DNA of 64,000 nucleotides from Candidatus Kapaibacterium sp. (GCA_028284775.1 JANQRB010000167.1:106-64105); one strand, 5' to 3'; positions 1 through 64,000 are shown, counted from the stretch's first letter. The notes: generated by a model from the sequence alone, not told the origin. Made by a program: numbers and translations.

Positions 1-1311
1 TTTGCCGTCGGCTCGAACGGCCGTCCGACCATCTGGCGAAGCAATGACGGCGGCGCGAGCTGGGCGCCTGTCTTTGCGGGCAGCGGCGCATCGACGGTGT
101 ATCTGATGGACATCGATTTCACGCCGGAGAATCCATTTGTCGGCTATGCCGTCGGCGGCGATCAGTGGACTGATGAAAACGGTCTGATTGTGCGAACGAC
201 CGATGGCGGCGCCAGCTGGCAGGAGGAACAAAGCGGACGGCCCTATCTGCTTCGCGGCGTCCATTTTCCCGCGGAGACGACCGGCTATGCCTGCGGCTCG
301 GCCGGAACGATGCTCAAGACTATCCGCGAAGCGCTGCCGCTGCCCGAGCCAACCATCGAGATCGCAGAAGAGACAGTGGATTTTCCGGGCCTGAGGCCTG
401 GCGATTCGCAGTCAGGAACCCTAAGAATCTCGCCCGCCAATGCAGCCGGCCTGCGGGTGACCGGCATTGAGTTTAAAGAGGGCGATGCCGCTGACAGGGG
501 GTTTGAATTGACCTCCACTTCGATCGAGCTGCCCGCGGATCTGGCGGCGGGCAGCGAATTGCTGGCCGAAGTCCGTTTCACTGCATCGCTTGAAGGCAGC
601 TTCAGCGCGACCCTTCTTATCACAAGCAATGACGAAGCCACGCCTACGCGCGAAGTTGCGTTGACAGCTACTGTCGAGGCCGAAACGCTGCCTGCTATCG
701 ATATTGACACCGAGCCGATCGCCTTCGACAGGATTGAAACCGGGCAGAGTCAGGAAGTTATTCTCGAAGTGCGTGCCGCCAACGAAGCGGGGCTGTCGAT
801 TACTTCTGTCCAGCTGGATCCCCAGCCCGGCAGCGGGAGTCCCTTTGCCGTGACGCCGGATCAGACGCTGCCCGCCGATCTGGCAGGAGACGATGTGCTC
901 CGGCTGACGATTAGCTTTAGTCCCACCGAGGCGGACAACTATGCCGCCGAACTCGTGATTGTCAGTAATGATGCCCTTGTGCCCGAGCAGCGCATTACCC
1001 TCAATGGGGAAGCCTTTACGACTGTAGCGGTCGCCGCCGGGAAATCACCGGCCGAACTGCGCGCCACCCTCGCCCCGATCCCCGCTGCGGAGCACGTCGA
1101 CCTGCGTCTTCATCTGCCCCAGGCTGCGACAATTCACAGCTCGATTGTCAACATCCTGGGTAAAACCGTTGCACGTAGAAGACCCGACACTCTGCCCCCA
1201 GGTGAACAGCGCATTGCTTTCGATGTCGTGCACCTGGCACCGGGTGTTTATTTCCTTCGCATCGAATATCGCGGCGAAAACATGATGCTGCCTCTTGCTA
1301 TCAGGCGCTAG
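1..1311 (+). CDS. 5'-truncated T9SS cargo protein: YCF48/BNR-type beta-propeller + two choice-of-anchor-D (ASH/Ig-like) domains + C-terminal sorting domain
   Basis: Frame 1 is open from base 1 (FAVGSNGRPTIWRSNDGGASW...). Asp-box motifs SNDGGASW and TTDGGASW, two 'xDF..V..G' Ig-like units, and a CTD (PIPA...VNILG...LAPGVYFLRI). Confidence 0.8.
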   Translation, partial: FAVGSNGRPTIWRSNDGGASWAPVFAGSGASTVYLMDIDFTPENPFVGYAVGGDQWTDENGLIVRTTDGGASWQEEQSGRPYLLRGVHFPAETTGYACGSAGTMLKTIREALPLPEPTIEIAEETVDFPGLRPGDSQSGTLRISPANAAGLRVTGIEFKEGDAADRGFELTSTSIELPADLAAGSELLAEVRFTASLEGSFSATLLITSNDEATPTREVALTATVEAETLPAIDIDTEPIAFDRIETGQSQEVILEVRAANEAGLSITSVQLDPQPGSGSPFAVTPDQTLPADLAGDDVLRLTISFSPTEADNYAAELVIVSNDALVPEQRITLNGEAFTTVAVAAGKSPAELRATLAPIPAAEHVDLRLHLPQAATIHSSIVNILGKTVARRRPDTLPPGEQRIAFDVVHLAPGVYFLRIEYRGENMMLPLAIRR

Positions 1312-1348
1312 ACTCTCAAATGCCCTTATTGTCTTGCGCTTCTCTCAT

Positions 1349-1395
1349 AAGGCGCCGGGTACTTCGCTTCTGCGAGCGTTTGTACCCGGCGCCTT
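1349..1395 (+). terminator. Stem-loop after T9SS gene (probable terminator)
   Basis: 14-bp perfect inverted repeat AAGGCGCCGGGTAC / GTACCCGGCGCCTT with an inner TCGC-TTCT-GCGA hairpin. The U-tract is weak. Confidence 0.55.
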
Positions 1396-1714
1396 CGCTA
1401 TTTGACCGGTTAACTTCCTGGTCTTTTCGTGAGCGGCCACAACGCTTAACTGGTCTCGCCCCTCTTATTGCTACCCTTAGTTAATGAAGACAAAACTGTT
1501 TTCGTAGCCTACCGGCTCTGATAGGCCTAAGCAGGATGTCGCTGACTTTCCATTGTCTCATCTTTAGTGTGTTAACAGTCCTGTCGTGGGTGCTGAATTG
1601 CTTTGCTGGCGAAAGGCGTGGTTCCGGCTTCAGTATTCTCTCTGCTTGAGGAAAAAATCGAATAATGAATCATATGTAGCACGGTAGGCTGATTGCATTC
1701 ATCCGGGAATCAAG

Positions 1715-3127
1715 ATGCTTAGAATTCCTTGGTCGCAGACAAATCCCCAAAAGGGTACTTGCCAGGTGAGCGTATATCCGGTGATTGGGGTGGTAGCGAT
1801 AGTTCTCTTTGGGCTCTGTAACGCTGCGTATGCTTCGGACTGGAGTCTCGGATTTGACAGGTTTGATGCCTTGGAGGAACTCGAACCTGAAACATATGAT
1901 ACCGTAGGGGCTTTCGGCTATGCCAGCTTTGATACCGAGGCGGACTTTGAGTCTGCCAGGTTTGATTCCATAGCGCTTTTCAGGTATACAAAATTTGCTG
2001 CTTTAGTGTCTTTTGCGTATGCAAGCTTCGGTACTTTGGCGTCTTTTGGCCATGCCAGGTTCGGAAGTTTAGCGACTTTTTGGTCAGCCCGTTTTGATTC
2101 CCTGGCGGACTTCAGGAATGCCCGCTTTGATTCCCTGGCGGATTTCAGGCTTGCCAGCTTTGATACCCTGGCATTTTTCCGGAATGCCAGATTTGATAAG
2201 GGGGCGGATTTCGGGGAAGTCAGATTTGCTTCCGAAGCGTATTTCGGGGATGCCGGCTTTGCTTCCGAGTCGAATTTCAGTAGTGTCCGGTTCGAATCGG
2301 TAGCAGACTTTTCCGGTGCTGCCTTTGATTCTGTGGCGAACTTCGGCTATGCCAGCTTTGATTCCTTAACATCTTTCAGGAACACCAGCTTTGGTTCTAT
2401 GGCATCATTTAGGCGCTGTAACTTTCACGGCTACACTGATTTTGATGGAGTGATTCTCCCTGACACTCTCAATTTTTCCGAGATCAAGAATATTAAACAC
2501 GAAATTGATTTAAGCGATGCTGAACTGAGTTCCGCAAAGTCGATTTGCCGGATTAACTTGCTGAGAACTGACATCGCCAAAATAAGAATGAAATATGGAC
2601 GAATGTTTCGACTCTACTTTCCTCCGAATACAAGCTTTGAACGCAAAAGCAATGTTTACCAATCTCTGCTCAGCAAGCTAAACAATGACGGTTTCGCTGA
2701 ATCATACAAGACACTTGACATCGAGTATCGACAAGCTACGTACAGGCACGAAGGCAGTAGTTTTAAAAGTTGGTTCTTAGGCGTATGGTGGAACTATGGC
2801 TACAACAGGGAGTATATTTTTTGGTGGATTGCTGGTCTTGTTGGATTTTTTTCGGCGATTAACATCCTTGCATATAACTACTTCAGAGAGCATGTCTACT
2901 CAGTGAAGTCTCTTGAGAGGCTGCGCGACAATCGTGGATACTTAAAGCCGCAGCAATTGCGTCACCGCATATTCGATGCCATACTATACACCTGCATAAT
3001 ATTTTTCGGTTTCAAGTTTGACCCTGATGGCCTTAAGAACGCTAATCCCTGCTTGGCTTATATTGCACTCGTTTACAGCTCCGGTTTTATCTGCCTCGGT
3101 TATCTGGCGAGCTTCATCCTGAAATAG
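1715..3127 (+). CDS. Pentapeptide-repeat (11-aa A-x-F-x-x-A-x-F type) protein with C-terminal membrane / ion-channel-like domain; true start may be GTG at ~1766
   Basis: About 16 tandem 11-aa units (ADFRNARFDSL), then WWNYGY, a TM helix, a pore-helix-like DAILYTCIIFFG and a final TM helix. Confidence 0.75.
   Translation: MLRIPWSQTNPQKGTCQVSVYPVIGVVAIVLFGLCNAAYASDWSLGFDRFDALEELEPETYDTVGAFGYASFDTEADFESARFDSIALFRYTKFAALVSFAYASFGTLASFGHARFGSLATFWSARFDSLADFRNARFDSLADFRLASFDTLAFFRNARFDKGADFGEVRFASEAYFGDAGFASESNFSSVRFESVADFSGAAFDSVANFGYASFDSLTSFRNTSFGSMASFRRCNFHGYTDFDGVILPDTLNFSEIKNIKHEIDLSDAELSSAKSICRINLLRTDIAKIRMKYGRMFRLYFPPNTSFERKSNVYQSLLSKLNNDGFAESYKTLDIEYRQATYRHEGSSFKSWFLGVWWNYGYNREYIFWWIAGLVGFFSAINILAYNYFREHVYSVKSLERLRDNRGYLKPQQLRHRIFDAILYTCIIFFGFKFDPDGLKNANPCLAYIALVYSSGFICLGYLASFILK
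2087..2218 (+). repeat. 33-bp coding tandem repeat (best-conserved core of the pentapeptide array)
   Basis: gcccgttttgattccctggcggacttcaggaat / gcccgctttgattccctggcggatttcaggctt / gccagctttgataccctggcatttttccggaat / gccagatttgataagggggcggatttcggggaa. Confidence 0.8.
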
Positions 3128-3492
3128 TGAAGGCTTGCCTGTGGTTTTGAAATTAGACCGCTAGAGACGGAAAGTCAGGAAATTGGCGACTTATTCGTTT
3201 ACAGTGATTATTGCCACACGAGTAAACAGAATGGAGGCAATAGCCAATGCAATTCAAGTAGAGTAGATTTCGAATATTGCTGAGTATATGCGGCATTCAG
3301 CGTTTCTCGCCGCAAATGCAATATTCAGACCCTTGCTGCGCGACATCTTGTGCAACAAATCAGATGCCGCAAAGAGCAAGAGATTTACAATTCAACGATG
3401 GGTAAAAAATGTGACCGAAAGCCAATGTGCATATTATTATGTCGTATATTAAGCAAGCCGCCCTTAGCAATATTCACTTGCTGGGATTCACA

Positions 3493-4983
3493 ATGAAATT
3501 CTTAAGTCTGATTTTTATTTTGCTGCTGGCATTCACGTTGGCGTTTACGTATTTGTTTACGGAAGAATTCTCACAAAGCGGCAGCAGGGCGCCGCTTGCT
3601 GGCGGAACATCGTGTACGATGGAGAGCTGGAACCCCGCGATCGATATTCAATCGATTGATAATACCGACATTCTGAGCTTTGTAAGCAATTCATCGCAGC
3701 GCGAAGACAGGTCGGCGCTCGAGGACAGCCTGGTAGTCATCAACTTCGGGTCGGAGCTTAATCACTGCGGTTTGGATTACGCGCCGACGATCAGCCTCGA
3801 CGGCCGGACGCTTTTTTTCGTCTCCAATCGTCCCGGCAGCGTGGAGGATTTCACGGGCGCTTTGTCGCACGATGTTTGGCTCGTGGATCTCTACCGCGGC
3901 TCGCAGCTCAAGCCGGGTACGCCGATAAACTTTCTGGCCCTGCCGGAAGAAAAGCTCGCAAGCGAAACGATCGCAGCGCGACAGCAGCTGCGCCTAAATA
4001 CAAACCATAATGAAGGAACATTTTCGATAGCGCGCGATGGTAAGACCGTATATTTTACCGGTTGCGATCGCATTGACGGTATGGGCGGATGCGACATTTA
4101 CGCCATGAAAATTATCGATGGCAAGTGGGGCAAACCCTATAATCTCGGAGTTCTCATCAATTCGGAGTTCTGGGACTCACAGCCCGCGATAAGCCCCAAC
4201 GGGCGCCGTCTGTATTTCGTATCCAACAGTCCTAAAGACCGCCATTTGCCCCATGCCGAACTTAACACAGAGTCCACGTCAATGAATCTCTGGTACTCCG
4301 ATTTCGACGTTGAATTTGGGGAATGGACGGCAGCGACATACGCCGGACCGGTTATTAACTCCGACCAAGACGACTGGACGCCGTATCTGGTCGACGAACG
4401 GACGCTCATCTTTTCCTCGAACGGCCATCCCGGCAGCCTGGGCGGTTTCGACTTTTATGTCAGCAGGCAGGATGAACACGGCGAGTGGACCGCGCCCGTC
4501 AATCTCGGCGCACCACTGAACTCGCCGGCCAATGATTTCTGCCTGACCCTGTCCCCGGGCCGCGATCTTATGCTGTTTTCATCCACACGGCAGGATATAG
4601 AGGGCGCCCAGGGCGACTTCGATCTCTTCCTCGCCTATAAGACATCATCGACAGCGAGTCGGGATCGCAGAACGACAGACACTATTCCTGCAGCAAACAA
4701 CTGGATGCAGGAACGTGACAATCGCTGGGAACTGCACCAAAATTATCCGAATCCCTGCAGCGGCCTCACTACGATCGGCTATCGTCTGAAAGAGGCAAGC
4801 AAGGTTCAGCTTCAGCTTTTCAGCGGCGACGGCGTTTTACTCATAACACTGCGCGAGGCATATCAGGAAGCAGGCGAACACAAGGTGGACTTCGACACCT
4901 CGCAACTGTCAACGGGTGTGTACTACTACAGCCTGCGCACGGAGTATATGGTGCAGAGCAGGCGGATGCTTGTGCTGCGCTAG
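3493..4983 (+). CDS. T9SS cargo protein with PD40 (TolB-like WD40) repeats
   Basis: Hydrophobic N-terminus MKFLSLIFILLLAF, PD40 motifs (PTISLDGRTLFFVSNRPG, PAISPNGRRLYFVSN, NLGAPLNS), and CTD QNYPNP...LSTGVYYYSL. Confidence 0.8.
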   Translation: MKFLSLIFILLLAFTLAFTYLFTEEFSQSGSRAPLAGGTSCTMESWNPAIDIQSIDNTDILSFVSNSSQREDRSALEDSLVVINFGSELNHCGLDYAPTISLDGRTLFFVSNRPGSVEDFTGALSHDVWLVDLYRGSQLKPGTPINFLALPEEKLASETIAARQQLRLNTNHNEGTFSIARDGKTVYFTGCDRIDGMGGCDIYAMKIIDGKWGKPYNLGVLINSEFWDSQPAISPNGRRLYFVSNSPKDRHLPHAELNTESTSMNLWYSDFDVEFGEWTAATYAGPVINSDQDDWTPYLVDERTLIFSSNGHPGSLGGFDFYVSRQDEHGEWTAPVNLGAPLNSPANDFCLTLSPGRDLMLFSSTRQDIEGAQGDFDLFLAYKTSSTASRDRRTTDTIPAANNWMQERDNRWELHQNYPNPCSGLTTIGYRLKEASKVQLQLFSGDGVLLITLREAYQEAGEHKVDFDTSQLSTGVYYYSLRTEYMVQSRRMLVLR

Positions 4984-5131
4984 TCGATCCCCGCGGAGTA
5001 ATGTGCGGCAGGACCGAAAAGCTCTCCAAGCAGGCTGGATCATGAGACATCGAGCAAGGATTGACAAGCTGATGTTAACATTATCAAAGAAGGACGATGT
5101 ATCGCAACTCCGAATCTGATGGGTTGGACCT

Positions 5132-6136
5132 ATGGGGCAACGCGCAAACTTCGCAATTGTTGAGAATCGTACTTACACGCTGTACTACAGTCACTGGTGT
5201 GCCAATACCATCACCAGAGATTTGTTCTGGGGACCGGATCATGCATTGAGATTCATTCGCGCGCAACGCAAGGTAGATGAGTCCGGCTGGCTCGACAGTG
5301 TCTGGGCCGAAGGCGGAGCTGTCTGTGACCTCGACAATCATGTCTTGCTGCTATTCGGCGGTGAGGACATCCAATACGACGTTCCCTTGCGTCGCGTTTA
5401 TCTCGCAATGCTGCATCGCGCCTGGTCGCCCTGGACAATTCGATGGGCCTATGAAGGCATTGCGGACATCGCTGATTATGTCGGATATCCTCGCGTTAAG
5501 GTATTGAATAAATTCGAAGATGATGAGTTGCGTACTTCCCTCGCTCCACCGCAACAGCGCGAGTGGACCGATATCGTCGCTTCATTCCGATTAGCTGATG
5601 GTAGACTGCGATTCTACCCTCTGGCCGGCTGCCTTGAGTGGTTTCTACTCTCCGGTGCGAATCTTGCAAAGGAGTTTAAGCCTTCGTCCGGTCTCGAGTC
5701 TTTGCCTTTAGATGAATGGCTTGGTGATGATTTTGCAAACGGAGGTTTTCATATTGATACAGGCGCAAAGACTCTTGACTTCTGGGCTGCGGATCCCCTT
5801 CCCGGTATTCCGGATCTGCTGTCGGCATTGTGGACCGGCTGGAAGGTGAATTGGCATCAGGATAACTTTGAAGCTCAATTAAACGCGAGCGAAGGCAGCT
5901 TACGCTTGCCGAATCGAACCGTAGAGGCGCTGCAAAAAAATGTTAAGGACATCCTTCTTCGCAAAGCGCGGCGGAGTTCTGTCGAGGCGATTCAAGATAT
6001 TTCAGCCAGCCTTCGCAGAGAGGGGCAGGACGTGAAAATCAATCCATGGGCGCTGCGCGAGGATAGCCTTGAGCCGACGGTTGAAGAACGGCGCCGGATT
6101 GTTGCCGCGGCAATTGGCAACGACAGCGCGGGCTAG
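5132..6136 (+). CDS. Hypothetical protein (334 aa, Trp-rich, no recognised domain)
   Basis: Long ORF with protein-like composition that fills the gap between genes. No motif could be assigned. Confidence 0.65.
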   Translation: MGQRANFAIVENRTYTLYYSHWCANTITRDLFWGPDHALRFIRAQRKVDESGWLDSVWAEGGAVCDLDNHVLLLFGGEDIQYDVPLRRVYLAMLHRAWSPWTIRWAYEGIADIADYVGYPRVKVLNKFEDDELRTSLAPPQQREWTDIVASFRLADGRLRFYPLAGCLEWFLLSGANLAKEFKPSSGLESLPLDEWLGDDFANGGFHIDTGAKTLDFWAADPLPGIPDLLSALWTGWKVNWHQDNFEAQLNASEGSLRLPNRTVEALQKNVKDILLRKARRSSVEAIQDISASLRREGQDVKINPWALREDSLEPTVEERRRIVAAAIGNDSAG

Positions 6137-6314
6137 ACCCTTAAACGCCGCCGTATAGCTGAAAAAAATTTCGCATCGACTGGATATTACATGCTTGCTT
6201 AGCATGTCATAAGCCGCAGTTTAACGATTTACCGAGTATTGTTTCGCGATTCGGCGAGGCGCTGCTCATCGCATCCCCAGTGGATGGATTCTTTGCCGTC
6301 GGGATGATTGTGAT

Positions 6315-7412
6315 TCAGCGCAAGGCTGCCAGCAGCTGTTGAAAGTCGTCGGGAAGTTCGGAGTCGAACTCCATCATAGCGCCGGTCTTGGGATGTCGAA
6401 AGCCGAGGGTTTTGGCATGGAGGGCCTGCCGTGGCATCATTGCGAGCAGGTTGGCCACCCGTTGCCGGTGATTCCGTGTGCGCGGTCCGTAGAGGGCGGT
6501 TGTGCCGCCATAGGCATGATCGCCGAAGAGAGGGTGATTGAGGTGAGCGCAGTGAACGCGTATCTGGTGTGTTCGGCCCGTCTGCAGGCGCAGACGCAGC
6601 ATTGTTAAGAATTCGAAGCGTTCGACAACTTCGTAATCGGTCAGGGCCGGTTTGCCATCCCGTTTGTGGACCGCCATCAGTTTGCGATTGCGTTGGCTGC
6701 GCCCGATGTTGCCTTCGATGCTGCCTTTGTCGGCGTCGAAATGACCCCAGGCGATTGCGACATATTCGCGTCGCGAAATACGTCGCTCGAATTGGCGAGC
6801 GAGTATGCTGTGCGCATATTCCTGCTTGCTGATGACCATAATACCGGATGTATCCTTATCCAGGCGGTGGACGATGCCGGGCCGGACGGCATCACTCTGA
6901 TAAATCAGAGCTTCATCCTCATCTTCGCGTTCCACCACGCGTCCTTCACGCACTCCCAGATGGTAGAGAAGGGCATTGACGAGCGTTCCGCTGCGATTGC
7001 CGATACCGGGATGGACTACCATCCCCGCCGGCTTGTTAATCACCAGAACGTGATCATCCTCAAAGAGGATGTCCAGCGCTATGTCTTCCGGGATCAGCTC
7101 CAGTGGCGGGCGTCGGCGGACGTGGCAGACAATGCTGTCGCCGGGTTTGATCCTGTAGGAGGCCTTCAGATTTGCCCGCCCGTTAACCAGAACTTCACCT
7201 TCGCTGATGGCGCGTTGAACCTTTGTTCGTGTCGCATTGCGAATCGCATAGGTTAAGTACACATCGAGGCGTTCGGGCTGGGTGCCGGCCGTCAGATTGA
7301 ACTCGCATCGTTCGCGGATGTGATCGGGATAGTGTTCGCTGCTGTCGTCGTCCGATGCTTCGTCGGGCATATCCGGTTGCCGAACGCTGTCCTGCTTGCC
7401 CGTATCTGTCAT
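6315..7412 (-). CDS. rluD: RluA/RluD-family 23S rRNA pseudouridine synthase with S4 domain
   Basis: S4 domain (RLDVYL), NKPAGMVVHPG, catalytic HRLDKDTSG, TGRTHQIRVH and QALHAKTLGFRHP. Confidence 0.9.
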   Translation of the reverse strand: MTDTGKQDSVRQPDMPDEASDDDSSEHYPDHIRERCEFNLTAGTQPERLDVYLTYAIRNATRTKVQRAISEGEVLVNGRANLKASYRIKPGDSIVCHVRRRPPLELIPEDIALDILFEDDHVLVINKPAGMVVHPGIGNRSGTLVNALLYHLGVREGRVVEREDEDEALIYQSDAVRPGIVHRLDKDTSGIMVISKQEYAHSILARQFERRISRREYVAIAWGHFDADKGSIEGNIGRSQRNRKLMAVHKRDGKPALTDYEVVERFEFLTMLRLRLQTGRTHQIRVHCAHLNHPLFGDHAYGGTTALYGPRTRNHRQRVANLLAMMPRQALHAKTLGFRHPKTGAMMEFDSELPDDFQQLLAALR

Positions 7413-7440
7413 GGCAGCCCTTTCCGAATTTCAGGCCGTT

Positions 7441-8136
7441 TTACTTTTGTGTGTCGCGGTCACTCTCTGAAGTCAGATCCCGCTCGCCGGCGGAGAGGTC
7501 CGGGCTGCCTTTGTCCTGCAGCTCCTGTGCCTCGGGCACGGCCTGCTCTTTCGCGGCCGTGGAAGCGCGATCTTCCACTTTATTAAACAAAGGGATATGT
7601 TTGTTGTTAAGTACCAGCAAGACCATGCCGCAGGTGACGCAGGAGTCGGCGACGTTAAACACAGGCCAGGTGGTGAAGTGCTTGCCGAACAGGCTGAAGT
7701 CAAAAAATTCTACTTCGACGAAATCGACGACCTTGCCGTAAAAAAGCGGGGCATAGTCGTAGAAGAAGCCATAAAATACACGATCGATCAAATTGCCCGT
7801 GGCGCCCGCCAGAATCAGCGTCAGGCCGAGCTTGGCCCAGAATGAATCGATTTTTGTTTTATAGAGATACCAGGCCATTGCCACGCTGGCTACAATCGAA
7901 AAAAGGGACAAAAACACTTTAGCTTCGCCGAACTTGATTCCGAAAGCCATCCCGGGATTTTCCACGAAAGTAATCCACAAAAAACTTTCGATGACCGTGA
8001 TGCTTTGACCGAGCTCCATCCCTTCGTGCTTCAGACCCCAGAAGTTGAAGCCCTTGGTTGCCAGCTTCGTTACTTGATCGAGCAGCACCAGCAATAGGGA
8101 GGCGGCTAAGAAATTGCGATTCGGGGAGTGTGCCAT
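7441..8136 (-). CDS. lspA: Lipoprotein signal peptidase II
   Basis: DQVTK, NPGMAFG, GATGNLIDR, VVDF and WPVFNVAD motifs. Lies downstream of ileS. Confidence 0.95.
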   Translation of the reverse strand: MAHSPNRNFLAASLLLVLLDQVTKLATKGFNFWGLKHEGMELGQSITVIESFLWITFVENPGMAFGIKFGEAKVFLSLFSIVASVAMAWYLYKTKIDSFWAKLGLTLILAGATGNLIDRVFYGFFYDYAPLFYGKVVDFVEVEFFDFSLFGKHFTTWPVFNVADSCVTCGMVLLVLNNKHIPLFNKVEDRASTAAKEQAVPEAQELQDKGSPDLSAGERDLTSESDRDTQK

Positions 8137-8216
8137 TGCAAACTATTTGCTACAAAAACGCGGAAATTCCGTCCGGATTCCGCGTCATGGAAAAAATACT
8201 CTTTGGTGGCGTCGTC

Positions 8217-8726
8217 TCAGCCGCGCGCGACAATTCTGTCTTTCCCGTCTTCCGGGCATTTCTTGCGAATCTTATAGGAGGCCGAAAGCGTTGTTATCGG
8301 CACAGCCATCAAACGCTCTTTGGCGATCAGGCAGCCGCAAATCCGACAGATGCCATAAGTCTTATTCTCTATGCGTTCCACCGCATCATCGAGCTTTTTG
8401 ATATAGTCATTAATACGCTGCACCTGGGCGTAAATTTTTTCTTTTTCCTGGGCTTCGGTACCCTGCTCGGCCATATGCATCGAGTAGGAGGCATTTTCGT
8501 CAGCCTGCTCCGAATTTGTCAGATCTTCCAGGTGCTCCTTGAGAATCTGGAACTCTTCGACCGCCTCCTGACGGGCGACGTCGATATTTTTCCGGAACAG
8601 CTCCAGATCTTCGTCACCATAGCGCACAGTCACTTTCGGCCGGGAGTCAAGGGTTTCCTCCGCTGAGACGGCGCTGCTGTCGCTGTTTTCCGCTTTCTTT
8701 ACAGTTTTCTTTGCCATAATCTCCAC
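8217..8726 (-). CDS. TraR/DksA-family zinc-finger protein
   Basis: Coiled coil followed by YGICRICGCLIAKERLMAVP. Fits ileS-dksA-lspA synteny. Confidence 0.85.
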   Translation of the reverse strand: MEIMAKKTVKKAENSDSSAVSAEETLDSRPKVTVRYGDEDLELFRKNIDVARQEAVEEFQILKEHLEDLTNSEQADENASYSMHMAEQGTEAQEKEKIYAQVQRINDYIKKLDDAVERIENKTYGICRICGCLIAKERLMAVPITTLSASYKIRKKCPEDGKDRIVARG

Positions 8727-8862
8727 TGCTTCCGGTACAACAGTACAATTTCACATCATTCGTAAACATTCGGTCAGGGAAGGGATCCCGCGCTGCCGGT
8801 ATCAATCCCATTGTCGGGAACGGACAGCGCCGTAGCGTCCCTTACACCTGGCATATCCGTAC

Positions 8863-11800
8863 TCAGTCCGTCATTCGTTCAACCGCCACCATAATGGATT
8901 CGCCATTAATCGAGAGGTCGGTGCCCCGGCTGAGCGAATCGACGGTCTCCAGGTGCTCGCATAGCGTTTCGGCGCAAATATAGGCTTTCATGGCATTAAT
9001 TGCATCGCTAATCGACGGCGCTCCCTTAAAGTCGATTTTTACCCTGTCGGTAACTTCAAAGCCGGAATCCTTGCGGATGTGCTGAATACGGCTGACAAAC
9101 TCGCGCGCCAGCCCTTCGTTAATCAGCTCCTTATCCAGCTCGGTATCGAGTGCCACAGTAAGGCTGTTCTGTGACGCGACCAACCATCCTTCGATGTCTT
9201 CGTGAAGGATTTCGACATCTTCCGGCTCCAGGTCGATCTGCCTGCCGTTGACCTCAATCGCTACCTTACCTTCGGATTCCAATGCCCTGATGTCGGCTTC
9301 GACCATCTGACGTATGGACGCGGCAATGGATTTTGTCTCCTTGCCGAATTTTTTGCCCAGAACCGGAAAATTGGGTTTGGCGGATTTGCGGACGATACCA
9401 GTATCGTCGCTGACATAGTCGATACCCTTGATATTGATCTCTTCCGTGATGATATCTTCCACCGACTGCACGCGTCGTCGATCCGCGGGCGAAGACACCG
9501 GCACCAGAATGCGGCGCAATGGCTGTCGTGTTTTGATTTTCGACTTCTCGCGCAGCGAACGGGCCAGAAAGACGATTTGCTGGGCGCTCTCCATCCGGCT
9601 CTCCAGATCGGAATCAATAAGCTCTTCGGCTGGCTGAGGCAGAAGCATCAAGTGCAGCGAAAGCGGCTCGTCGGCCATCCGCAGTCGGCGATAAATCGTC
9701 TCCGGGAGAAAGGGCGCTGCCGGTGCCATCATCGCCGCCGTTGTAATCTGCACCTGACGGAGCGTCTGATAGGCAGCCAGTTTATCCTGGTCGACTTCGC
9801 CTTTCCAGAAACGCCGCCGATTGCGCCGTACATACCAGTTCGACACATCGTTTATCATAAACTCCTGTACCTGCCGATAGGCCCGGGTTACCTCAAACTC
9901 ATCCATAAAGCGGCGATAGCTTCGGAGCACCGAATTGAGTTTCGAGAGAATCCAGCGGTCGATTTCCGGACGGGCGGCAACGGGGACCGCGGCCTCCTGT
10001 CCCGTAAAACCGTCGATGTTGGCATAGAGCGCAAAAAAGGCATAGACATTGGTCACGGAGCGGAAAAAATCGGCGATCACGGTTCGGGCAATTTCTTCGC
10101 GGCTGAATTGCGTCGGTTTCCAGGGCGGATTATTGACGAGCATATACCAGCGTACCGCGTCGGCGCCCAGGGATTCCATCACCTCGAAGGGGTTGACCAT
10201 GTTGCCCTTGGATTTGGACATCTTCTGGCCTTCCTTGTCCAGGATGAGGTCATTGACGATGATGCCCTTGAAGGCAGGTTTGTCGAAGAGGACGGTCGCG
10301 ATATTATGCAGCGTATAAAACCAGCCGCGCGTCTGATCGATGCCTTCGGCGATGAAATCGGCCGGAAAGTTGCGTTCGAAATTCTCTTTATTCTCGAAGG
10401 GGTAATGCCATTGCGCGAAGGGCATACTGCCGGAGTCGAACCAAACGTCGATTGTTTCGGAAGTCCGGCGGTAGAGTTTGCCATTTCTGCGGAACACGAT
10501 GCGATCGACGAAAGGCCGATGAAGGTCGATCTCTTCCTCGCTCGTCGCCAGCGGCACGAGACTGCCGTTCTCGTCTTCAATCAGACCTTCCCGCAATTCG
10601 GCTATTGAACCGACGGCGAACATATCGTCGCCATCCTCACTGACCCAGATCGGCAGGGGCGTACCCCAGTATCGGTCACGTGACAGAGACCATTCTTTGA
10701 CGTCTTCCAGCCAGTTGCCGAAGCGTCCCGCGCCGATTTCGGGCGGCTGCCAGCGTATAGTCCCGTTCAGCTCCATCATCCGTTCTTTGTAGTCCGGCGA
10801 CTTAATGAACCAGGAGCTGCGGGCATAATAAATCAGCGGATTGCCGGTCCGCCAGCAGTGCGGATAGGAATGCAGATAGTCATTAGAGGAGCGATAGAGT
10901 TTGTCCGCTTTTTTGAGCGCGATGACAATGTCTTTGTCGGCGCCTTCCTCGGTATGGTCGTTGTACTCGAAGGTTTTGACGGTACGCCCGGCAAAGTCGC
11001 CGGCTTCGGCGGTAAAGCGGCCGCCGGGGGTGACGGGCTGTACCAGCGGCAGCTTGTAGCGCCGGGAGAGCTCATAGTCATCAGCGCCGAACGCCGGCGC
11101 CATGTGAACGATGCCCGAGCCGTCATCGAGCGAGACGAAATCGCCTGGCAGCACGCTGAGTGCGTTCGGATGCTGTTCCGGCTGCAGGTCGACGAAGGGA
11201 AAAATCTGCTCATACCGAGCCCCGACCAGGTCCGCGCCCTTGAAACGCTCTTCGATTTCCACCTCGCCGTCAAGGACGCTCAGCCGACCTTCGGCCAGGA
11301 TCAGCCGATCGACCTGCTCGATCTTGCTGTCGCCGCGTTTCAGCTTGCGTGTGTTGCGCACCAGGACATAGTCCAGATCGCTGCCGACCGCTAGCGCCAC
11401 ATTGGCAATCAGCGTCCAGGGCGTCGTCGTCCAGACCAGCATTGAAGCGCCGTTGAGGGCGGGAAGCGCTGCGCCGCTGAGCCGCAGCTTGATGAAGGTG
11501 CTGGGATCACGGACATCTTTGTAGCCGAGCGACACTTCGTGCGAGCTGAGTGCTGTTTCCAGAGTCGGGGACTGCGGACTGATCTTGAAGCCCTTGTAAA
11601 TCAGGCCCTTGTCGAAAAATTGTTTAATCGCCCACCAGACCGATTCGACATAGTCGTTTTCGAAAGTGATATAGGCGTTGTCCATATCCACCCAATAGCC
11701 CATGCGCCGGGTCGCTTCGGTCCAGCCGCCGCTCTGGCTGATGTTGCGCAGCACATAGTCTTTGCAGGCGTCGTTAAAACGCTGGATACCATACTCTTCG

Positions 11801-12123
11801 ATCTGCTTTTTCTCGGTAATCCCCAGTTCCCGTTCTACGGACAGCTCCACCGGCAGTCCGTGCGTATCCCAACCGGCCTTGCGCAGCACCTGGTAACCGT
11901 TCATCGTTTTGTAGCGGCACATCAAATCTTTTAAGGTGCGGGCCAGGACGTGATGAATACCGGGCCGGCCGTTTGCCGTGGGTGGACCTTCATAAAAAGT
12001 GTAGCTCGCCTGCCCCTGCCGCTCGCGCAGGGATTTACTGAAAATTTCCTGCTCCTCCCAGAATGACAGAACGTCTTTTTCCAGATCGGGATACTCGAAT
12101 TTATCCGGTAGTGGCTCAAACAT
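8863..12123 (-). CDS. ileS: Isoleucine--tRNA ligase, type 2 (start taken at MFEPLPDK)
   Basis: YEGPPTANGRPGIHH, GWDTHGLP, WTTTPWTL, SRDRYWGTP, DQTRGWF, KMSKS, and type-2 C-terminus (EGLAREFVSRIQ). Confidence 0.97.
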   Translation of the reverse strand: MFEPLPDKFEYPDLEKDVLSFWEEQEIFSKSLRERQGQASYTFYEGPPTANGRPGIHHVLARTLKDLMCRYKTMNGYQVLRKAGWDTHGLPVELSVERELGITEKKQIEEYGIQRFNDACKDYVLRNISQSGGWTEATRRMGYWVDMDNAYITFENDYVESVWWAIKQFFDKGLIYKGFKISPQSPTLETALSSHEVSLGYKDVRDPSTFIKLRLSGAALPALNGASMLVWTTTPWTLIANVALAVGSDLDYVLVRNTRKLKRGDSKIEQVDRLILAEGRLSVLDGEVEIEERFKGADLVGARYEQIFPFVDLQPEQHPNALSVLPGDFVSLDDGSGIVHMAPAFGADDYELSRRYKLPLVQPVTPGGRFTAEAGDFAGRTVKTFEYNDHTEEGADKDIVIALKKADKLYRSSNDYLHSYPHCWRTGNPLIYYARSSWFIKSPDYKERMMELNGTIRWQPPEIGAGRFGNWLEDVKEWSLSRDRYWGTPLPIWVSEDGDDMFAVGSIAELREGLIEDENGSLVPLATSEEEIDLHRPFVDRIVFRRNGKLYRRTSETIDVWFDSGSMPFAQWHYPFENKENFERNFPADFIAEGIDQTRGWFYTLHNIATVLFDKPAFKGIIVNDLILDKEGQKMSKSKGNMVNPFEVMESLGADAVRWYMLVNNPPWKPTQFSREEIARTVIADFFRSVTNVYAFFALYANIDGFTGQEAAVPVAARPEIDRWILSKLNSVLRSYRRFMDEFEVTRAYRQVQEFMINDVSNWYVRRNRRRFWKGEVDQDKLAAYQTLRQVQITTAAMMAPAAPFLPETIYRRLRMADEPLSLHLMLLPQPAEELIDSDLESRMESAQQIVFLARSLREKSKIKTRQPLRRILVPVSSPADRRRVQSVEDIITEEINIKGIDYVSDDTGIVRKSAKPNFPVLGKKFGKETKSIAASIRQMVEADIRALESEGKVAIEVNGRQIDLEPEDVEILHEDIEGWLVASQNSLTVALDTELDKELINEGLAREFVSRIQHIRKDSGFEVTDRVKIDFKGAPSISDAINAMKAYICAETLCEHLETVDSLSRGTDLSINGESIMVAVERMTD

Positions 12124-12200
12124 GACTATCGATTGCTCTTCAGTAGAATTCGAAAAAAATAAGCCAGAATGATACGACTTTTCGGGCACAAAATGAAATG

Positions 12201-12617
12201 TCATGCAGTCGCTGCGAGAGCCCGGCGCAGCTCTTGCGGGAGGCCGACCGCCTTGCCGCTTTCTTTGCCGACGGTGACGATGCTGCAGTAGCCTTCGCCG
12301 AGTATACAGTTATCGCGATCGCGGTGGACACTGAAGGCAAGGGTAAATGAAGCGTTGCCCAGCTTTGAGGTCCAGAGTTCGATGCGCACCAGGTCATCGA
12401 GCAAAATCGGGGCGTGGAAATCGGCGTGAAACGACACACGCAGTGGATAAGCCTGCCAGCGGGCAAAGGTTTCGTCATTGTACTGTACGCCGCCCTCGCG
12501 CAGCATCTCCGTTTCGGCAATCTCAAACAGACGCGTGTATTTGCCGAAATACATGATGCCGGCCGTGTCCATGTCGCTCCAGCGGATGCGTTCGCTGATG
12601 CTGAATCTCTTTTTCAT
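12201..12617 (-). CDS. Acyl-CoA thioesterase (4HBT/YbgC hot-dog fold)
   Basis: IRWSDMDTAGIMYFGKYTRLFE motif and size of 138 aa. Confidence 0.85.
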   Translation of the reverse strand: MKKRFSISERIRWSDMDTAGIMYFGKYTRLFEIAETEMLREGGVQYNDETFARWQAYPLRVSFHADFHAPILLDDLVRIELWTSKLGNASFTLAFSVHRDRDNCILGEGYCSIVTVGKESGKAVGLPQELRRALAATA

Positions 12618-12703
12618 GCCTGGATCCTGCCCCTCGGAATCTTCAAAGGCCCCAGCGACGATCGCCGTCCCAGCTTCGTGTCCAGGCCCGTAGTCAAAGC
12701 CAT

Positions 12704-14113
12704 TTACATTTCCAACGGTCCCCGGCTGAGTACATCAAAATAGACTGTGGTGGGTGCTCCGTCATAGTGTATCCAGCGCATTACTTCACGAGCCGCGCGG
12801 ATGCCGCTCAGGGCTGCACCTTCGATGGTCGCCGGCAGCCACGTATCGGTCCAATCGCCGGCCAGCACAAAATTCTGCAGGCCCGTCAGCGGACTGGGAC
12901 GCAGCGGCTCGAAGGCGGCCGTGGCCAGGAAGGTCGCAGATTTCTCCTTAATGACTGTTCCGTGCAACAGTTTAGCTGCTCGCGCCGCCGGAAACGCGGC
13001 CCGCAATTCCCGCAAAGCCAGATCAATTATTGCGTCGGACGAGGCATTGACGATGTCATCAGCTGCGCTGACGGTAAGCGCTACATGGCCCGGGTAGCGT
13101 TGCCGCAGCTCCTCCGCTGTCTCGCAGAGTGCCCGACGATTGAACACCCATTGGATCGAGCTGCCGAGCATCGCGGTAAACTCAGTCGCAAGAAAGGAGC
13201 GGTCGAACCAGAGATAGACCGAAATGATGGGTGAAGTCTTGCAGTGCTGCAGGGCCCGGAACTCCGGCCGCTTTGCCGTTTCCGCCGGGATAACACGCCC
13301 CAGGGATCGGGCCGGCAGGGCGGATATCACAATATCGGAGCTCAATTCGCTGCCGTCATTGAGGATGACTCCCCGGACCTTATCATCGCGGAGAAGCAGC
13401 TCGCGGACGGTAGTGTGCAGCTTCAGCGCTCCGCCCTTCGCCGCCAGCCAGTCGGGGAGAGGCGCCAGCAGCTCCGACAGGCCGCGTCGCGGAAAGAGCA
13501 GGCGCGCGGATTCTTCGTCGGCAAAGAAAGCCAGTTGCAGCACCGTCACGAAGAGTGAGGCCGCCGCTTGATCCGGACGGGCATTGAGCGTGGCAAGGAT
13601 AATCGGTTCCCACAGGCGCCGGATAAGACTTTCGCTCTGTTTGTGACGCCGCAGAAACTCCTCGGCCGACATGTTTTTGCTGCGCAGCCAGCCGATGCGC
13701 AGGCGCGCCGCCAGACGCAGTGCGAGCATTTTGTCGCGGAATGAAAGCCCCTGTAATCTGGCAATTCCGGCTGCCATACCCAGCTTACCGGGCAGCAGCG
13801 AACTATCGAGCACGGCCTGGCGGCCATCGGCCTCGGCAAAGGCCACCCGCAGTCGCCGCTGAGCCTGAAGCTGATTCCTGGTCCCAAGCGTCTCCAGCAA
13901 GTTGAGGCTGTGTTTATAGCAGCCCATCAGCAGATGCTGGCCGTTGTCGATGATTTCACCACTTGTTTTGTCCGCGAAGGAACGGACGCGCCCGCCCGGA
14001 TAGGCCCGCGCATCCAGCAGCGTTACGCGTACCTTGCGTTCCGCCAGCGCCACCGCCGCCGTAATCCCGGCAATACCGGCTCCGATGATAATGCAATGCG
14101 TCTGACCGTTCAT
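12704..14113 (-). CDS. hpnE: Hydroxysqualene dehydroxylase HpnE (squalene-associated FAD-dependent desaturase family)
   Basis: IIGAGIAG FAD motif, GGRVRSF, IDNGQHLLMGCY, EKSATF and LAGDWTDTWLPATIEGAALSG. Start taken at MNGQTH. Confidence 0.8.
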   Translation of the reverse strand: MNGQTHCIIIGAGIAGITAAVALAERKVRVTLLDARAYPGGRVRSFADKTSGEIIDNGQHLLMGCYKHSLNLLETLGTRNQLQAQRRLRVAFAEADGRQAVLDSSLLPGKLGMAAGIARLQGLSFRDKMLALRLAARLRIGWLRSKNMSAEEFLRRHKQSESLIRRLWEPIILATLNARPDQAAASLFVTVLQLAFFADEESARLLFPRRGLSELLAPLPDWLAAKGGALKLHTTVRELLLRDDKVRGVILNDGSELSSDIVISALPARSLGRVIPAETAKRPEFRALQHCKTSPIISVYLWFDRSFLATEFTAMLGSSIQWVFNRRALCETAEELRQRYPGHVALTVSAADDIVNASSDAIIDLALRELRAAFPAARAAKLLHGTVIKEKSATFLATAAFEPLRPSPLTGLQNFVLAGDWTDTWLPATIEGAALSGIRAAREVMRWIHYDGAPTTVYFDVLSRGPLEM

Positions 14114-14230
14114 TCGTCTAGCGCCTCCAAATTTACCGCGGGGTAAACGGATGCCGCAGCTTCCTATTGCGGTGCCGGCGGGCGCCGGCGCTTTACTCAC
14201 AAAAGGTTTCACAATTGTAAAGCTTGTCTC

Positions 14231-14238
14231 TATATTTG
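14231..14238 (+). promoter_or_regulatory. Bacteroidota-type -7 promoter element (TAnnTTTG) for tRNA-Leu/tig
   Basis: TATATTTG located 30 nt upstream of the tRNA in an AT-rich divergent region. Confidence 0.5.
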
Positions 14239-14268
14239 TAGTTTACTTTGAAAATACAGTGTTTTTTA

Positions 14269-14352
14269 GCGGATGTGGCGGAATTGGCAGACGCGCTAGA
14301 CTTAGGATCTAGTGAGGTGATACTCGTGGGAGTTCGAGTCTCCCCATCCGCA
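14269..14352 (+). tRNA. tRNA-Leu (anticodon TAG); CCA not encoded
   Basis: Acceptor stem GCGGATG/CATCCGC, D-loop GGAATTGGCAGAC, anticodon arm CTAGA-CTTAGGA-TCTAG, long variable arm, and T-arm GGGAG-TTCGAGT-CTCCC. Confidence 0.95.
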
Positions 14353-14405
14353 CAAGCAAGATCCGAAAGCCCTGGACATTCTTATTAAACAGGCGGAATA
14401 ATATC

Positions 14406-15686
14406 GTGGATACGCAGTTTCACACGCTCGAAGGTTGTAAACGCGAAGTTGAGATAGCACTGACCAAAAACGACCTGGAACCTCACTATATCAAGGCCTA
14501 CCGGGAAGCACAAAAGAGTGTGGATCTACCTGGCTTTCGCAAAGGCAAAGTGCCGTTGAATGTTGTTAAACAACGTTTCGGCAAGCAGATTCGCGACTCT
14601 GCACTGGAAGATATCGCCAACGAAGTCTATCAATCGGTCCTTAAGGAAAACGAGCTTAAGACTATCGGACCGCCGGTACTTAAAGACATCGCCAAAGAAA
14701 ACAACGGATCGGTGAAATTCACCATCAGCTATGAGGTGCATCCCGAATTCGAACTGGGCGAGTACAAGGGCTTAACGGTTGATAAGCCGGTGGTGGAAGT
14801 CAACGAGCAGTTGGTCGACGATGCCATCGAGCGCGTGACCTTTCAACACGCCAGTCTTGAAGACGCCGAGCAGGTGGAAGACGAATCATTCACCATTGCA
14901 TTCGAGCTGCGCAAGTTGGACCCGGCCAGCCAACTTCCGATAATTGGTGGCGAGGTGAAGGAAGAAGAAGTATTCCTGCGTGACGAAAATCTGGACCCTG
15001 ACTTCAAAGCCTCGTTTATGAATTCTAAAATCGGGGACACATTTAACTATAAAACCAAGACACCGGAGGATCAGGAAGAGCAGGCGGAGAGCGAGCTGTT
15101 GCACATTACGATCAAAGGCATCAAGCGGGTTGTGCCGGCCGAATTCTCCAATGATCTGGTCGAGACGATTAGCAAAGGACGCTTTTTCTCGACGGAAGAA
15201 TATCGGGAACAGGTTGAAACGGAATTGCGCCAGCAGTACGACAAGCGCAGTAGCGATCTTATGCAGGAAATGCTTATCGGTAAAATCATCGATGCGCATG
15301 AGTTTGAGGCGCCGGATTCACTGGTCGTGGAGCTTATCAATGGCCGCCTGAAGGAAATGCAGGAACAAATGCCGGATAAGAAGCTGCCGCCCGATTTTGA
15401 TGTCCAGCGTTATGCTGAAAATGCCAGGCCCAGCGCCGCGCGATCCGCCAAGTGGATCCTGATTCGCGACAAAATTATCCAAAAAGAAGAACTGAAGGTC
15501 GTCAGCGAGGACTATGACAAGTTCAGCGCGGACCTGGCGGCGAAAATGCAGCTCGCTTATGATCAGATTCGGCCTATCGTGGAGACCAGCGATCAATTCG
15601 AGTCGCAGATTCTTAACGAAAAGGTGATGAATATGCTGGTGGACTACGCCATTATCACCGAGCTTGAACAAAAACCGGAGCATTGA
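14406..15686 (+). CDS. tig: Trigger factor
   Basis: PGFRKGKVP ribosome-binding signature and tig-clpP-clpX synteny. Confidence 0.95.
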   Translation: MDTQFHTLEGCKREVEIALTKNDLEPHYIKAYREAQKSVDLPGFRKGKVPLNVVKQRFGKQIRDSALEDIANEVYQSVLKENELKTIGPPVLKDIAKENNGSVKFTISYEVHPEFELGEYKGLTVDKPVVEVNEQLVDDAIERVTFQHASLEDAEQVEDESFTIAFELRKLDPASQLPIIGGEVKEEEVFLRDENLDPDFKASFMNSKIGDTFNYKTKTPEDQEEQAESELLHITIKGIKRVVPAEFSNDLVETISKGRFFSTEEYREQVETELRQQYDKRSSDLMQEMLIGKIIDAHEFEAPDSLVVELINGRLKEMQEQMPDKKLPPDFDVQRYAENARPSAARSAKWILIRDKIIQKEELKVVSEDYDKFSADLAAKMQLAYDQIRPIVETSDQFESQILNEKVMNMLVDYAIITELEQKPEH

Positions 15687-15795
15687 CCGCCCTAAAGATC
15701 ACGACGGCGTTCCAATCTTTTGAGAGCCGCTGCGTGTCTTCGTCGAAATCAGAGAATGTTTCAGAGCTTTTGCGAATGTAATCGGAGGACGACTC

Positions 15796-16428
15796 GTGCA
15801 GAATGTGTTAGTTCCCAATGTAATAGAGCAGACCAGCAGAGGTGAACGTGCGTACGACATTTTTTCGCGGCTGCTGAAGGATCGGATAATCTTTCTGGGC
15901 CAGGCAATCGATGACCACGTTGCGAGCGTAGTGATCGCGCAGTTTTTATTCTGCGCCAGCGAAGATCCCGACAAGGACATTTCACTCTACATCAACTCGC
16001 CCGGCGGCAGCGTCAGTGCGGGACTGGCAATCTACGATACCATGCAATATGTGCGTTGCGACATATCGACCATTTGCGTGGGTATGGCCGCTTCGATGGC
16101 CCAGGTTTTACTCTGCGCCGGCGCCAAGGGCAAGCGGATTGCACTGCCGCATTCGCGGATAATGATGCACCAGCCGATGGGCGGCACACAGGGGCAGGCC
16201 ACTGATATTGAAATCTATACGAATGAAATGCTGCGGGTTCGCGAGCAGCTGTACAAGATCATATCGCAGCATACCGGCAAAGACGCCGACTCTATCAAGC
16301 AGGATGCCGATCGCGACAACTATATGTCGCCGCAGCAGGCGCTTGACTACGGTCTGATTGACCGGATCCTCGTTCGCAAGGAAGATAACGGCGAGAAAAA
16401 AGACGAAGAGTCAAAAGAGGATAAATAG
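15796..16428 (+). CDS. clpP: ATP-dependent Clp protease proteolytic subunit
   Basis: [35 protein letters not shown] and DRDNYM. GGAGG ribosome-binding site. Confidence 0.97.
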
Positions 16429-16483
16429 ATCGTCGCGCCGCTGCTGATATTTGCCCTAGCTTTAGCGGCATAACAGAGAGATA

Positions 16484-16529
16484 GACGCGGATGCCGGCTC
16501 AGGGTCAGCGGGCATCCGCATCTTTTTTT
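16484..16529 (+). terminator. Intrinsic terminator between clpP and clpX
   Basis: Stem GCGGATGCC / GGCATCCGC followed by ATCTTTTTTT. Confidence 0.7.
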
Positions 16530-16577
16530 GTATCATTGATGGCGGGAAGCAATTTTCATAGTAGAGGAAGAGGCAAC

Positions 16578-17873
16578 ATGGATAATCGCGACAATAAATT
16601 CACCGAGGAGCTTCATTGTTCGTTTTGCGGCCGATCGTCCAGTGAAGTGACGAGTATGATTGCCGGTCCGAACGTTTATATCTGTGATATCTGCATTCAG
16701 AATTCCGTCGAAATTCTCCGCAACAACGCCTCTTCTCAGAAGCAGCCCATTTCTACCACCCGATTGCTGAAACCTTCTCAGATCAAATCAGCACTCGACG
16801 AATATGTAATTGGCCAGGATACGGCCAAACGTACGCTGGCGGTGGCCGTGTACAATCACTACAAACGCATTCAGGCGCAGGAACTGGTCGGCGCACTCGA
16901 TGACGTTGAAATCGAAAAAAGCAATATTCTTCTGCTCGGGCCCACGGGAACCGGTAAGACACTGTTGGCGCAGACACTGGCGCGCATCCTGGAAGTGCCC
17001 TTCGTCATTGCCGACGCCACGACACTGACTGAAGCCGGCTATGTGGGCGATGACGTCGAGACGGTATTGGCCCACCTGTTGCAGAATGCCGACTACGACC
17101 TGCAGCGTGCTGAAAAAGGTATCGTCTATATCGATGAAATCGATAAAATCACCCGCAAAAGCGACTCGCCGAGTATCACCCGCGACGTATCGGGCGAAGG
17201 CGTGCAGCAGGCGCTGCTCAAACTGCTGGAAGGGACCATCGCCGGTGTTCCGCCGAAAGGCGGTCGTAAACATCCCGAGCAACCGTTGATTAATGTCAAT
17301 ACCAAGAATATTCTCTTCATCTGCGGCGGCGCCTTCCACGGTCTCGATAAGATTATCGCCCAGCGTTTGTCCAGCTCCAGCATCGGCTTCCTGGCGGAAG
17401 AGAACCAACGCGTCCAGGAAGATGAACGACTCTTTTTTGAGGTCGAGCCTGAAGACATGCTGCGATTCGGCTTTATTCCCGAGTTTATCGGCCGCCTGCC
17501 GGTGATCGCGTCACTGCATGCCCTGACGGACGATGCGATGGTGGATATTCTGGTGAATCCGCGCAATGCGCTGGTGAAGCAGTATCAGAAACTCTTTCTG
17601 ATGGAAGGTAAGGAGCTGGACATTACCGAGGCAGCGTTGCGGGCCATCGTTAAGAAGGCAAATGATCGCAAAACGGGCGCCCGCGCTCTGCGAGGCATAA
17701 TGGAAGAAATCATGATTCCCGTCATGTATCAGATTCCCGACCTTCCCGATCTGAGGAAAGTCGCCATCACCGGTGAGGTTGTCACCAGCGGCGCCGATCC
17801 CGAATTCCAGCATTCGTCTGAAGAACCGGAAGCCGGCGACGTTGATGAGACTATACCTCAGACCGGCTCCTGA
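16578..17873 (+). CDS. clpX: ATP-dependent Clp protease ATP-binding subunit
   Basis: CSFC...ICDIC zinc domain, [36 protein letters not shown] loop, IGF loop and TGARALR. Confidence 0.97.
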
Positions 17874-18123
17874 ATATCGACGGTCGGCGTCCATTCAAAA
17901 GATCAAGCATTCGCTTTGCAATACCTGATGGGCTGCGTCGCGCTCGCGTAGTCTGATTGACATTAGGCCGTTAATACCTTCTATGCATGGTGAAACTCAA
18001 TTGCCGGATAGTACCTGCCGATATTCCGTGACACACTGGAGAGGAGGCACTGTCAAGCACCGGGCGATGGAGGACAGGCGGGGACCATTCGTAAAATAAA
18101 TTCGATATAATTTGGCAGATTGC

Positions 18124-18131
18124 TAATTTTG
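18124..18131 (+). promoter_or_regulatory. Bacteroidota-type -7 element (TAATTTTG) upstream of OMP gene
   Basis: Matches TAnnTTTG about 90 nt before an ATG that has a GGAGG ribosome-binding site. Confidence 0.4.
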
Positions 18132-18220
18132 CGCCCGAAAGCCTCGAATGGCGCTTCGCAAATTTCTCCTTCATGTCAAAAGCAGTACTTGTCACTCATT
18201 AGTATTTTTGGAGGTATTGA

Positions 18221-18730
18221 ATGAAGAAATGCGCCGTACTTTTGTTGTTCGGTCTTGCAAGTTTCGTGCTGATGCCATCACCGCATTGCATTGCCAAAGA
18301 TTCGAAGTTTAGCGCCGGCGGTGGTTTTGCCTATGGCACCGGCCTCAGCAATTTCGGTCTCGAACTGCGTGGTTACTATGAGTTAGATATTAAGGAAGCC
18401 TTAATCCTCATCGTACCGGATCTTGTGTATTATTTTGGCGAAGACACCGGCTTTGAGTCCTGCGTTAACTGGCTAACATTCGATGTGATGGGGCATTGGA
18501 TTTTTGAACAATCCGAAGGTTGGTATCTTTACGCATTGGCAGGGCCCGGCTTCACAGTCGTGACCACCACCGTCGGTGACCATAGCAGGGGCAATACAAA
18601 TATTAATTTTAATGTCGGCGCCGGGCTGGAGCGCGAAATGGACTTCGGCGGCCTGTTCGGCGAATTTCGTTTTGTGGCGAGCAGCTCCAATCAGCTTGTC
18701 TTTTCGGTCGGCGGCCGTTTCCAGCTCTAA
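18221..18730 (+). CDS. Small (probably 8-stranded) outer-membrane beta-barrel protein
   Basis: Signal peptide, amphipathic strands (LYALAGPG, FNVGAGLE) and C-terminal VGGRFQL. Confidence 0.75.
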   Translation: MKKCAVLLLFGLASFVLMPSPHCIAKDSKFSAGGGFAYGTGLSNFGLELRGYYELDIKEALILIVPDLVYYFGEDTGFESCVNWLTFDVMGHWIFEQSEGWYLYALAGPGFTVVTTTVGDHSRGNTNINFNVGAGLEREMDFGGLFGEFRFVASSSNQLVFSVGGRFQL

Positions 18731-18764
18731 GCTGCGAAGACTATAGATGCATTGCTGTGTAACT

Positions 18765-18796
18765 AGCCGCCTCCAGTAAGGGAGGCGGCTTTTTTG
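18765..18796 (+). terminator. Intrinsic terminator
   Basis: AGCCGCCTCC-agtaag-GGAGGCGGCT followed by TTTTT. Confidence 0.85.
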
Positions 18797-18802
18797 TGCG
18801 CT

Positions 18803-19165
18803 CATCGGAAGGCGTCGGGACACCACTCTGAAACATCACAATCGGCTGATCCTCCAATAAAGTCCGGAGGCCTCCGGACTCTACTCGGAAACTCCCTAAG
18901 CGGCCAATCTCACAACTCTACGGACCGCCTGACCTCGTGTATTGTCCGGACTAGTGCTCTTTCAAATTAGTTTTTTAGATTCCCCTCTTTTGAAAGAGGG
19001 GCAAGGGGAGTTAGAAGGTCCCTAAATACTCAAAACCCTTCCTAACCTCCCCTTTCTCTAAAGGGGAGGTGAATATCTTAAAAACTTATTTGAAAAAAAA
19101 CACTAGTGGGAAACTCGACAATCGGCTAAACCGACAATGTCCGGAGACGTCCGGACGCTCCGGGG
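18803..19165. repeat. Degenerate ~58-bp tandem repeat array with TCCGGA-N4-TCCGGA palindromes, interrupted by a MITE-like element
   Basis: GAAAC anchors at 18830, 18888 and 19110; ACAATCGGCT occurs twice; perfect 20-bp palindrome at 18861-18880; GTCCGGAGACGTCCGGAC at 19139. Confidence 0.55.
18951..19106. mobile_element. MITE-like element (~156 bp) with ~30-bp imperfect terminal inverted repeats bounded by CTAG and two internal REP-like hairpins
   Basis: Left end CTAGTGCTCTTTCAAATTAGTTTTTTAGAT; right end reverse-complemented CTAGTGTTTTTTTTCAAATAAGTTTTTAAGAT. AT-rich, with no transposase. Confidence 0.65.
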
Positions 19166-19167
19166 CT

Positions 19168-19206
19168 TTAAAACAGACAGGCTCCACAGCGAGGCTGCGG
19201 AGCCTG
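19168..19206 (-). terminator. Intrinsic terminator of the repeat lipoprotein gene
   Basis: Minus strand CAGGCTCCGCAGC-ctc-GCTGTGGAGCCTG followed by TCTGTTTT. Confidence 0.65.
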
Positions 19207-19237
19207 AGATACCCCAGATGGCTACAAAATTGTAATT

Positions 19238-22200
19238 TTAATCTTCTTCGAGGCGATAGGTTTCCTGGAAGGTCTTACATTCCTTGAAGCCTATCTCGAT
19301 GGTCTTTTCTTTATAGCCGTCTTTTGTAAAGACGATGACGTATGTAGCGGGCGCGCAGAGCTCATCTACCTCAAGCCAGCCTTCGTCATCGCTTGTTGCT
19401 TCGGCGACTACTTTGCCGTCCAGTTTGATTTCCGCCTCAACATCGGCCAGCACCGCTTCGGTGTCCAGGTCGCGCAGACGCAGTTTCAGGGCCGCCTCGC
19501 AGCATTCGTCCTTTGCCAGCGTGCGTTCTTCTTCCACCGTTTCGTCGCAGCCGACGAGCAGGCCGAATTCGATGGCTTTGTAGCCTTCGCGGATAATGTC
19601 GACTCCGTAGTCATCTTCGCAAAGGCCGTCGAACACGACGATACCGTCGCCATTCGTTTTGCCCGATTCGAACAATTTGCCGTTCTGCCACAATTTCACG
19701 GTCGCATTGGCGATGGCTTCGCCGCTGTCCTCGTCCGTAACCTGTATGCGAATGACGCCTTTGCAGCAGTCCTTGTTTTTCGGCTTCAGGTTGCGTTCCA
19801 GACGGAGATCTTCGTTGCAGTCCAGCTTCACCTCGAATTCCGTTCCTTCGTAGTCTTCGTGTTCGATCGAGATGCCGTAGTTGCCTTCGCAGATCTTGTC
19901 GATCTCGATGACGCCGTCGCCATTCGTCCGCGGATCTTCAATCGCCTTGCCGTCCTTCCACAGGATCACTTTCGCGTTTTCGATCGGTTTTTCAGTCTCC
20001 GCGTCACGCACGACCAGCCGGATCGTTCCTTCACAGCACTGCGCGTCGTTCGGCTCCAGCGATACTTCCTTGTTAACCCGTTTGTCGCAGCCCACCTCTA
20101 CCTCGAATTCGAATCCGTCGTATTCTTCGGCTTCCACCGAGACGCCATAGCCGCCTTCGCAGATACCGCCGATCTCCACGACGCCGTTTTCATTGCTGCG
20201 AGCGTCTTTGACCGCTTTGCCTTCTTGCCAGAGGATGACTTTCGCGTTTTTGATCGGCTTTTCGGTATTGGCGTCGCGAATCACGATGCGCAGCGAGCCG
20301 TCGCAGCATTCCTCATCTCTCGGTGCAAGTTGCACGGTCTCTCTGAATTCTTTGTTGCAGCCCATTTCGATCGGGAATTCGCTGCCCTTGAACTCTTCGT
20401 GCAGAACGTCGAGGAAGTAGTTTCCTTCGCAAATTTCGCCGAACTCAACGACGCCGTCGCCGTTCGTTCTTGCTTCGATCAGAATTTTTTCATTTTGCCA
20501 GAGGCGTACCAGGGCATTGCGGAGCGGTTCCCCATTGTCTTTGTTTTTGACGACGATACGGATCGAGCCTTTACAGCATTCACCTTCCCCGGCTTCGAGA
20601 GAGCGTTCGATGGACTTGTCTTCATCGCAGCCCATCTCGATTTTGTATTCCCGCTTTTGGTAGCCTTCCGCCGTGATTTCCAGTTCATAATTGCCCTCGC
20701 ACAGCCCGTCGATGATCACGTCGCCGTCTTCATTGCTGCGCGGATCTTCGAGGACTTTGCCGTCGCGCCAGATCGCCACTCTGGCATTGGCAATTGCCTC
20801 GCCGCTTTCGGAATCCGTCACTTTCAGTCTCAGAATGCCTTTGCAGCATTCGTCTTTGTCCTTCAAGCTCCGGGTGATGCTCCGATCTTCTCCGCACTTG
20901 AGCTCATCGATCTCAGACTCGTGTACCTGGAATCCTTCCAGCGCGATTCGCAGATCGTAAGCGCCTTCGCAAAGACCGTCGAAGACCGCTACGCCGTCTG
21001 CATTGGTTCTTGCGACTTCTACGAATTCGCCCTTACCACGAACTTTTACTTCGGCGTTGCGCAAGGGCTTGCCGTCCTCATCCTGGACTTTTACGCGCAG
21101 GATTGCATCACAGCAGCGTTCATCGACGGTCAGTTCGCGTTCGATTTCTTTCTCTTCATCGCAATCGAGCTCGACTTCGAACTCCTGCGCTTCATAACCC
21201 TCGCGGATAATACCTACGCCGAACCCGCCTTCGCACAGCCCGTCAAAGATTACTTCGCCGTCCTGGTTGGTCTTGAGATCTTCAATGAGTTTGCCGCCGC
21301 GCCATAAATTGACCTTGGCGTCCGCCACCGCTTCGCCGGTTTTGGAATCCTTGACGACAATCTTCAGGATGCCCTTGCAGCACTCGTCTTTATTGAGCAA
21401 AGTCCGCGTAATCGACCGTTCTTCCTCACACTTGATCTTTTCAATTTCGAACTCCTGCACCTGATAACCTTCCAGCTCGATGCGGATGTTGTATTCGCCC
21501 TCGCAAAGCTCATCGAAGCTGACGCTGCCGTCGGCATTGGTTTTGCCTTCAGCGACGGTCTTTTCGCCCTTGCGTACCTTTACCTCCGCATTGTCCAGGG
21601 CCTTGCCGTCCTTCGTTTGCACCTTGATCGTCAGGGTGGCGTCACAGCATTCGTCGTCCTTGCGCTCCAGGCTGCGTTCCACCCGGATTGTGTCGCAGGA
21701 GTCAAGCGAAAACTCATACTCATTGACCTCGTAGTCGTCTTTGGCCAGGCGAATATCGTAGTCGCCTTCGCAGACATGGCTAAATTCGACTTTGCCTTCG
21801 TCATTGGTTTTCAGGGTCTTGAGCGTTTTTCCTTTTTCCCGCAGGCTGACTTCGACATTGGCGAGATCCTTTTCATCTTTGGCATCGGTAACGCAGACGG
21901 TAATGACGCCGCAGCAGCGATCGTCCAGTTTGAGGATAATGTCGCGGGTTTTGCCGCTTTGACCTTCGGTTTCATCAATCGCTTCTTCAAGCGGGAAAAC
22001 GCTGCTGCCAAACTCCTGGTGTGACACGTGCAGCGCTACATCGCCGAGATTCTCCGGTAGGTTGTTCAGCGTGAAGGCTCCGTCATTATCGGTGGTGTCG
22101 CGGCTGATAACATTGTCGGCGCCGATGCGCGCTTCAATGACGGCCTCCGCAACCGGATTGTCGGCCGCGTCCTTGATTGTGCCGTTGACGGTCTCGATCG

Positions 22201-22315
22201 GCGTCGGCGCCGTATCGGTAGGATTGTCGTCGTCACAGGCGCTGATGAAGAGCAGCAGGCCGCAGCACAGAAGAGTCAAACAGGAGCGGAACGATAAGTT
22301 GTCTCGCTTAATCAT
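19238..22315 (-). CDS. Lipoprotein with 11 tandem transthyretin-like (carboxypeptidase-regulatory/CnaB-type) domains, ten with a fixed CC...C...C pattern
   Basis: Lipobox ISAC followed by acidic DDD; ~89-aa repeats of CCxG.I.I.V.D...P..NA.V.LW..GK...TN.DG...F..LCEG.Y...GY...C. Confidence 0.8.
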   Translation of the reverse strand: MIKRDNLSFRSCLTLLCCGLLLFISACDDDNPTDTAPTPIETVNGTIKDAADNPVAEAVIEARIGADNVISRDTTDNDGAFTLNNLPENLGDVALHVSHQEFGSSVFPLEEAIDETEGQSGKTRDIILKLDDRCCGVITVCVTDAKDEKDLANVEVSLREKGKTLKTLKTNDEGKVEFSHVCEGDYDIRLAKDDYEVNEYEFSLDSCDTIRVERSLERKDDECCDATLTIKVQTKDGKALDNAEVKVRKGEKTVAEGKTNADGSVSFDELCEGEYNIRIELEGYQVQEFEIEKIKCEEERSITRTLLNKDECCKGILKIVVKDSKTGEAVADAKVNLWRGGKLIEDLKTNQDGEVIFDGLCEGGFGVGIIREGYEAQEFEVELDCDEEKEIERELTVDERCCDAILRVKVQDEDGKPLRNAEVKVRGKGEFVEVARTNADGVAVFDGLCEGAYDLRIALEGFQVHESEIDELKCGEDRSITRSLKDKDECCKGILRLKVTDSESGEAIANARVAIWRDGKVLEDPRSNEDGDVIIDGLCEGNYELEITAEGYQKREYKIEMGCDEDKSIERSLEAGEGECCKGSIRIVVKNKDNGEPLRNALVRLWQNEKILIEARTNGDGVVEFGEICEGNYFLDVLHEEFKGSEFPIEMGCNKEFRETVQLAPRDEECCDGSLRIVIRDANTEKPIKNAKVILWQEGKAVKDARSNENGVVEIGGICEGGYGVSVEAEEYDGFEFEVEVGCDKRVNKEVSLEPNDAQCCEGTIRLVVRDAETEKPIENAKVILWKDGKAIEDPRTNGDGVIEIDKICEGNYGISIEHEDYEGTEFEVKLDCNEDLRLERNLKPKNKDCCKGVIRIQVTDEDSGEAIANATVKLWQNGKLFESGKTNGDGIVVFDGLCEDDYGVDIIREGYKAIEFGLLVGCDETVEEERTLAKDECCEAALKLRLRDLDTEAVLADVEAEIKLDGKVVAEATSDDEGWLEVDELCAPATYVIVFTKDGYKEKTIEIGFKECKTFQETYRLEED

Positions 22316-22672
22316 GTTAGGTATTCGGTTTTTTTGAAGGGAACAGTTGATTTATGTGACCCTGGCATATACCAGCACGAATTTGAAAGTTACAGTATTT
22401 TGCGGCAAATCGACGAATCGGCATCCGCCGCGCGCTACTCCGCTGAGCGCAGATTGGCAATTGATCGTTTGCCCGAGCTCTCGACCGGCCCGTTCGCGTC
22501 GTCATCGCGACCGGCCTCCGGGTCTCTGGGATAAATAGTCGAATTTTTGGCCGGGAGCCGTAATCTTGTACTGCTCTAAAGCAAGACAAAGTGTATATTA
22601 ACAGCTTTTGATGAATGTACGGCTCGGGCCGTCAAAGCAAATGAATTTAGCGTTTTTAGCAAAGAGGGTCAT

Positions 22673-23281
22673 ATGCTTCGAAAAACACTGCTCTTGAGCT
22701 GCAGCCTGACGGCAATGCTGCTGCTGTGCTTTTGTACGGATTCGAATCGGGAGCAGCCTGCAGAGGATGCGGAGGAAGCTCTTCTACCGCTCGCAATCGG
22801 CAATATGTGGGTTTATGAACACACGGCGACCGGCGATGACGGTAAGGTAATCAGTACGTGGCGGGACACGATGAGGGTCGTCGGGACGGAAGAAATCAAA
22901 GGCAATAAGTGGTATCAGGTCAAAGGCTTTATGGTGCAGGACACCATCCTGCTGGCCAGCCGCGAGGACGGACTCTGGATGCTCAACCAGGATCAGCAGG
23001 AGATTCACTATTTCAACAGCAAACTGGATGTCGGGAAGACCTATACTCGGCCGCCGTCCTTCAATGTCGAGCTCCGCAACGCCGCCGCTGATATCAGCGT
23101 GCCGGCGGGCAAATTTTCCTGTATTCACTTTTCCGAGCGTTTTGACAACGCGCCGTCGGCCTCATCATATTATCTTGCCCCCGGTACCGGTTTGGTGGAA
23201 TGGTCTTCTGAAAAAGTCCTGGTTCAGAATGCCGCCGAAGGCGCTGTGTATCAGAAACTGGTTGAATACAAGCTGCAATGA
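22673..23281 (+). CDS. Putative lipoprotein (beta-rich, LPLAIGNMWVY...VPAGKF motif family)
   Basis: Signal peptide with Cys; motifs ISVPAGKFSC and YYLAPGTGLV. Confidence 0.6.
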   Translation: MLRKTLLLSCSLTAMLLLCFCTDSNREQPAEDAEEALLPLAIGNMWVYEHTATGDDGKVISTWRDTMRVVGTEEIKGNKWYQVKGFMVQDTILLASREDGLWMLNQDQQEIHYFNSKLDVGKTYTRPPSFNVELRNAAADISVPAGKFSCIHFSERFDNAPSASSYYLAPGTGLVEWSSEKVLVQNAAEGAVYQKLVEYKLQ

Positions 23282-23573
23282 GAATTTCATGGAATTAGTC
23301 TGACAGGATCTTGCCGGGCAGAATCCTCTGCACTCTCTGCGCTTCATTGCTCACTTTATCATCTTTTCTCTTTCGGACCTCATAGATAGAAAGATGGGGT
23401 GGTGAAAACTGTACAATCCGGAATCATCAATAGACATCGGGCGTCGACTTTCCGGCCGCAGAAAGCGGGCTTGCCGGCCAGACAGGGAAGCGGCGGCAGT
23501 TTCTGTCTCGACAAAGCTCACATTGTATGTTGCAAGGGAAGCGCCGCGCCGATGAGACGCGGCGCCTTCACTG

Positions 23574-24218
23574 TCACATTTCGGCCAGTTCATTGAGTTC
23601 CATCGACTCCGCCAGCTCTTTCACAAAGTCGTTGGACGTCTGATCCGTTGCTTCCACTTCAAGCCAGAAGCGATTGCCGAGCGCGTAAACGACACGCGAT
23701 TTGCCGCTTTTCTTCTTGAATTCTTCCAGTCCTTTGATTTTGCCGTCGTCATCGGAAAAAGTGCGTTGATACTCCTTGCTGTTGTCCACTTCCATTCCCA
23801 TCCCGAAGGCAAAGGCGGCGGTGGCGGCGGTCCAGGCCATAGCGGCGGAGCGATAGTCGATCAGCTTGATATCGACTTTGGAAGCCGAACCGTCGTCATT
23901 CGATTTACGGTAGCTGCGGCTGGCCGTCGACAGGTTGAATCCCATTGATTTGGCTGTCGAACCTTCGGGATCGTCAGCGGTGTATCCATCGATTTCCTCA
24001 GGCAGGTATTTCTGCAATTCCGAATAGTGCATTGCTTCGCCTTCGCCATTAGCCACAGCCTCCTCCTGCTCCTTGACCGCCTTTTCGATCGTTTCGCTGT
24101 ATTCCTGCACCGCATCTTCAAGGTTTTGTAGGTCAATGGTCGGCTCTTTTTCACCGCTGCAGGCAGCGAGCAGACCGATCATCAGCATCGAAACAAGGAG
24201 AACGTTCGCATTCTTCAT
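23574..24218 (-). CDS. Hypothetical lipoprotein
   Basis: Lipobox LAAC, coiled-coil N-region and alpha/beta C-terminal domain. Confidence 0.65.
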   Translation of the reverse strand: MKNANVLLVSMLMIGLLAACSGEKEPTIDLQNLEDAVQEYSETIEKAVKEQEEAVANGEGEAMHYSELQKYLPEEIDGYTADDPEGSTAKSMGFNLSTASRSYRKSNDDGSASKVDIKLIDYRSAAMAWTAATAAFAFGMGMEVDNSKEYQRTFSDDDGKIKGLEEFKKKSGKSRVVYALGNRFWLEVEATDQTSNDFVKELAESMELNELAEM

Positions 24219-24361
24219 GTAGTCTTCCGTGAAAAGTGGGAAACATAATAACTGTTGGTTCCGCGCCGACCGAGTCGCGGCGCTTATGAAGGAGAGGGCC
24301 GAAAATTAGGGCAAAATACAGGTCTGTCCAACAAGAAAAACATTGCAAAGACCCCGGCGAA

Positions 24362-24394
24362 AACAAAAAAGCCCGGCGCACGGGCGCCGGGCTT
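24362..24394 (-). terminator. Intrinsic terminator
   Basis: AAGCCCGGCGC / GCGCCGGGCTT stem with a T-tract on the minus strand, just past the stop at 24421. Confidence 0.8.
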
Positions 24395-24420
24395 GTTGTG
24401 AGTTCTATCTGCTGCTGATA

Positions 24421-27400
24421 TCATCGTTTGACGATTTTACGCACGCTTTCCTCGCCGGGCGTCGTCAGTCGCACAAAGTAAACTCCGGCGGGCAGTGCTT
24501 CCAGTGTCAGGGTCAGCTCGCCCACATTACCCGCTGCTGCGTACAGGCTGTGCTCGGCGACATTGACGCCAACGGCATTCGAAATGACGATCGATGCGAG
24601 GCCGCTGCTTTTGGCTGTGTATCGCAGCTGCACTTTACCTGCCGTTGGATTCGGATACAGCGTAAAGTCGGCCGCCTGTTTTTCGATTGCCACATCAGTC
24701 GTAATCGAAAAGGCAACCGGTTCCGAATCTGTTTCGCAGCCGCTACCGGAATTGTCCGTGACCCGCACGACATAGTTGCCGTCCTGCACGGGCGTGTATT
24801 CGCGGGCGGTAGCACCGGGAATCTCGACGCCGTTGCGGAACCAGCGGTAAGTTTCGGCTTCGCTGGAAATAAGGGTTTTTTCGTCATTCGAAAGGGTAAT
24901 GATCGGTGTCGCGGGCGCACTGGCTTCCACGACGGACACCGTCGGCGACGAGGCCGAGCATCCATTGAAGTCCGTTACTTCCACCCAGTAGTCGCCCGGA
25001 CGGTTGACATTGAGCGAACGCTGCAGGCTGCCGTCGGACCACTTAAAGCCATTGTATTCGCCTCCGTCGAGACGTACAACCGAGCCGGGGCACAGAAAGA
25101 TGACGGTGCTGGCGGTCGTCTCTCCGAATATGGTAATCTCCGGCTCGGGAAGCGGGTTGACGGTCGTCGTAATCTCGCGTGTTGCCCGGCAACCCTGCTC
25201 ATCCTGGACACTAACCGTCCAGGTGCCGGAAGTCGTTACGGTGATCGACTCGCCGCTCTCGCCGGTGCTCCACTGATAGGAAACGTAGCCGGGCGTAGCC
25301 CGCAGTTGCAGTGATTCGCCGATGCAGAAGGTCGTTGAGCCGTCGGCCACCAGGTTGAGGTCGGGGCTGCACTCGAACCATCGCGCGATATTGTAAGAGG
25401 GCTTGTTGCCGGCCAGTGAAAACTCGCCGCCGGCGTAGATATAGTCGTCTTTCAACATAATTGTATTGACGATATCATTGGTGCCGCTGCCGAGGCTGGC
25501 CCAACGTACTCCGTCCCAACGGGCGATATTGTTGGCGCTGGTTGTTCCCGCCTGACCAAAGTCGCCGCCGACGAAGATTTCATCGCCTTTGCTGGTGATC
25601 GAAAACGCGGTGCCGTCGAGGCCGTCATCCAGTCCAGCCCAATCGCGGCCGTTCCAGCAGGCGATGCGTCGGGCCGGCGTCCCGCCGACATTGAAGAAGT
25701 CACCGACGATATAGATGAATTTGCCGTTTGCGACCACATCGTGGACAAAACCATCCGTTTCAGCTTCGAAGCCGACCCATGAGTCATCTTCCCAGGCGGC
25801 AATGCCATTGGCATCGACGAGGCCCGCATTCTGGAACCATCCGCCCACGGCCAGACGACCTTCGGAAAAGGAGAGCGATGTGACCCGGTTGTCGGCGCCG
25901 CCGAGCATCGGTTCCCAATTTTGTTTGCTCGTGCTCCAGCGGGCAATGCGGTTAGCGGTCGTAGAGCCGGCCAGGATAAAGTCGCCGCCGGCGTACAGTG
26001 TTCCGTCATCAGCCTGCTCGATGTCATACACGGTGTTGTCCATTCCCGTGCCCATTTCCGTCCATTCGCTTCCATCCCATTTGGCAACCCGGGAGGCGGT
26101 GGTTGTGCCGGCCATGGTAAAATCACCGCCGACGTATATCGTTCCGTCCGGGTCAACTTCGATCGCAAAAACGGTCGCGTTGACGCCTTCGCCCAGCGTC
26201 TGCCAGTCCGATCCGTCCCACAAGGCGATATGTTGGGCATCCAGGGTGCCCGCCAGGATAAAGTCGCCGCCGACAATGATATCGCCGTTCGGCGCCTGAG
26301 CTATGGCGTGGACGGCGCCGTCGACGCTGTTGCTGTTTTGTTGGGAGAGCGCCTGCCAGGCCGTTCCGCCCCAGCGGGCGACACCGGCCGCCGCCGCGCC
26401 CCCGGCGAGCGAAAAGCTTCCGCCGACGAAATACTCCGTATCTTCCGCGGCCAGTATTGTGCGGACGCGGTTATTGACGCCGGTGCCGAGCGGAAACCAT
26501 GTATTGCCGGCTCGGCGTGCGATACGCTTGAAGGGCGCGCCGTTGATTTCGTCGAACTCGCCGCCGATGAGAAGGGCGCCGTTCGGCGAGACTTCCAGCG
26601 CACGAACAGTTCCGTTAACGATGCCCGTTTCGGGCGTGATATTCGCCCAGGTGCTGTTCGTGTAGTCATAGAGCGCGAGGTTGGCAGATTCGAAGGTGCC
26701 GGCAGACTCAAATTCGCCGCCGAACCACATTCCTTCGTCGGCGCGGATGATGGCATAGACTGCACTGACGGCTCCGGTGCTGGTAATGCCTGCGTCGAGG
26801 GCCTGCCACGCGCCATCGCGCCACAGAGCTACATTGTTGGTCGAGATGCCGTCCGCCTGCGTGAAATCACCGCCGATATAGACGTCTTCGCCATTGACGC
26901 CGACCGCCCAGACCACCTCGCCGCCGCCGATGGCGCCGGCGCCCAGAGGAATCCAGTTGCTGCCGTTCCAGCGGGCGATATTGTTTGCACTCGAGCTGCC
27001 CGCCGCCGTAAACTTGCCGCCGGCAACGATTCGATCGCCCTGCACTACCATGTCATAGACCGGGCCGCTGATGCCCGTTCCCATGGCGCGCCAGCGTTCC
27101 TGTTTCGTCCAATTGGCAACATTGTCGACATTGATGCCGTCGGCACGGCTGAATTCTCCACCGACATATACTTCCAGGCCGATCGTCACGATCGAGTGTA
27201 CGACGCCGTTGACGCCGTTGCCCAGAGCGTTCCAGTTCGTACCATCCCACATTGCGATGTTATGCGCTCGCAAACCGCCTATGGACGCAAAATCGCCGCC
27301 GATGTAAACGTTGCCCTCGCTGTCTTCTTCGATAGCGAAGATTTCGCCGTCAACGCCGGCAACAGTGAATTGGTCGTCCCAAAAGAGATCGCTGTCATTG

Positions 27401-27585
27401 ATCAGAATTTCATCAGCCGATTTTTTGCTTTCGACATCGGGTGCCGACGGCGCCAACTGGTCGAAAAAATACGGCTCTATAATAAGTTGCGCCGATGTGT
27501 CGGGGGCATAACACAGCAAAGCCAGCATACAAAGCACCAGGCTTTGCAGACAACCCGGGCAGGAAACTCGAAATTTGTCCATCAT
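24421..27585 (-). CDS. T9SS cargo protein with 14 'GGxF..AG...IAxWDG..W' blades (double beta-propeller) + Ig-like domains
   Basis: Signal peptide, 14 counted repeats, SYQWSTG-type Ig units, and CTD LYPNPT...LPAGVYFVRL. Confidence 0.85.
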   Translation of the reverse strand: MMDKFRVSCPGCLQSLVLCMLALLCYAPDTSAQLIIEPYFFDQLAPSAPDVESKKSADEILINDSDLFWDDQFTVAGVDGEIFAIEEDSEGNVYIGGDFASIGGLRAHNIAMWDGTNWNALGNGVNGVVHSIVTIGLEVYVGGEFSRADGINVDNVANWTKQERWRAMGTGISGPVYDMVVQGDRIVAGGKFTAAGSSSANNIARWNGSNWIPLGAGAIGGGEVVWAVGVNGEDVYIGGDFTQADGISTNNVALWRDGAWQALDAGITSTGAVSAVYAIIRADEGMWFGGEFESAGTFESANLALYDYTNSTWANITPETGIVNGTVRALEVSPNGALLIGGEFDEINGAPFKRIARRAGNTWFPLGTGVNNRVRTILAAEDTEYFVGGSFSLAGGAAAAGVARWGGTAWQALSQQNSNSVDGAVHAIAQAPNGDIIVGGDFILAGTLDAQHIALWDGSDWQTLGEGVNATVFAIEVDPDGTIYVGGDFTMAGTTTASRVAKWDGSEWTEMGTGMDNTVYDIEQADDGTLYAGGDFILAGSTTANRIARWSTSKQNWEPMLGGADNRVTSLSFSEGRLAVGGWFQNAGLVDANGIAAWEDDSWVGFEAETDGFVHDVVANGKFIYIVGDFFNVGGTPARRIACWNGRDWAGLDDGLDGTAFSITSKGDEIFVGGDFGQAGTTSANNIARWDGVRWASLGSGTNDIVNTIMLKDDYIYAGGEFSLAGNKPSYNIARWFECSPDLNLVADGSTTFCIGESLQLRATPGYVSYQWSTGESGESITVTTSGTWTVSVQDEQGCRATREITTTVNPLPEPEITIFGETTASTVIFLCPGSVVRLDGGEYNGFKWSDGSLQRSLNVNRPGDYWVEVTDFNGCSASSPTVSVVEASAPATPIITLSNDEKTLISSEAETYRWFRNGVEIPGATAREYTPVQDGNYVVRVTDNSGSGCETDSEPVAFSITTDVAIEKQAADFTLYPNPTAGKVQLRYTAKSSGLASIVISNAVGVNVAEHSLYAAAGNVGELTLTLEALPAGVYFVRLTTPGEESVRKIVKR

Positions 27586-27864
27586 AAATCATCTCCGTGA
27601 AGAGTATATAAAGAATGAATCGCCATCCAATCATTAGGTCGCAGGCCGAAACGCTGCGCTGTGCTTTTAGCCGGTGAAACACAGTCGATACGAAAAAACG
27701 CATTGACGTTCAAGTGGCCCCGATATGCTATGTTTCCGAAGCCGGAGTGTTGTGTGTTGTGTGCAATGGGGTTTGACGGAGACCAAAACCCCGCCTGCGT
27801 CGGCAAATCGCTGCCACAATCCGCAAAGACCCTGTTCGCAGAATCAGGTCTCATGTTTGCCGTG

Positions 27865-29241
27865 CTAAGCCGAAGCAGCTGCCGGCTCGTACTCCTTTAT
27901 CATCGTACGAATGCGTTCCTCGAAGGCCGGCGAATCGACGGCCTGCTCGATGTCGGGAATATTCATCAATTCGACGAGGAACTTATCTTGGAGTCTGCTT
28001 TCCTGCAAAGCCTGTCCATAGGGCAAATGTGAAAACGATACGATTGAATATACCGGCAGGAATGTGTTTGGATACAGTAAATTGATTTTCTTTTCAATCT
28101 TCTTGCGCAGCAGAAAATGCGGGTCGGCCACAAGATCGCGCATCTCGACGAAGTTGCGCAAGGCAAGGTCCGCGATGGCATTGGCATTATCGATACGCAG
28201 ACCTTGATATGCCTCCAGTGCATCGGCCCATCGATGCTCGTGCTCCGCCAGACAGTCCAGCAGGACGCTGCAATCCTCGAAGCCGGCATTCATCCCTTGT
28301 CCGTAGAAGGGCACGATGGCATGCGCCGCATCGCCAATCAGTGCTACTTTATCATTCGCGACCCAGGGCGAGCAACGGACAGTTACGAGGGAAGATGTCG
28401 GATTGCGGAAATAGTCGTCGTTCAGGCTCGGCATCAGGGCCAGCGCATCCGGAAAGGTCTGTCGGAAAAAGCGCTGCAAGCTTTCGCTGCTGTCGATGCT
28501 GGCGAAGGACGGGTCGCCTTCGAAGGGAAAGAAGAGCGTACAGGTAAAGCTGCCGTCGGGATTGGGCAGGGCAATCAGCATAAACTGACCGCGCGGCCAG
28601 ATATGCAGCGCATTTTTGTCTATGAGCCACCCGCCATCCGGCGCAGCCGGAATCAGCAGTTCCTTGTAGCCGTGCGCCAGATAGCTCTGCGAATAATCAA
28701 ATCGATCCATGAATTGCATCCGGCCTCGTACGGCCGAAAAAGCGCCGTCGGCACCGATCAGATAGTCGGCCCGCACCTGATGAGTTTTGCCGCTGCCTTC
28801 ATTAAGAAAGGTCGCGGCTGCCGTCTCAAGGTCGGCATCGAGGCAGCGATGGCGAAAGTGAAAGCTGACGTTGGGCAGTGCCTCGGCCTGATCCATCAGC
28901 GTCATATTCAATCCGCCGCGCGACACCGAATAAATGGCCTGATTCTCACGACCATAGGGCTGAAATGTCAGCTCGCCGGCGGTCGAATGAATCATGCGCC
29001 CTTTCATCGGGATGGCTTCGGCGCGAATGGCGTCGTCGATGCCGGCGGCAGCCAGGGCCTTCCAGCCGCGGGTGGAGAGCGCAAGGTTGATCGATCGTCC
29101 GGCGGAAATCGCGATACTGCGCATATCCGGCCGCCGTTCGAAGACCTGCACCCGATAGCCCTGCCGCGCGAGCATCAGCGCCAGCAAGGAGCCGACAAGT
29201 CCCGCCCCGGCGATTGTAACTGTCTCGTTCCGCATTGTCAT
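27865..29241 (-). CDS. kmo: Kynurenine 3-monooxygenase
   Basis: GAGLVG, GRSINLALSTRG, ALHIWPRG and GDAAHAIVPFYGQGMNAGFEDC. AGGAGGTGA ribosome-binding site. Confidence 0.95.
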   Translation of the reverse strand: MTMRNETVTIAGAGLVGSLLALMLARQGYRVQVFERRPDMRSIAISAGRSINLALSTRGWKALAAAGIDDAIRAEAIPMKGRMIHSTAGELTFQPYGRENQAIYSVSRGGLNMTLMDQAEALPNVSFHFRHRCLDADLETAAATFLNEGSGKTHQVRADYLIGADGAFSAVRGRMQFMDRFDYSQSYLAHGYKELLIPAAPDGGWLIDKNALHIWPRGQFMLIALPNPDGSFTCTLFFPFEGDPSFASIDSSESLQRFFRQTFPDALALMPSLNDDYFRNPTSSLVTVRCSPWVANDKVALIGDAAHAIVPFYGQGMNAGFEDCSVLLDCLAEHEHRWADALEAYQGLRIDNANAIADLALRNFVEMRDLVADPHFLLRKKIEKKINLLYPNTFLPVYSIVSFSHLPYGQALQESRLQDKFLVELMNIPDIEQAVDSPAFEERIRTMIKEYEPAAASA

Positions 29242-29315
29242 ACTTAGCTCACCTCCTCTGTGCTGTAATGGCCGTCGGCGCCATATTCCATTGTAGACCG
29301 GACGCTTAATTGCTC

Positions 29316-30608
29316 CTAGCTGTGCTTCCGCAACACCTCGCCCAGGACGCGGCCGAAATGAAAGACATCTTCGAAGCTGTTATACAGGGGGACGGGCGCG
29401 GCGCGAATCACATCGGGTTCCCGCCAGTCGACGACTATGCCCGCGGCTGTCAGCTCTTCAAAAACCCGTCGCCCGTGACGCGGCATGAGCATCGATAGCT
29501 GCGCCCCGCGCTCGCGCGGGCTGCGCGGCGTAATAATCAGCGGTTCTTCCGCAGCTGAGCGCCGGCGCGCATCTTCGAGCACGAATTCCAGGTAGGCCGT
29601 CAGCCGGTCGCGTTTGGCCGCCAGGGCCGGCATCCCAACGGCATCGAAAATATCCAGCGATGCTTTGTGCGCCGCCAGCGCCAGTACCGGCGCATTGCTC
29701 AACTGCCAGGCGGCAGCTGTTTTGGCCGGTCGAAATCCTTTTTTCATCTGAAATCGTTCCGACTCCTCGTTGCCCCACCAGCCCGCAAAGCGCGGCAGGG
29801 CGGTATTCGCCGCATGACGCCGGTGCACATATGCACCTGAAACGCCGCCCGGCCCCGAATTCAGGTACTTGTAAGAGCACCAGACCGCGAAGTCAACGTC
29901 CCAATCATGCAGATGCAGCTCCAGGTTGCCGGCGGCGTGCGCCAGGTCAAATCCGACGACGGCGCCCGCGCGATGACCGGCGGCCGTAATCGCGGGCAGA
30001 TCGAAAGCCTGGCCGGTATAGTATTGCAGACCCGGCAGCATGACAAGCGCAAGCTGCGGTCCGTGTTGCTCGATAGCATTTATAATGTCTTCCGTTCGCA
30101 GGCTATATTCGCCGGCACGCGGTGAGATTTCGATCAGGGCTTCGTCGGGATCGAGCTTGTGGTGCCGCAGCTGGGTCTCCAGGGCATACTGATCGGAGGG
30201 AAAAGCGTCGGCTTCGCAGATAATCTTGAAACGTTCGCGATCGGGCCGGAAAAACGTGACCATCAACAAATGCAGGTTAACGGTTAACTGATTCATCGCC
30301 ACCACTTCATCGGGATGCGCGCCCACCAGGCGTGCAAGCGGCCCTTCGAACATTTTGTGATAGGAGAACCAGGGGTGTTTGCTGTGAAAATGGCCTTCGA
30401 CACCAAGTCGGGCCCAATCTTCGAGTTCCTGCTTGACGTAGGAAGCTGTGGCGATGGGTTGCAGTCCGAGCGAATTGCCGCAGAAATAATGCGTGTCTCG
30501 GCCCTCGAACTGTGGAAAGTGAAATTGGCTGCGATAGTCGGCAAGCGGATCGCCGGCGTCCAGTTGCCGCGCGAATTCCAGAGTGTTGCTGAAGTCTTGT
30601 GCTGTCAT
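29316..30608 (-). CDS. kynU: Kynureninase (eukaryote-like type)
   Basis: YFCGNSLGLQP, MNQLTVNLHL, AFPSDQY, DLAHAAGN and PLP-lysine WCSYKYLNSGPG. Confidence 0.95.
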   Translation of the reverse strand: MTAQDFSNTLEFARQLDAGDPLADYRSQFHFPQFEGRDTHYFCGNSLGLQPIATASYVKQELEDWARLGVEGHFHSKHPWFSYHKMFEGPLARLVGAHPDEVVAMNQLTVNLHLLMVTFFRPDRERFKIICEADAFPSDQYALETQLRHHKLDPDEALIEISPRAGEYSLRTEDIINAIEQHGPQLALVMLPGLQYYTGQAFDLPAITAAGHRAGAVVGFDLAHAAGNLELHLHDWDVDFAVWCSYKYLNSGPGGVSGAYVHRRHAANTALPRFAGWWGNEESERFQMKKGFRPAKTAAAWQLSNAPVLALAAHKASLDIFDAVGMPALAAKRDRLTAYLEFVLEDARRRSAAEEPLIITPRSPRERGAQLSMLMPRHGRRVFEELTAAGIVVDWREPDVIRAAPVPLYNSFEDVFHFGRVLGEVLRKHS

Positions 30609-30937
30609 TCCAATTGTTGCTCGTATGCCAAAGCCTGCCGGACTGTTTCTTTATGCTGCGGCAGCTTGTAAATCCGCCGTAAAACTAGAGAATTGGCGCT
30701 AGATAGCCAAAATGAACTGCTGGCAGCCATTCGTCGACAGCGACCTTGCGGACCCCGGAGTAAACGGCTGTCGGGCCGCGGAATTGCAGCAAATTTCACA
30801 GCCCTAGCGGCAGTGGAGCGCAATCCGGCATGTCACGTTGTATTTCAATTTTCGGATCACCTTCGCCGCGAGGCTTTGCCTTTGCGACTCAACCTGTCCC
30901 ATGATGGCGAGCTATATTCGCGCAGCGCGCCTGCCCC

Positions 30938-32230
30938 TTAATCAATGCCATTCCTGATGATGCGCTCCATCGTTTCGCTGAAGTAGTCGATTTCATCAAG
31001 GCTTGTGTAAACATTCGGCGCGACGCGAATACCTTCGAAATCATCGTGCTTAATCGCTACCACCAGAATTTTGTGTTCCTTCCACAAATGTTTAGCCAGA
31101 GCGCCGGAGGGGATTCCTTCGACCTGCATTGTCGCGATGGCACAGGACCTGCCGGGCTTCAGACTGGTGTGCAGACGGACACGATCGCTGACTTTCAGGC
31201 GCTCGGCCCAACGATTGCGCAGAAAACGCAGCCGCTCCTCCTTGCGTTCGGGTCCGATACCCCGGTAAAAGCTTATTGCTTCGGCAATCGCCAGCGTATT
31301 GGCGGCGGGATGCGTGCCGATTTCCTCGAATTTGCGGATGTCCTCGTCCTTCGATTCTTCCGCTGCCTGCAAGGGCCAGATATCGCCGATACGCTCTTTG
31401 CGCACATATAGCATTCCCGTACCGTGGGGCGCTGTCAGCCACTTGTGCAGACTGCTGCCGAAAAATTCACAATCCAGGTCGGCCAGTGTAAAGGTAAAAT
31501 GTCCCAGCGAATGCGCGCCGTCCACGAAGACGGGAATACCCTTGCGGCGGCCCAAGGCGCATACCGCGCGGACCGGCATTATCTGGCCGGTGAGATAAAC
31601 AACGTGGCTGATCAGGATGGCTCGCGTGCGAGGGCTGATGTGCTGTTCGTAGAGATCGACAATAAGCTGCGGGTCTTCGGCCGGTATCGGCAGGGAAAAC
31701 TGACGCAAGACGATGCCGTCGCGACGTTCGCGTTGCTTCCAGGTGTTGAGCATGCGCGGATAGTCATGCGTGGTGGCCAGCACTTCGTCGCCGGGCTGCA
31801 GGTCGATGCCGTTTTGCAGAATCTGCATGCTCTCCGAGGCGTTGCGAGTCAGCGCCAGTTCTTCGGGCGAGCAATCAAAACAGCGCGCCAGGCTGCTGCG
31901 GACACTTTCCTGCTGCGGCTCCAGCACCCTCCACATCGTATAGGCGGGCGCCTTGTGCGAGTAGTCCAGGTGCTGTTTCATTGCCTGCTGCACAATCGCC
32001 GGCGCAGGGCTGACGCCGCCATTGTTAAGGTTGATTATACTGCGGTCGACGGTAAAAGCCTGTTGAATACGGCGCCAGAAATCTTCATCGGCAGCTAGGT
32101 CCCGAGCCTGGCCTCTGTGCGCCGCTACTGTTTGCAGTACTGCCCGAGCCCTGTCGGGATTAAGAAGCGCTGTCGCCGAAGCAAAGGCTGTGGCTCCCAA
32201 ACCCTGAATAAATTTGCGCCGGTCCAGCAT
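30938..32230 (-). CDS. Tat-exported class V PLP-dependent enzyme (isopenicillin-N-epimerase / cysteine desulfurase-like)
   Basis: MLDRRKFIQG twin-arginine signal, LNNGGVSP, VDGAH and SLHKW. Confidence 0.8.
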   Translation of the reverse strand: MLDRRKFIQGLGATAFASATALLNPDRARAVLQTVAAHRGQARDLAADEDFWRRIQQAFTVDRSIINLNNGGVSPAPAIVQQAMKQHLDYSHKAPAYTMWRVLEPQQESVRSSLARCFDCSPEELALTRNASESMQILQNGIDLQPGDEVLATTHDYPRMLNTWKQRERRDGIVLRQFSLPIPAEDPQLIVDLYEQHISPRTRAILISHVVYLTGQIMPVRAVCALGRRKGIPVFVDGAHSLGHFTFTLADLDCEFFGSSLHKWLTAPHGTGMLYVRKERIGDIWPLQAAEESKDEDIRKFEEIGTHPAANTLAIAEAISFYRGIGPERKEERLRFLRNRWAERLKVSDRVRLHTSLKPGRSCAIATMQVEGIPSGALAKHLWKEHKILVVAIKHDDFEGIRVAPNVYTSLDEIDYFSETMERIIRNGID

Positions 32231-32379
32231 AATTGATTGGACAAAATATTGAAAGGATTTTCCTGAAATTTATAGTATTCAACAAGAATTGCCAGCAGAT
32301 TCTGCAGCAGGAGCATGAGCTTCCGCAGCAGTCGAAGGATTGAGACCCTCTTCGCGATGATGCAAGCGAGGCGCAATGA

Positions 32380-34902
32380 TTAGCGCTCTACGAGTATTTT
32401 GACCACCCGCGAGAGGACCTGATTACTGACCTGAACAAAATAGACAGCAGGTCGAAAACTATACAAGGGCAGGTCAATGGATAGATTTTCTCCTTCAGCT
32501 TCGACATTCATTTGTTCATAAAGCAGCGCGCCCTGCAAAGTGAAGATGCGGCAGGAATACAGATCCCCTTGTTTAGCTGAGATTCTGATCGTGACTTTTC
32601 TATCGAGTGCACTTGCACTTTGGACCGGGTTGGGATAGGCCAGCACGGCGAAATCCTGATTCGCGAATGCCCTGTCCGCAACATTCGTTGGTAGCGCATT
32701 CTGTGCTCGAAGCAGTCGGCTGATGCCTAGCGGGTGAACCGCAAACCAGGCGCTCGAATCGGCGCCGAAGGCGATACTGTTAACCTGACCCGGTATCGGC
32801 AGTAAACCTTCGCCTTGCGGAAAAAAGCTTGCCTGTGAATTGTTTAAACGAACCACGCCGGCTGTGCCTTGCCCGTTGTTAACAGCAAACCATTTGTTGC
32901 CGAATTGATCGATACGCACCGTGCCGACATTCGTGAACTCTTGTAGTACGGGGAGCGATTCGAGTTGCCTGTAATGCCGCCAGCCTGAGTTGCGATAGCG
33001 GCTCAGACCGCCGGGGTAGAGAGTCGCATTGTTGTTTTCGTCGTAGATGGTCTGACTCTTGTATGCCAACCATACACTGCCGTCGCGATCGACGGCCAGT
33101 CCGGCAGGAGCGCGCCGAAACCCGGCGTCGTTGCCGTCCTCAAGATTGTGTACCGTCCACCCACCCTGATCAAACTGGTACAGACCACCGACAAATTCGT
33201 TTGTCAGTGTATCGAGCAATTGAAAGCTTGCGATCCATAGGGCTCCGGAGGGGCCTGCTTCAACAAAGCCGTCAGCCCCGTTGCCGAAGGATACGCCGCC
33301 GGCGTCGCTGATTTCTCTCCATTCGTCGTCATCGTATCGGTGGACCGTCAGGGCCTGGGTGTCCCATGCCTTCAGTCGCTCATTCCAATTTTCCTTTTTT
33401 GCGACAGCCCAGATGCTGCCTGCCGAATCGCGCGCAAGGTGGATAAAAGAATGCAAGTCTGCGGAAGGATCTGCCAATGCGTAGCTGCGCCAGTTGTCGT
33501 CCCTGAATCTGCTGACACCCCCTACGCCGGCGATCCAGACACTCTTATCGCGATCGGCCACCAGGGAGTAAATCGTATCGCTGATTACCCCATTGTCGGC
33601 TGGGAAATACTGCCAGGTGGAATCTGCGCTGCGGTAGCGCCCTAGCGATCCGCCGGACCGAGAGTCGCGATAGGCCACCCAGAGGTCGCCGTTTTTGGCG
33701 GTCATGATCCGGCGAACGCCGTTCCCATTAGGTGCATTGGTATTGCGAATCCGTTCCCAGTCCGTATCTGCAACACGGACGATGCCGCGGTTTGTAGTCA
33801 AGAGGACATTCCCGTCAGCTCCTGCAGCAATACCATTAATGCTGCTGCCGGGCAGCAGGGTATCAGATGTGAAAACCTGCCACGCGGTTTCGTCGCCTGA
33901 ACATGTCAATGTTGTTTCCGTGGCTGCCCAGACACGTCCCTGCCCGTCTACATTCACGGCGCGTATCGAGGGTACGAAAAAGGGGAGGGCGATTTTGGAC
34001 CAGCTATGGCCGTCAAAGCGGCTGAGACCCCAGGTTCCGCCCATCCACACCGCATTGCTGTGATCGACGGCAATCGCGCTGGCGCCGGTCCGCAAAGCAT
34101 CCTCGGATCTGCCCCGTGGATATCGCTTCCATTTCGCATCGGCATAACGGCTGACGCCATGATTGTTGCCGACCCATACCGAGCCGCTGGAATCGAAAGC
34201 AATGGCGTTCAGCGTGGACAGGGAGCTCTTGGCGTCCGGAAGTTCAACGCCCTCGCTGAACAGCTCGAATTCACCTGCATTGCAGCGAATCACGGCGCTC
34301 AGTTGCTTGTCGGCATTCGGCGGCTTGTGATGGCCGATACCCCATACATCGTTTCGACTGTCCACGAGCAGTTTTGATACAGACAGTGTTCCGTCCCAAT
34401 TCTCATTGTCGTATCCCGTCCAATCGCCGTGGTCGAAATATGCGATAATGGCGGTCGCGCCCGGGACACCGCCGGCCGCCATCCAGAGACGTCCGTTCCG
34501 ATCGACTGCCAGACTGTTAACCCGGAGCAGTGGTTTGTCGTCCTTACCGACAATCGCTACGGCGGACCAGCTGCCGCCATCGAAGCGACTGAGTCCTTTG
34601 TCCAGTGTAGCGACCCATACCTCGCCATTCGCCGCAAGTGCAATCGAGCTGATGTGCAGGCTTCGCGGGCCGCTATGAATTCCGAAGACCTCCAGGAAGC
34701 CATCGCTTTTGCGCAGCGCCGTCAGCCCTGCACTGCTGGCGGCCCACAGTACGCTTCTGGAATCCGTCACATGGATAATTTGATCACTGTTGACATAGCT
34801 TCGCCATTCCGGTGATGCCGGCAATTCCGGCGATCCAAAAGCATAATGGCAAACGACAGCGGTAAACAGTAGTTTCCACCTACGCATAGTGCAGTTCCTC
34901 AC
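32380..34902 (-). CDS. T9SS cargo protein with two-component-regulator-type (PorZ-like) beta-propeller repeats
   Basis: Repeated 'IAxDxxGxVWxG...GLSRFDG..W' blades, signal peptide and CTD AYPNPV...AVYFVQV. Confidence 0.75.
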   Translation of the reverse strand: MRNCTMRRWKLLFTAVVCHYAFGSPELPASPEWRSYVNSDQIIHVTDSRSVLWAASSAGLTALRKSDGFLEVFGIHSGPRSLHISSIALAANGEVWVATLDKGLSRFDGGSWSAVAIVGKDDKPLLRVNSLAVDRNGRLWMAAGGVPGATAIIAYFDHGDWTGYDNENWDGTLSVSKLLVDSRNDVWGIGHHKPPNADKQLSAVIRCNAGEFELFSEGVELPDAKSSLSTLNAIAFDSSGSVWVGNNHGVSRYADAKWKRYPRGRSEDALRTGASAIAVDHSNAVWMGGTWGLSRFDGHSWSKIALPFFVPSIRAVNVDGQGRVWAATETTLTCSGDETAWQVFTSDTLLPGSSINGIAAGADGNVLLTTNRGIVRVADTDWERIRNTNAPNGNGVRRIMTAKNGDLWVAYRDSRSGGSLGRYRSADSTWQYFPADNGVISDTIYSLVADRDKSVWIAGVGGVSRFRDDNWRSYALADPSADLHSFIHLARDSAGSIWAVAKKENWNERLKAWDTQALTVHRYDDDEWREISDAGGVSFGNGADGFVEAGPSGALWIASFQLLDTLTNEFVGGLYQFDQGGWTVHNLEDGNDAGFRRAPAGLAVDRDGSVWLAYKSQTIYDENNNATLYPGGLSRYRNSGWRHYRQLESLPVLQEFTNVGTVRIDQFGNKWFAVNNGQGTAGVVRLNNSQASFFPQGEGLLPIPGQVNSIAFGADSSAWFAVHPLGISRLLRAQNALPTNVADRAFANQDFAVLAYPNPVQSASALDRKVTIRISAKQGDLYSCRIFTLQGALLYEQMNVEAEGENLSIDLPLYSFRPAVYFVQVSNQVLSRVVKILVER

Positions 34903-35108
34903 AATGTAAGAGTACCGAGTATCTGACCGGTATTGATCGAGGAGCTTAAAGGCTGGGTGGCCTGCTCTGCAAGCGCCTTGTTCCGCTCGGGAATGTAATG
35001 ATGTGTGTGAATGTAGCTGTATAAATGGGCTAAGGCTTCATTCGCCTTTCAACAGCCCAATATACAAATGCCGACGATACCAGAGCAGGGTGTCTGAGAA
35101 TTTAGTGA

Positions 35109-36128
35109 TTATGTCCTTCGAAAATCTTTCTGCTGCAAGCCCAGAAATTCGAAGGCGGCGTTGGCGAACAGATCTTCTTTAACAGTCGGGCTGAGATCGT
35201 CCATACTTTCGATAAACTTGCCGTGCTGTAAATCGCCCAGGGGGAAGGGGTAGTCGGTGCCGTAGGCGATGCGCCTGGAGCCGATGACGTCGAGTGTATA
35301 GCGCAGGGCATCCTGGTCGTGTGTGATACCGTCCACCCAGAAGGCGCCGGCGTACTCACGCGGGTCGCGAATTTCATTGAGATTAACCAGGTCGGGGCGG
35401 CAATGGTAGCCGTGCGACAGGCGGCCGAGCGTATGCGGCCAGGAACCGCCGCCGTGCGCAAAGAGAACGCGCAGCTTCGGAAAACGATCGAAGACGCCGC
35501 CGAACATCATCGAGCAAATGGCGCGCGATGTTTCGGCGGGCATTCCCACCAGCCAGGGCAGCCAGTATTTACGCATCAGGTCGCGGCCCATCATTTCCCA
35601 GGGATGCACCAGCAGACAGCAGCCCAATGATTCAGCCGCTTCGTAAAAAGGGAAAAACTCCTCTTCATCCAGATTCTTATCCAGAATGTTCGAGCCGATC
35701 TCGAGCCCCGGTAGCCCCAGCTCTTCGACGCAGCGCGTCATCTCCTGGATAGCCAGACGCGTGTCCTGCATCGGTACGCTGCCCAGACCGATAAACCGCT
35801 TGGGATAATCGCGCTGAATGCCGGCCATGTGATCGTTGAGGAACATCGACCAATCGAGAGCGTCTTTGGGCCTGGCCCAGTAGTTAAACAAAACGGGAAC
35901 GGTGCACAGGGTCATGACATCGACATTGAAGGCGTCCATTTCTTCCAGAATCACCGCCGGATCCCAGCAGTTGGCGCGAATCTCGCGAAAGAAAAAGCCA
36001 TCGTCGCGCATCATCTTGGCGCGACCGGGCATAAAGTGATCGAGATAGATAAAGCCGCCGTAGCCATATTTCTGTTTGAGATTCGGCCAGGTTTTCGGGA
36101 GTATATGAGCGTGGATATCGATTTTCAT
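35109..36128 (-). CDS. nbaD: 2-amino-3-carboxymuconate-6-semialdehyde decarboxylase (ACMSD, amidohydrolase_2)
   Basis: IDIHAHILP, VHPWEM, WLVGMPAET, AHGGGS and GTDYPFPLG. Adjacent to nbaC. Confidence 0.9.
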   Translation of the reverse strand: MKIDIHAHILPKTWPNLKQKYGYGGFIYLDHFMPGRAKMMRDDGFFFREIRANCWDPAVILEEMDAFNVDVMTLCTVPVLFNYWARPKDALDWSMFLNDHMAGIQRDYPKRFIGLGSVPMQDTRLAIQEMTRCVEELGLPGLEIGSNILDKNLDEEEFFPFYEAAESLGCCLLVHPWEMMGRDLMRKYWLPWLVGMPAETSRAICSMMFGGVFDRFPKLRVLFAHGGGSWPHTLGRLSHGYHCRPDLVNLNEIRDPREYAGAFWVDGITHDQDALRYTLDVIGSRRIAYGTDYPFPLGDLQHGKFIESMDDLSPTVKEDLFANAAFEFLGLQQKDFRRT

Positions 36129-36283
36129 ACAGCGAGTCGGAATCCTAATGAAACAAGATTCGGCCGGGGGCCGGGCCGGAAGAACGGGCGACAAGAGGCG
36201 AATAAAGCCGCTGCGGAACCAATCGCCGGGCAGAGAATGGTCATTCGCTGCTCAGGCGGGAATGTTCCGGGGCTCCGAAAAGC

Positions 36284-36808
36284 TCAGACAGCGTTGGGCG
36301 GCACAGCCATAACCGATCCGCAGTTCTTACAGGTCCGCAGGTCTTCGCTGCCGTAATAACGGGCGAAGATTTCATTGAACTGACCGATGATGTCGACCAG
36401 GTGAAAATACTCGTCATAGAGTTTGTTACTGCAATTCTCGCAATACCACATCAGCCCGTCTTTCTCGTCGGCTTTGCGGCGGCGTTCCACTACGAGCCCG
36501 ACCGAGTTGGCTTCGCGCTGCGGCGAATGCGGCACCCTGGCGGGCAGCAGGAAAATTTCACCCTCGCTGATGGGAATGTCTTTGATGACACCGTCGTCAT
36601 TAACGCGCAGATTCATATTGCCTTCGAGCTGATAGAAAAACTCCTCGCCTTCATTGTAATGAAAATCCTTGCGTGAGTTTGGGCCGCCGACCACCATTAT
36701 GATGAATTCGTGATCTTTGTACACCACCTGATTGCCGACCGGCGGCTTGAGCAGATGCCGGTGTTCATCGATCCACCGTTTGAAATTGATGGGGGATTGG
36801 AGCGCCAT
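36284..36808 (-). CDS. nbaC: 3-hydroxyanthranilate 3,4-dioxygenase
   Basis: LKPPVGN, VGGPNSRKDFH, EEFFYQ, PHSPQR and rubredoxin-like CENC...CKNC. Confidence 0.95.
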   Translation of the reverse strand: MALQSPINFKRWIDEHRHLLKPPVGNQVVYKDHEFIIMVVGGPNSRKDFHYNEGEEFFYQLEGNMNLRVNDDGVIKDIPISEGEIFLLPARVPHSPQREANSVGLVVERRRKADEKDGLMWYCENCSNKLYDEYFHLVDIIGQFNEIFARYYGSEDLRTCKNCGSVMAVPPNAV

Positions 36809-36912
36809 CGGGAATCCCTCCGCGGAATTATTGATCGTATTGTTTTGCTTTCGCGTATTTTTGAGCTATGCGAACGAATTTACAATTTTTTTGACTAGCG
36901 TGGACGGGCACT

Positions 36913-37704
36913 ATGAAGGAGATGGATTTTCGCGCTAAGAATGCCCTGGTGTGCGGCAGTACGCAGGGCATCGGCCGGGCGATCGCGGAGGAGCTGGCAC
37001 GGCGCGGCGCGGCGATTACCCTGGCGGCGCGCAACGAAGAAGTTCTGCAGCAAGTACGGCAGGGATTGGCGCGGGACGATGGTCAGCAGCATGAGATAAT
37101 TGTCGCCGACTTTAACAACAGCAAGGGGCTGCGCAGCCGACTCGAAGAATATTTTAACGACGGCCGCCGCGTGCACATCCTGATCAACAACAGCGGCGGG
37201 CCTCCGGGCGGACCGATTGCGGCGGCGCGTGAAGAAGAATTCGAGCTGGCCTTTGGGCGGCATCTGCTTTGCAACCATGTTTTAGCGCAGGCTTGCCTGC
37301 CGGGAATGAGAGCCGCGGGCTACGGCCGGATCATTAACATTATCTCCACCTCTGTTAAACAGCCTATTCCGGGGTTGGGAGTTTCGAATACCATCCGCGG
37401 CGCCGTGGCCAATTGGGCGAAAACACTGGCGGCTGAAGTTGCGGCCGAGGGGATAACGGTCAACAACGTTCTGCCCGGCGCAACCGCGACCGGTCGTCTG
37501 GAGTCGATCCTGCAGAAGAAAGCGGCCAAAACCGGCGCGACGCTGAATGACGTGGAAGAAGCGGCCCGCAACGAAATCCCCGCCGGTCGATTCGGCGAAC
37601 CCTGGGAGGTCGCTATTGCGGCAGTTTTCCTGGCCTCGCCGCTGGCCGCCTATATTAACGGTGTCAATCTTCCGGTGGACGGCGGTCGGCTGGCCTGCCT
37701 CTAA
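36913..37704 (+). CDS. SDR-family oxidoreductase with SxxxR in place of YxxxK
   Basis: CGSTQGIG, NNSGG, VNNVLPG and VDGG motifs. Confidence 0.85.
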   Translation: MKEMDFRAKNALVCGSTQGIGRAIAEELARRGAAITLAARNEEVLQQVRQGLARDDGQQHEIIVADFNNSKGLRSRLEEYFNDGRRVHILINNSGGPPGGPIAAAREEEFELAFGRHLLCNHVLAQACLPGMRAAGYGRIINIISTSVKQPIPGLGVSNTIRGAVANWAKTLAAEVAAEGITVNNVLPGATATGRLESILQKKAAKTGATLNDVEEAARNEIPAGRFGEPWEVAIAAVFLASPLAAYINGVNLPVDGGRLACL

Positions 37705-37905
37705 ACAGTGACGGTTCACGGCAGTGCGTCGCGGCGCTCTCCCGACCGAGGCGATTGAGATGAATTGCAGGCAGGCGCGCCGCGATGTTGCGTTCGGTTT
37801 GCACTGACGAAGTAGCGATCCCATCGCCGACGGGAGCCGCTTGTGTTCGGCAAGGGGAATACTTCAATAGAATGTAGCATTATCAGCACAAGGCAATTTT
37901 ACCCG

Positions 37906-39348
37906 ATGGAAAAACTGAAGAATTACATTGGCGGCAAGATGCTCGCGCCGCGCTCTCGCAGCTATTTCAATAACTACGAGCCGGCGATCGGCAGGCCGTA
38001 TTCCCTTGTGCCCGATTCCGATGCGCGCGACGTGCAGGCGGCGGTCGAGGCGGCGCAGTCGGCCTTTCCAGCCTGGTCCGCGATGCCGGCGGAAGAACGC
38101 GGCGCTATCATGATGCGAATCGCCGCTATTGTCCGTGAGCGTCTGGAGCCCCTGGCCCGTGCCGAGTCTCGCGACAACGGCAAGCCGCTCTGGCTGGCCC
38201 GCAGCGTGGACATCCCGCGTGCTGCGACAAACTTTCACTTTTTCGGGACCGCGATTCAGCATTTCGCTTCGGAAGCGCATCCGATGGCCGACGGCAGCGT
38301 TAACTACACGCTGCGCAAGCCGCTTGGCGTCGTCGGTTGTATCTCGCCCTGGAACCTGCCATTGTACCTTTTTACCTGGAAAGTCGCGCCCGCGCTCGCA
38401 ACAGGCAACTGCGTGGTGGCCAAACCTTCGGAGATAACACCGAAGACGGCCTACCTCTTTGCCGACATTTGCCGCAAGGCGGGACTGCCGCCGGGCGTAC
38501 TTAACATCGTGCAGGGCAGCGGCGCCGGGGCCGGCGCCGCGATTGTCGAGCATCCTGAAATTGAGGCGATATCTTTTACGGGCGGTACCGCCACCGGACA
38601 GCAGATTGCGCGGACGGCCGCGCCGATGTTTAAGAAATTGTCGCTTGAATTGGGCGGTAAAAATCCAACGATCGTTTTTGCTGATTGCGACTATGAAAAA
38701 ACGATCGAGGAAACCGTCCGCGCGTCATTTGCGAACCAGGGTGAAATCTGTCTCTGCGGCTCGCGTATCTATGTCGAACGAGCTCTCTATGACCGCTATC
38801 GCGATGACTTTGTCAGACGTGTTAAAAAATTGAAGCCTGGCGACCCCGCCGCCAAAAACAGCCGGCAGGGCGCGCTGGTCTCGGAAGCACACTTAAACAA
38901 GGTGCTCTCTTATGTCGACCTGGCGCGTGACGAAGGCGGCCGGATTCTGACCGGCGGTAAACGCGCGCGCCTGCGCGGACGCTGTAAGGACGGTTGGTTT
39001 ATGCAGCCGACGGTTATTGAAGGACTTGACTATTCCTGCCGCACGAACCAGGAGGAAATATTCGGTCCGGTGGTGACGCTGCAGCCTTTCGACAGCGAGG
39101 AAGAAGCGCTGCGATATGCTAACGGCACCGTTTACGGTCTGGCGGCGAGCGTCTGGACGAATGACATCAAGCGTGCCCACAGGGTGGCCGACCGTCTGCA
39201 GAGCGGCATTGTCTGGCTGAATTGCTGGATGCTGCGCGACCTGCGGACACCCTTCGGCGGCATGAAAGATTCAGGGGTCGGCCGCGAAGGCGGGCTGGAA
39301 GCATTGCGATTCTTTACCGAGCCCAAGAACGTTTGTGTCAAGCTTTGA
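37906..39348 (+). CDS. 2-aminomuconate/2-hydroxymuconate semialdehyde dehydrogenase (ALDH8A1-like)
   Basis: ISPWNLPLYLFTWK, FTGG, LELGGKN, NQGEICLCGSR, EEIFGPV and RDLRTPFGG. Fits kynurenine-pathway context. Confidence 0.85.
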   Translation: MEKLKNYIGGKMLAPRSRSYFNNYEPAIGRPYSLVPDSDARDVQAAVEAAQSAFPAWSAMPAEERGAIMMRIAAIVRERLEPLARAESRDNGKPLWLARSVDIPRAATNFHFFGTAIQHFASEAHPMADGSVNYTLRKPLGVVGCISPWNLPLYLFTWKVAPALATGNCVVAKPSEITPKTAYLFADICRKAGLPPGVLNIVQGSGAGAGAAIVEHPEIEAISFTGGTATGQQIARTAAPMFKKLSLELGGKNPTIVFADCDYEKTIEETVRASFANQGEICLCGSRIYVERALYDRYRDDFVRRVKKLKPGDPAAKNSRQGALVSEAHLNKVLSYVDLARDEGGRILTGGKRARLRGRCKDGWFMQPTVIEGLDYSCRTNQEEIFGPVVTLQPFDSEEEALRYANGTVYGLAASVWTNDIKRAHRVADRLQSGIVWLNCWMLRDLRTPFGGMKDSGVGREGGLEALRFFTEPKNVCVKL

Positions 39349-39355
39349 GGGCGCC

Positions 39356-40495
39356 GTGCTGCTGCGAAAAGTCGTCCGTCTGCTGAAAATCTTGTCAATC
39401 AATGCCCTGGTCCTGCTGATTCTGTTGGCGGGACTCGAGCTGACGCTGCGGCTGGTCGATCCGCAAAACCTGCCCACGCCCGCGATCGGTTCGCACGAAT
39501 GGCGGGATGATTACAAACGGCCGACGCCGGCGTATGATGAGACCATCAGTTTTCCCGAAAGGAAGGTGCGCTGGACGATCAATGCACAAGGGCTGCGCGA
39601 TCACGAATTCGACAGCATCAAAGCGCCGGGGCTGGTGCGTATAATCGGCTTTGGCGATTCTTACACTTTCGGTTATACCGTCGAGCAGGAACAGACCTTT
39701 CTGCATCATCTCGAATCACTAATGAATGCCGAGCGGGCGCGTCGCTGTCCGGATTCGGCGCGTATGTTTCAAACCCTCAACATGGGCGTGGTGGATTGCG
39801 GCACGATTAACCAGTTTCGTTATGCCCGCGGGCGGGGAATGGCATATCAGCCGGATCTGCTGCTGCTGGCCGTATACCCCGGCAATGATGTCTATGACGT
39901 CCTTGCCGAGCACAAAAAGCCCGGCGCTCCTGACCCGGGCGCCGCCGCGGCCGGAACCAGAGCCAATCCGCTGCTGTCCTTTTTTCGCTACCATTCACAT
40001 CTCTATGCCTTTGTCAGCGAACGTCTGCACACCCTCTTGCTGCGCTTCGGTCTGCGCCAGGTTGACACATCGAGTATCGAGGTGCTGCGCAAAACCGAGA
40101 GCGCCAAGGTTCGGCAGGGTTGGAACCTGCTCGAGAGCCACATCATGCGCTTTGATTCGCTGGCGGCTGCGCATGATGCCGAACTTCTGGTGCTGCTGCT
40201 GCCGACACGGCATCAGGTACGGCAATCCGAGTGGGACTTCATTCGCGCAACTTATAAGCTCAGCGCAGATGACTTTCAGATCGACAGGGCGCAGCGACGG
40301 CTGAGTGACTTTTGTGCCGCAGCGAATATTGCCTGCCTCGATGCCCTGCCCGCCTTACGCCGCGACAGCCTCGCCGCCTTCAATCCCAACCGTGACCGCC
40401 ATCTCAGTCCCCGCGGACATTGGCTGGTGGCCGATACGCTCTTTCGATTCCTGCGACCTCGCCTGTGCGGGAGCGCGTGGACTCCGTCACCTTAG
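39356..40495 (+). CDS. Membrane-anchored SGNH/GDSL-family (AlgJ/AlgX/DltD-like) protein
   Basis: N-terminal TM helix, INAQGLRD, block I GDSYTFG, GND and block V DRHLSPRGH. GTG start taken after a GAGG site. Confidence 0.75.
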   Translation: MLLRKVVRLLKILSINALVLLILLAGLELTLRLVDPQNLPTPAIGSHEWRDDYKRPTPAYDETISFPERKVRWTINAQGLRDHEFDSIKAPGLVRIIGFGDSYTFGYTVEQEQTFLHHLESLMNAERARRCPDSARMFQTLNMGVVDCGTINQFRYARGRGMAYQPDLLLLAVYPGNDVYDVLAEHKKPGAPDPGAAAAGTRANPLLSFFRYHSHLYAFVSERLHTLLLRFGLRQVDTSSIEVLRKTESAKVRQGWNLLESHIMRFDSLAAAHDAELLVLLLPTRHQVRQSEWDFIRATYKLSADDFQIDRAQRRLSDFCAAANIACLDALPALRRDSLAAFNPNRDRHLSPRGHWLVADTLFRFLRPRLCGSAWTPSP

Positions 40496-40625
40496 CTTGC
40501 TCTCCGCTGGTGCGGGCGTCGATTAGTGCATTGTCGCATCGGCGGGATTAGCCATATTGTAGCCTGCGCGCCGTAGTGTGCGGCTGAGAAGCAATACGAT
40601 TGACAGGACAAGGCCGAGCGATTCA

Positions 40626-41012
40626 ATGAAGTTAACAGGTCGTGTTTCAAAGGCGGAAGCCAGGGATACAGGCATGGCACTTACGCTGCTGCTCCTGTTG
40701 CTGAACTGGCTGTTTGATTGGTCGGGCCTTTTGTTGCCGGCCTTGTTGACGCTGCTTGTCGCGATGACGGCGCCCGGGCTGTTCCGTCCTGCGGCCATCG
40801 TCTGGCTGGGACTTGCGCGCCTTCTGTCGGCCGTCAGCAGTCGGCTGATTCTGACTGTTGTATACAGCCTGGTCATTACACCGATCGGCCTGTTGCGGCG
40901 CGCGTTAGGCGCCGACCCCTTGCGCGTACGACAATGGAAGCAAGGGCGCGATTCCGTCTTTACGACTCGCTCGGGCGAGGGGAGTGCGAGCGAAATCGAA
41001 CAACCATTCTGA
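40626..41012 (+). CDS. SxtJ-family membrane protein
   Basis: Hydrophobic segments, W..LA..L..V.SRLIL.VVY..VITPIGLLRR..G.DPL and C-terminal EQPF. Confidence 0.8.
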   Translation: MKLTGRVSKAEARDTGMALTLLLLLLNWLFDWSGLLLPALLTLLVAMTAPGLFRPAAIVWLGLARLLSAVSSRLILTVVYSLVITPIGLLRRALGADPLRVRQWKQGRDSVFTTRSGEGSASEIEQPF

Positions 41013-41035
41013 GGCGCTAACCAGGGAGCGGAAGC

Positions 41036-41185
41036 ATGGAATTTTGGAAGGACATCTGGGGATTTCTGACCCAGCGCAAAAAGTACTGGCTGCTGCCCGC
41101 GATACTGGTATTGCTCGTGTTCGGCGCGCTACTGGTGTTTAGCTCCGGCTCAGCCATTGCGCCCTTTATTTACACCTTGTTCTGA
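41036..41185 (+). CDS. 49-aa single-pass membrane peptide (SxtK / DUF5989 family); not in ORF track
   Basis: Translated by hand: MEFWKDIWGFLTQRKKYWLLPAILVLLVFGALLVFSSGSAIAPFIYTLF*. GGAG site upstream; lies between sxtJ-like and carbamoyltransferase genes. Confidence 0.88.
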   Translation: MEFWKDIWGFLTQRKKYWLLPAILVLLVFGALLVFSSGSAIAPFIYTLF

Positions 41186-41190
41186 GTACT

Positions 41191-43065
41191 ATGGCCGAGG
41201 CATTTCTGGGCATTTCCGCCTACTACCACGACAGCGCCGCCGCACTTGTTCTGGACGGCAGGATTGTTGCCGCTGCCCAGGAAGAACGCTTCAGCCGCAA
41301 AAAACACGACGCGTCGTTTCCGGCTCAGGCGGCGCGATACGTGTTGGCGGAGGCCGGACTTGACCTACAGGATTTGCGAGCGATCGCATTCTACGATAAG
41401 CCTTTCCTTAAGTTCGAACGCCTGTTGGAGAGCTACCATGCCTTCGCGCCCCGGGGCTTGCGCAGCTTTTTGCAGTCAATGCCGGTCTGGGTGAAAGACA
41501 AGCTCTTCATGCGCCGGATGCTTAAACAAGAATTGACGAAGCTCGCAGCCGCGCCGCCGGAGAAATGGCCGCGCCTGCTCTTTCCCGAACATCACCTGTC
41601 GCACGCCGCCAGTGCCTTTTATCCCTCGCCCTTCAGTGAAGCAGCTATCCTGACAGTTGATGGTGTCGGCGAGTGGGCCACGACCACGATTGCCGCCGGA
41701 GCGGGCAACAAGGTCAGCATCCTGCGCGATCTTAGCTTCCCGCATTCGGTCGGGCTGTTGTATTCGGCCTTTACCTATTACTGCGGCTTTAAGGTTAACA
41801 GCGGTGAATACAAGCTTATGGGCCTTGCGCCCTATGGCAATAGCGATGGAGAGCGTGTTAAACGCTTTTACCGCCTGATTTTCGACCAGCTTGTCGATTT
41901 GCGCGATGATGGCTCGCTGCTGCTGAACATGGAGTATTTCGACTTTGTTACGGGATTGCGCATGTGTAAAGACGCGCGCTGGGAATCGCTCTTCGGCATC
42001 CCGCGCCGCGCCGCCGAAAGCGAATTGACGCCGGCCTATATGGATATGGCCCTGGCGATTCAACAGGCTGTAGAGGAAATAGTGCTGCGTATGGCCGGCA
42101 GCGCGGTGGCAGTGACGGGAATGCGGCGGCTGGTGATGGCGGGCGGCGTTGCGCTTAACTGTGTCGCCAACGGCAAGCTGCTGCGCTCGGGAATTGTCGA
42201 TGAGCTCTGGATTCAGCCGGCGGCGGGCGATGCCGGTGGCGCCCTGGGGGCGGCTTACGCGGCCGCGCATCTTTGGGCGGACGAAGATCGCTCCATCCCT
42301 GCGGAGGCCGCGGACGCAATGCAGGGGTCCTACCTCGGACCGTCGTTCGACGCAAATGATGTTGCGCGTCTCTGCCGCCGCTATGCCGCGTCCTGCCGTC
42401 ATTTTGAAGATTTCGACGCATTAACGGCATCGGTCGCGCAGGAGCTGGCGGGCGGCCACATTGTCGGCTGGTTCCAGGGGCGGATGGAGTGGGGACCGCG
42501 TGCCCTCGGCAATCGCAGCATCCTGGGCGACGCCCGGCGGCCGGAGATGCAGAAACGTCTGAACCTGAAAATAAAATACCGCGAGGGTTTTCGTCCCTTT
42601 GCCCCGGCGGTCCTTGCCGAGGACAGCGGGGACTTTTTCGATCTGGCGCAGCCCTCGCCCTATATGTTACTGGTGGCGCCTGTACGGGAATCGCGTCGTC
42701 GTCCCCTGCCGGAAGACTATCCCGAGATGGAAATGTATGCAAGGCTTTATCACCAGCGCTCGGATATCCCGGCCGTGACGCATATCGATTATTCGGCCCG
42801 CATCCAGACCGTCCATGCCGAAACGAATCCGCGCTTTCACGCCCTGCTGACGGCCTTCCGCGAACACAGCGGCTACGGTCTGCTGGTCAACACCAGTTTT
42901 AACGTACGCGGAGAACCCATTGTCTGCACGCCGGAAGACGCTTATCGTTGTTTTATGACGACCGAAATGGATGTGCTGGTGATCGGCAACGCCCTGTTCT
43001 ATAAGAACGAGCAGCCTGCATGGCAGGCGGACAAGCGCCAGAATCAGACCTTTGAGGCGGATTGA
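41191..43065 (+). CDS. O-carbamoyltransferase (NodU/CmcH/TobZ; SxtI-like)
   Basis: HDSAAAL, QEERFSRKKHD, EHHLSHAAS, GEYKLMGLAPYG, GGVALNC, GPRALGNRSIL, FRPFAP and NTSFN. Confidence 0.93.
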   Translation: MAEAFLGISAYYHDSAAALVLDGRIVAAAQEERFSRKKHDASFPAQAARYVLAEAGLDLQDLRAIAFYDKPFLKFERLLESYHAFAPRGLRSFLQSMPVWVKDKLFMRRMLKQELTKLAAAPPEKWPRLLFPEHHLSHAASAFYPSPFSEAAILTVDGVGEWATTTIAAGAGNKVSILRDLSFPHSVGLLYSAFTYYCGFKVNSGEYKLMGLAPYGNSDGERVKRFYRLIFDQLVDLRDDGSLLLNMEYFDFVTGLRMCKDARWESLFGIPRRAAESELTPAYMDMALAIQQAVEEIVLRMAGSAVAVTGMRRLVMAGGVALNCVANGKLLRSGIVDELWIQPAAGDAGGALGAAYAAAHLWADEDRSIPAEAADAMQGSYLGPSFDANDVARLCRRYAASCRHFEDFDALTASVAQELAGGHIVGWFQGRMEWGPRALGNRSILGDARRPEMQKRLNLKIKYREGFRPFAPAVLAEDSGDFFDLAQPSPYMLLVAPVRESRRRPLPEDYPEMEMYARLYHQRSDIPAVTHIDYSARIQTVHAETNPRFHALLTAFREHSGYGLLVNTSFNVRGEPIVCTPEDAYRCFMTTEMDVLVIGNALFYKNEQPAWQADKRQNQTFEAD

Positions 43066-43126
43066 GGACTGACCTATCTTCCAAAGCGAATTGATTCGTG
43101 ACGACCTAAGGCTTACTCAGTAACAG

Positions 43127-43390
43127 CTACACTTTCTGCTCGCCGTTCACTAATTCGACCGGTAAGATGTCGTAGCCGGACATCGTCGTCTGTTTCTCCT
43201 GCGAGAAGAATTCATCCAGCCATTGATCGACGGCGCGGCGCTGCACCAGCAGTTTGTGTCCGAGCCAGATGCCTTTTTTGATATCGCCTGTTTTCATGGC
43301 ATTGCGAATCTTCTTAATCGCAATGCGACCGTTGACGTAGTTGTAGACGTCTTCATCGGTCATGGGTACGTGGGGACTACGGTATTCCAT
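43127..43390 (-). CDS. Small excisionase/MerR-like (HTH_17) DNA-binding protein
   Basis: MTDEDVYNYV...IKKIRNAMKTGDI...LGHKLLVQRRAVDQWL fits the Xis/HTH_17 pattern. Confidence 0.5.
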   Translation of the reverse strand: MEYRSPHVPMTDEDVYNYVNGRIAIKKIRNAMKTGDIKKGIWLGHKLLVQRRAVDQWLDEFFSQEKQTTMSGYDILPVELVNGEQKV

Positions 43391-43662
43391 TAAGCCGTTA
43401 CTTAGCACTGTGAGTTATTCTTTCCGAGTTTGAAATACGGCCGCGTATTCCGGACAGTCTCATTGAATACACAGACGGATCATGGTAATGACGCAAAATG
43501 AGTGATATTCCTCGATCGGCCGTCCATTTTTTCCCGGCGGCTAAGGGAATTGAAGAAGATGCAGTGTTAATCTGACCCCTTGAATGAGTACTTAACAAGT
43601 TCGTGTGAGAAAAAGGAAGCAAGGGAGTGGAACGTAGCCGCGTTTCCGATCGGCTGGCCCGC

Positions 43663-44706
43663 TCAGCGAAAGCGAAATGTAATCGGAACCATTACCCAAC
43701 ACTTAAAGTAACGACCTTCTTCCCGGGCCGGCTCGAATCTGATTTGCTCCAGGGCCTTAAGGGCAGCCTCGCTAAACAGAGGTACGAAATTCTCATCGAA
43801 GTCTTCTGCTTCGGTGATGTGTTCGATTTGATTGCCCTGTTCGTCGATTAATATGCGAATCCTGATCTGACCTTCCTGGTTTGCGCGAACGCCGGCTTCG
43901 GGATAAACAACGAAGCTCTGCAACAGCGGCAGATCGAGGTAGGGTTCGCAGATGTCGTACAGCTCGAGTTCCACCTGTATCGAGTCATGGGGAATTTTGG
44001 CTTTGCCGCTCGAATCGACGGCGATAAGTTCGCCGCTGTACTCGCTGCCGCCTGCGCTTACATATCTACCCTCCGGTGTACGCCGATCGTTGATATAGCG
44101 GCCTTCATAGCGATCGCCGTTGGCCCAGTAATACACGCCTTTGCCGTGGCGCCGGTTGTTGCGAATCTGACCCTCATAACGATCTCCGCCGGGAAAGAAC
44201 ATCGTACCCCGGCCATCCAGGTATTGGGAGTCGTGCGCCTCGCCTTCATAGCGTTTGCCGTTCGGCCAGCGGATGGTGACGGCCGAGTTTAGCTCGCCGT
44301 TGGCGAATTTCGCCTGATACTCTTTGCCCCAGTAATACTTGCGATGAAAATTTCCATGCAACAGTCCATGACGATACTCCGCCGTAAAAGAGTCGCCATC
44401 CTTGTGGGTATACTGCGTCTCGCAGGCTCCATGCAGCCGTCCCCCAGCAAAATTTCCGTGCACAACAGCTTGCAACGCAGTGTCTAGGTACCAGCGAACA
44501 ATTCCCTTCCCATGGGCAAAGCCATTCACGCAGTCTCCCTCATAGCTGATCGAATCACCTGGTGGGTCAGCAGGTAATTCAACATGGCAGTTGGAACGCG
44601 CATCGCTGATCCACTCGATGCCCCGGGTGCAGCTCGCCAGGATAGCAAACGCAAGGAGCGCCGGGAAAATCACTACCTTTCGTCGATTAATGCTGTGCAT
44701 ACTCAT
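43663..44706 (-). CDS. Lipoprotein with MORN repeats and C-terminal TonB_C domain
   Basis: Lipobox LASC, YEGDCVNGFAHGKG, repeated GDRYEG...HGKG, and YPEAG...QEGQI.I...IDEQG...FEPA...VPITF. Confidence 0.78.
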   Translation of the reverse strand: MSMHSINRRKVVIFPALLAFAILASCTRGIEWISDARSNCHVELPADPPGDSISYEGDCVNGFAHGKGIVRWYLDTALQAVVHGNFAGGRLHGACETQYTHKDGDSFTAEYRHGLLHGNFHRKYYWGKEYQAKFANGELNSAVTIRWPNGKRYEGEAHDSQYLDGRGTMFFPGGDRYEGQIRNNRRHGKGVYYWANGDRYEGRYINDRRTPEGRYVSAGGSEYSGELIAVDSSGKAKIPHDSIQVELELYDICEPYLDLPLLQSFVVYPEAGVRANQEGQIRIRILIDEQGNQIEHITEAEDFDENFVPLFSEAALKALEQIRFEPAREEGRYFKCWVMVPITFRFR

Positions 44707-45167
44707 AGTAGGTCAGTTTTGAATTGTGCTTGGAGAGAAGATTCAGGATGGGCGAGAGAGCGCAAGAAATTCCACGCAATGTTAAGCCAAATTTTCAAAT
44801 TCAACAATGAATTTTAGCGATATGGACTCAGATCGCCTTGTGAGCCTGGTGGCAGTTTTTGCCTGTTCTTGGCTGCGAGTGGATTGATTGAATCTCACTG
44901 CGCTGAGCTGCGGTCGGCCCCGAAAGAAGGGTAATTGCTCCTGGGCCGCTCGTTACACCGGGGTCATCCTTTCAATTTTACCCCAATTTTCTCAGCTGAA
45001 ACTGCGATTTTTGCGGAGATGCGAATAATTAAGAGCAAAGTGTCGATCTCGTCTCACCAATCGTCGCCAAATGTGTCTAAGCGGGGTAGGCCGCGGAAAC
45101 GGCCGCCGTCGTCAGAGATCGATTTCGCTACTGCTGAAATCATCGCTGAGACGTAGCGAACAATTGA

Positions 45168-48100
45168 ATGATTTGCCGCAGTCATCATATCGTGGTTCGA
45201 CTTGCGCTGGGCGCTGTGCTCGGTTTGTTCCTGTCCGTGCCGATGATAAATGCGCAACAGGAATTTCTCCAACTTATCGATGTCAACTCCGCTGATTTTC
45301 CCACGGTAACGGCAAATATTTTCGCCTTTGATGAAAGCGGTCAATCGCTCCAAGGGCTGGTTGCCGAAGACATTCTGTTGAGCGACAATGGCGCCGACAT
45401 AGCCGGATTGCGTCTGGAATGCCCCGGCGACGTGGAAGCTCAAGCGCTTTCATCCGTTCTGGCAATCGATGCCTCGCTCTCGATGGATGGCGCGCGCTGG
45501 CAGATCGCCCGCCATGGCGCCGAACACTGGATTGACCGGGCGTTGGATGGCAGCTCGGATTGTGCTTTGAGTATTTTTGATCGACAATCCTATGTTTTGC
45601 AGGACTTCAGCAGTGATCAGGGCAGGCTTACTGCAGCGCTTGACCGGCATACGACTGGCAGCGGCACCGATTTCAACGCAGCCCTGCTGGATGGTCCGGC
45701 GGCAGCCTTGCGCCTTGCCGGCCGCGCCGGGCACCGGCCGATTGTGATTCTGCTGACAGACGGCGCCGGCCCCCTGGACCTGACCCGTGTACGCGACTTC
45801 GCTCTGTCAAACGGACTCACAATTTATTGTCTGGGCCTTTTTTCAGTCCTGCAGAAGGATCTGAAGACCCTGGCAATGGAGACGGGCGGCTACTGCTTCG
45901 ATCGCATTGCCAGCCTGGAAGAGATTCGCCGCTATTACAGTCTTGTGCTTTATCTGGCGCGCGGCGGAAAGCCCTGCCGCCTCTCCTGGCAGGCTGTCGG
46001 CGACTGCGATACCGAACGGGAGGTCGGGCTCGAGGTCGTCAACAGTGAATTGTCGCTGACATTTCAGTATCAACCTTCACCGGCTAATCGGGCGCGTGCC
46101 GAAATCGCGCCTTCATCGATTGAATTCGGCGCTGTGATCCCGGATGGTCGCCGGGTGGAACGCGAGGTCATTATTACGGCCCGGGATGCAGCGCTGCGTC
46201 TCGACGGTTTTCAGAGCAGTGACGCCCGCTTCCACATCGAGCGTCCGGATCCACCCGCAGGAAATATTCTTCAGCCCAATGAGAGCGAGCACGTCGTGCT
46301 TGTCTACACGCCGCCGGATTCGGCCTCGGTCGTGGCGCAGATCTCACTGCAATCCGATTCCTGCGCCGACACCTTGTTCCATGTCGCAGGAGGGTATCAA
46401 AACGCCTCCTTCGGTCCGCGGCAACTACGGCTGCTCAGCCCGGCCGCCGGTGATACGCTGCTGGCGGGGCAGGAGCTGGCCATTACCTGGGACGGCGTTC
46501 TGCCGGACGAAAAGATACAGATCGATTATCGCGCCGGGCCAGCCGCTGATTGGGAGTTAGTGACTGACGCAGCAAGTAACCTGCGATATGACTGGCAGGC
46601 GCCGATCAGCGCGGGCCCAACGACCGAGCTGCGGCTGCGGTATTTTGCCGAAGGCAATGTCGATGCATCGCACGCTGAAATCCATCCCTTTGCGCAGCGA
46701 TCCGTCACAGGGCAGGCGCGGGGCGTCGACTTCATTCCGGGTGACAGTCTGGCTGTCATTACCGGCGGGACATCAGATGCTTTGAACCCGGTTCAGATTT
46801 GGAACTACCGCAGTGACAGCATCATCAGGAGCTTCGACCTGAGCGGGGCAGGTCGCCTGACGGCACAGGATGTCAGTACAAGCGGGCACTATCTCGCCTT
46901 GGGCGGGATCGACGGCGTCGTCTATCTCTTCAGGCTGAGCGAAGGCGAGCTGATCCGCCGTTTCACCATCGGCAACACACCGGTGACCTATGTGGCGATC
47001 AGCGCTGATGAACGCTACCTCGCTGCCAGTTATGCCAATGCCGGCATCGGTGCCGTTATCTGGGATTTACAGACGCTGGAGCAGGTGCATGATATCACCG
47101 ATCACATCGGAACGATTCATACGATTCGCTTCAGCGCCGACGTGACATCATTTCTTACGACCGGCGCAGACCGTTCGACGCGTATCTGGTCATTGGAATC
47201 CGCCGTGACGTTTCGGACTCTCAATTCGCATAGCGACGAGGTGCTCTGCGCTGCCTTCAGTCCGGATGGCTCGCTCGTTGCGACCGGCAGTCGTGACGGT
47301 AGTCTCGAATTATGGCAGGTTGCGCCCTGGCGACGCATTCGCAAACTCAGCCTCAATGATTTGCCCGTCCTCGATCTTGACTTCAGCCCTGATGGTAAGA
47401 TGCTGCTGGCGGCTTATCAGTTCGGCAGCGCCGAAGTATGGCGTCTGAGCTCTTTCGAGTCGGCCCGCACGCTGGTGGGGCATCGGAATGATGTGAATTT
47501 CGGCCGTTTCCATCCCGACGGCATCCTGGCGGCCAGCAGCGACAAAGACGGTCGTGTCATCGTATGGCGTCTGGATGTGGCCCGTCGCGAACTGTCGCAA
47601 ACTTCACGCGTGCTGAGGCATTTGCAACCGGCGCTGACGCTTGTGGAACGAGTAGCGATGGGAGATGTCATTCTCAATCGGCAGCGTGATTCGATTGTCA
47701 ATTCCTGCCTGTGCAATCGCTCCGACGCTCCGGTGCTGGTGCGCTCGCTGACGCTGCAACAGGATGAAGAAGGAGAATTCGAGCTGCCGACTCGGGCGGT
47801 ACCGCTTAGCCTGCGGCCCGGTATCTGCCATCCGTTGGAAATTCGTTTTCGGCCCTCTCGGACGGGCGAGCGCAGGGCGCTGCTGGTTGCGGAGACTGCT
47901 AACGAAGTACTGCACTGCAGGCTTATCGGCAACGGCTTGCCTGCCGGCATGAGCGGCGTCTCTATACTCGACTTCGGAATGGTCGCGCCGGGCGAGCGGA
48001 AAGACAGCAGCATTAGTTTGCAGGTTGAAAACAACAGCGGAGAGCCCGTGCTGCTTTCCGGTCTTCGCTTACGGGGTCCGGACAGCGAGCAATTTTCCAT

Positions 48101-48974
48101 CGCTGCCGGCAATGAGGTACGCATACTGGCCGACGGCGACACGCACGAATTGACACTCAGTTTCGCGCCGGAAGAGGTCGGTCGCACGAGCGGCCGCCTG
48201 GAAGTAGTGCAGGACTTCGGCGGAGGGCGCGCCAAGATCGCGGCGGAGGTGCTGCTGCACGGCGAAGGCGCCTGTGACCTGGCGCTGCCACCGCAGGGGG
48301 CTTTTACGATTGCGCTGCCCGAAGTGGAGGTGCACGAACAGGATCGGCTGCTGCTGAATTTGACCGTCACTCCCGCCGCCGGCATGCAATCGGCCTTTGA
48401 CCAGGGCCTCCGAGATTTTGAAGCGCGTATCCGATTTAACAGGACGATTCTCGTACCAGTCGGCGCCACCCCTGCCGGCAGTGTGGACGGCGATGATCGT
48501 GTGATCGATATCAGGGGCTCCATAACGGATGTCGATCCCGTCGCCATCCGCCTGGAATTTATTGCGGTCTTCGGCAATGCCGAATCGACAGAGCTGCAGA
48601 TCGAATCATTCGCCTTTACTGGTTGTCCTGTCTCTAAGCTGCTGCGTCACGGCAAAGTGACGATCAGCGATATCTGCCGCGCCGGCGGCTTGCGCCTCTT
48701 CAATAGCAGCGGCAGCCTGGCCCTGTTGCGGAGCCAACCCAATCCGGCCAGGGACGCCACCATCATACAGTTCGCGTTGCGTGAAAATGGTCTCACGCAG
48801 CTGACGCTTTACGACGCTTTAGGCCGCGAAGTGCGGCGGCTGGTGGATGCCATTCTGAGCAAAGGCCCCTACGAGCTGCGCCTGGCAACACAGGATCTTC
48901 CGGCTGGTCGCTACCTATATGTCTTGCGCACGCCGACTGCCGTGATTCACGAACATCTGGTGGTGATGCAATGA
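45168..48974 (+). CDS. T9SS cargo protein: VWA + choice-of-anchor-D + WD40 propeller + cohesin-like domain + CTD
   Basis: MIDAS DASLS...T...TDG, WD40 repeats (FSPDGSLVATGSRDG), Ig-like units and CTD SQPNPA...LPAGRYLY. Confidence 0.82.
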   Translation: MICRSHHIVVRLALGAVLGLFLSVPMINAQQEFLQLIDVNSADFPTVTANIFAFDESGQSLQGLVAEDILLSDNGADIAGLRLECPGDVEAQALSSVLAIDASLSMDGARWQIARHGAEHWIDRALDGSSDCALSIFDRQSYVLQDFSSDQGRLTAALDRHTTGSGTDFNAALLDGPAAALRLAGRAGHRPIVILLTDGAGPLDLTRVRDFALSNGLTIYCLGLFSVLQKDLKTLAMETGGYCFDRIASLEEIRRYYSLVLYLARGGKPCRLSWQAVGDCDTEREVGLEVVNSELSLTFQYQPSPANRARAEIAPSSIEFGAVIPDGRRVEREVIITARDAALRLDGFQSSDARFHIERPDPPAGNILQPNESEHVVLVYTPPDSASVVAQISLQSDSCADTLFHVAGGYQNASFGPRQLRLLSPAAGDTLLAGQELAITWDGVLPDEKIQIDYRAGPAADWELVTDAASNLRYDWQAPISAGPTTELRLRYFAEGNVDASHAEIHPFAQRSVTGQARGVDFIPGDSLAVITGGTSDALNPVQIWNYRSDSIIRSFDLSGAGRLTAQDVSTSGHYLALGGIDGVVYLFRLSEGELIRRFTIGNTPVTYVAISADERYLAASYANAGIGAVIWDLQTLEQVHDITDHIGTIHTIRFSADVTSFLTTGADRSTRIWSLESAVTFRTLNSHSDEVLCAAFSPDGSLVATGSRDGSLELWQVAPWRRIRKLSLNDLPVLDLDFSPDGKMLLAAYQFGSAEVWRLSSFESARTLVGHRNDVNFGRFHPDGILAASSDKDGRVIVWRLDVARRELSQTSRVLRHLQPALTLVERVAMGDVILNRQRDSIVNSCLCNRSDAPVLVRSLTLQQDEEGEFELPTRAVPLSLRPGICHPLEIRFRPSRTGERRALLVAETANEVLHCRLIGNGLPAGMSGVSILDFGMVAPGERKDSSISLQVENNSGEPVLLSGLRLRGPDSEQFSIAAGNEVRILADGDTHELTLSFAPEEVGRTSGRLEVVQDFGGGRAKIAAEVLLHGEGACDLALPPQGAFTIALPEVEVHEQDRLLLNLTVTPAAGMQSAFDQGLRDFEARIRFNRTILVPVGATPAGSVDGDDRVIDIRGSITDVDPVAIRLEFIAVFGNAESTELQIESFAFTGCPVSKLLRHGKVTISDICRAGGLRLFNSSGSLALLRSQPNPARDATIIQFALRENGLTQLTLYDALGREVRRLVDAILSKGPYELRLATQDLPAGRYLYVLRTPTAVIHEHLVVMQ

Positions 48975-51022
48975 GAAACCATCATCTGCCCTGGCTGTTG
49001 CTGGCGATCTTCATGTGCGGGTGGCAGGGTGTCCCGGCCCAGTCGGCGGCCAGCGGTCCCTTGCGATTCGGCCTGGCCGGCGGTCTGAACTTCAACTTGC
49101 ACACTGCGAATTTCGTCGCCCTGCCGAACGTGGAAAGTTGCTGTCCGCAGTTCGAAGGCGGCAGCGGCCTGGGCGCCTCGCTGTCGTTCCTGGCGGAAGT
49201 GCAGATTACATCGTCAATTTTTGCGGGACTTCGCTTTGGCTATACCTCGCTGAACGGCAAGCTGACGGCGCTTGAGAATTCCGTTGTCGTCGCGGACGAC
49301 GACAAGGGCGAACCGATTGCCCCTTCGCTGGAGGGATTGTCGATAGAGCACAGTATCGATGCCGGTTTGCAGGGGATTGCGATTGAGCTGAGCGGCGGCC
49401 TGAATCTGGCGCCGGCGCTGTATGCCTACGCCGGTGTGCGCGGCGATGTGCTGATTCGGCAAACATTCTCGCAAAAAGAAACGCTGCTGCAGCCTGAATG
49501 GGGATCCTTTGAGAACGGCTCGCGTATCCGCAACGAACAGAGCGGCCCCATTCCGGCGGCCTCCGATGTCACCACTTCGCTGCTCCTGGGATTCGGCTAT
49601 GCTACAAATTTGAATGCCGAGGGGACTCTTCTGGCGGTGCCTGAGGTGGGGATCGTGTGGGGCCTGAGCGATTATGTGCGTGGCCTTGACTGGCGTTCCA
49701 CCACCCTACGCTTTGGCGTCGCCTTGAAATACGCGCCGAAGGCATCGACACTGACGCTCGCTTCCGGCACGGGGTCTGCTGCCGCAGTCCGTAGCCTTGA
49801 TGAGGTCGAAGCCGGAGAGCCTGCTCTCAACGCGCTCTTGCCCCTGCGTGTTGTCGACGAGCGCGGCCGCGAACGTGCCGCGCAGTCGATCCAGGTCAGG
49901 CGGTTTGTCCGGCGGGGCCTGACGCCGCTGCTGCCCTATCTCTTTTTTGCAAAAGGCGAAAGCCGCATTCCCGACCGTTACCTCGATGCCGATCCTGCGA
50001 CGATGCAGGGAAGCGCCGAGCCTGGCGATCGAGGCAGCAGCAACGCGCTGGCGGTCTATTATCGTCTGCTGGATATCATTGGCAGGCGTCTGCAGCGTCA
50101 CCCGCAGGCCACGCTGACCCTAAGCGCTTACAGGGCCCGCGACGAAGAAGAATCGAGCGAAAGGCTGACGCGACAGAGAGCGCAGGCGGTGGAATCTTAT
50201 CTGAGGGACGCTTGGCAAATCGCTCCCGGGCGTCTGCGGCTCGTGTCCGCTGATCTGCCTCCTCGTCCCTCTCCTTCGGATACAGAGGATGGTCGCGCGG
50301 AGAACAGGCGCGTCGAGATCACTTCCGATCATCCGGCGATTCTGGCGCCTTTACCCTGGCGCGATACAATCTTTGACTGCCGACCGGCAACCTTGCGTTT
50401 GCGTCCGCTGGTGCAGGGACGCGCGGCAGTTGCATCCTGGCAGCTGCGCTTTCAGGGCGCCGAGCGGCTGATTGCAAGCCTTGGCGGTAGCGCCGCGCCG
50501 CCGCCCTCGGTCGACTGGAGCATAGCGGCTAATATTGAGCGATTTCCGTCGGGACTGGACAGCCTGGCGGCAGAGCTGCTGCTGCGCCAAGACGATGGGC
50601 GGACGCTGGCCCTTAGTGCGACATCCATCCCCCTGCACTGGCAGAATGGTTCGCAGGACCCGGGGGACTCCCGGCATCCGGGATACCTGGGTCTGTATGA
50701 CGTACTTCTATTCGACTATAACAGCGCCGAATTGAGTCCACAGAGCAAAGCGCTGCTGGCGTTGATACGCCCCAGGATTGACTCGTCGGCTTCAGTGCAC
50801 ATCGACGGTTATTGTGACCGCAGCGGTAATGAAGACTACAACAGACGGCTTGCGACCTCCCGCGCTCGCAACTGTGCCGCCCAATTGAATCGTAGAGACG
50901 CAGGCGTGGCCGGACACGGCGAACACAGCCAGCGTTACACGAACGAGCTGCCCGAAGGCCGGTTTTACAATCGCGCCGTAAGTATTCGAGTTGAATCGCT
51001 GGTGGAGGCACATGGCGACTAA
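48971..51022 (+). CDS. Outer-membrane beta-barrel + two OmpA-like peptidoglycan-binding domains
   Basis: Signal peptide, barrel strands ending FGVALKY, RAQAV...ENRRVEI and LFDYNSAEL...GYCDRSG...NRAV. ATGA overlap with the upstream gene. Confidence 0.78.
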   Translation: MRNHHLPWLLLAIFMCGWQGVPAQSAASGPLRFGLAGGLNFNLHTANFVALPNVESCCPQFEGGSGLGASLSFLAEVQITSSIFAGLRFGYTSLNGKLTALENSVVVADDDKGEPIAPSLEGLSIEHSIDAGLQGIAIELSGGLNLAPALYAYAGVRGDVLIRQTFSQKETLLQPEWGSFENGSRIRNEQSGPIPAASDVTTSLLLGFGYATNLNAEGTLLAVPEVGIVWGLSDYVRGLDWRSTTLRFGVALKYAPKASTLTLASGTGSAAAVRSLDEVEAGEPALNALLPLRVVDERGRERAAQSIQVRRFVRRGLTPLLPYLFFAKGESRIPDRYLDADPATMQGSAEPGDRGSSNALAVYYRLLDIIGRRLQRHPQATLTLSAYRARDEEESSERLTRQRAQAVESYLRDAWQIAPGRLRLVSADLPPRPSPSDTEDGRAENRRVEITSDHPAILAPLPWRDTIFDCRPATLRLRPLVQGRAAVASWQLRFQGAERLIASLGGSAAPPPSVDWSIAANIERFPSGLDSLAAELLLRQDDGRTLALSATSIPLHWQNGSQDPGDSRHPGYLGLYDVLLFDYNSAELSPQSKALLALIRPRIDSSASVHIDGYCDRSGNEDYNRRLATSRARNCAAQLNRRDAGVAGHGEHSQRYTNELPEGRFYNRAVSIRVESLVEAHGD

Positions 51023-51581
51023 AAGACCGTATTTGAATTCGGAAGATGCTAAGCTTGTGCGGATGATCAGGGATGCTTCCGCCTCAAGCGAACGGGCGTT
51101 CAACGAGTTAAACGAACGCTACTCGCACCGCATTTATGCGTACTGCCTGCGAGTGCTCGGCAATGAATCCGAAGCGCAGGATTTGTTTCAGGAGACCTTT
51201 ATTCGTTTCTACAAAGCCTGTTGCAACGGGACCGATATCCGCAATGTTGTAAGCTATCTGCTTAAGACCGCGCGCAATCTGTATTTAAACATCCAGCGCG
51301 ACCGCAAGCTTAACGTTCCGGTGGAAGATTATCACCTGGTGGAACATTCGAACCGCTATGAAAAAGAAGAATTGCTGGAATTGATTGCAGCGGCCCTGGA
51401 GGTGCTCAACTTTCCTTTGCGGGAGGCTTTTGTGCTGCGCCATTATCAGCAGCTCTCCTACCGTGAGATAGCTGATATTACCGGCGATTCTGTTGACGTG
51501 CTCAAATTTCGGGTCTGGAGCGCCAAGGAAAAGATCAAAACGATCCTGGCGCCCTACCTGAACGATTTACCTGTCTTGTAG
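51012..51581 (+). CDS. ECF RNA polymerase sigma factor
   Basis: AFNEL.ERY, AQDLFQETF, YLLKTARN and LSYREIADITG. GGAGG ribosome-binding site. Confidence 0.9.
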   Translation: MATKRPYLNSEDAKLVRMIRDASASSERAFNELNERYSHRIYAYCLRVLGNESEAQDLFQETFIRFYKACCNGTDIRNVVSYLLKTARNLYLNIQRDRKLNVPVEDYHLVEHSNRYEKEELLELIAAALEVLNFPLREAFVLRHYQQLSYREIADITGDSVDVLKFRVWSAKEKIKTILAPYLNDLPVL

Positions 51582-52891
51582 TGAGGTATGGCATGCCATT
51601 ATATTCCAGAATGATACATGATTATTTCGATGGTGGCCTCGATCGCCATCAGGAAGAGCAGCTCTTTGACGCCCTTGGCCGCGATGAGGAGCTACGAGCG
51701 GAGTTCAACGCCGAGTTGCAGTTGCAGAACGCGATTAGCCGCGATGCGATGTCCATTCATACGCCGGGCGTAGCTCTCAAGGAGGTTTACCGGCAAATTG
51801 GATTTGGCGCCGGCGCGGGTTCTTCCACCACAGCGGGTGCCGGCGGAATTGCGGGGTGGATAGCGCGCTACCTCGCGCCGCTGCGAATGTCGAACGCTAA
51901 AGTAGCGGCCTACCTGGCGGGCGGCGTGGTACCGATTCTGCTCGCGACGCTGCTGTTTTTCTCGCAGGATGAAGCGGAACGGGATGCAGCCCTTCCGGCT
52001 GACCCGGGGCAATCGGAGCTCGCCACAATGCTGCCGGGGCCGGTAGAGGGGACTGCCGCTGTGCCCGGAACAAGCGCTTCACGTTTCAACAGCCTGGCCT
52101 TTTCCGCCGCGACAGGGTCCGCATCACAGGAATTACCGGCTGCAGACCCTTCGACGGCCGCTCTGATGCCTGATGACTCGCCGGTTCGCGATTCGCGACC
52201 GACGCCGCTCGAACAATCCTTGCCGACGCCTGATCGACAGGCCGTCTTGGCGCAGCGATCTGTCATCCATGAAGTCGCGAGCACTGCAATGCTAGCGGCC
52301 GAAGATCGCCGGCACAACGGTGCCGCGGCCCCGTCCAGCGGTCTCGCCGCGCTTGACAGACTGGCGGAATTCTCCCTTATCGATCTGGCTGCCGAGCATA
52401 ATTTTTCGGTCTATGCCCGCGGCCTGAGCTCGGACCCCGGCGGCAGTAACCAGAGTTTTTCCCTCTTGAGCGCTATGGCGATCGGCTTTGCCCTGCCGGT
52501 CAATGAACGTTTACTCCTGAGCGTCGAAGTTGGCAACGAAAGTTTTGATCAGAGTACCTCGATTCCCGATCCGAGCAATCCGGGCGAAAACCTTGTAATT
52601 CCCAGCACTGCGGAAATGTTCTGGGCGGGCATAGCCGGCCGATACCGCCTGCCCTTGACTGTCGCGAGCGAAGACCTGTCGTTTTTTGGACAGCCGGGTG
52701 CGGCCCTGGCCTACAGCAACACCTTTGAAGGTGCCCTGGCAAAACTCGGCGTCGGTCTGGAATACCGCCTCGAGTCCAGCTTTACCGTTTTTGCCGGCTG
52801 GGAATGGACATATCTGATGAGTCTAGGCGCTTCAACGAACAGCACGGCGGGGAAGCAGGGACTGACCTATGGTGTTTCCTTTAAATTCTGA
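51581..52891 (+). CDS. Putative anti-sigma factor with TM helix, low-complexity linker and C-terminal outer-membrane beta-barrel
   Basis: IHDYFDGGL anti-sigma-like N-terminus, TM VVPILLATLLFF, Ala/Pro/Ser linker and barrel ending TYGVSFKF. Overlaps the sigma gene's stop codon by 1 nt. Confidence 0.65.
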   Translation: MRYGMPLYSRMIHDYFDGGLDRHQEEQLFDALGRDEELRAEFNAELQLQNAISRDAMSIHTPGVALKEVYRQIGFGAGAGSSTTAGAGGIAGWIARYLAPLRMSNAKVAAYLAGGVVPILLATLLFFSQDEAERDAALPADPGQSELATMLPGPVEGTAAVPGTSASRFNSLAFSAATGSASQELPAADPSTAALMPDDSPVRDSRPTPLEQSLPTPDRQAVLAQRSVIHEVASTAMLAAEDRRHNGAAAPSSGLAALDRLAEFSLIDLAAEHNFSVYARGLSSDPGGSNQSFSLLSAMAIGFALPVNERLLLSVEVGNESFDQSTSIPDPSNPGENLVIPSTAEMFWAGIAGRYRLPLTVASEDLSFFGQPGAALAYSNTFEGALAKLGVGLEYRLESSFTVFAGWEWTYLMSLGASTNSTAGKQGLTYGVSFKF

Positions 52892-53141
52892 GATCAGTCC
52901 CGTGCTGACATCATTGCCGCCCTGCGCGGACCCGACCTTCTCTGTTTCGGCCTGGGATAATTGCAAGCGGCACTAATCATCGCCCGACGTACGCGACACA
53001 ACTATTGATCGACTGGCCGCTGCCCATGGCCGCACTCACTCCACAAAGCATCCGCTATGCAGAAGACCATTTTGTCCTGCCGTGAACAATAGCCTTTGGT
53101 CCTGGCCGCAGCGCGAAGGAAGCAAAAAGCATTGATTTTGT

Positions 53142-53167
53142 TGTAACATAGAATCCCCGGGATCGTA
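53142..53167 (+). promoter_or_regulatory. Candidate ECF-sigma promoter (TGTAAC-N16-CGTA)
   Basis: tgtaac atagaatccccgggat cgta upstream of the M16 protease gene. Confidence 0.35.
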
Positions 53168-53322
53168 ACGGGCGGGATCGTCGCAACTCAGTGCCGGGTT
53201 GTGATGTATGCGCGATCTTGGGCTGCAGTGTACGATGCTGCTCTACAGAAGCCCCCTCCCTCCCTTTTCAATGTGCTGACATGAAGTTGACACGCTTTTT
53301 TGCAAAAATTCAAGGCTTCGCA

Positions 53323-56166
53323 ATGAATCGAATGATGCGTATAGTAATAGCAACTGTATGCGCAATAGTCATGGCTGCCGAGATGTCGGCCCAGTCTGAT
53401 GACGTGCTTACAGAGTTGAAAATCGATCCGGCGGTCACGGTCGGGACACTGGACAATGGGCTTCGGTATTATGTTCGGCGCAATACCACACCGCGAAACC
53501 GGGCTGAGCTGCGACTGGTGGTCAATGCCGGCTCGATGCAGGAAGACGACAATCAGCGCGGCCTGGCGCACTTCGTGGAGCACATGGCCTTTAACGGCAC
53601 CGAAAACTTTCCTAAGAATACGCTTGTCAAGTTGCTGGAATCACTGGGTAGCCGTTTTGGCGCCGATTTGAATGCCTATACCAGCTTCGATGAAACTGTG
53701 TATATGCTGCAGCTGCCCACCGACACGCTTGAGACCTTCGAGACCGGATTTAAAGTCCTCGGCGACTGGGCGTACAAGGTTTCTTTCGACGGCGATGAGA
53801 TCGAAAAGGAGCGCGGCGTGGTAATCGAGGAATGGCGGCTCGGGCGCGGTGCCGAAGAGCGAATGCGTCAGAAATACTGGCCGGTGCTTATGGCGGGCTC
53901 GCGCTATGCGCAGCGGATACCGATCGGCAAGAAAGAGATCCTGGATAATTTTGATCACGAGACACTTAAACAATTTTACCGCGACTGGTACCGGCCCGAT
54001 CTGATGGCTGTTGTCGCCGTCGGTGATTTTGAACCGGCTCATGCCGAACGACTGATCAAACGTTTTTTTGGTCCGATTCCGATGCTGGAGAATCCCCGTC
54101 CGCGCGAGGAATACCGCCTCGGCAGTCACAAAGGCACGAAGGTCGCAATAGCTACCGATCCCGAGGCGCGATTCACCATGCTGCGTATGCAATACAAAAA
54201 ACCGCGCGAAGAGCATGTTAGTGTCGGCGATTTTCGCCGCCAGATTGTGTACCGGATGTTTAGCGGGATGTTAAACTCGCGTCTGGAAGAAATTAAGCAA
54301 AAGCCGAATCCGCCCTTTATGTTCAGCGGTGTAAACTATGGCGGATTTGTCCGAACGATGGACGCCTATTCGATGTTCGGCATCATCTCCGGCAACAATG
54401 TCAAGCGCGCCATCGAAATATTTGTCGAGGAAAACGAACGCGTCCGACAGCACGGATTTACACCATCCGAACTGGAACGCGAACGCAAAAGGATTCTGCG
54501 CGGAGCCGAGAGCGCATTTAACGAAAGGGACAAAACGGAATCGCGCCGACTGGCCGGCGAATATGTGCGGAACTTTCTCAGTGGGGAACCAATTCCCGGC
54601 GTCGCGAGTGAATTTGAGATGTACCGGCGATTCGTTCCAGCCATCACATTGGAGGAGATCAACGCTCTGTCGAAAGACTGGATCAGCAAAGACGATCACC
54701 TGATCATAATAACGGCCCCTGAGCGTGAAGGGGTGGAGGTGCCCAGCGAACGCGATGTCCTGGCTCTCGTGGACCGCCTGCAACAGCAAACGGTGGCGGC
54801 CTACGAAGATGTGCTTGTCGACAAGCCTTTGCTGGCGCAGGAGCCCAAGCCCGGCAGCATTGTTTCGGAATCCGTTCGCGAGAGTATCGGCGTTCGGGAG
54901 TGGACCCTTTCCAACGGCGCGCGCGTCATTATAAAGCAAACGGATTTCAAGAACGACGAAATTCTGATGCGGGCCTTCAGTCCGGGCGGCGCTTCCCTCT
55001 ATTCCGATGAAGACAATATGTCGGCGATATTTGCGGGCGAAATTATCGGGCGCAGTGGTGTCGCGGAGTTTGACGAGATCAGCCTGCAGAAACAGTTGAG
55101 CGGCAAGCTTCTGCGTTTGCGTCCCTGGCTGACGGAGCGTGAAGAGGGCTTTCGCGGCAGCTCATCGCCCGAAGATTTCGAAACGCTGCTGCAACTCTTG
55201 TATCTGTACAGCACGGCCCCGCGAATGGATCCGGCCGGCCTTTCGTCCTTCGTGTCCGAATACAACGGCTTCATTGCCAACAAGGCGGGCGATCCGCGGG
55301 CGGCTTTCCAGGATACGATCGGCGTGACAATGGCGCAGTATCATCCGCGTCGCCGACCGATGTCTACCGCCATACTGGAAGAAATCAATCTCGAACGCAG
55401 CTATGCGATCTATCGCGAACGATTTGCCGATGCTGGGGACTTCACCTTCGTGTTCGTCGGTAACCTGGACCTGGCATCCGCCCGGCCCCTGATCGAAAAG
55501 TACATCGGCGCTCTGCCGGCTGCTGGCCGTCAGGAAGAGGCGCGTGACATCGGCCTGCGCTATCCGCAGGGTACCATCACAAAAACGCTTCGCAAGGGCG
55601 TCGAGCCGCAGAGCCAGGTGCAATTGATTTTTAGCGGTCCTTTCACGTTTACGAATCACAATCGCATCAGCGCGCGTGCAATGCTGCGCGTTCTCAATAT
55701 GAAGCTGCGCGAGTCGCTCCGCGAAGAACAAGGGGGGACCTATGGCGCATCGGCCCGCTCGCAATTCACTCAGCATCCGCAAAGCGTCTATCGCATCAAT
55801 ATCGGATTCGGCTGCGCTCCCGACAATGCCGAGACGCTTATCGAGGCGGCATTTGCCGAAATACGGCGATTGCAGAATGAGGGACCGACGGATGAGGAGC
55901 TGCGCAGCGTGCGCGAGATTCTGCGGCGGGACCGGGAGACGAACCTGCGGGAGAATCGCTTCTGGCTGCGAGCGCTCGCCGGTCATTACGCGGCAGCTGA
56001 AAATCCCGAGTCAATCAATAATTACGATTCCATTGTAGACGCGATGACTCCGGCCAGCCTGCAGCAGGAAGCGCAGAAATATTTCGATTGGGAAAACCTG
56101 GTGCGGGTCGTCTTATTGCCGAAGTCCGCCGGCGCTGTGGGGGAGGGCGGCAGCACGGATGAGTAA
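53323..56166 (+). CDS. M16-family zinc protease (PqqL-like); start may be 53281
   Basis: Signal peptide, GLAHFVEHMAFNG (HxxEH), NAYTSFDETVY, FYRDWYRPD and LREEQGGTY. Confidence 0.9.
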   Translation: MNRMMRIVIATVCAIVMAAEMSAQSDDVLTELKIDPAVTVGTLDNGLRYYVRRNTTPRNRAELRLVVNAGSMQEDDNQRGLAHFVEHMAFNGTENFPKNTLVKLLESLGSRFGADLNAYTSFDETVYMLQLPTDTLETFETGFKVLGDWAYKVSFDGDEIEKERGVVIEEWRLGRGAEERMRQKYWPVLMAGSRYAQRIPIGKKEILDNFDHETLKQFYRDWYRPDLMAVVAVGDFEPAHAERLIKRFFGPIPMLENPRPREEYRLGSHKGTKVAIATDPEARFTMLRMQYKKPREEHVSVGDFRRQIVYRMFSGMLNSRLEEIKQKPNPPFMFSGVNYGGFVRTMDAYSMFGIISGNNVKRAIEIFVEENERVRQHGFTPSELERERKRILRGAESAFNERDKTESRRLAGEYVRNFLSGEPIPGVASEFEMYRRFVPAITLEEINALSKDWISKDDHLIIITAPEREGVEVPSERDVLALVDRLQQQTVAAYEDVLVDKPLLAQEPKPGSIVSESVRESIGVREWTLSNGARVIIKQTDFKNDEILMRAFSPGGASLYSDEDNMSAIFAGEIIGRSGVAEFDEISLQKQLSGKLLRLRPWLTEREEGFRGSSSPEDFETLLQLLYLYSTAPRMDPAGLSSFVSEYNGFIANKAGDPRAAFQDTIGVTMAQYHPRRRPMSTAILEEINLERSYAIYRERFADAGDFTFVFVGNLDLASARPLIEKYIGALPAAGRQEEARDIGLRYPQGTITKTLRKGVEPQSQVQLIFSGPFTFTNHNRISARAMLRVLNMKLRESLREEQGGTYGASARSQFTQHPQSVYRINIGFGCAPDNAETLIEAAFAEIRRLQNEGPTDEELRSVREILRRDRETNLRENRFWLRALAGHYAAAENPESINNYDSIVDAMTPASLQQEAQKYFDWENLVRVVLLPKSAGAVGEGGSTDE

Positions 56167-56291
56167 GTCATCGTGAATCTGCCCGGAACGGCGTCTGCGC
56201 CTGAAGCGCCGAATGGCGGAAGCCCGGGCTCTTGTCGGCACAGCGGAGCACGACGCAGAAGCAGCTGTTCAAGGCAAGGATGAGTGAAGAC

Positions 56292-56338
56292 AAAAAAAGA
56301 GCCGTTGTCTCAGTTCGAGACTGCGGCTCTGCATTTTT
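56292..56338. terminator. Probable bidirectional terminator between convergent genes
   Basis: A-tract, then AGAGCCG..GTCTC-agttc-GAGAC..CGGCTCT, then gcaTTTTT. Confidence 0.6.
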
Positions 56339-56352
56339 ACTGCGGCACGATG

Positions 56353-57189
56353 CTACTGCGGCACGGTGCGCAGACGCAGGCTTTCCGGATGTTTAAGCGC
56401 ATAGCCGATATCGCTGCGGTAGCCATTGACATCGCCCGGCAGCAGCCCGAGCCCATTGCCCGCGCCGATCAATCCCGGTGCCTCGGATTGCATATTTTCG
56501 CGCCACCATTCGCTATCAAAGAAGAATGCCGCGATTTCGCGATGCGTGGCTTCGTGGGTAAAGGCCGCGCAACCATCCTGCAGTTGCGGCCAGATGTACC
56601 GCAGACAGGTCTCTAAGGAACTCACCAGGTCGACATCGATGAAAGCCAGGATAACGGGTTTGTCAAAGCCGGGCAGCGAGTCGTTGAAAAAGCCTTTGTT
56701 AAGGTGACAGATTTCGGCCACGCCGCCGGTGGCAACGTTGCGGCGCACTTCCTCGAAGCTGCCGGCCCAGCCGCCTTTGGCATAGGTGTGGACTTCGCCG
56801 GCATCCACCAGCAGATGCGTTTTGTCCTCCTCCGCCGGCTCGGGCAGCCCTTCGAAGGAATCAAATACTTCCAGCTCGCGGTTGCAAAGGGCGCAAACAA
56901 GGGAGAGGTTGGCGGTACTGCCGCCTTTGAAACAGCCGCATTCCACCACGCAGCCTTTGACCCGTTTGGGGACATTCATTATGCGGGTGGCCATGCACAG
57001 GTGTTCCAGAAAATGCGAGGCTGTGGGAATCTGCCGATTATTGCGCATCATTTTCCACACCAGCCCCAGCTTGCTGCCGAAGGTGATGCCGTAGTCGATG
57101 CCGGTCGTTCCCCGAAAGTATTCCCGCAGCAATACCGGCAGGGAAAGCAGCAGCAAGACGCGGCGGTACAGTTTAGCAATAAATGTCAT
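56353..57189 (-). CDS. TylF/MycF/NovP-family SAM-dependent O-methyltransferase
   Basis: VECGCFKGGS, FDSFEGLP, KGFFNDSLP and FIDVDL. Confidence 0.85.
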   Translation of the reverse strand: MTFIAKLYRRVLLLLSLPVLLREYFRGTTGIDYGITFGSKLGLVWKMMRNNRQIPTASHFLEHLCMATRIMNVPKRVKGCVVECGCFKGGSTANLSLVCALCNRELEVFDSFEGLPEPAEEDKTHLLVDAGEVHTYAKGGWAGSFEEVRRNVATGGVAEICHLNKGFFNDSLPGFDKPVILAFIDVDLVSSLETCLRYIWPQLQDGCAAFTHEATHREIAAFFFDSEWWRENMQSEAPGLIGAGNGLGLLPGDVNGYRSDIGYALKHPESLRLRTVPQ

Positions 57190-57386
57190 AAGCTTTTTGA
57201 TTGCCCCGGCTTAATCCGCAGATTGACGTAAAAATTTAAAACTACAAAAATTGAACGGCAGGTATAACTTTTTCCGCGACGCTGAAACGAAATTTCCCTT
57301 TGCCGCCCATCAGATGCTTCGTAGTTTCCCGTTTTTTGTTCTTGGTACGGCTTTGTACTATTGCGCCCGGAGGGTCAGCCCCACTT

Positions 57387-58244
57387 ATGCAGGAACTGGC
57401 AGCAACAATCGATCTCCTTCCCGATCCGGCTTCATTGCGGGCCTTGGCAAAGGAACACAAGTACGCATATCAGAGCGCCGCGCCTTATCCGCATGCGGTG
57501 TTCGATGATTTTCTGCGGGCCGATCTGCTCGATCAGGTCCTGGCCGAGTTTCCGACGGTTGCGACAGGTAAATGGATCAAATACTCCACGCGTTTTGAGG
57601 ACAAGTTCGGCTCAAAAGACGCGGCGGTCTGGGGTCCAACGACCCAGCTCTTACTGCTCTATCTCAATTCGCAGCCCTTTATCGAGTTCCTGCAGGAGCT
57701 TACCGGTATCGAGCAGCCGCTGCTTTCCGATCCGTATTTTGAAGGTGGCGGGCTGCATCAGATCCTGCCGGGCGGCCTGTTGAAGGTACACGCCGATTTC
57801 AACAAACACCCCAAGTCAAAGCTCGACCGCCGACTTAATGTCCTGCTGTATCTTAACAAAGATTGGGACGAATCCTACGGCGGTCACTTCGAAATGTGGG
57901 ACACCAAGATGGAGCACTGTGTTAAAAAAGTTCTCCCCTTGTTTAATCGACTGGTGATTTTTTCGACCACGTACAATTCCTACCACGGCCACCCCGATCC
58001 CCTTAGCTGCCCGGAAGGAAACTCGCGCAAGTCGCTGGCCCTGTATTATTACTCCAACGGCCGGCCGGAGCATGAATTGCATCCCGAGTTAGTCGAGCAC
58101 ACCACCTTGTTCCAAAACCGGCCGAGCGAGAATATCGACATCGAGCGCGAGTCGCAGAAAGGCGAAGCCTACTTTCGGATGAAGGACATTGTCAAATCGC
58201 TGACGCCGCCGATTTTGCTCGACTTGTACCGCAAACTCCGCTGA
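57387..58244 (+). CDS. 2OG-Fe(II) oxygenase (prolyl-hydroxylase-like)
   Basis: PYPHAVFDDFL, GGGLH, HxD (HADF), YLNKDW, SYHGHP and RKSLALYYY. Confidence 0.88.
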   Translation: MQELAATIDLLPDPASLRALAKEHKYAYQSAAPYPHAVFDDFLRADLLDQVLAEFPTVATGKWIKYSTRFEDKFGSKDAAVWGPTTQLLLLYLNSQPFIEFLQELTGIEQPLLSDPYFEGGGLHQILPGGLLKVHADFNKHPKSKLDRRLNVLLYLNKDWDESYGGHFEMWDTKMEHCVKKVLPLFNRLVIFSTTYNSYHGHPDPLSCPEGNSRKSLALYYYSNGRPEHELHPELVEHTTLFQNRPSENIDIERESQKGEAYFRMKDIVKSLTPPILLDLYRKLR

Positions 58245-58285
58245 GCATGAACCATTCGCGGCCTGGACTGTACCGGGCGGCGATA

Positions 58286-58309
58286 TAGCTTTGCGATTCA
58301 AAGTACTTT
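58286..58309 (+). promoter_or_regulatory. -7 promoter element overlapped by palindromic operator
   Basis: TAGCTTTG overlaps CTTTG-N5-CAAAG and the palindrome AAAGTACTTT. Confidence 0.5.
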
Positions 58310-58324
58310 AACTCAGGTCGAATT

Positions 58325-58948
58325 ATGGCGAAACAACGCGAACAGCTGGAGACCCTGTCAGAAATTCGAACGCTGATGGAACGTTCGTCGCGCTTTACGG
58401 CTCTCAGCGGTTTGTCGGTTAGCTGTGCCGGGGTACTGGCACTAATCGGCGCCGCCCTTGCCTATGCCTATCACAGTGCGATGGTGGAGGGTGGCGCAAC
58501 GCTTTACAATCTCGATCTGACGGCGCACAATCAGACATTTTACCTTTTGCTGGCACTGGTGGTCTTCGTTGCGGCCGTCGGTCTCAGTATCCTCTTCATT
58601 GTGCGCAAAGCGCGTCGTCAGGGACTGCCGGTTTGGAATATCACGGCGCGCGAGGCGCTGCTGCACCTGGCGATACCACTTTTGGCCGGCGCCGTGTTTT
58701 GCGTCATACTATTGCTGCAGAACATGCACGCCCTGGTAGCACCCTCGGCCCTGATGTTTTACGGCCTGGGGCTCGTAAACGCCAGCAAGTTTACTTTGCC
58801 CGAGTTGCGCTATCTCGGGCTCGCTGAACTGGGCCTGGGCCTGCTGGCCGCCGCCTTGCTCGGCAATGCTCTCATTTTCTGGTCAATTGGCTTCGGCGTG
58901 TTTCATATAGTGTACGGTAGCTACATGTATTACAAATACGAACGATGA
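58325..58948 (+). CDS. Multi-pass membrane protein (Bacteroidota-type, precedes wHTH regulator)
   Basis: IRTLMERSSRF.ALSGLS, FYGLGLVNASK and GFGVFHIVYG..MY.KYE; about 6 TM segments. Confidence 0.75.
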   Translation: MAKQREQLETLSEIRTLMERSSRFTALSGLSVSCAGVLALIGAALAYAYHSAMVEGGATLYNLDLTAHNQTFYLLLALVVFVAAVGLSILFIVRKARRQGLPVWNITAREALLHLAIPLLAGAVFCVILLLQNMHALVAPSALMFYGLGLVNASKFTLPELRYLGLAELGLGLLAAALLGNALIFWSIGFGVFHIVYGSYMYYKYER

Positions 58949-59247
58949 AGACCATAATCGTTAAGCTGAACAAAGTTTTTGAAAGTCGCGTGCGGCTGGG
59001 CATCATGTCGATGCTGGTTGTAAATGATGAAGTGGACTTTAACACCCTGAAGAAAATGCTGGACGTCACCGACGGCAATCTGGCCAGTCACATAAATGCC
59101 CTGGAAAAACAGCACTACCTGAGCGTTAATAAAGATTTTGTCGGCAAGAAAACGCGCACCTCTTTTACTGCAACAAGAGAGGGACGCGACGCGTTTAGTC
59201 AGCACCTTAATGCCCTGGAAGAACTAATCAAAAGCACGGAAAGTTAA
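58945..59247 (+). CDS. Winged-helix transcriptional regulator (MarR/ArsR-like, HTH_34)
   Basis: FESRVRLGIMS, TDGNLASH..ALE and KDFVGKKTRT. Confidence 0.88.
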   Translation: MKTIIVKLNKVFESRVRLGIMSMLVVNDEVDFNTLKKMLDVTDGNLASHINALEKQHYLSVNKDFVGKKTRTSFTATREGRDAFSQHLNALEELIKSTES

Positions 59248-59254
59248 TCGCTGC

Positions 59255-60001
59255 GTGTCGTGCCAAATCAGGATTCCCCTCATGATGCAGATTCTAAAGA
59301 CCGACGGACCGCGTAGCGGCCGTGAAGTGCTGTCTCTTTTTCAGATACTCGCGGCAATTTCGCTCTTCATCGGCGCGCTGATTTTATTCCGACAGATGTA
59401 TCAGGTGCCGTATTCCTTCCGTTTTCTACTGTGGAATCTTTTCCTGGCCTGGCTGCCTCTGGGCTTTGCCCTTCTGGCACGCGCCGGTCACCGTCGGCGA
59501 GGGCGACTATCTCCGGCAGTAGGCCTCAGCGCCTGCGCATGGCTGCTATTGTTTCCCAATGCGCTCTACATCGTCACCGACTTTGTTCATTTGCGGGGCA
59601 ACTGGCATGCGGGACTGTTTTGGATCGACCTGGTGATAATATTTCTGAGCGCATTCACGGGCCTGACACTGGGATTTTTGTCACTATACATCATGCAATC
59701 GATTGTCCGGCGCATACGCGGCGCGGCGCCGGCCTGGCTCTTTGTTCTGGGCGCCCTGGGTTTGAGCGGCTTCGGCGTCTATCTGGGACGCTTTCTGGGC
59801 TGGAACTCCTGGGATCTGATCGGCGCGCCGGATATGTTGCTGCGAGACATCTTCGCGCGAATCGTAAATCCCTGGGTTTATCCGGAAACATTTAAATTCA
59901 CCCTGTTGTTTGCCTGCTTTTACATCGGACTGTACCTGCTGGCGTATTTTGTAGCGGCATCCTACTCCAGTTGGACGAAGGAGATTCGACAACCATCGTG
60001 A
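59255..60001 (+). CDS. DUF1361-family membrane protein (start may be 59282)
   Basis: WNLFLAWLP, WLLLFPNALYIVTDFVHL and GVYLGRFLGWNSWD. Confidence 0.85.
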   Translation: MSCQIRIPLMMQILKTDGPRSGREVLSLFQILAAISLFIGALILFRQMYQVPYSFRFLLWNLFLAWLPLGFALLARAGHRRRGRLSPAVGLSACAWLLLFPNALYIVTDFVHLRGNWHAGLFWIDLVIIFLSAFTGLTLGFLSLYIMQSIVRRIRGAAPAWLFVLGALGLSGFGVYLGRFLGWNSWDLIGAPDMLLRDIFARIVNPWVYPETFKFTLLFACFYIGLYLLAYFVAASYSSWTKEIRQPS

Positions 60002-60846
60002 AGCGATTTTTAACGGTTCTTATCTGTAGTTTGCTGGTGGCTTTCAGCATCGGCGGTTTCTGTACAAAGCTGGCGGCCCAAAGCACCTACCTTCACGGCA
60101 GACCCCTGAATGACAGCTCCCTGCGACTTAGCCTCCAGACCTTTTTCCCCTTTGATGACAGCGCGCGCGGCGAGTGTTTTCCCAGCGCTGCCCACAATGT
60201 TTTCGCCCTGCTGCCGCTGAATGCCGATTTCGCGCTTACGCTGGCGCTGCCATTCGCCAATTTCGGCAGTGACAACTACTGTGAGGAAGGCATCGGCAAT
60301 CCCGGCTTCGGCATTCGCTGGCTGCTGCCCGGAGGCGCGCTCGAGCAATCGGCCCTGGCGCTGTCGGTAGAGATGCCCCTTGGCAAAGATCGCGAAGATC
60401 TGGCCCTGGTGGGCCGGCTGGCCAACAGTTACGATGCCCATAAATACCAAGCGCGGCAAACGACAATCAGCGTTGAATATGCCTATACGGCCGTCTTGCT
60501 GCCCGATATCGATTTCGGCGCGCAGGGAGGCCTGCGCTGGCTGCTGGCTGAGCAAAGCGCGAATGATGTCGTCGCGGCTTTCGCCCTCAGTCTCGTGTAC
60601 AGGATGTCCGATCCCGGTCTGGCACTGATCGGCGAACTGGCCAGCAGCGGATCGCTCGGCAATGACGAGCTGGGATTGCTCGAAGCCTTCGATTCGCTGC
60701 TCGCAGTAGGCTTGCAGTGGAACGAGTGGCGTATCCGCCCGGCGGTGCTCTATGAGATTGTGCTGGGGGATAAACTCGGCGGCCGTATTCCGGAGCGGGT
60801 GGGTAGTGTCCTGGCATTCCGGCTGGATTGGGAGCCGGGCGACTGA
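59998..60846 (+). CDS. Secreted / outer-membrane hypothetical protein
   Basis: GTGA overlap with the upstream stop, signal peptide and beta-strand patterns (GIGNPGFGIRW). Confidence 0.5.
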   Translation: MKRFLTVLICSLLVAFSIGGFCTKLAAQSTYLHGRPLNDSSLRLSLQTFFPFDDSARGECFPSAAHNVFALLPLNADFALTLALPFANFGSDNYCEEGIGNPGFGIRWLLPGGALEQSALALSVEMPLGKDREDLALVGRLANSYDAHKYQARQTTISVEYAYTAVLLPDIDFGAQGGLRWLLAEQSANDVVAAFALSLVYRMSDPGLALIGELASSGSLGNDELGLLEAFDSLLAVGLQWNEWRIRPAVLYEIVLGDKLGGRIPERVGSVLAFRLDWEPGD

Positions 60847-61002
60847 TGAACGATTGCCGCCGGGCAGTCTGAAGCCGGCCTGTGCGTGCAGCCGGTGCGC
60901 GCACAGCGACGGTGGACATTCAGTCCCTGCCACCCGCAGCCCGCTGCCACAGCTCGACCGCTTTTATTTGCAGGAAAGAGCGCAATCCGATACTTTAGAA
61001 GA

Positions 61003-64000
61003 ATGCGCAGCCTCAGCTTGTTTTGCCTTCTGCTGACCGCCATCGGCGCCGCCTTTGCCCCCCTGATGACGGCGCAACTTTCCGGCGACCCCTCGCAACT
61101 AACAGCCACGTCACATCTTCGTCAGGCAAGCGGATTTTTAGCTAATAACGGACGGATTATCGATTCCGATGGACGAAGCCGTTCCGACATTGCTTTTTCG
61201 GCTGCCCTGGGCGGGATGGATCTCTTTTTCAGCGCAGCGGGCTTCTCCTATGTAATGAGCGCGCGCCAGGGAGAATTCTGGGAAGCTGACTTCACAAGCG
61301 ACGGTCAGAATCTCGCGGCGCCGGCGGCCGAATACAAGGTGCACCGAACGGACTTGCTGATGATCGGTGCCGATGATAATGTCCGGATTGAGGCGGAAGG
61401 ACAACAGCTGGGGCGATATAATTTTTACGGTGGAAAGGCCGCAAGGGGCATTATCGGACTCCCGGCATTTGAGCGTCTGCGCTATCGCGAGATCTATCCG
61501 GGAATCGATCTGCTGGTTTTCATACTGGCGGACGGGCTCAAGTATGAGTTTCATGTACAGCCGGGCGCCGACCCGTCCCGAATTCGTTTTCAGCTCCGGG
61601 GTGCCAGTGGTCTGGATCTGAGTCCCGCCGGCGGCTTACGCATTGCAACCAGCCTGGGCAATATCGAAGAACAAGCGCCTTATGCCTTTCAGCCCGCGCT
61701 TTCGGCCGCTGCGCAATCTGATGATACGGTTGCTTGCCGCGTAATTATCCGTAAGGGCGAGGTCAGCTTTGATCTGGGCGAATACAATGCTCAGCGCAAG
61801 TTGGTGATCGACCCCTATGTCCAGTGGCGCATGTTCGTGGGCGGCAGCAGGGAAGAGGTCGGACGCGGCATCGACAGCGACATCGATAACAGCCTCTACG
61901 CAACCGGCTATACGGAAAGTCTTGATTTTCCCGCCAACGTCGGAACCACGACGCTCCAGGGAAACGTCGACGGTTATGTTGCGAAGTACCGCAGCGACGG
62001 CAGCTTCCAGTGGGCGACCTATCTCGGCGGTGCCGACGCGGACCGACCTGTGGCAATTGACGTGCATCCGGGCGGCATTTCACTGACCGGCTCGACACGC
62101 AGCGCGGACTTCCCGGTCAACGTCGATCCACTTGTCAAATCATCGCTGGAAGATGTTTTTGTCGCTTCCCTGCGCAAAGACGGCACGCTCGACTGGGCGG
62201 GCTTCCTCGGCGGCGGGGGCGTTGACTTCGGCATCGGCGTCGCCACCGATAGCGATGCGGCGCTGCTTATCGTGGGCACAACGAACAGTAGCGACTTTCC
62301 GGCAACGGTGGAACAGACTGCGATCGGCGGCAATTACGATGGCTTTGCTGCTAAGTATAATGCTGACGGGAGTAGACAATGGGTCAGTTATGTCGGCGGC
62401 AGCGGCGTCGATCAGGGCTATGGCATCGCAATGCTGGACCGGGACATCGTCATTGTCGGCCAGACCAACAGTAATGATTTTTATGCGACGGTCGGCGCGA
62501 CGACGCTCGCCGGCGATTATGACGGCTATGCCATTCGTCTGAACAGCGATGGCAGCCGTCGCTGGGGAACGCTGCTGGGAGGCGGGGCGCTTGACGGCGC
62601 GCAAGACGTGGCGATTGCCGCCAACGACGATATTCTGATTGCAGGATTCACTGCCAGCGCCGATTTCGGCGCCACCATCGGCAAGATATGTCTGAGCTCC
62701 GAAGACGTCTTTATCAGCAGACTGCGCAGCAGCGGCACCCAGATCTGGCGCACCTTGTACGGGGGCAGCTCCGGTGAACCGAACGGTGCGACGATCGGCC
62801 TGAAGTATGGTCCGAGCATCCGTATCGATGATGACGGCGATATTGTTATTGGCGGTACTTCATCGAGCCCCGATTTGCCGGCCCTGGTAGGGCAATGGGC
62901 GATTGGCGGTGCTGAAGATCTCTTTGTCGCCAAGTTCTGTTCCGAGGGCGGAATTCTCTGGAGCAGTTACTGCGGCGGCAGCGCCAAAGAGCGTGGCTTC
63001 GGCCTGGCTCTGGACAGTCAAGGTGCTATTTTTCTTGGCGGCTGGACCGAAAGCAGCGACTTTCCCGCGACGCAGGGACGCAGCAATCTCTCGGGCGCTG
63101 CCGACGCTGTGCTGGCCAGGTTCGATGCCGGCGACACCTGTGCAGCGGCTCTGACGGTGCTGCCAGCCGGTCCGGTAGAGTTTTGCGAGGGCCGGAATGC
63201 CCGGCTGGAAGCCATTTTTCAGGATTGTTATCCCGTCGACAACCTGGAATGGTTCGACCCGGAAGGACGGCGCATCGCTCAGTCCGCGTCGCTTCTGGTT
63301 TCCGAGTCGGGAATCTACACGGTACGTGCGCCCGGCCCTTGCGGCTGTGAATTGCGGGGCAGCGTGGAGGTCCGCGTTTTCCGAGCGCCCGTAATCAATC
63401 TGGTGCGAGATACAGTGTACTGCCGCGGCCAGCGAGCCGTCCAACTTGCCGCCCGCGTTGAGTCGGATGCCGATGCTCTCGAATTCGAGTGGACGCCGGC
63501 GGAAGGGCTGAGCAATCCGTCCAGTGCAACGCCCTTTGCGCTGCCCGATCAGGATACGCGCTACGAGCTGGTGGTTCGGGATAACAGGGGTTGCTCTGCG
63601 AGCGCTTTTGTTGATGTCAGGGTAGACGTTGCGCCGGATCTGCGCACCATCAGTCCGCTGCGGGCGTGCCGCGGCGAGCGGGCGCAATTGGAGGCCCGCT
63701 CAACGACAGAGGGTGTGAGCTACCAATGGGAACCGATTACCGGCCTCAGCGACCCTACGTCCGCGACGCCGGAATTTATCGTGTCTACCAACCGCAAATA
63801 TTATGTAAGGGCCGTTTCGCCGGGTGGCTGCAGCACACTCGACTCCGTGACGGTCCGGGTTCGGGATGCCGAATTGCAGGTATCCGACGGTGAACTGGAC
63901 TTCGGCAGCTTAAGCGGCTGCGATGACTTCGGCGAACGCAGACTGACCCTTTACAACAAAGGATCGGAAGACATCGATATCGATCGAGCGGCGATCGATG
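61003..64000 (+). CDS. 3'-truncated large secreted protein with SBBP (seven-bladed beta-propeller) repeats and Ig-like domains; not in ORF track
   Basis: Frame 1 translated by hand: signal MRSLSLFCLLLTAIGAAFAPLMTA, GFLANNGRI, YREIYPGIDL, KYEFHVQPGADP, LVIDP, repeats like WATYLGG...G.T.S.DFP and WTPAEGLS Ig units. No stop seen in the stretches read. Confidence 0.85.
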   Translation, partial: MRSLSLFCLLLTAIGAAFAPLMTAQLSGDPSQLTATSHLRQASGFLANNGRIIDSDGRSRSDIAFSAALGGMDLFFSAAGFSYVMSARQGEFWEADFTSDGQNLAAPAAEYKVHRTDLLMIGADDNVRIEAEGQQLGRYNFYGGKAARGIIGLPAFERLRYREIYPGIDLLVFILADGLKYEFHVQPGADPSRIRFQLRGASGLDLSPAGGLRIATSLGNIEEQAPYAFQPALSAAAQSDDTVACRVIIRKGEVSFDLGEYNAQRKLVIDPYVQWRMFVGGSREEVGRGIDSDIDNSLYATGYTESLDFPANVGTTTLQGNVDGYVAKYRSDGSFQWATYLGGADADRPVAIDVHPGGISLTGSTRSADFPVNVDPLVKSSLEDVFVASLRKDGTLDWAGFLGGGGVDFGIGVATDSDAALLIVGTTNSSDFPATVEQTAIGGNYDGFAAKYNADGSRQWVSYVGGSGVDQGYGIAMLDRDIVIVGQTNSNDFYATVGATTLAGDYDGYAIRLNSDGSRRWGTLLGGGALDGAQDVAIAANDDILIAGFTASADFGATIGKICLSSEDVFISRLRSSGTQIWRTLYGGSSGEPNGATIGLKYGPSIRIDDDGDIVIGGTSSSPDLPALVGQWAIGGAEDLFVAKFCSEGGILWSSYCGGSAKERGFGLALDSQGAIFLGGWTESSDFPATQGRSNLSGAADAVLARFDAGDTCAAALTVLPAGPVEFCEGRNARLEAIFQDCYPVDNLEWFDPEGRRIAQSASLLVSESGIYTVRAPGPCGCELRGSVEVRVFRAPVINLVRDTVYCRGQRAVQLAARVESDADALEFEWTPAEGLSNPSSATPFALPDQDTRYELVVRDNRGCSASAFVDVRVDVAPDLRTISPLRACRGERAQLEARSTTEGVSYQWEPITGLSDPTSATPEFIVSTNRKYYVRAVSPGGCSTLDSVTVRVRDAELQVSDGELDFGSLSGCDDFGERRLTLYNKGSEDIDIDRAAID

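Follow-up and report, generated by a model that had tools for sequence, protein, structure and literature searches.

The window, a 64,000-nucleotide stretch of DNA from Candidatus Kapaibacterium sp., contains four co-oriented genes on the + strand, and each of the open reading frames named in the original prediction was confirmed. A membrane-anchored SGNH/GDSL-fold protein is encoded at 39356..40495; this start is also that of the database protein P0271 (379 aa), and an alternative GTG start would open the frame from 39335. The next gene (40626..41012) encodes a small polytopic membrane protein of the SxtJ family, with 40626 as the likely start in a frame open from 40578. It is followed, after a gap of 23 nt, by a DUF5989/SxtK micropeptide of 49 aa (41036..41185) and, only 5 nt further on, by a cytoplasmic, SxtI-like O-carbamoyltransferase of the NodU/CmcH/TobZ family (41191..43065, 624 aa), giving the order SGNH-J-K-CT. 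Scanning 43 window ORFs with Pfam revealed no saxitoxin core genes, as had been claimed, and no MBOAT. The description of this system as MBOAT-free holds for the locus but not for the genome, which encodes two MBOATs on other contigs, nor for 2 of 81 loci in which an MBOAT lies beside the peptide gene. The original prediction overlooked sxtL, the neighbor of sxtK: because sxtL is a GDSL lipase, the four genes make up the known sxtI-J-K-L neighborhood and are no new assembly.

The micropeptide matches Pfam DUF5989 (PF19451) with 86.9 bits, against a cut-off of 27, over positions 1-49 of the 49 in the profile. It has an amphipathic N-terminus, the sequence RKK at residues 14-16, one hydrophobic helix predicted to cross the membrane, and an uncharged linker rich in G, S and A that leads to a C-terminal PFIYTLF and then the stop. 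The last six residues, FIYTLF (41165..41182), form an FxYxxF motif of the acyl-shuttle type, with the Tyr46 codon at 41171-41173 and the stop at 41183-41185. The DUF5989 profile identifies 5157 cluster representatives at E <= 0.001, and identity to the peptide is 53-84% across many phyla. It is present in about one third of the sampled genomes in two phyla, with records that include Pelagibacteraceae, Saccharibacteria, cyanobacteria and Nitrospira, and the cassette as a whole occurs mostly in diderm phyla. Pfam contains a DltX model. At E <= 0.1, a Pfam scan of the peptide returned only DUF5989 and a weak match to Get5_C, so no relationship to the DltX family is apparent from its sequence.

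Residues D6, R14, K16, W18, P21, G30, G38, A40, P43, F44, I45, Y46 and F49 are invariant, and in divergent copies the N-terminus drifts and the tail is retained as the best-kept part. An intact tail followed by a stop is found in 179 of 180 genomic copies overall: in 80/80 genome loci, which were collected with a search pattern that itself contained APFIY, and in 99/100 copies found by HMM in two phylum samples. All 120 word-index homologues listed end in PFIY..F. Among the 150 cluster representatives listed, 23 extend beyond the motif and in 5 it is disrupted; these look like gene-calling outliers. The Tyr on which the original prediction turned is thus near-invariant, as is the whole FxYxxF tail. 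In the genome that carries the window, only 5 of 61,199 mechanical ORFs of at least 40 aa end in F.Y..F: the peptide, two MBOATs and two short ORFs that are not hydrophobic. The tail follows a hydrophobic helix only in the peptide and the two MBOATs, and we conclude that its presence in the peptide is more than chance. The motif itself had been taken from DltX and MBOAT C-termini. Both the available text of PMC12148441, which describes FXYXXF as the motif with which DltX and the C-termini of bacterial MBOATs shuttle acyl groups (FIYANF in NgPatA), and the four MBOATs that we examined confirm it, with FLYFNF and FIYFQF in the genome of the window and FIYFDF in loci L065 and L020.

The tail also appears to face outward. 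In 121/121 sequences, the first 18 aa are net positive (+1 to +4) and charged residues are absent from the last 14, a bias that fits an N-in orientation. A natural fusion, P0272 (532 aa), consists of a TM anchor, an SGNH domain, a TM helix and DUF5989, and ends in GPFIYTLF. This arrangement links the peptide with an SGNH domain and fits a C-out orientation, so that charge bias and fusion would together place the C-terminus on the SGNH side and not in the cytoplasm, as originally proposed. Fusions of the P0272 type form one protein cluster with 2 member sequences, and a search for longer proteins yielded no further fusion. SxtJ is likewise fused to DUF5989, in P0202 and P0241 and in in-frame ORFs in loci L175 and L176. 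In structure models the tail has low confidence, with a pLDDT of ~51 in the SGNH fusion and <50 in the J-K fusion.

The SGNH protein of the window has a hydrophobic N-terminal anchor after R/K residues, and its catalytic domain is predicted to be extracytoplasmic. The intact Ser and Asp-x-His attributed to it are present as GDSY and DRH, within the motifs IIGFGDSYTFG and NPNRDRHLSPRGH; in P0271 numbering the predicted catalytic residues are S102 and His349. However, the protein itself reaches no Pfam GDSL cut-off (Lipase_GDSL_2, 17.8 bits vs 32.9), and its SGNH identity comes from its relatives and their profile. Some GDSL model is passed by 24 of 44 relatives, and the Pfam cut-offs for ALGX and DltD are exceeded by 2 and 1 of the 44, respectively. 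The Ser is present in 36/37 rows of the family alignment A3, the His in 37/37, and an Asp two residues ahead of the His in 21/37. Against solved SGNH structures the family profile reaches E 6.6e-18; it also matches AlgJ (5.9e-11), AlgX (2.6e-10) and PatB1 (6.8e-6), all ranked below generic esterases. The SGNH domain of the fusion protein is closest in fold to the hydrolase CgnD (PDB 8a2n; Z 21.3, rmsd 3.7 over 247 residues), followed by generic esterases at Z 15-17 and the transferase PatB at Z 14.7. Because CgnD and the esterases outrank PatB, and AlgJ, AlgX and PatB1 fall below the esterases, neither fold nor profile favors a transferase over an esterase. The gene is single-copy in its own genome, and the profile matches this 7.9-Mb genome only twice.

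SxtJ matches its Pfam family (PF19588) marginally, with 26.7 bits against a cut-off of 24.4 and over residues 54-116 only. An Atlas search retrieved SxtJ clusters alone, with scores of 0.94-0.95. The protein has a positively charged C-terminal tail and an aromatic last residue; in the family, the last residue is F, Y or W in 54/55 members, and the mean net charge over the last 45 aa is +4. P86 is the only invariant residue, W60 is nearly so, and the family has no conserved polar residue. Comparison with the PDB gave no sequence relative of SxtJ, and by fold nothing matched it (best Z 5.2). In the carbamoyltransferase, Pfam recognises both Carbam_trans_N, at residues 6-355 with 311.6 bits, and Carbam_trans_C, with 244.9 bits. 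At 137 bits against a cut-off of 1000 (NCBIfam NF041651), the enzyme is not a NodU equivalog. The claim that it has no signal peptide was borne out, since a catalytic domain that begins at residue 6 leaves no room for one.

All four parts are linked, both at individual loci and across genomes. SxtJ accompanies the peptide in 89 of 101 loci, and the carbamoyltransferase does so in 86. A gene of the SGNH family lies in 45 of the 86 loci with SxtJ and carbamoyltransferase (43 within 2.5 kb, 30 within 500 bp) and is absent from the fetched stretch in the other 41. The order can vary, as in L021 (CT-J-K-SGNH-SGNH), and an AT3 gene forms a neighbor cluster in only a few loci. Profiles of 401 genomes from one phylum found the peptide in 147 and SxtJ in 117, with 116 in common. 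The SGNH family is present in 65 of these genomes, 62 of which also encode the peptide, a co-occurrence for which Fisher figures overstate the signal because related genomes are not independent; 85 of the 147 peptide-bearing genomes have no SGNH-family match at E <= 1e-20. All 5 of the 5 genomes in which the peptide gene is isolated carry the genes for SxtJ and the carbamoyltransferase at another site. The predicted co-occurrence of SGNH genes is thus seen by position as well as by genome.

We lean modestly toward a carbamoyl relay as the explanation for these genes, in which a DltX-like Tyr shuttle passes the group from the carbamoyltransferase and SxtJ to an outward-facing SGNH transferase. 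TobZ makes activated carbamoyl from carbamoyl phosphate and ATP, and by analogy the soluble enzyme of the window would do so in the cytoplasm. Its docking sites would be those portions of SxtJ and of the N-in/C-out peptide that lie in the cytoplasm. The uncharged flexible tail of the peptide, SSGSAIAPFIYTLF, would dip into a groove lined by SxtJ, where Tyr46 would take the carbamoyl group. Once loaded, the tail would move across to the membrane-anchored SGNH enzyme and its active-site Ser. Acting as a transferase and not an esterase, this enzyme would place the group on a hydroxyl of some extracytoplasmic molecule, most probably a glycan of the envelope. Crossing of the membrane and the carbamoyl-Tyr and carbamoyl-Ser intermediates are steps that we infer. 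Against the relay, the membrane-crossing step has no visible catalyst or path. Overall, the interpretation in the original prediction is partly supported. The conditions named for its refutation that were examined here, on conservation of the Tyr, side of the C-terminus and co-occurrence of SGNH genes, all turned out in its favor. Its chemistry is still conjectural, namely the carbamoyl-Tyr, the transfer from a cytoplasmic enzyme to an outward Tyr, the part played by SxtJ and a glycan as acceptor. We found no paper connecting the SxtK/DUF5989 tail with a DltX-type shuttle or a carbamoyl relay.

The same genes could be read differently. In one reading, which we regard as unlikely, SxtJ and the peptide would simply anchor the carbamoyltransferase to the cytoplasmic side of the membrane, where a lipid-linked glycan or small molecule would be carbamoylated before export. 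The SGNH protein would then be an independent periplasmic esterase for the trimming or removal of carbamoyl or acetyl groups, and the tail would serve assembly or regulation and not group transfer. Such a division of labor would suit the saxitoxin literature, whose available sections have SxtI, SxtJ and SxtK cooperating on a small molecule and suggest that SxtL may be a decarbamoylase. It is also consistent with the lack of an evident catalytic residue in SxtJ, the loci and peptide-bearing genomes that have no SGNH gene, and the hydrolase CgnD as the closest solved fold; in the available text of PMC12148441, the SGNH esterase Ape1 is likewise found in known MBOAT operons. A tether does not explain, however, why an invariant FxYxxF should sit at the extreme C-terminus, on the side opposite the enzyme, why this tail is the best-kept part of divergent copies, or why P0272 carries it behind its SGNH domain.

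If the peptide instead serves as a spare DltX-type partner for an MBOAT, it would carry acetyl or another acyl group, and its linkage to the carbamoyltransferase would reflect only a shared polymer target. This idea would fit locus L065, in which the peptide gene lies 16 nt downstream of an MBOAT gene with SGNH and AlgJ-like genes upstream, and neither SxtJ nor a carbamoyltransferase is found within 6 kb of it. An MBOAT also adjoins the cassette in L020, and the genome of the window has its two. Yet these are the only 2 of 81 loci with an adjacent MBOAT, the L065 genome encodes a carbamoyltransferase elsewhere, and all four MBOATs examined bear their own FxYxxF tail and hence need no microprotein. 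The peptide instead tracks SxtJ (116/117 genomes) and the carbamoyltransferase (86/101 loci), and we consider an MBOAT partner highly improbable. That the 49-aa frame is open by chance between SxtJ and the carbamoyltransferase is less credible still, to the point of being negligible: it is short, and according to the original prediction it was absent from the ORF track, but its DUF5989 score, its thousands of representatives, its identity across phyla and its presence as an in-frame domain of larger proteins refute this reading.

The widely conserved four-gene set suggests an undescribed route of cell-surface decoration. Tentatively, and with doubt slightly outweighing confidence, we propose a bacterial machine for moving groups across the membrane that would stand as a third class next to MBOAT-SGNH and AT3-SGNH, in which an ATP-dependent soluble carbamoyltransferase docked on SxtJ would charge the Tyr of the free micropeptide for extracytoplasmic SGNH transferases. 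If true, envelope polymers would widely bear an O-carbamoyl modification of the surface that has gone unrecognised, and a role could be assigned to SxtJ, SxtK and SxtL, which for 18 years have had none, in toxin clusters as in other cyanobacterial ones.

Among known systems, TobZ, NodU and CmcH share both Carbam_trans_N and Carbam_trans_C with the window enzyme; they work alone, in the cytoplasm, on soluble substrates. The window enzyme belongs to a subgroup tied to SxtJ and DUF5989. In gene content the cassette resembles the saxitoxin clusters, in which, according to the available literature, the carbamoyltransferase SxtI, SxtJ, the 165-bp SxtK and SxtL, a GDSL lipase, are neighbors and SxtJ and SxtK are uncharacterised; J, K and a GDSL gene are also together in the suomilide cluster. 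The identical four families share one neighborhood here, but the window has the order SGNH-J-K-CT and lacks toxin core genes. From cyanobacterial loci, SxtL probably belongs to the SGNH subfamily of the cassette. The available text of PMC10070186 describes a crocagin cluster that holds the leader peptidase CgnD and the carbamoyltransferase CgnI, CgnD being the best solved-structure match to the SGNH domain of the fusion protein. Unlike the cassette protein, CgnD is described there as soluble and without a membrane anchor, a slow hydrolase of peptides that belongs to a RiPP pathway, and those sections report no SxtJ or DUF5989.

The remaining comparisons concern transfer across the membrane. 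According to the available sections of PMC12148441, in the AT3-SGNH fusions OatA and OafA a Tyr on the outer side of the membrane gives up an acyl group to the SGNH Ser, from which it goes on to the polymer; the cassette contains no AT3 domain. PatA/PatB and AlgI/AlgJ/AlgX, which O-acetylate peptidoglycan and alginate, resemble it in having FXYXXF after a terminal TM helix and an SGNH partner; their tail is part of the MBOAT, whereas in the present family it occurs as a free peptide or joined to SGNH or SxtJ, and their donor is acyl-CoA, whereas here it is presumably carbamoyl-AMP. In Dlt, which D-alanylates teichoic acids, PMC12148441 has the Tyr of DltX, in a tail outside the cell, deliver the acyl group to DltD, a membrane-anchored SGNH protein whose Ser receives it, and describes pathways other than Dlt as having no such microprotein. 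The cassette shares with DltX/DltB/DltD a peptide of ~50 aa with the same predicted single-pass topology, the FXYXXF tail and an SGNH neighbor. It differs in that the locus has neither MBOAT nor carrier protein, the donor being a soluble carbamoyltransferase with SxtJ, and in that the group conveyed would be carbamoyl, not D-alanyl.

Four ORFs, all co-oriented on the + strand as the original prediction had described, occupy positions 39335-43065 of the window. They encode a 379/386-aa SGNH-type protein with GDSY and DRH blocks and a hydrophobic N-terminal anchor; an SxtJ-family membrane protein of 128/144 aa (Pfam SxtJ, 26.7 bits against a cut-off of 24.4); a 49-aa peptide that matches the full Pfam DUF5989 profile (86.9 bits against 27); and a carbamoyltransferase of 624 aa that contains both Carbam_trans domains, of which the first begins at residue 6. 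The SxtJ and peptide genes are separated by 23 nt, and the peptide and carbamoyltransferase genes by 5 nt. The carbamoyltransferase lies below the NCBIfam cut-off for NodU proper (137 bits vs 1000). The one weak point of this four-gene observation is the SGNH assignment, for which both predicted motif blocks are present but the window protein scores below the Pfam GDSL cut-off (17.8 vs 32.9). Scanning 37500-43700 for promoters and terminators gave nothing exceeding shuffles, and the genes downstream are unrelated to the cassette. Many cassette loci elsewhere lie among glycan genes (glycosyltransferases, Wzx-like and Wzm/Wzt-like export, sugar transferases, aminotransferases), unlike the window's own locus.

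A kynurenine/tryptophan-degradation block lies immediately upstream (27865-39348). It comprises an FAD monooxygenase (27865-29241), a kynureninase-like gene (29316-30608), an aminotransferase (30938-32230), an ACMSD-like amidohydrolase (35109-36194), 3-hydroxyanthranilate dioxygenase (36284-36808), an SDR (36913-37704) and an aldehyde dehydrogenase (37843-39348), whose stop overlaps the upstream GTG of the SGNH ORF. We ruled out this last gene as a cassette member: it is part of the kynurenine-pathway block and is not a recurrent neighbor at other loci. Elsewhere in the window, at 3427-4983, 24421-27585 and 45168-48974, are two large secreted beta-propeller proteins that carry the Por_Secre_tail sorting domains of type IX secretion, as well as a 1268-aa VWA + WD40 protein, a set that fits a Bacteroidota-like organism. 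The genome measures 7.9 Mb, far above the 2-4 Mb of the members of its order that were sampled, in none of which the peptide was detected.

The cassette is a module that already has a name. In saxitoxin clusters the gene order is sxtI (carbamoyltransferase), sxtJ (405 bp), sxtK (165 bp) and sxtL (GDSL lipase), according to the portions of PMC2679770 and PMC2684587 available. The original prediction overlooked that this neighborhood has the SGNH gene as its fourth member. The available text on the suomilide cluster likewise describes sxtJ, K and L as kept together (PMC10157211). No saxitoxin core genes occur among the 43 window ORFs scanned, as predicted. SxtJ and SxtK do still lack an assigned function: in the accessible sections of reviews and a 2026 preprint they are uncharacterized and "hypothesised to work in conjunction" with SxtI, and their guess for SxtL is a decarbamoylase. 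The literature searched contained no mention of DUF5989 and, among the papers listed, nothing linking SxtJ or SxtK with DltX, MBOAT or an acyl shuttle. The gene families and their neighborhood are already known, and what appears to be new is the mechanistic link of a new donor module, and a new group, to known shuttle machines.

The peptide is widespread, and its C-terminus hardly varies. A word-index search returned 252 proteins from 261 candidates, and the 120 matches listed are 69-100% identical, all with a PFIY..F ending. A profile search over cluster representatives gave 5157 matches at E <= 0.001 and 1662 at E <= 1e-10, and at least 572 peptide loci came from a pattern scan that took one genome per species, under record titles that include Acidobacteriota, delta-proteobacterial groups, cyanobacteria, Nitrospira, Pelagibacteraceae, Bacteroidota, Saccharibacteria and others. 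By the source names of database protein P0086, the genus Synechocystis too carries a DUF5989/SxtK gene. The tail is followed at once by a stop codon in 80/80 kept loci of the pattern scan, a figure biased because the scan pattern itself contained APFIY. Of 100 copies identified by the Pfam model across two phylum samples, 99 end in F.Y..F and a stop, bearing out the prediction that the tyrosine (Tyr46) is conserved. The sole exception is an orphan, low-scoring DUF5989-like frame (locus L182, 3045-3164) that ends FICTLV, has lost both the Tyr and the final Phe, and looks like a decayed copy. Divergent copies and fusions keep APFIY..F as the N-terminus drifts. Of 150 listed cluster representatives, 23 have residues past the motif and 5 a broken motif; these are outliers in length and may be gene-calling or read-through errors.

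This ending matches the FXYXXF acyl-shuttle motif of DltX and bacterial MBOAT C-termini as defined in the available part of PMC12148441, which confirms the motif cited in the original prediction. The same part reports that Tyr auto-acetylation has been demonstrated for PatA, that acetyl-FIYANF works as a donor for the SGNH enzyme PatB, and that a DltX-like microprotein is absent from other MBOAT/SGNH pathways. In the window's own genome (7.9 Mb), only five of 61,199 mechanical ORFs of at least 40 aa end in F.Y..F: the peptide, two MBOATs and two short non-hydrophobic ORFs. The MBOATs, ending FLYFNF and FIYFQF, are on other contigs (C21:3207-4736 and C67:40419-41885; loci L112 and L113), so the claim that the system is MBOAT-free holds for the cassette locus, where there is none, but not for the genome. 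Downstream of each MBOAT gene lies an ORF of 355-372 aa without a Pfam family at E <= 0.01, presumably an AlgJ/SGNH-type MBOAT partner.

To quantify linkage we used 101 loci, comprising 80 from the pattern scan, the window and 20 that represent different families of its phylum, two of which were chosen for long open frames. The SxtJ HMM was built from 55 of 61 neighbor-cluster members (110-170 aa) and the SGNH HMM from members of 300-470 aa, with fragments and forms fused to tetratricopeptide repeats (TPR) excluded. Of these loci, 89 contain SxtJ and 86 contain the carbamoyltransferase. Consistent with the predicted co-occurrence, an SGNH-family gene is found in 45 of the 86 loci with both SxtJ and carbamoyltransferase (within the fetched 12-14 kb). 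Its distance is at most 2.5 kb in 43 loci and at most 500 bp in 30, and in 18 of the 30 it is on the same strand. The SGNH profile has only two matches at E <= 1e-5 in the window's genome, and in five other genomes the strong full-length matches are located at peptide loci. The peptide stands alone in 8 of the 20 phylum loci, with SxtJ and carbamoyltransferase encoded elsewhere in 5/5 of those genomes tested. Across 401 genomes of the phylum, the peptide scores above cut-off in 147 and SxtJ in 117, with both in 116 and SxtJ alone in one; the 31 peptide-only genomes may be SxtJ misses, because the Pfam SxtJ model is weak. At E <= 1e-20 the SGNH profile matches 65 of the 401 genomes, 62 of them with the peptide; 85 of the 147 peptide-bearing genomes have no match at that threshold. 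Because related genomes are not independent, Fisher values overstate these associations. A second phylum sample has the peptide in 122 of 301 genomes, including one unpublished genome (G561) that bears on this count alone.

Individual loci show further arrangements. In Trichodesmium erythraeum IMS101 (loci L188 and L047; about 2546000-2565000), seven SGNH paralogues adjoin SxtJ-SxtK, interspersed with 451-, 470- and 611-aa proteins without a Pfam match, and the carbamoyltransferase is about 22 kb away. The conserved 442-611 aa neighbors of cyanobacterial SGNH arrays matched no Pfam family; the one in locus L185 is a CNNM/CorC transporter. At L006:4457-5824, a DDE transposase sits beside DUF5989 and SxtJ at the usual place of the carbamoyltransferase, and that genome has a carbamoyltransferase gene on another contig.

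In the SGNH family alignment, the nucleophile Ser is present in 36/37 rows, the His in 37/37, and an Asp two residues before the His in 21/37. Among 44 relatives compared to Pfam, ALGX is above cut-off in 2, DltD in 1 and a GDSL model in 24. The profile matches generic esterases best (E = 6.6e-18), followed by AlgJ (5.9e-11), CgnD (1.1e-10), AlgX (2.6e-10) and PatB1 (6.8e-6). In fold comparison, the SGNH domain of the fusion protein P0272 (model m7329facc745c) is nearest to CgnD (PDB 8a2n; Z 21.3 over 247 residues), with generic SGNH esterases at Z 15-17 and PatB at 14.7. The available description of CgnD is of a slow leader peptidase of the crocagin pathway that acts beside a C-terminal Ile-Tyr-Trp core, from a cluster that also encodes a carbamoyltransferase, CgnI; the parallel with the cassette may be a coincidence or a deeper link. 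Some cassette-adjacent relatives (L042, L045, L055, L077, L052) are 724-751 aa and fused to TPRs.

Fusion proteins bear on how the peptide is placed in the membrane. P0272, a 532-aa database protein with the source name Caldilineaceae, contains an anchor, an SGNH domain (LTLGDSY ... DDGHW), a TM helix and a full DUF5989 ending GPFIYTLF. Its AlphaFold model has a mean pLDDT of 84, with helices at the expected places and a tail at only about 51. If the amphipathic segment before the last helix stays on one side of the membrane, the tail would be on the SGNH side, which the signal-anchor suggests is outside. SxtJ-DUF5989 fusions also occur (database proteins P0202 and P0241, and in-frame ORFs in L175 and L176), in which an Arg-rich linker joins the last SxtJ helix to the peptide helix. 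The last 45 aa of SxtJ have a mean net charge of +4, and the first 18 aa of the peptide a charge of +1 to +4, with the last 14 aa uncharged in 121/121 sequences. The fusions and this charge pattern are consistent with an N-in, C-out peptide. A search for longer peptide proteins found three with N-terminal extensions and no second SGNH fusion. In high-GC genomes, most long open frames that terminate in the peptide are read-through of another frame, L175 and L176 being the only in-frame SxtJ-peptide fusions, and apparent SGNH-SxtJ fusions in L046, L057 and L016 were discarded as artefacts. A complex prediction of SxtJ and peptide with SGNH as partner scored 0.02 against a mark of 0.32; it was run without controls and counts neither way.

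SxtJ itself has an invariant P86, a nearly invariant W60 and no conserved polar residue. Sequence profiles found no SxtJ relatives in the PDB, a fold search with an SxtJ-peptide fusion model reached a best Z of 5.2 with single-helix matches throughout, and an Atlas search returned SxtJ clusters only; these null searches do not amount to evidence of a new fold. The C-terminal residue is aromatic in 54/55 members (F 31, Y 17, W 6; the window's SxtJ at 40626-41012 and 54 relatives), and the penultimate is usually Pro or Gln. The tail that bears this aromatic end is positively charged, and the two together could serve the carbamoyltransferase as a docking motif.

Taken together, the best-supported reading, which we favor with modest confidence, is a DltX-like carbamoyl relay. 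The carbamoyltransferase and SxtJ would stand in for an MBOAT as the loader, Tyr46 would carry the carbamoyl, and the SGNH protein, as a putative transferase, would take it on Ser102 and hand it to an outside acceptor. The SGNH linkage, the invariant tail and the SGNH-peptide fusion give the original interpretation partial support, but loading Tyr across the membrane is a gap, since the carbamoyltransferase is cytoplasmic, Tyr46 is predicted to be outside and SxtJ offers no conserved polar residue. Speculatively, the uncharged 14-residue tail might re-enter an SxtJ-lined groove and meet the carbamoyltransferase at the inner face. The main rival, which we consider rather unlikely, makes SxtJ and the peptide a membrane tether for carbamoylation at the inner face, with the SGNH protein an esterase. 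It accounts for the loci without SGNH, but leaves both the invariant outward tail and the SGNH-peptide fusion unexplained.

A minor alternative, that the peptide belongs with MBOAT-type acyl-shuttle genes, is fed by the two of 81 loci that have the MBOAT neighbor cluster, where the peptide is found in the company of classical acyl-shuttle genes. In L020 an MBOAT is beside the entire cassette. L065:2537-6138 (titled Nitrospirae) encodes an AlgJ-like protein (FDAHW), an SGNH protein and an MBOAT, with a DUF5989 gene 16 nt later; it has no SxtJ or carbamoyltransferase within 6 kb, and a carbamoyltransferase is elsewhere in that genome. Both MBOATs end FIYFDF and have a Gly/Ser-rich linker after the terminal helix, much like the peptide.

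If the carbamoyl relay is correct, it would bring carbamoyl chemistry and a new donor module to envelope modification, point to a surface mark, so far undescribed, in bacteria of very high abundance, and give DUF5989, SxtJ and the SxtL-like GDSL proteins a concrete function. Known envelope acylation systems affect resistance to lysozyme, antimicrobial peptides and phages, and the cassette's modification could therefore have ecological weight. The known routes that bring cytoplasmic acyl groups to outside polymers are, in the available part of PMC12148441, MBOAT-SGNH (including Dlt) and AT3-SGNH, both with a Tyr intermediate. The cassette shares with them the Tyr tail and the SGNH enzyme, but in place of a membrane acyltransferase it has a soluble carbamoyltransferase and the small protein SxtJ.
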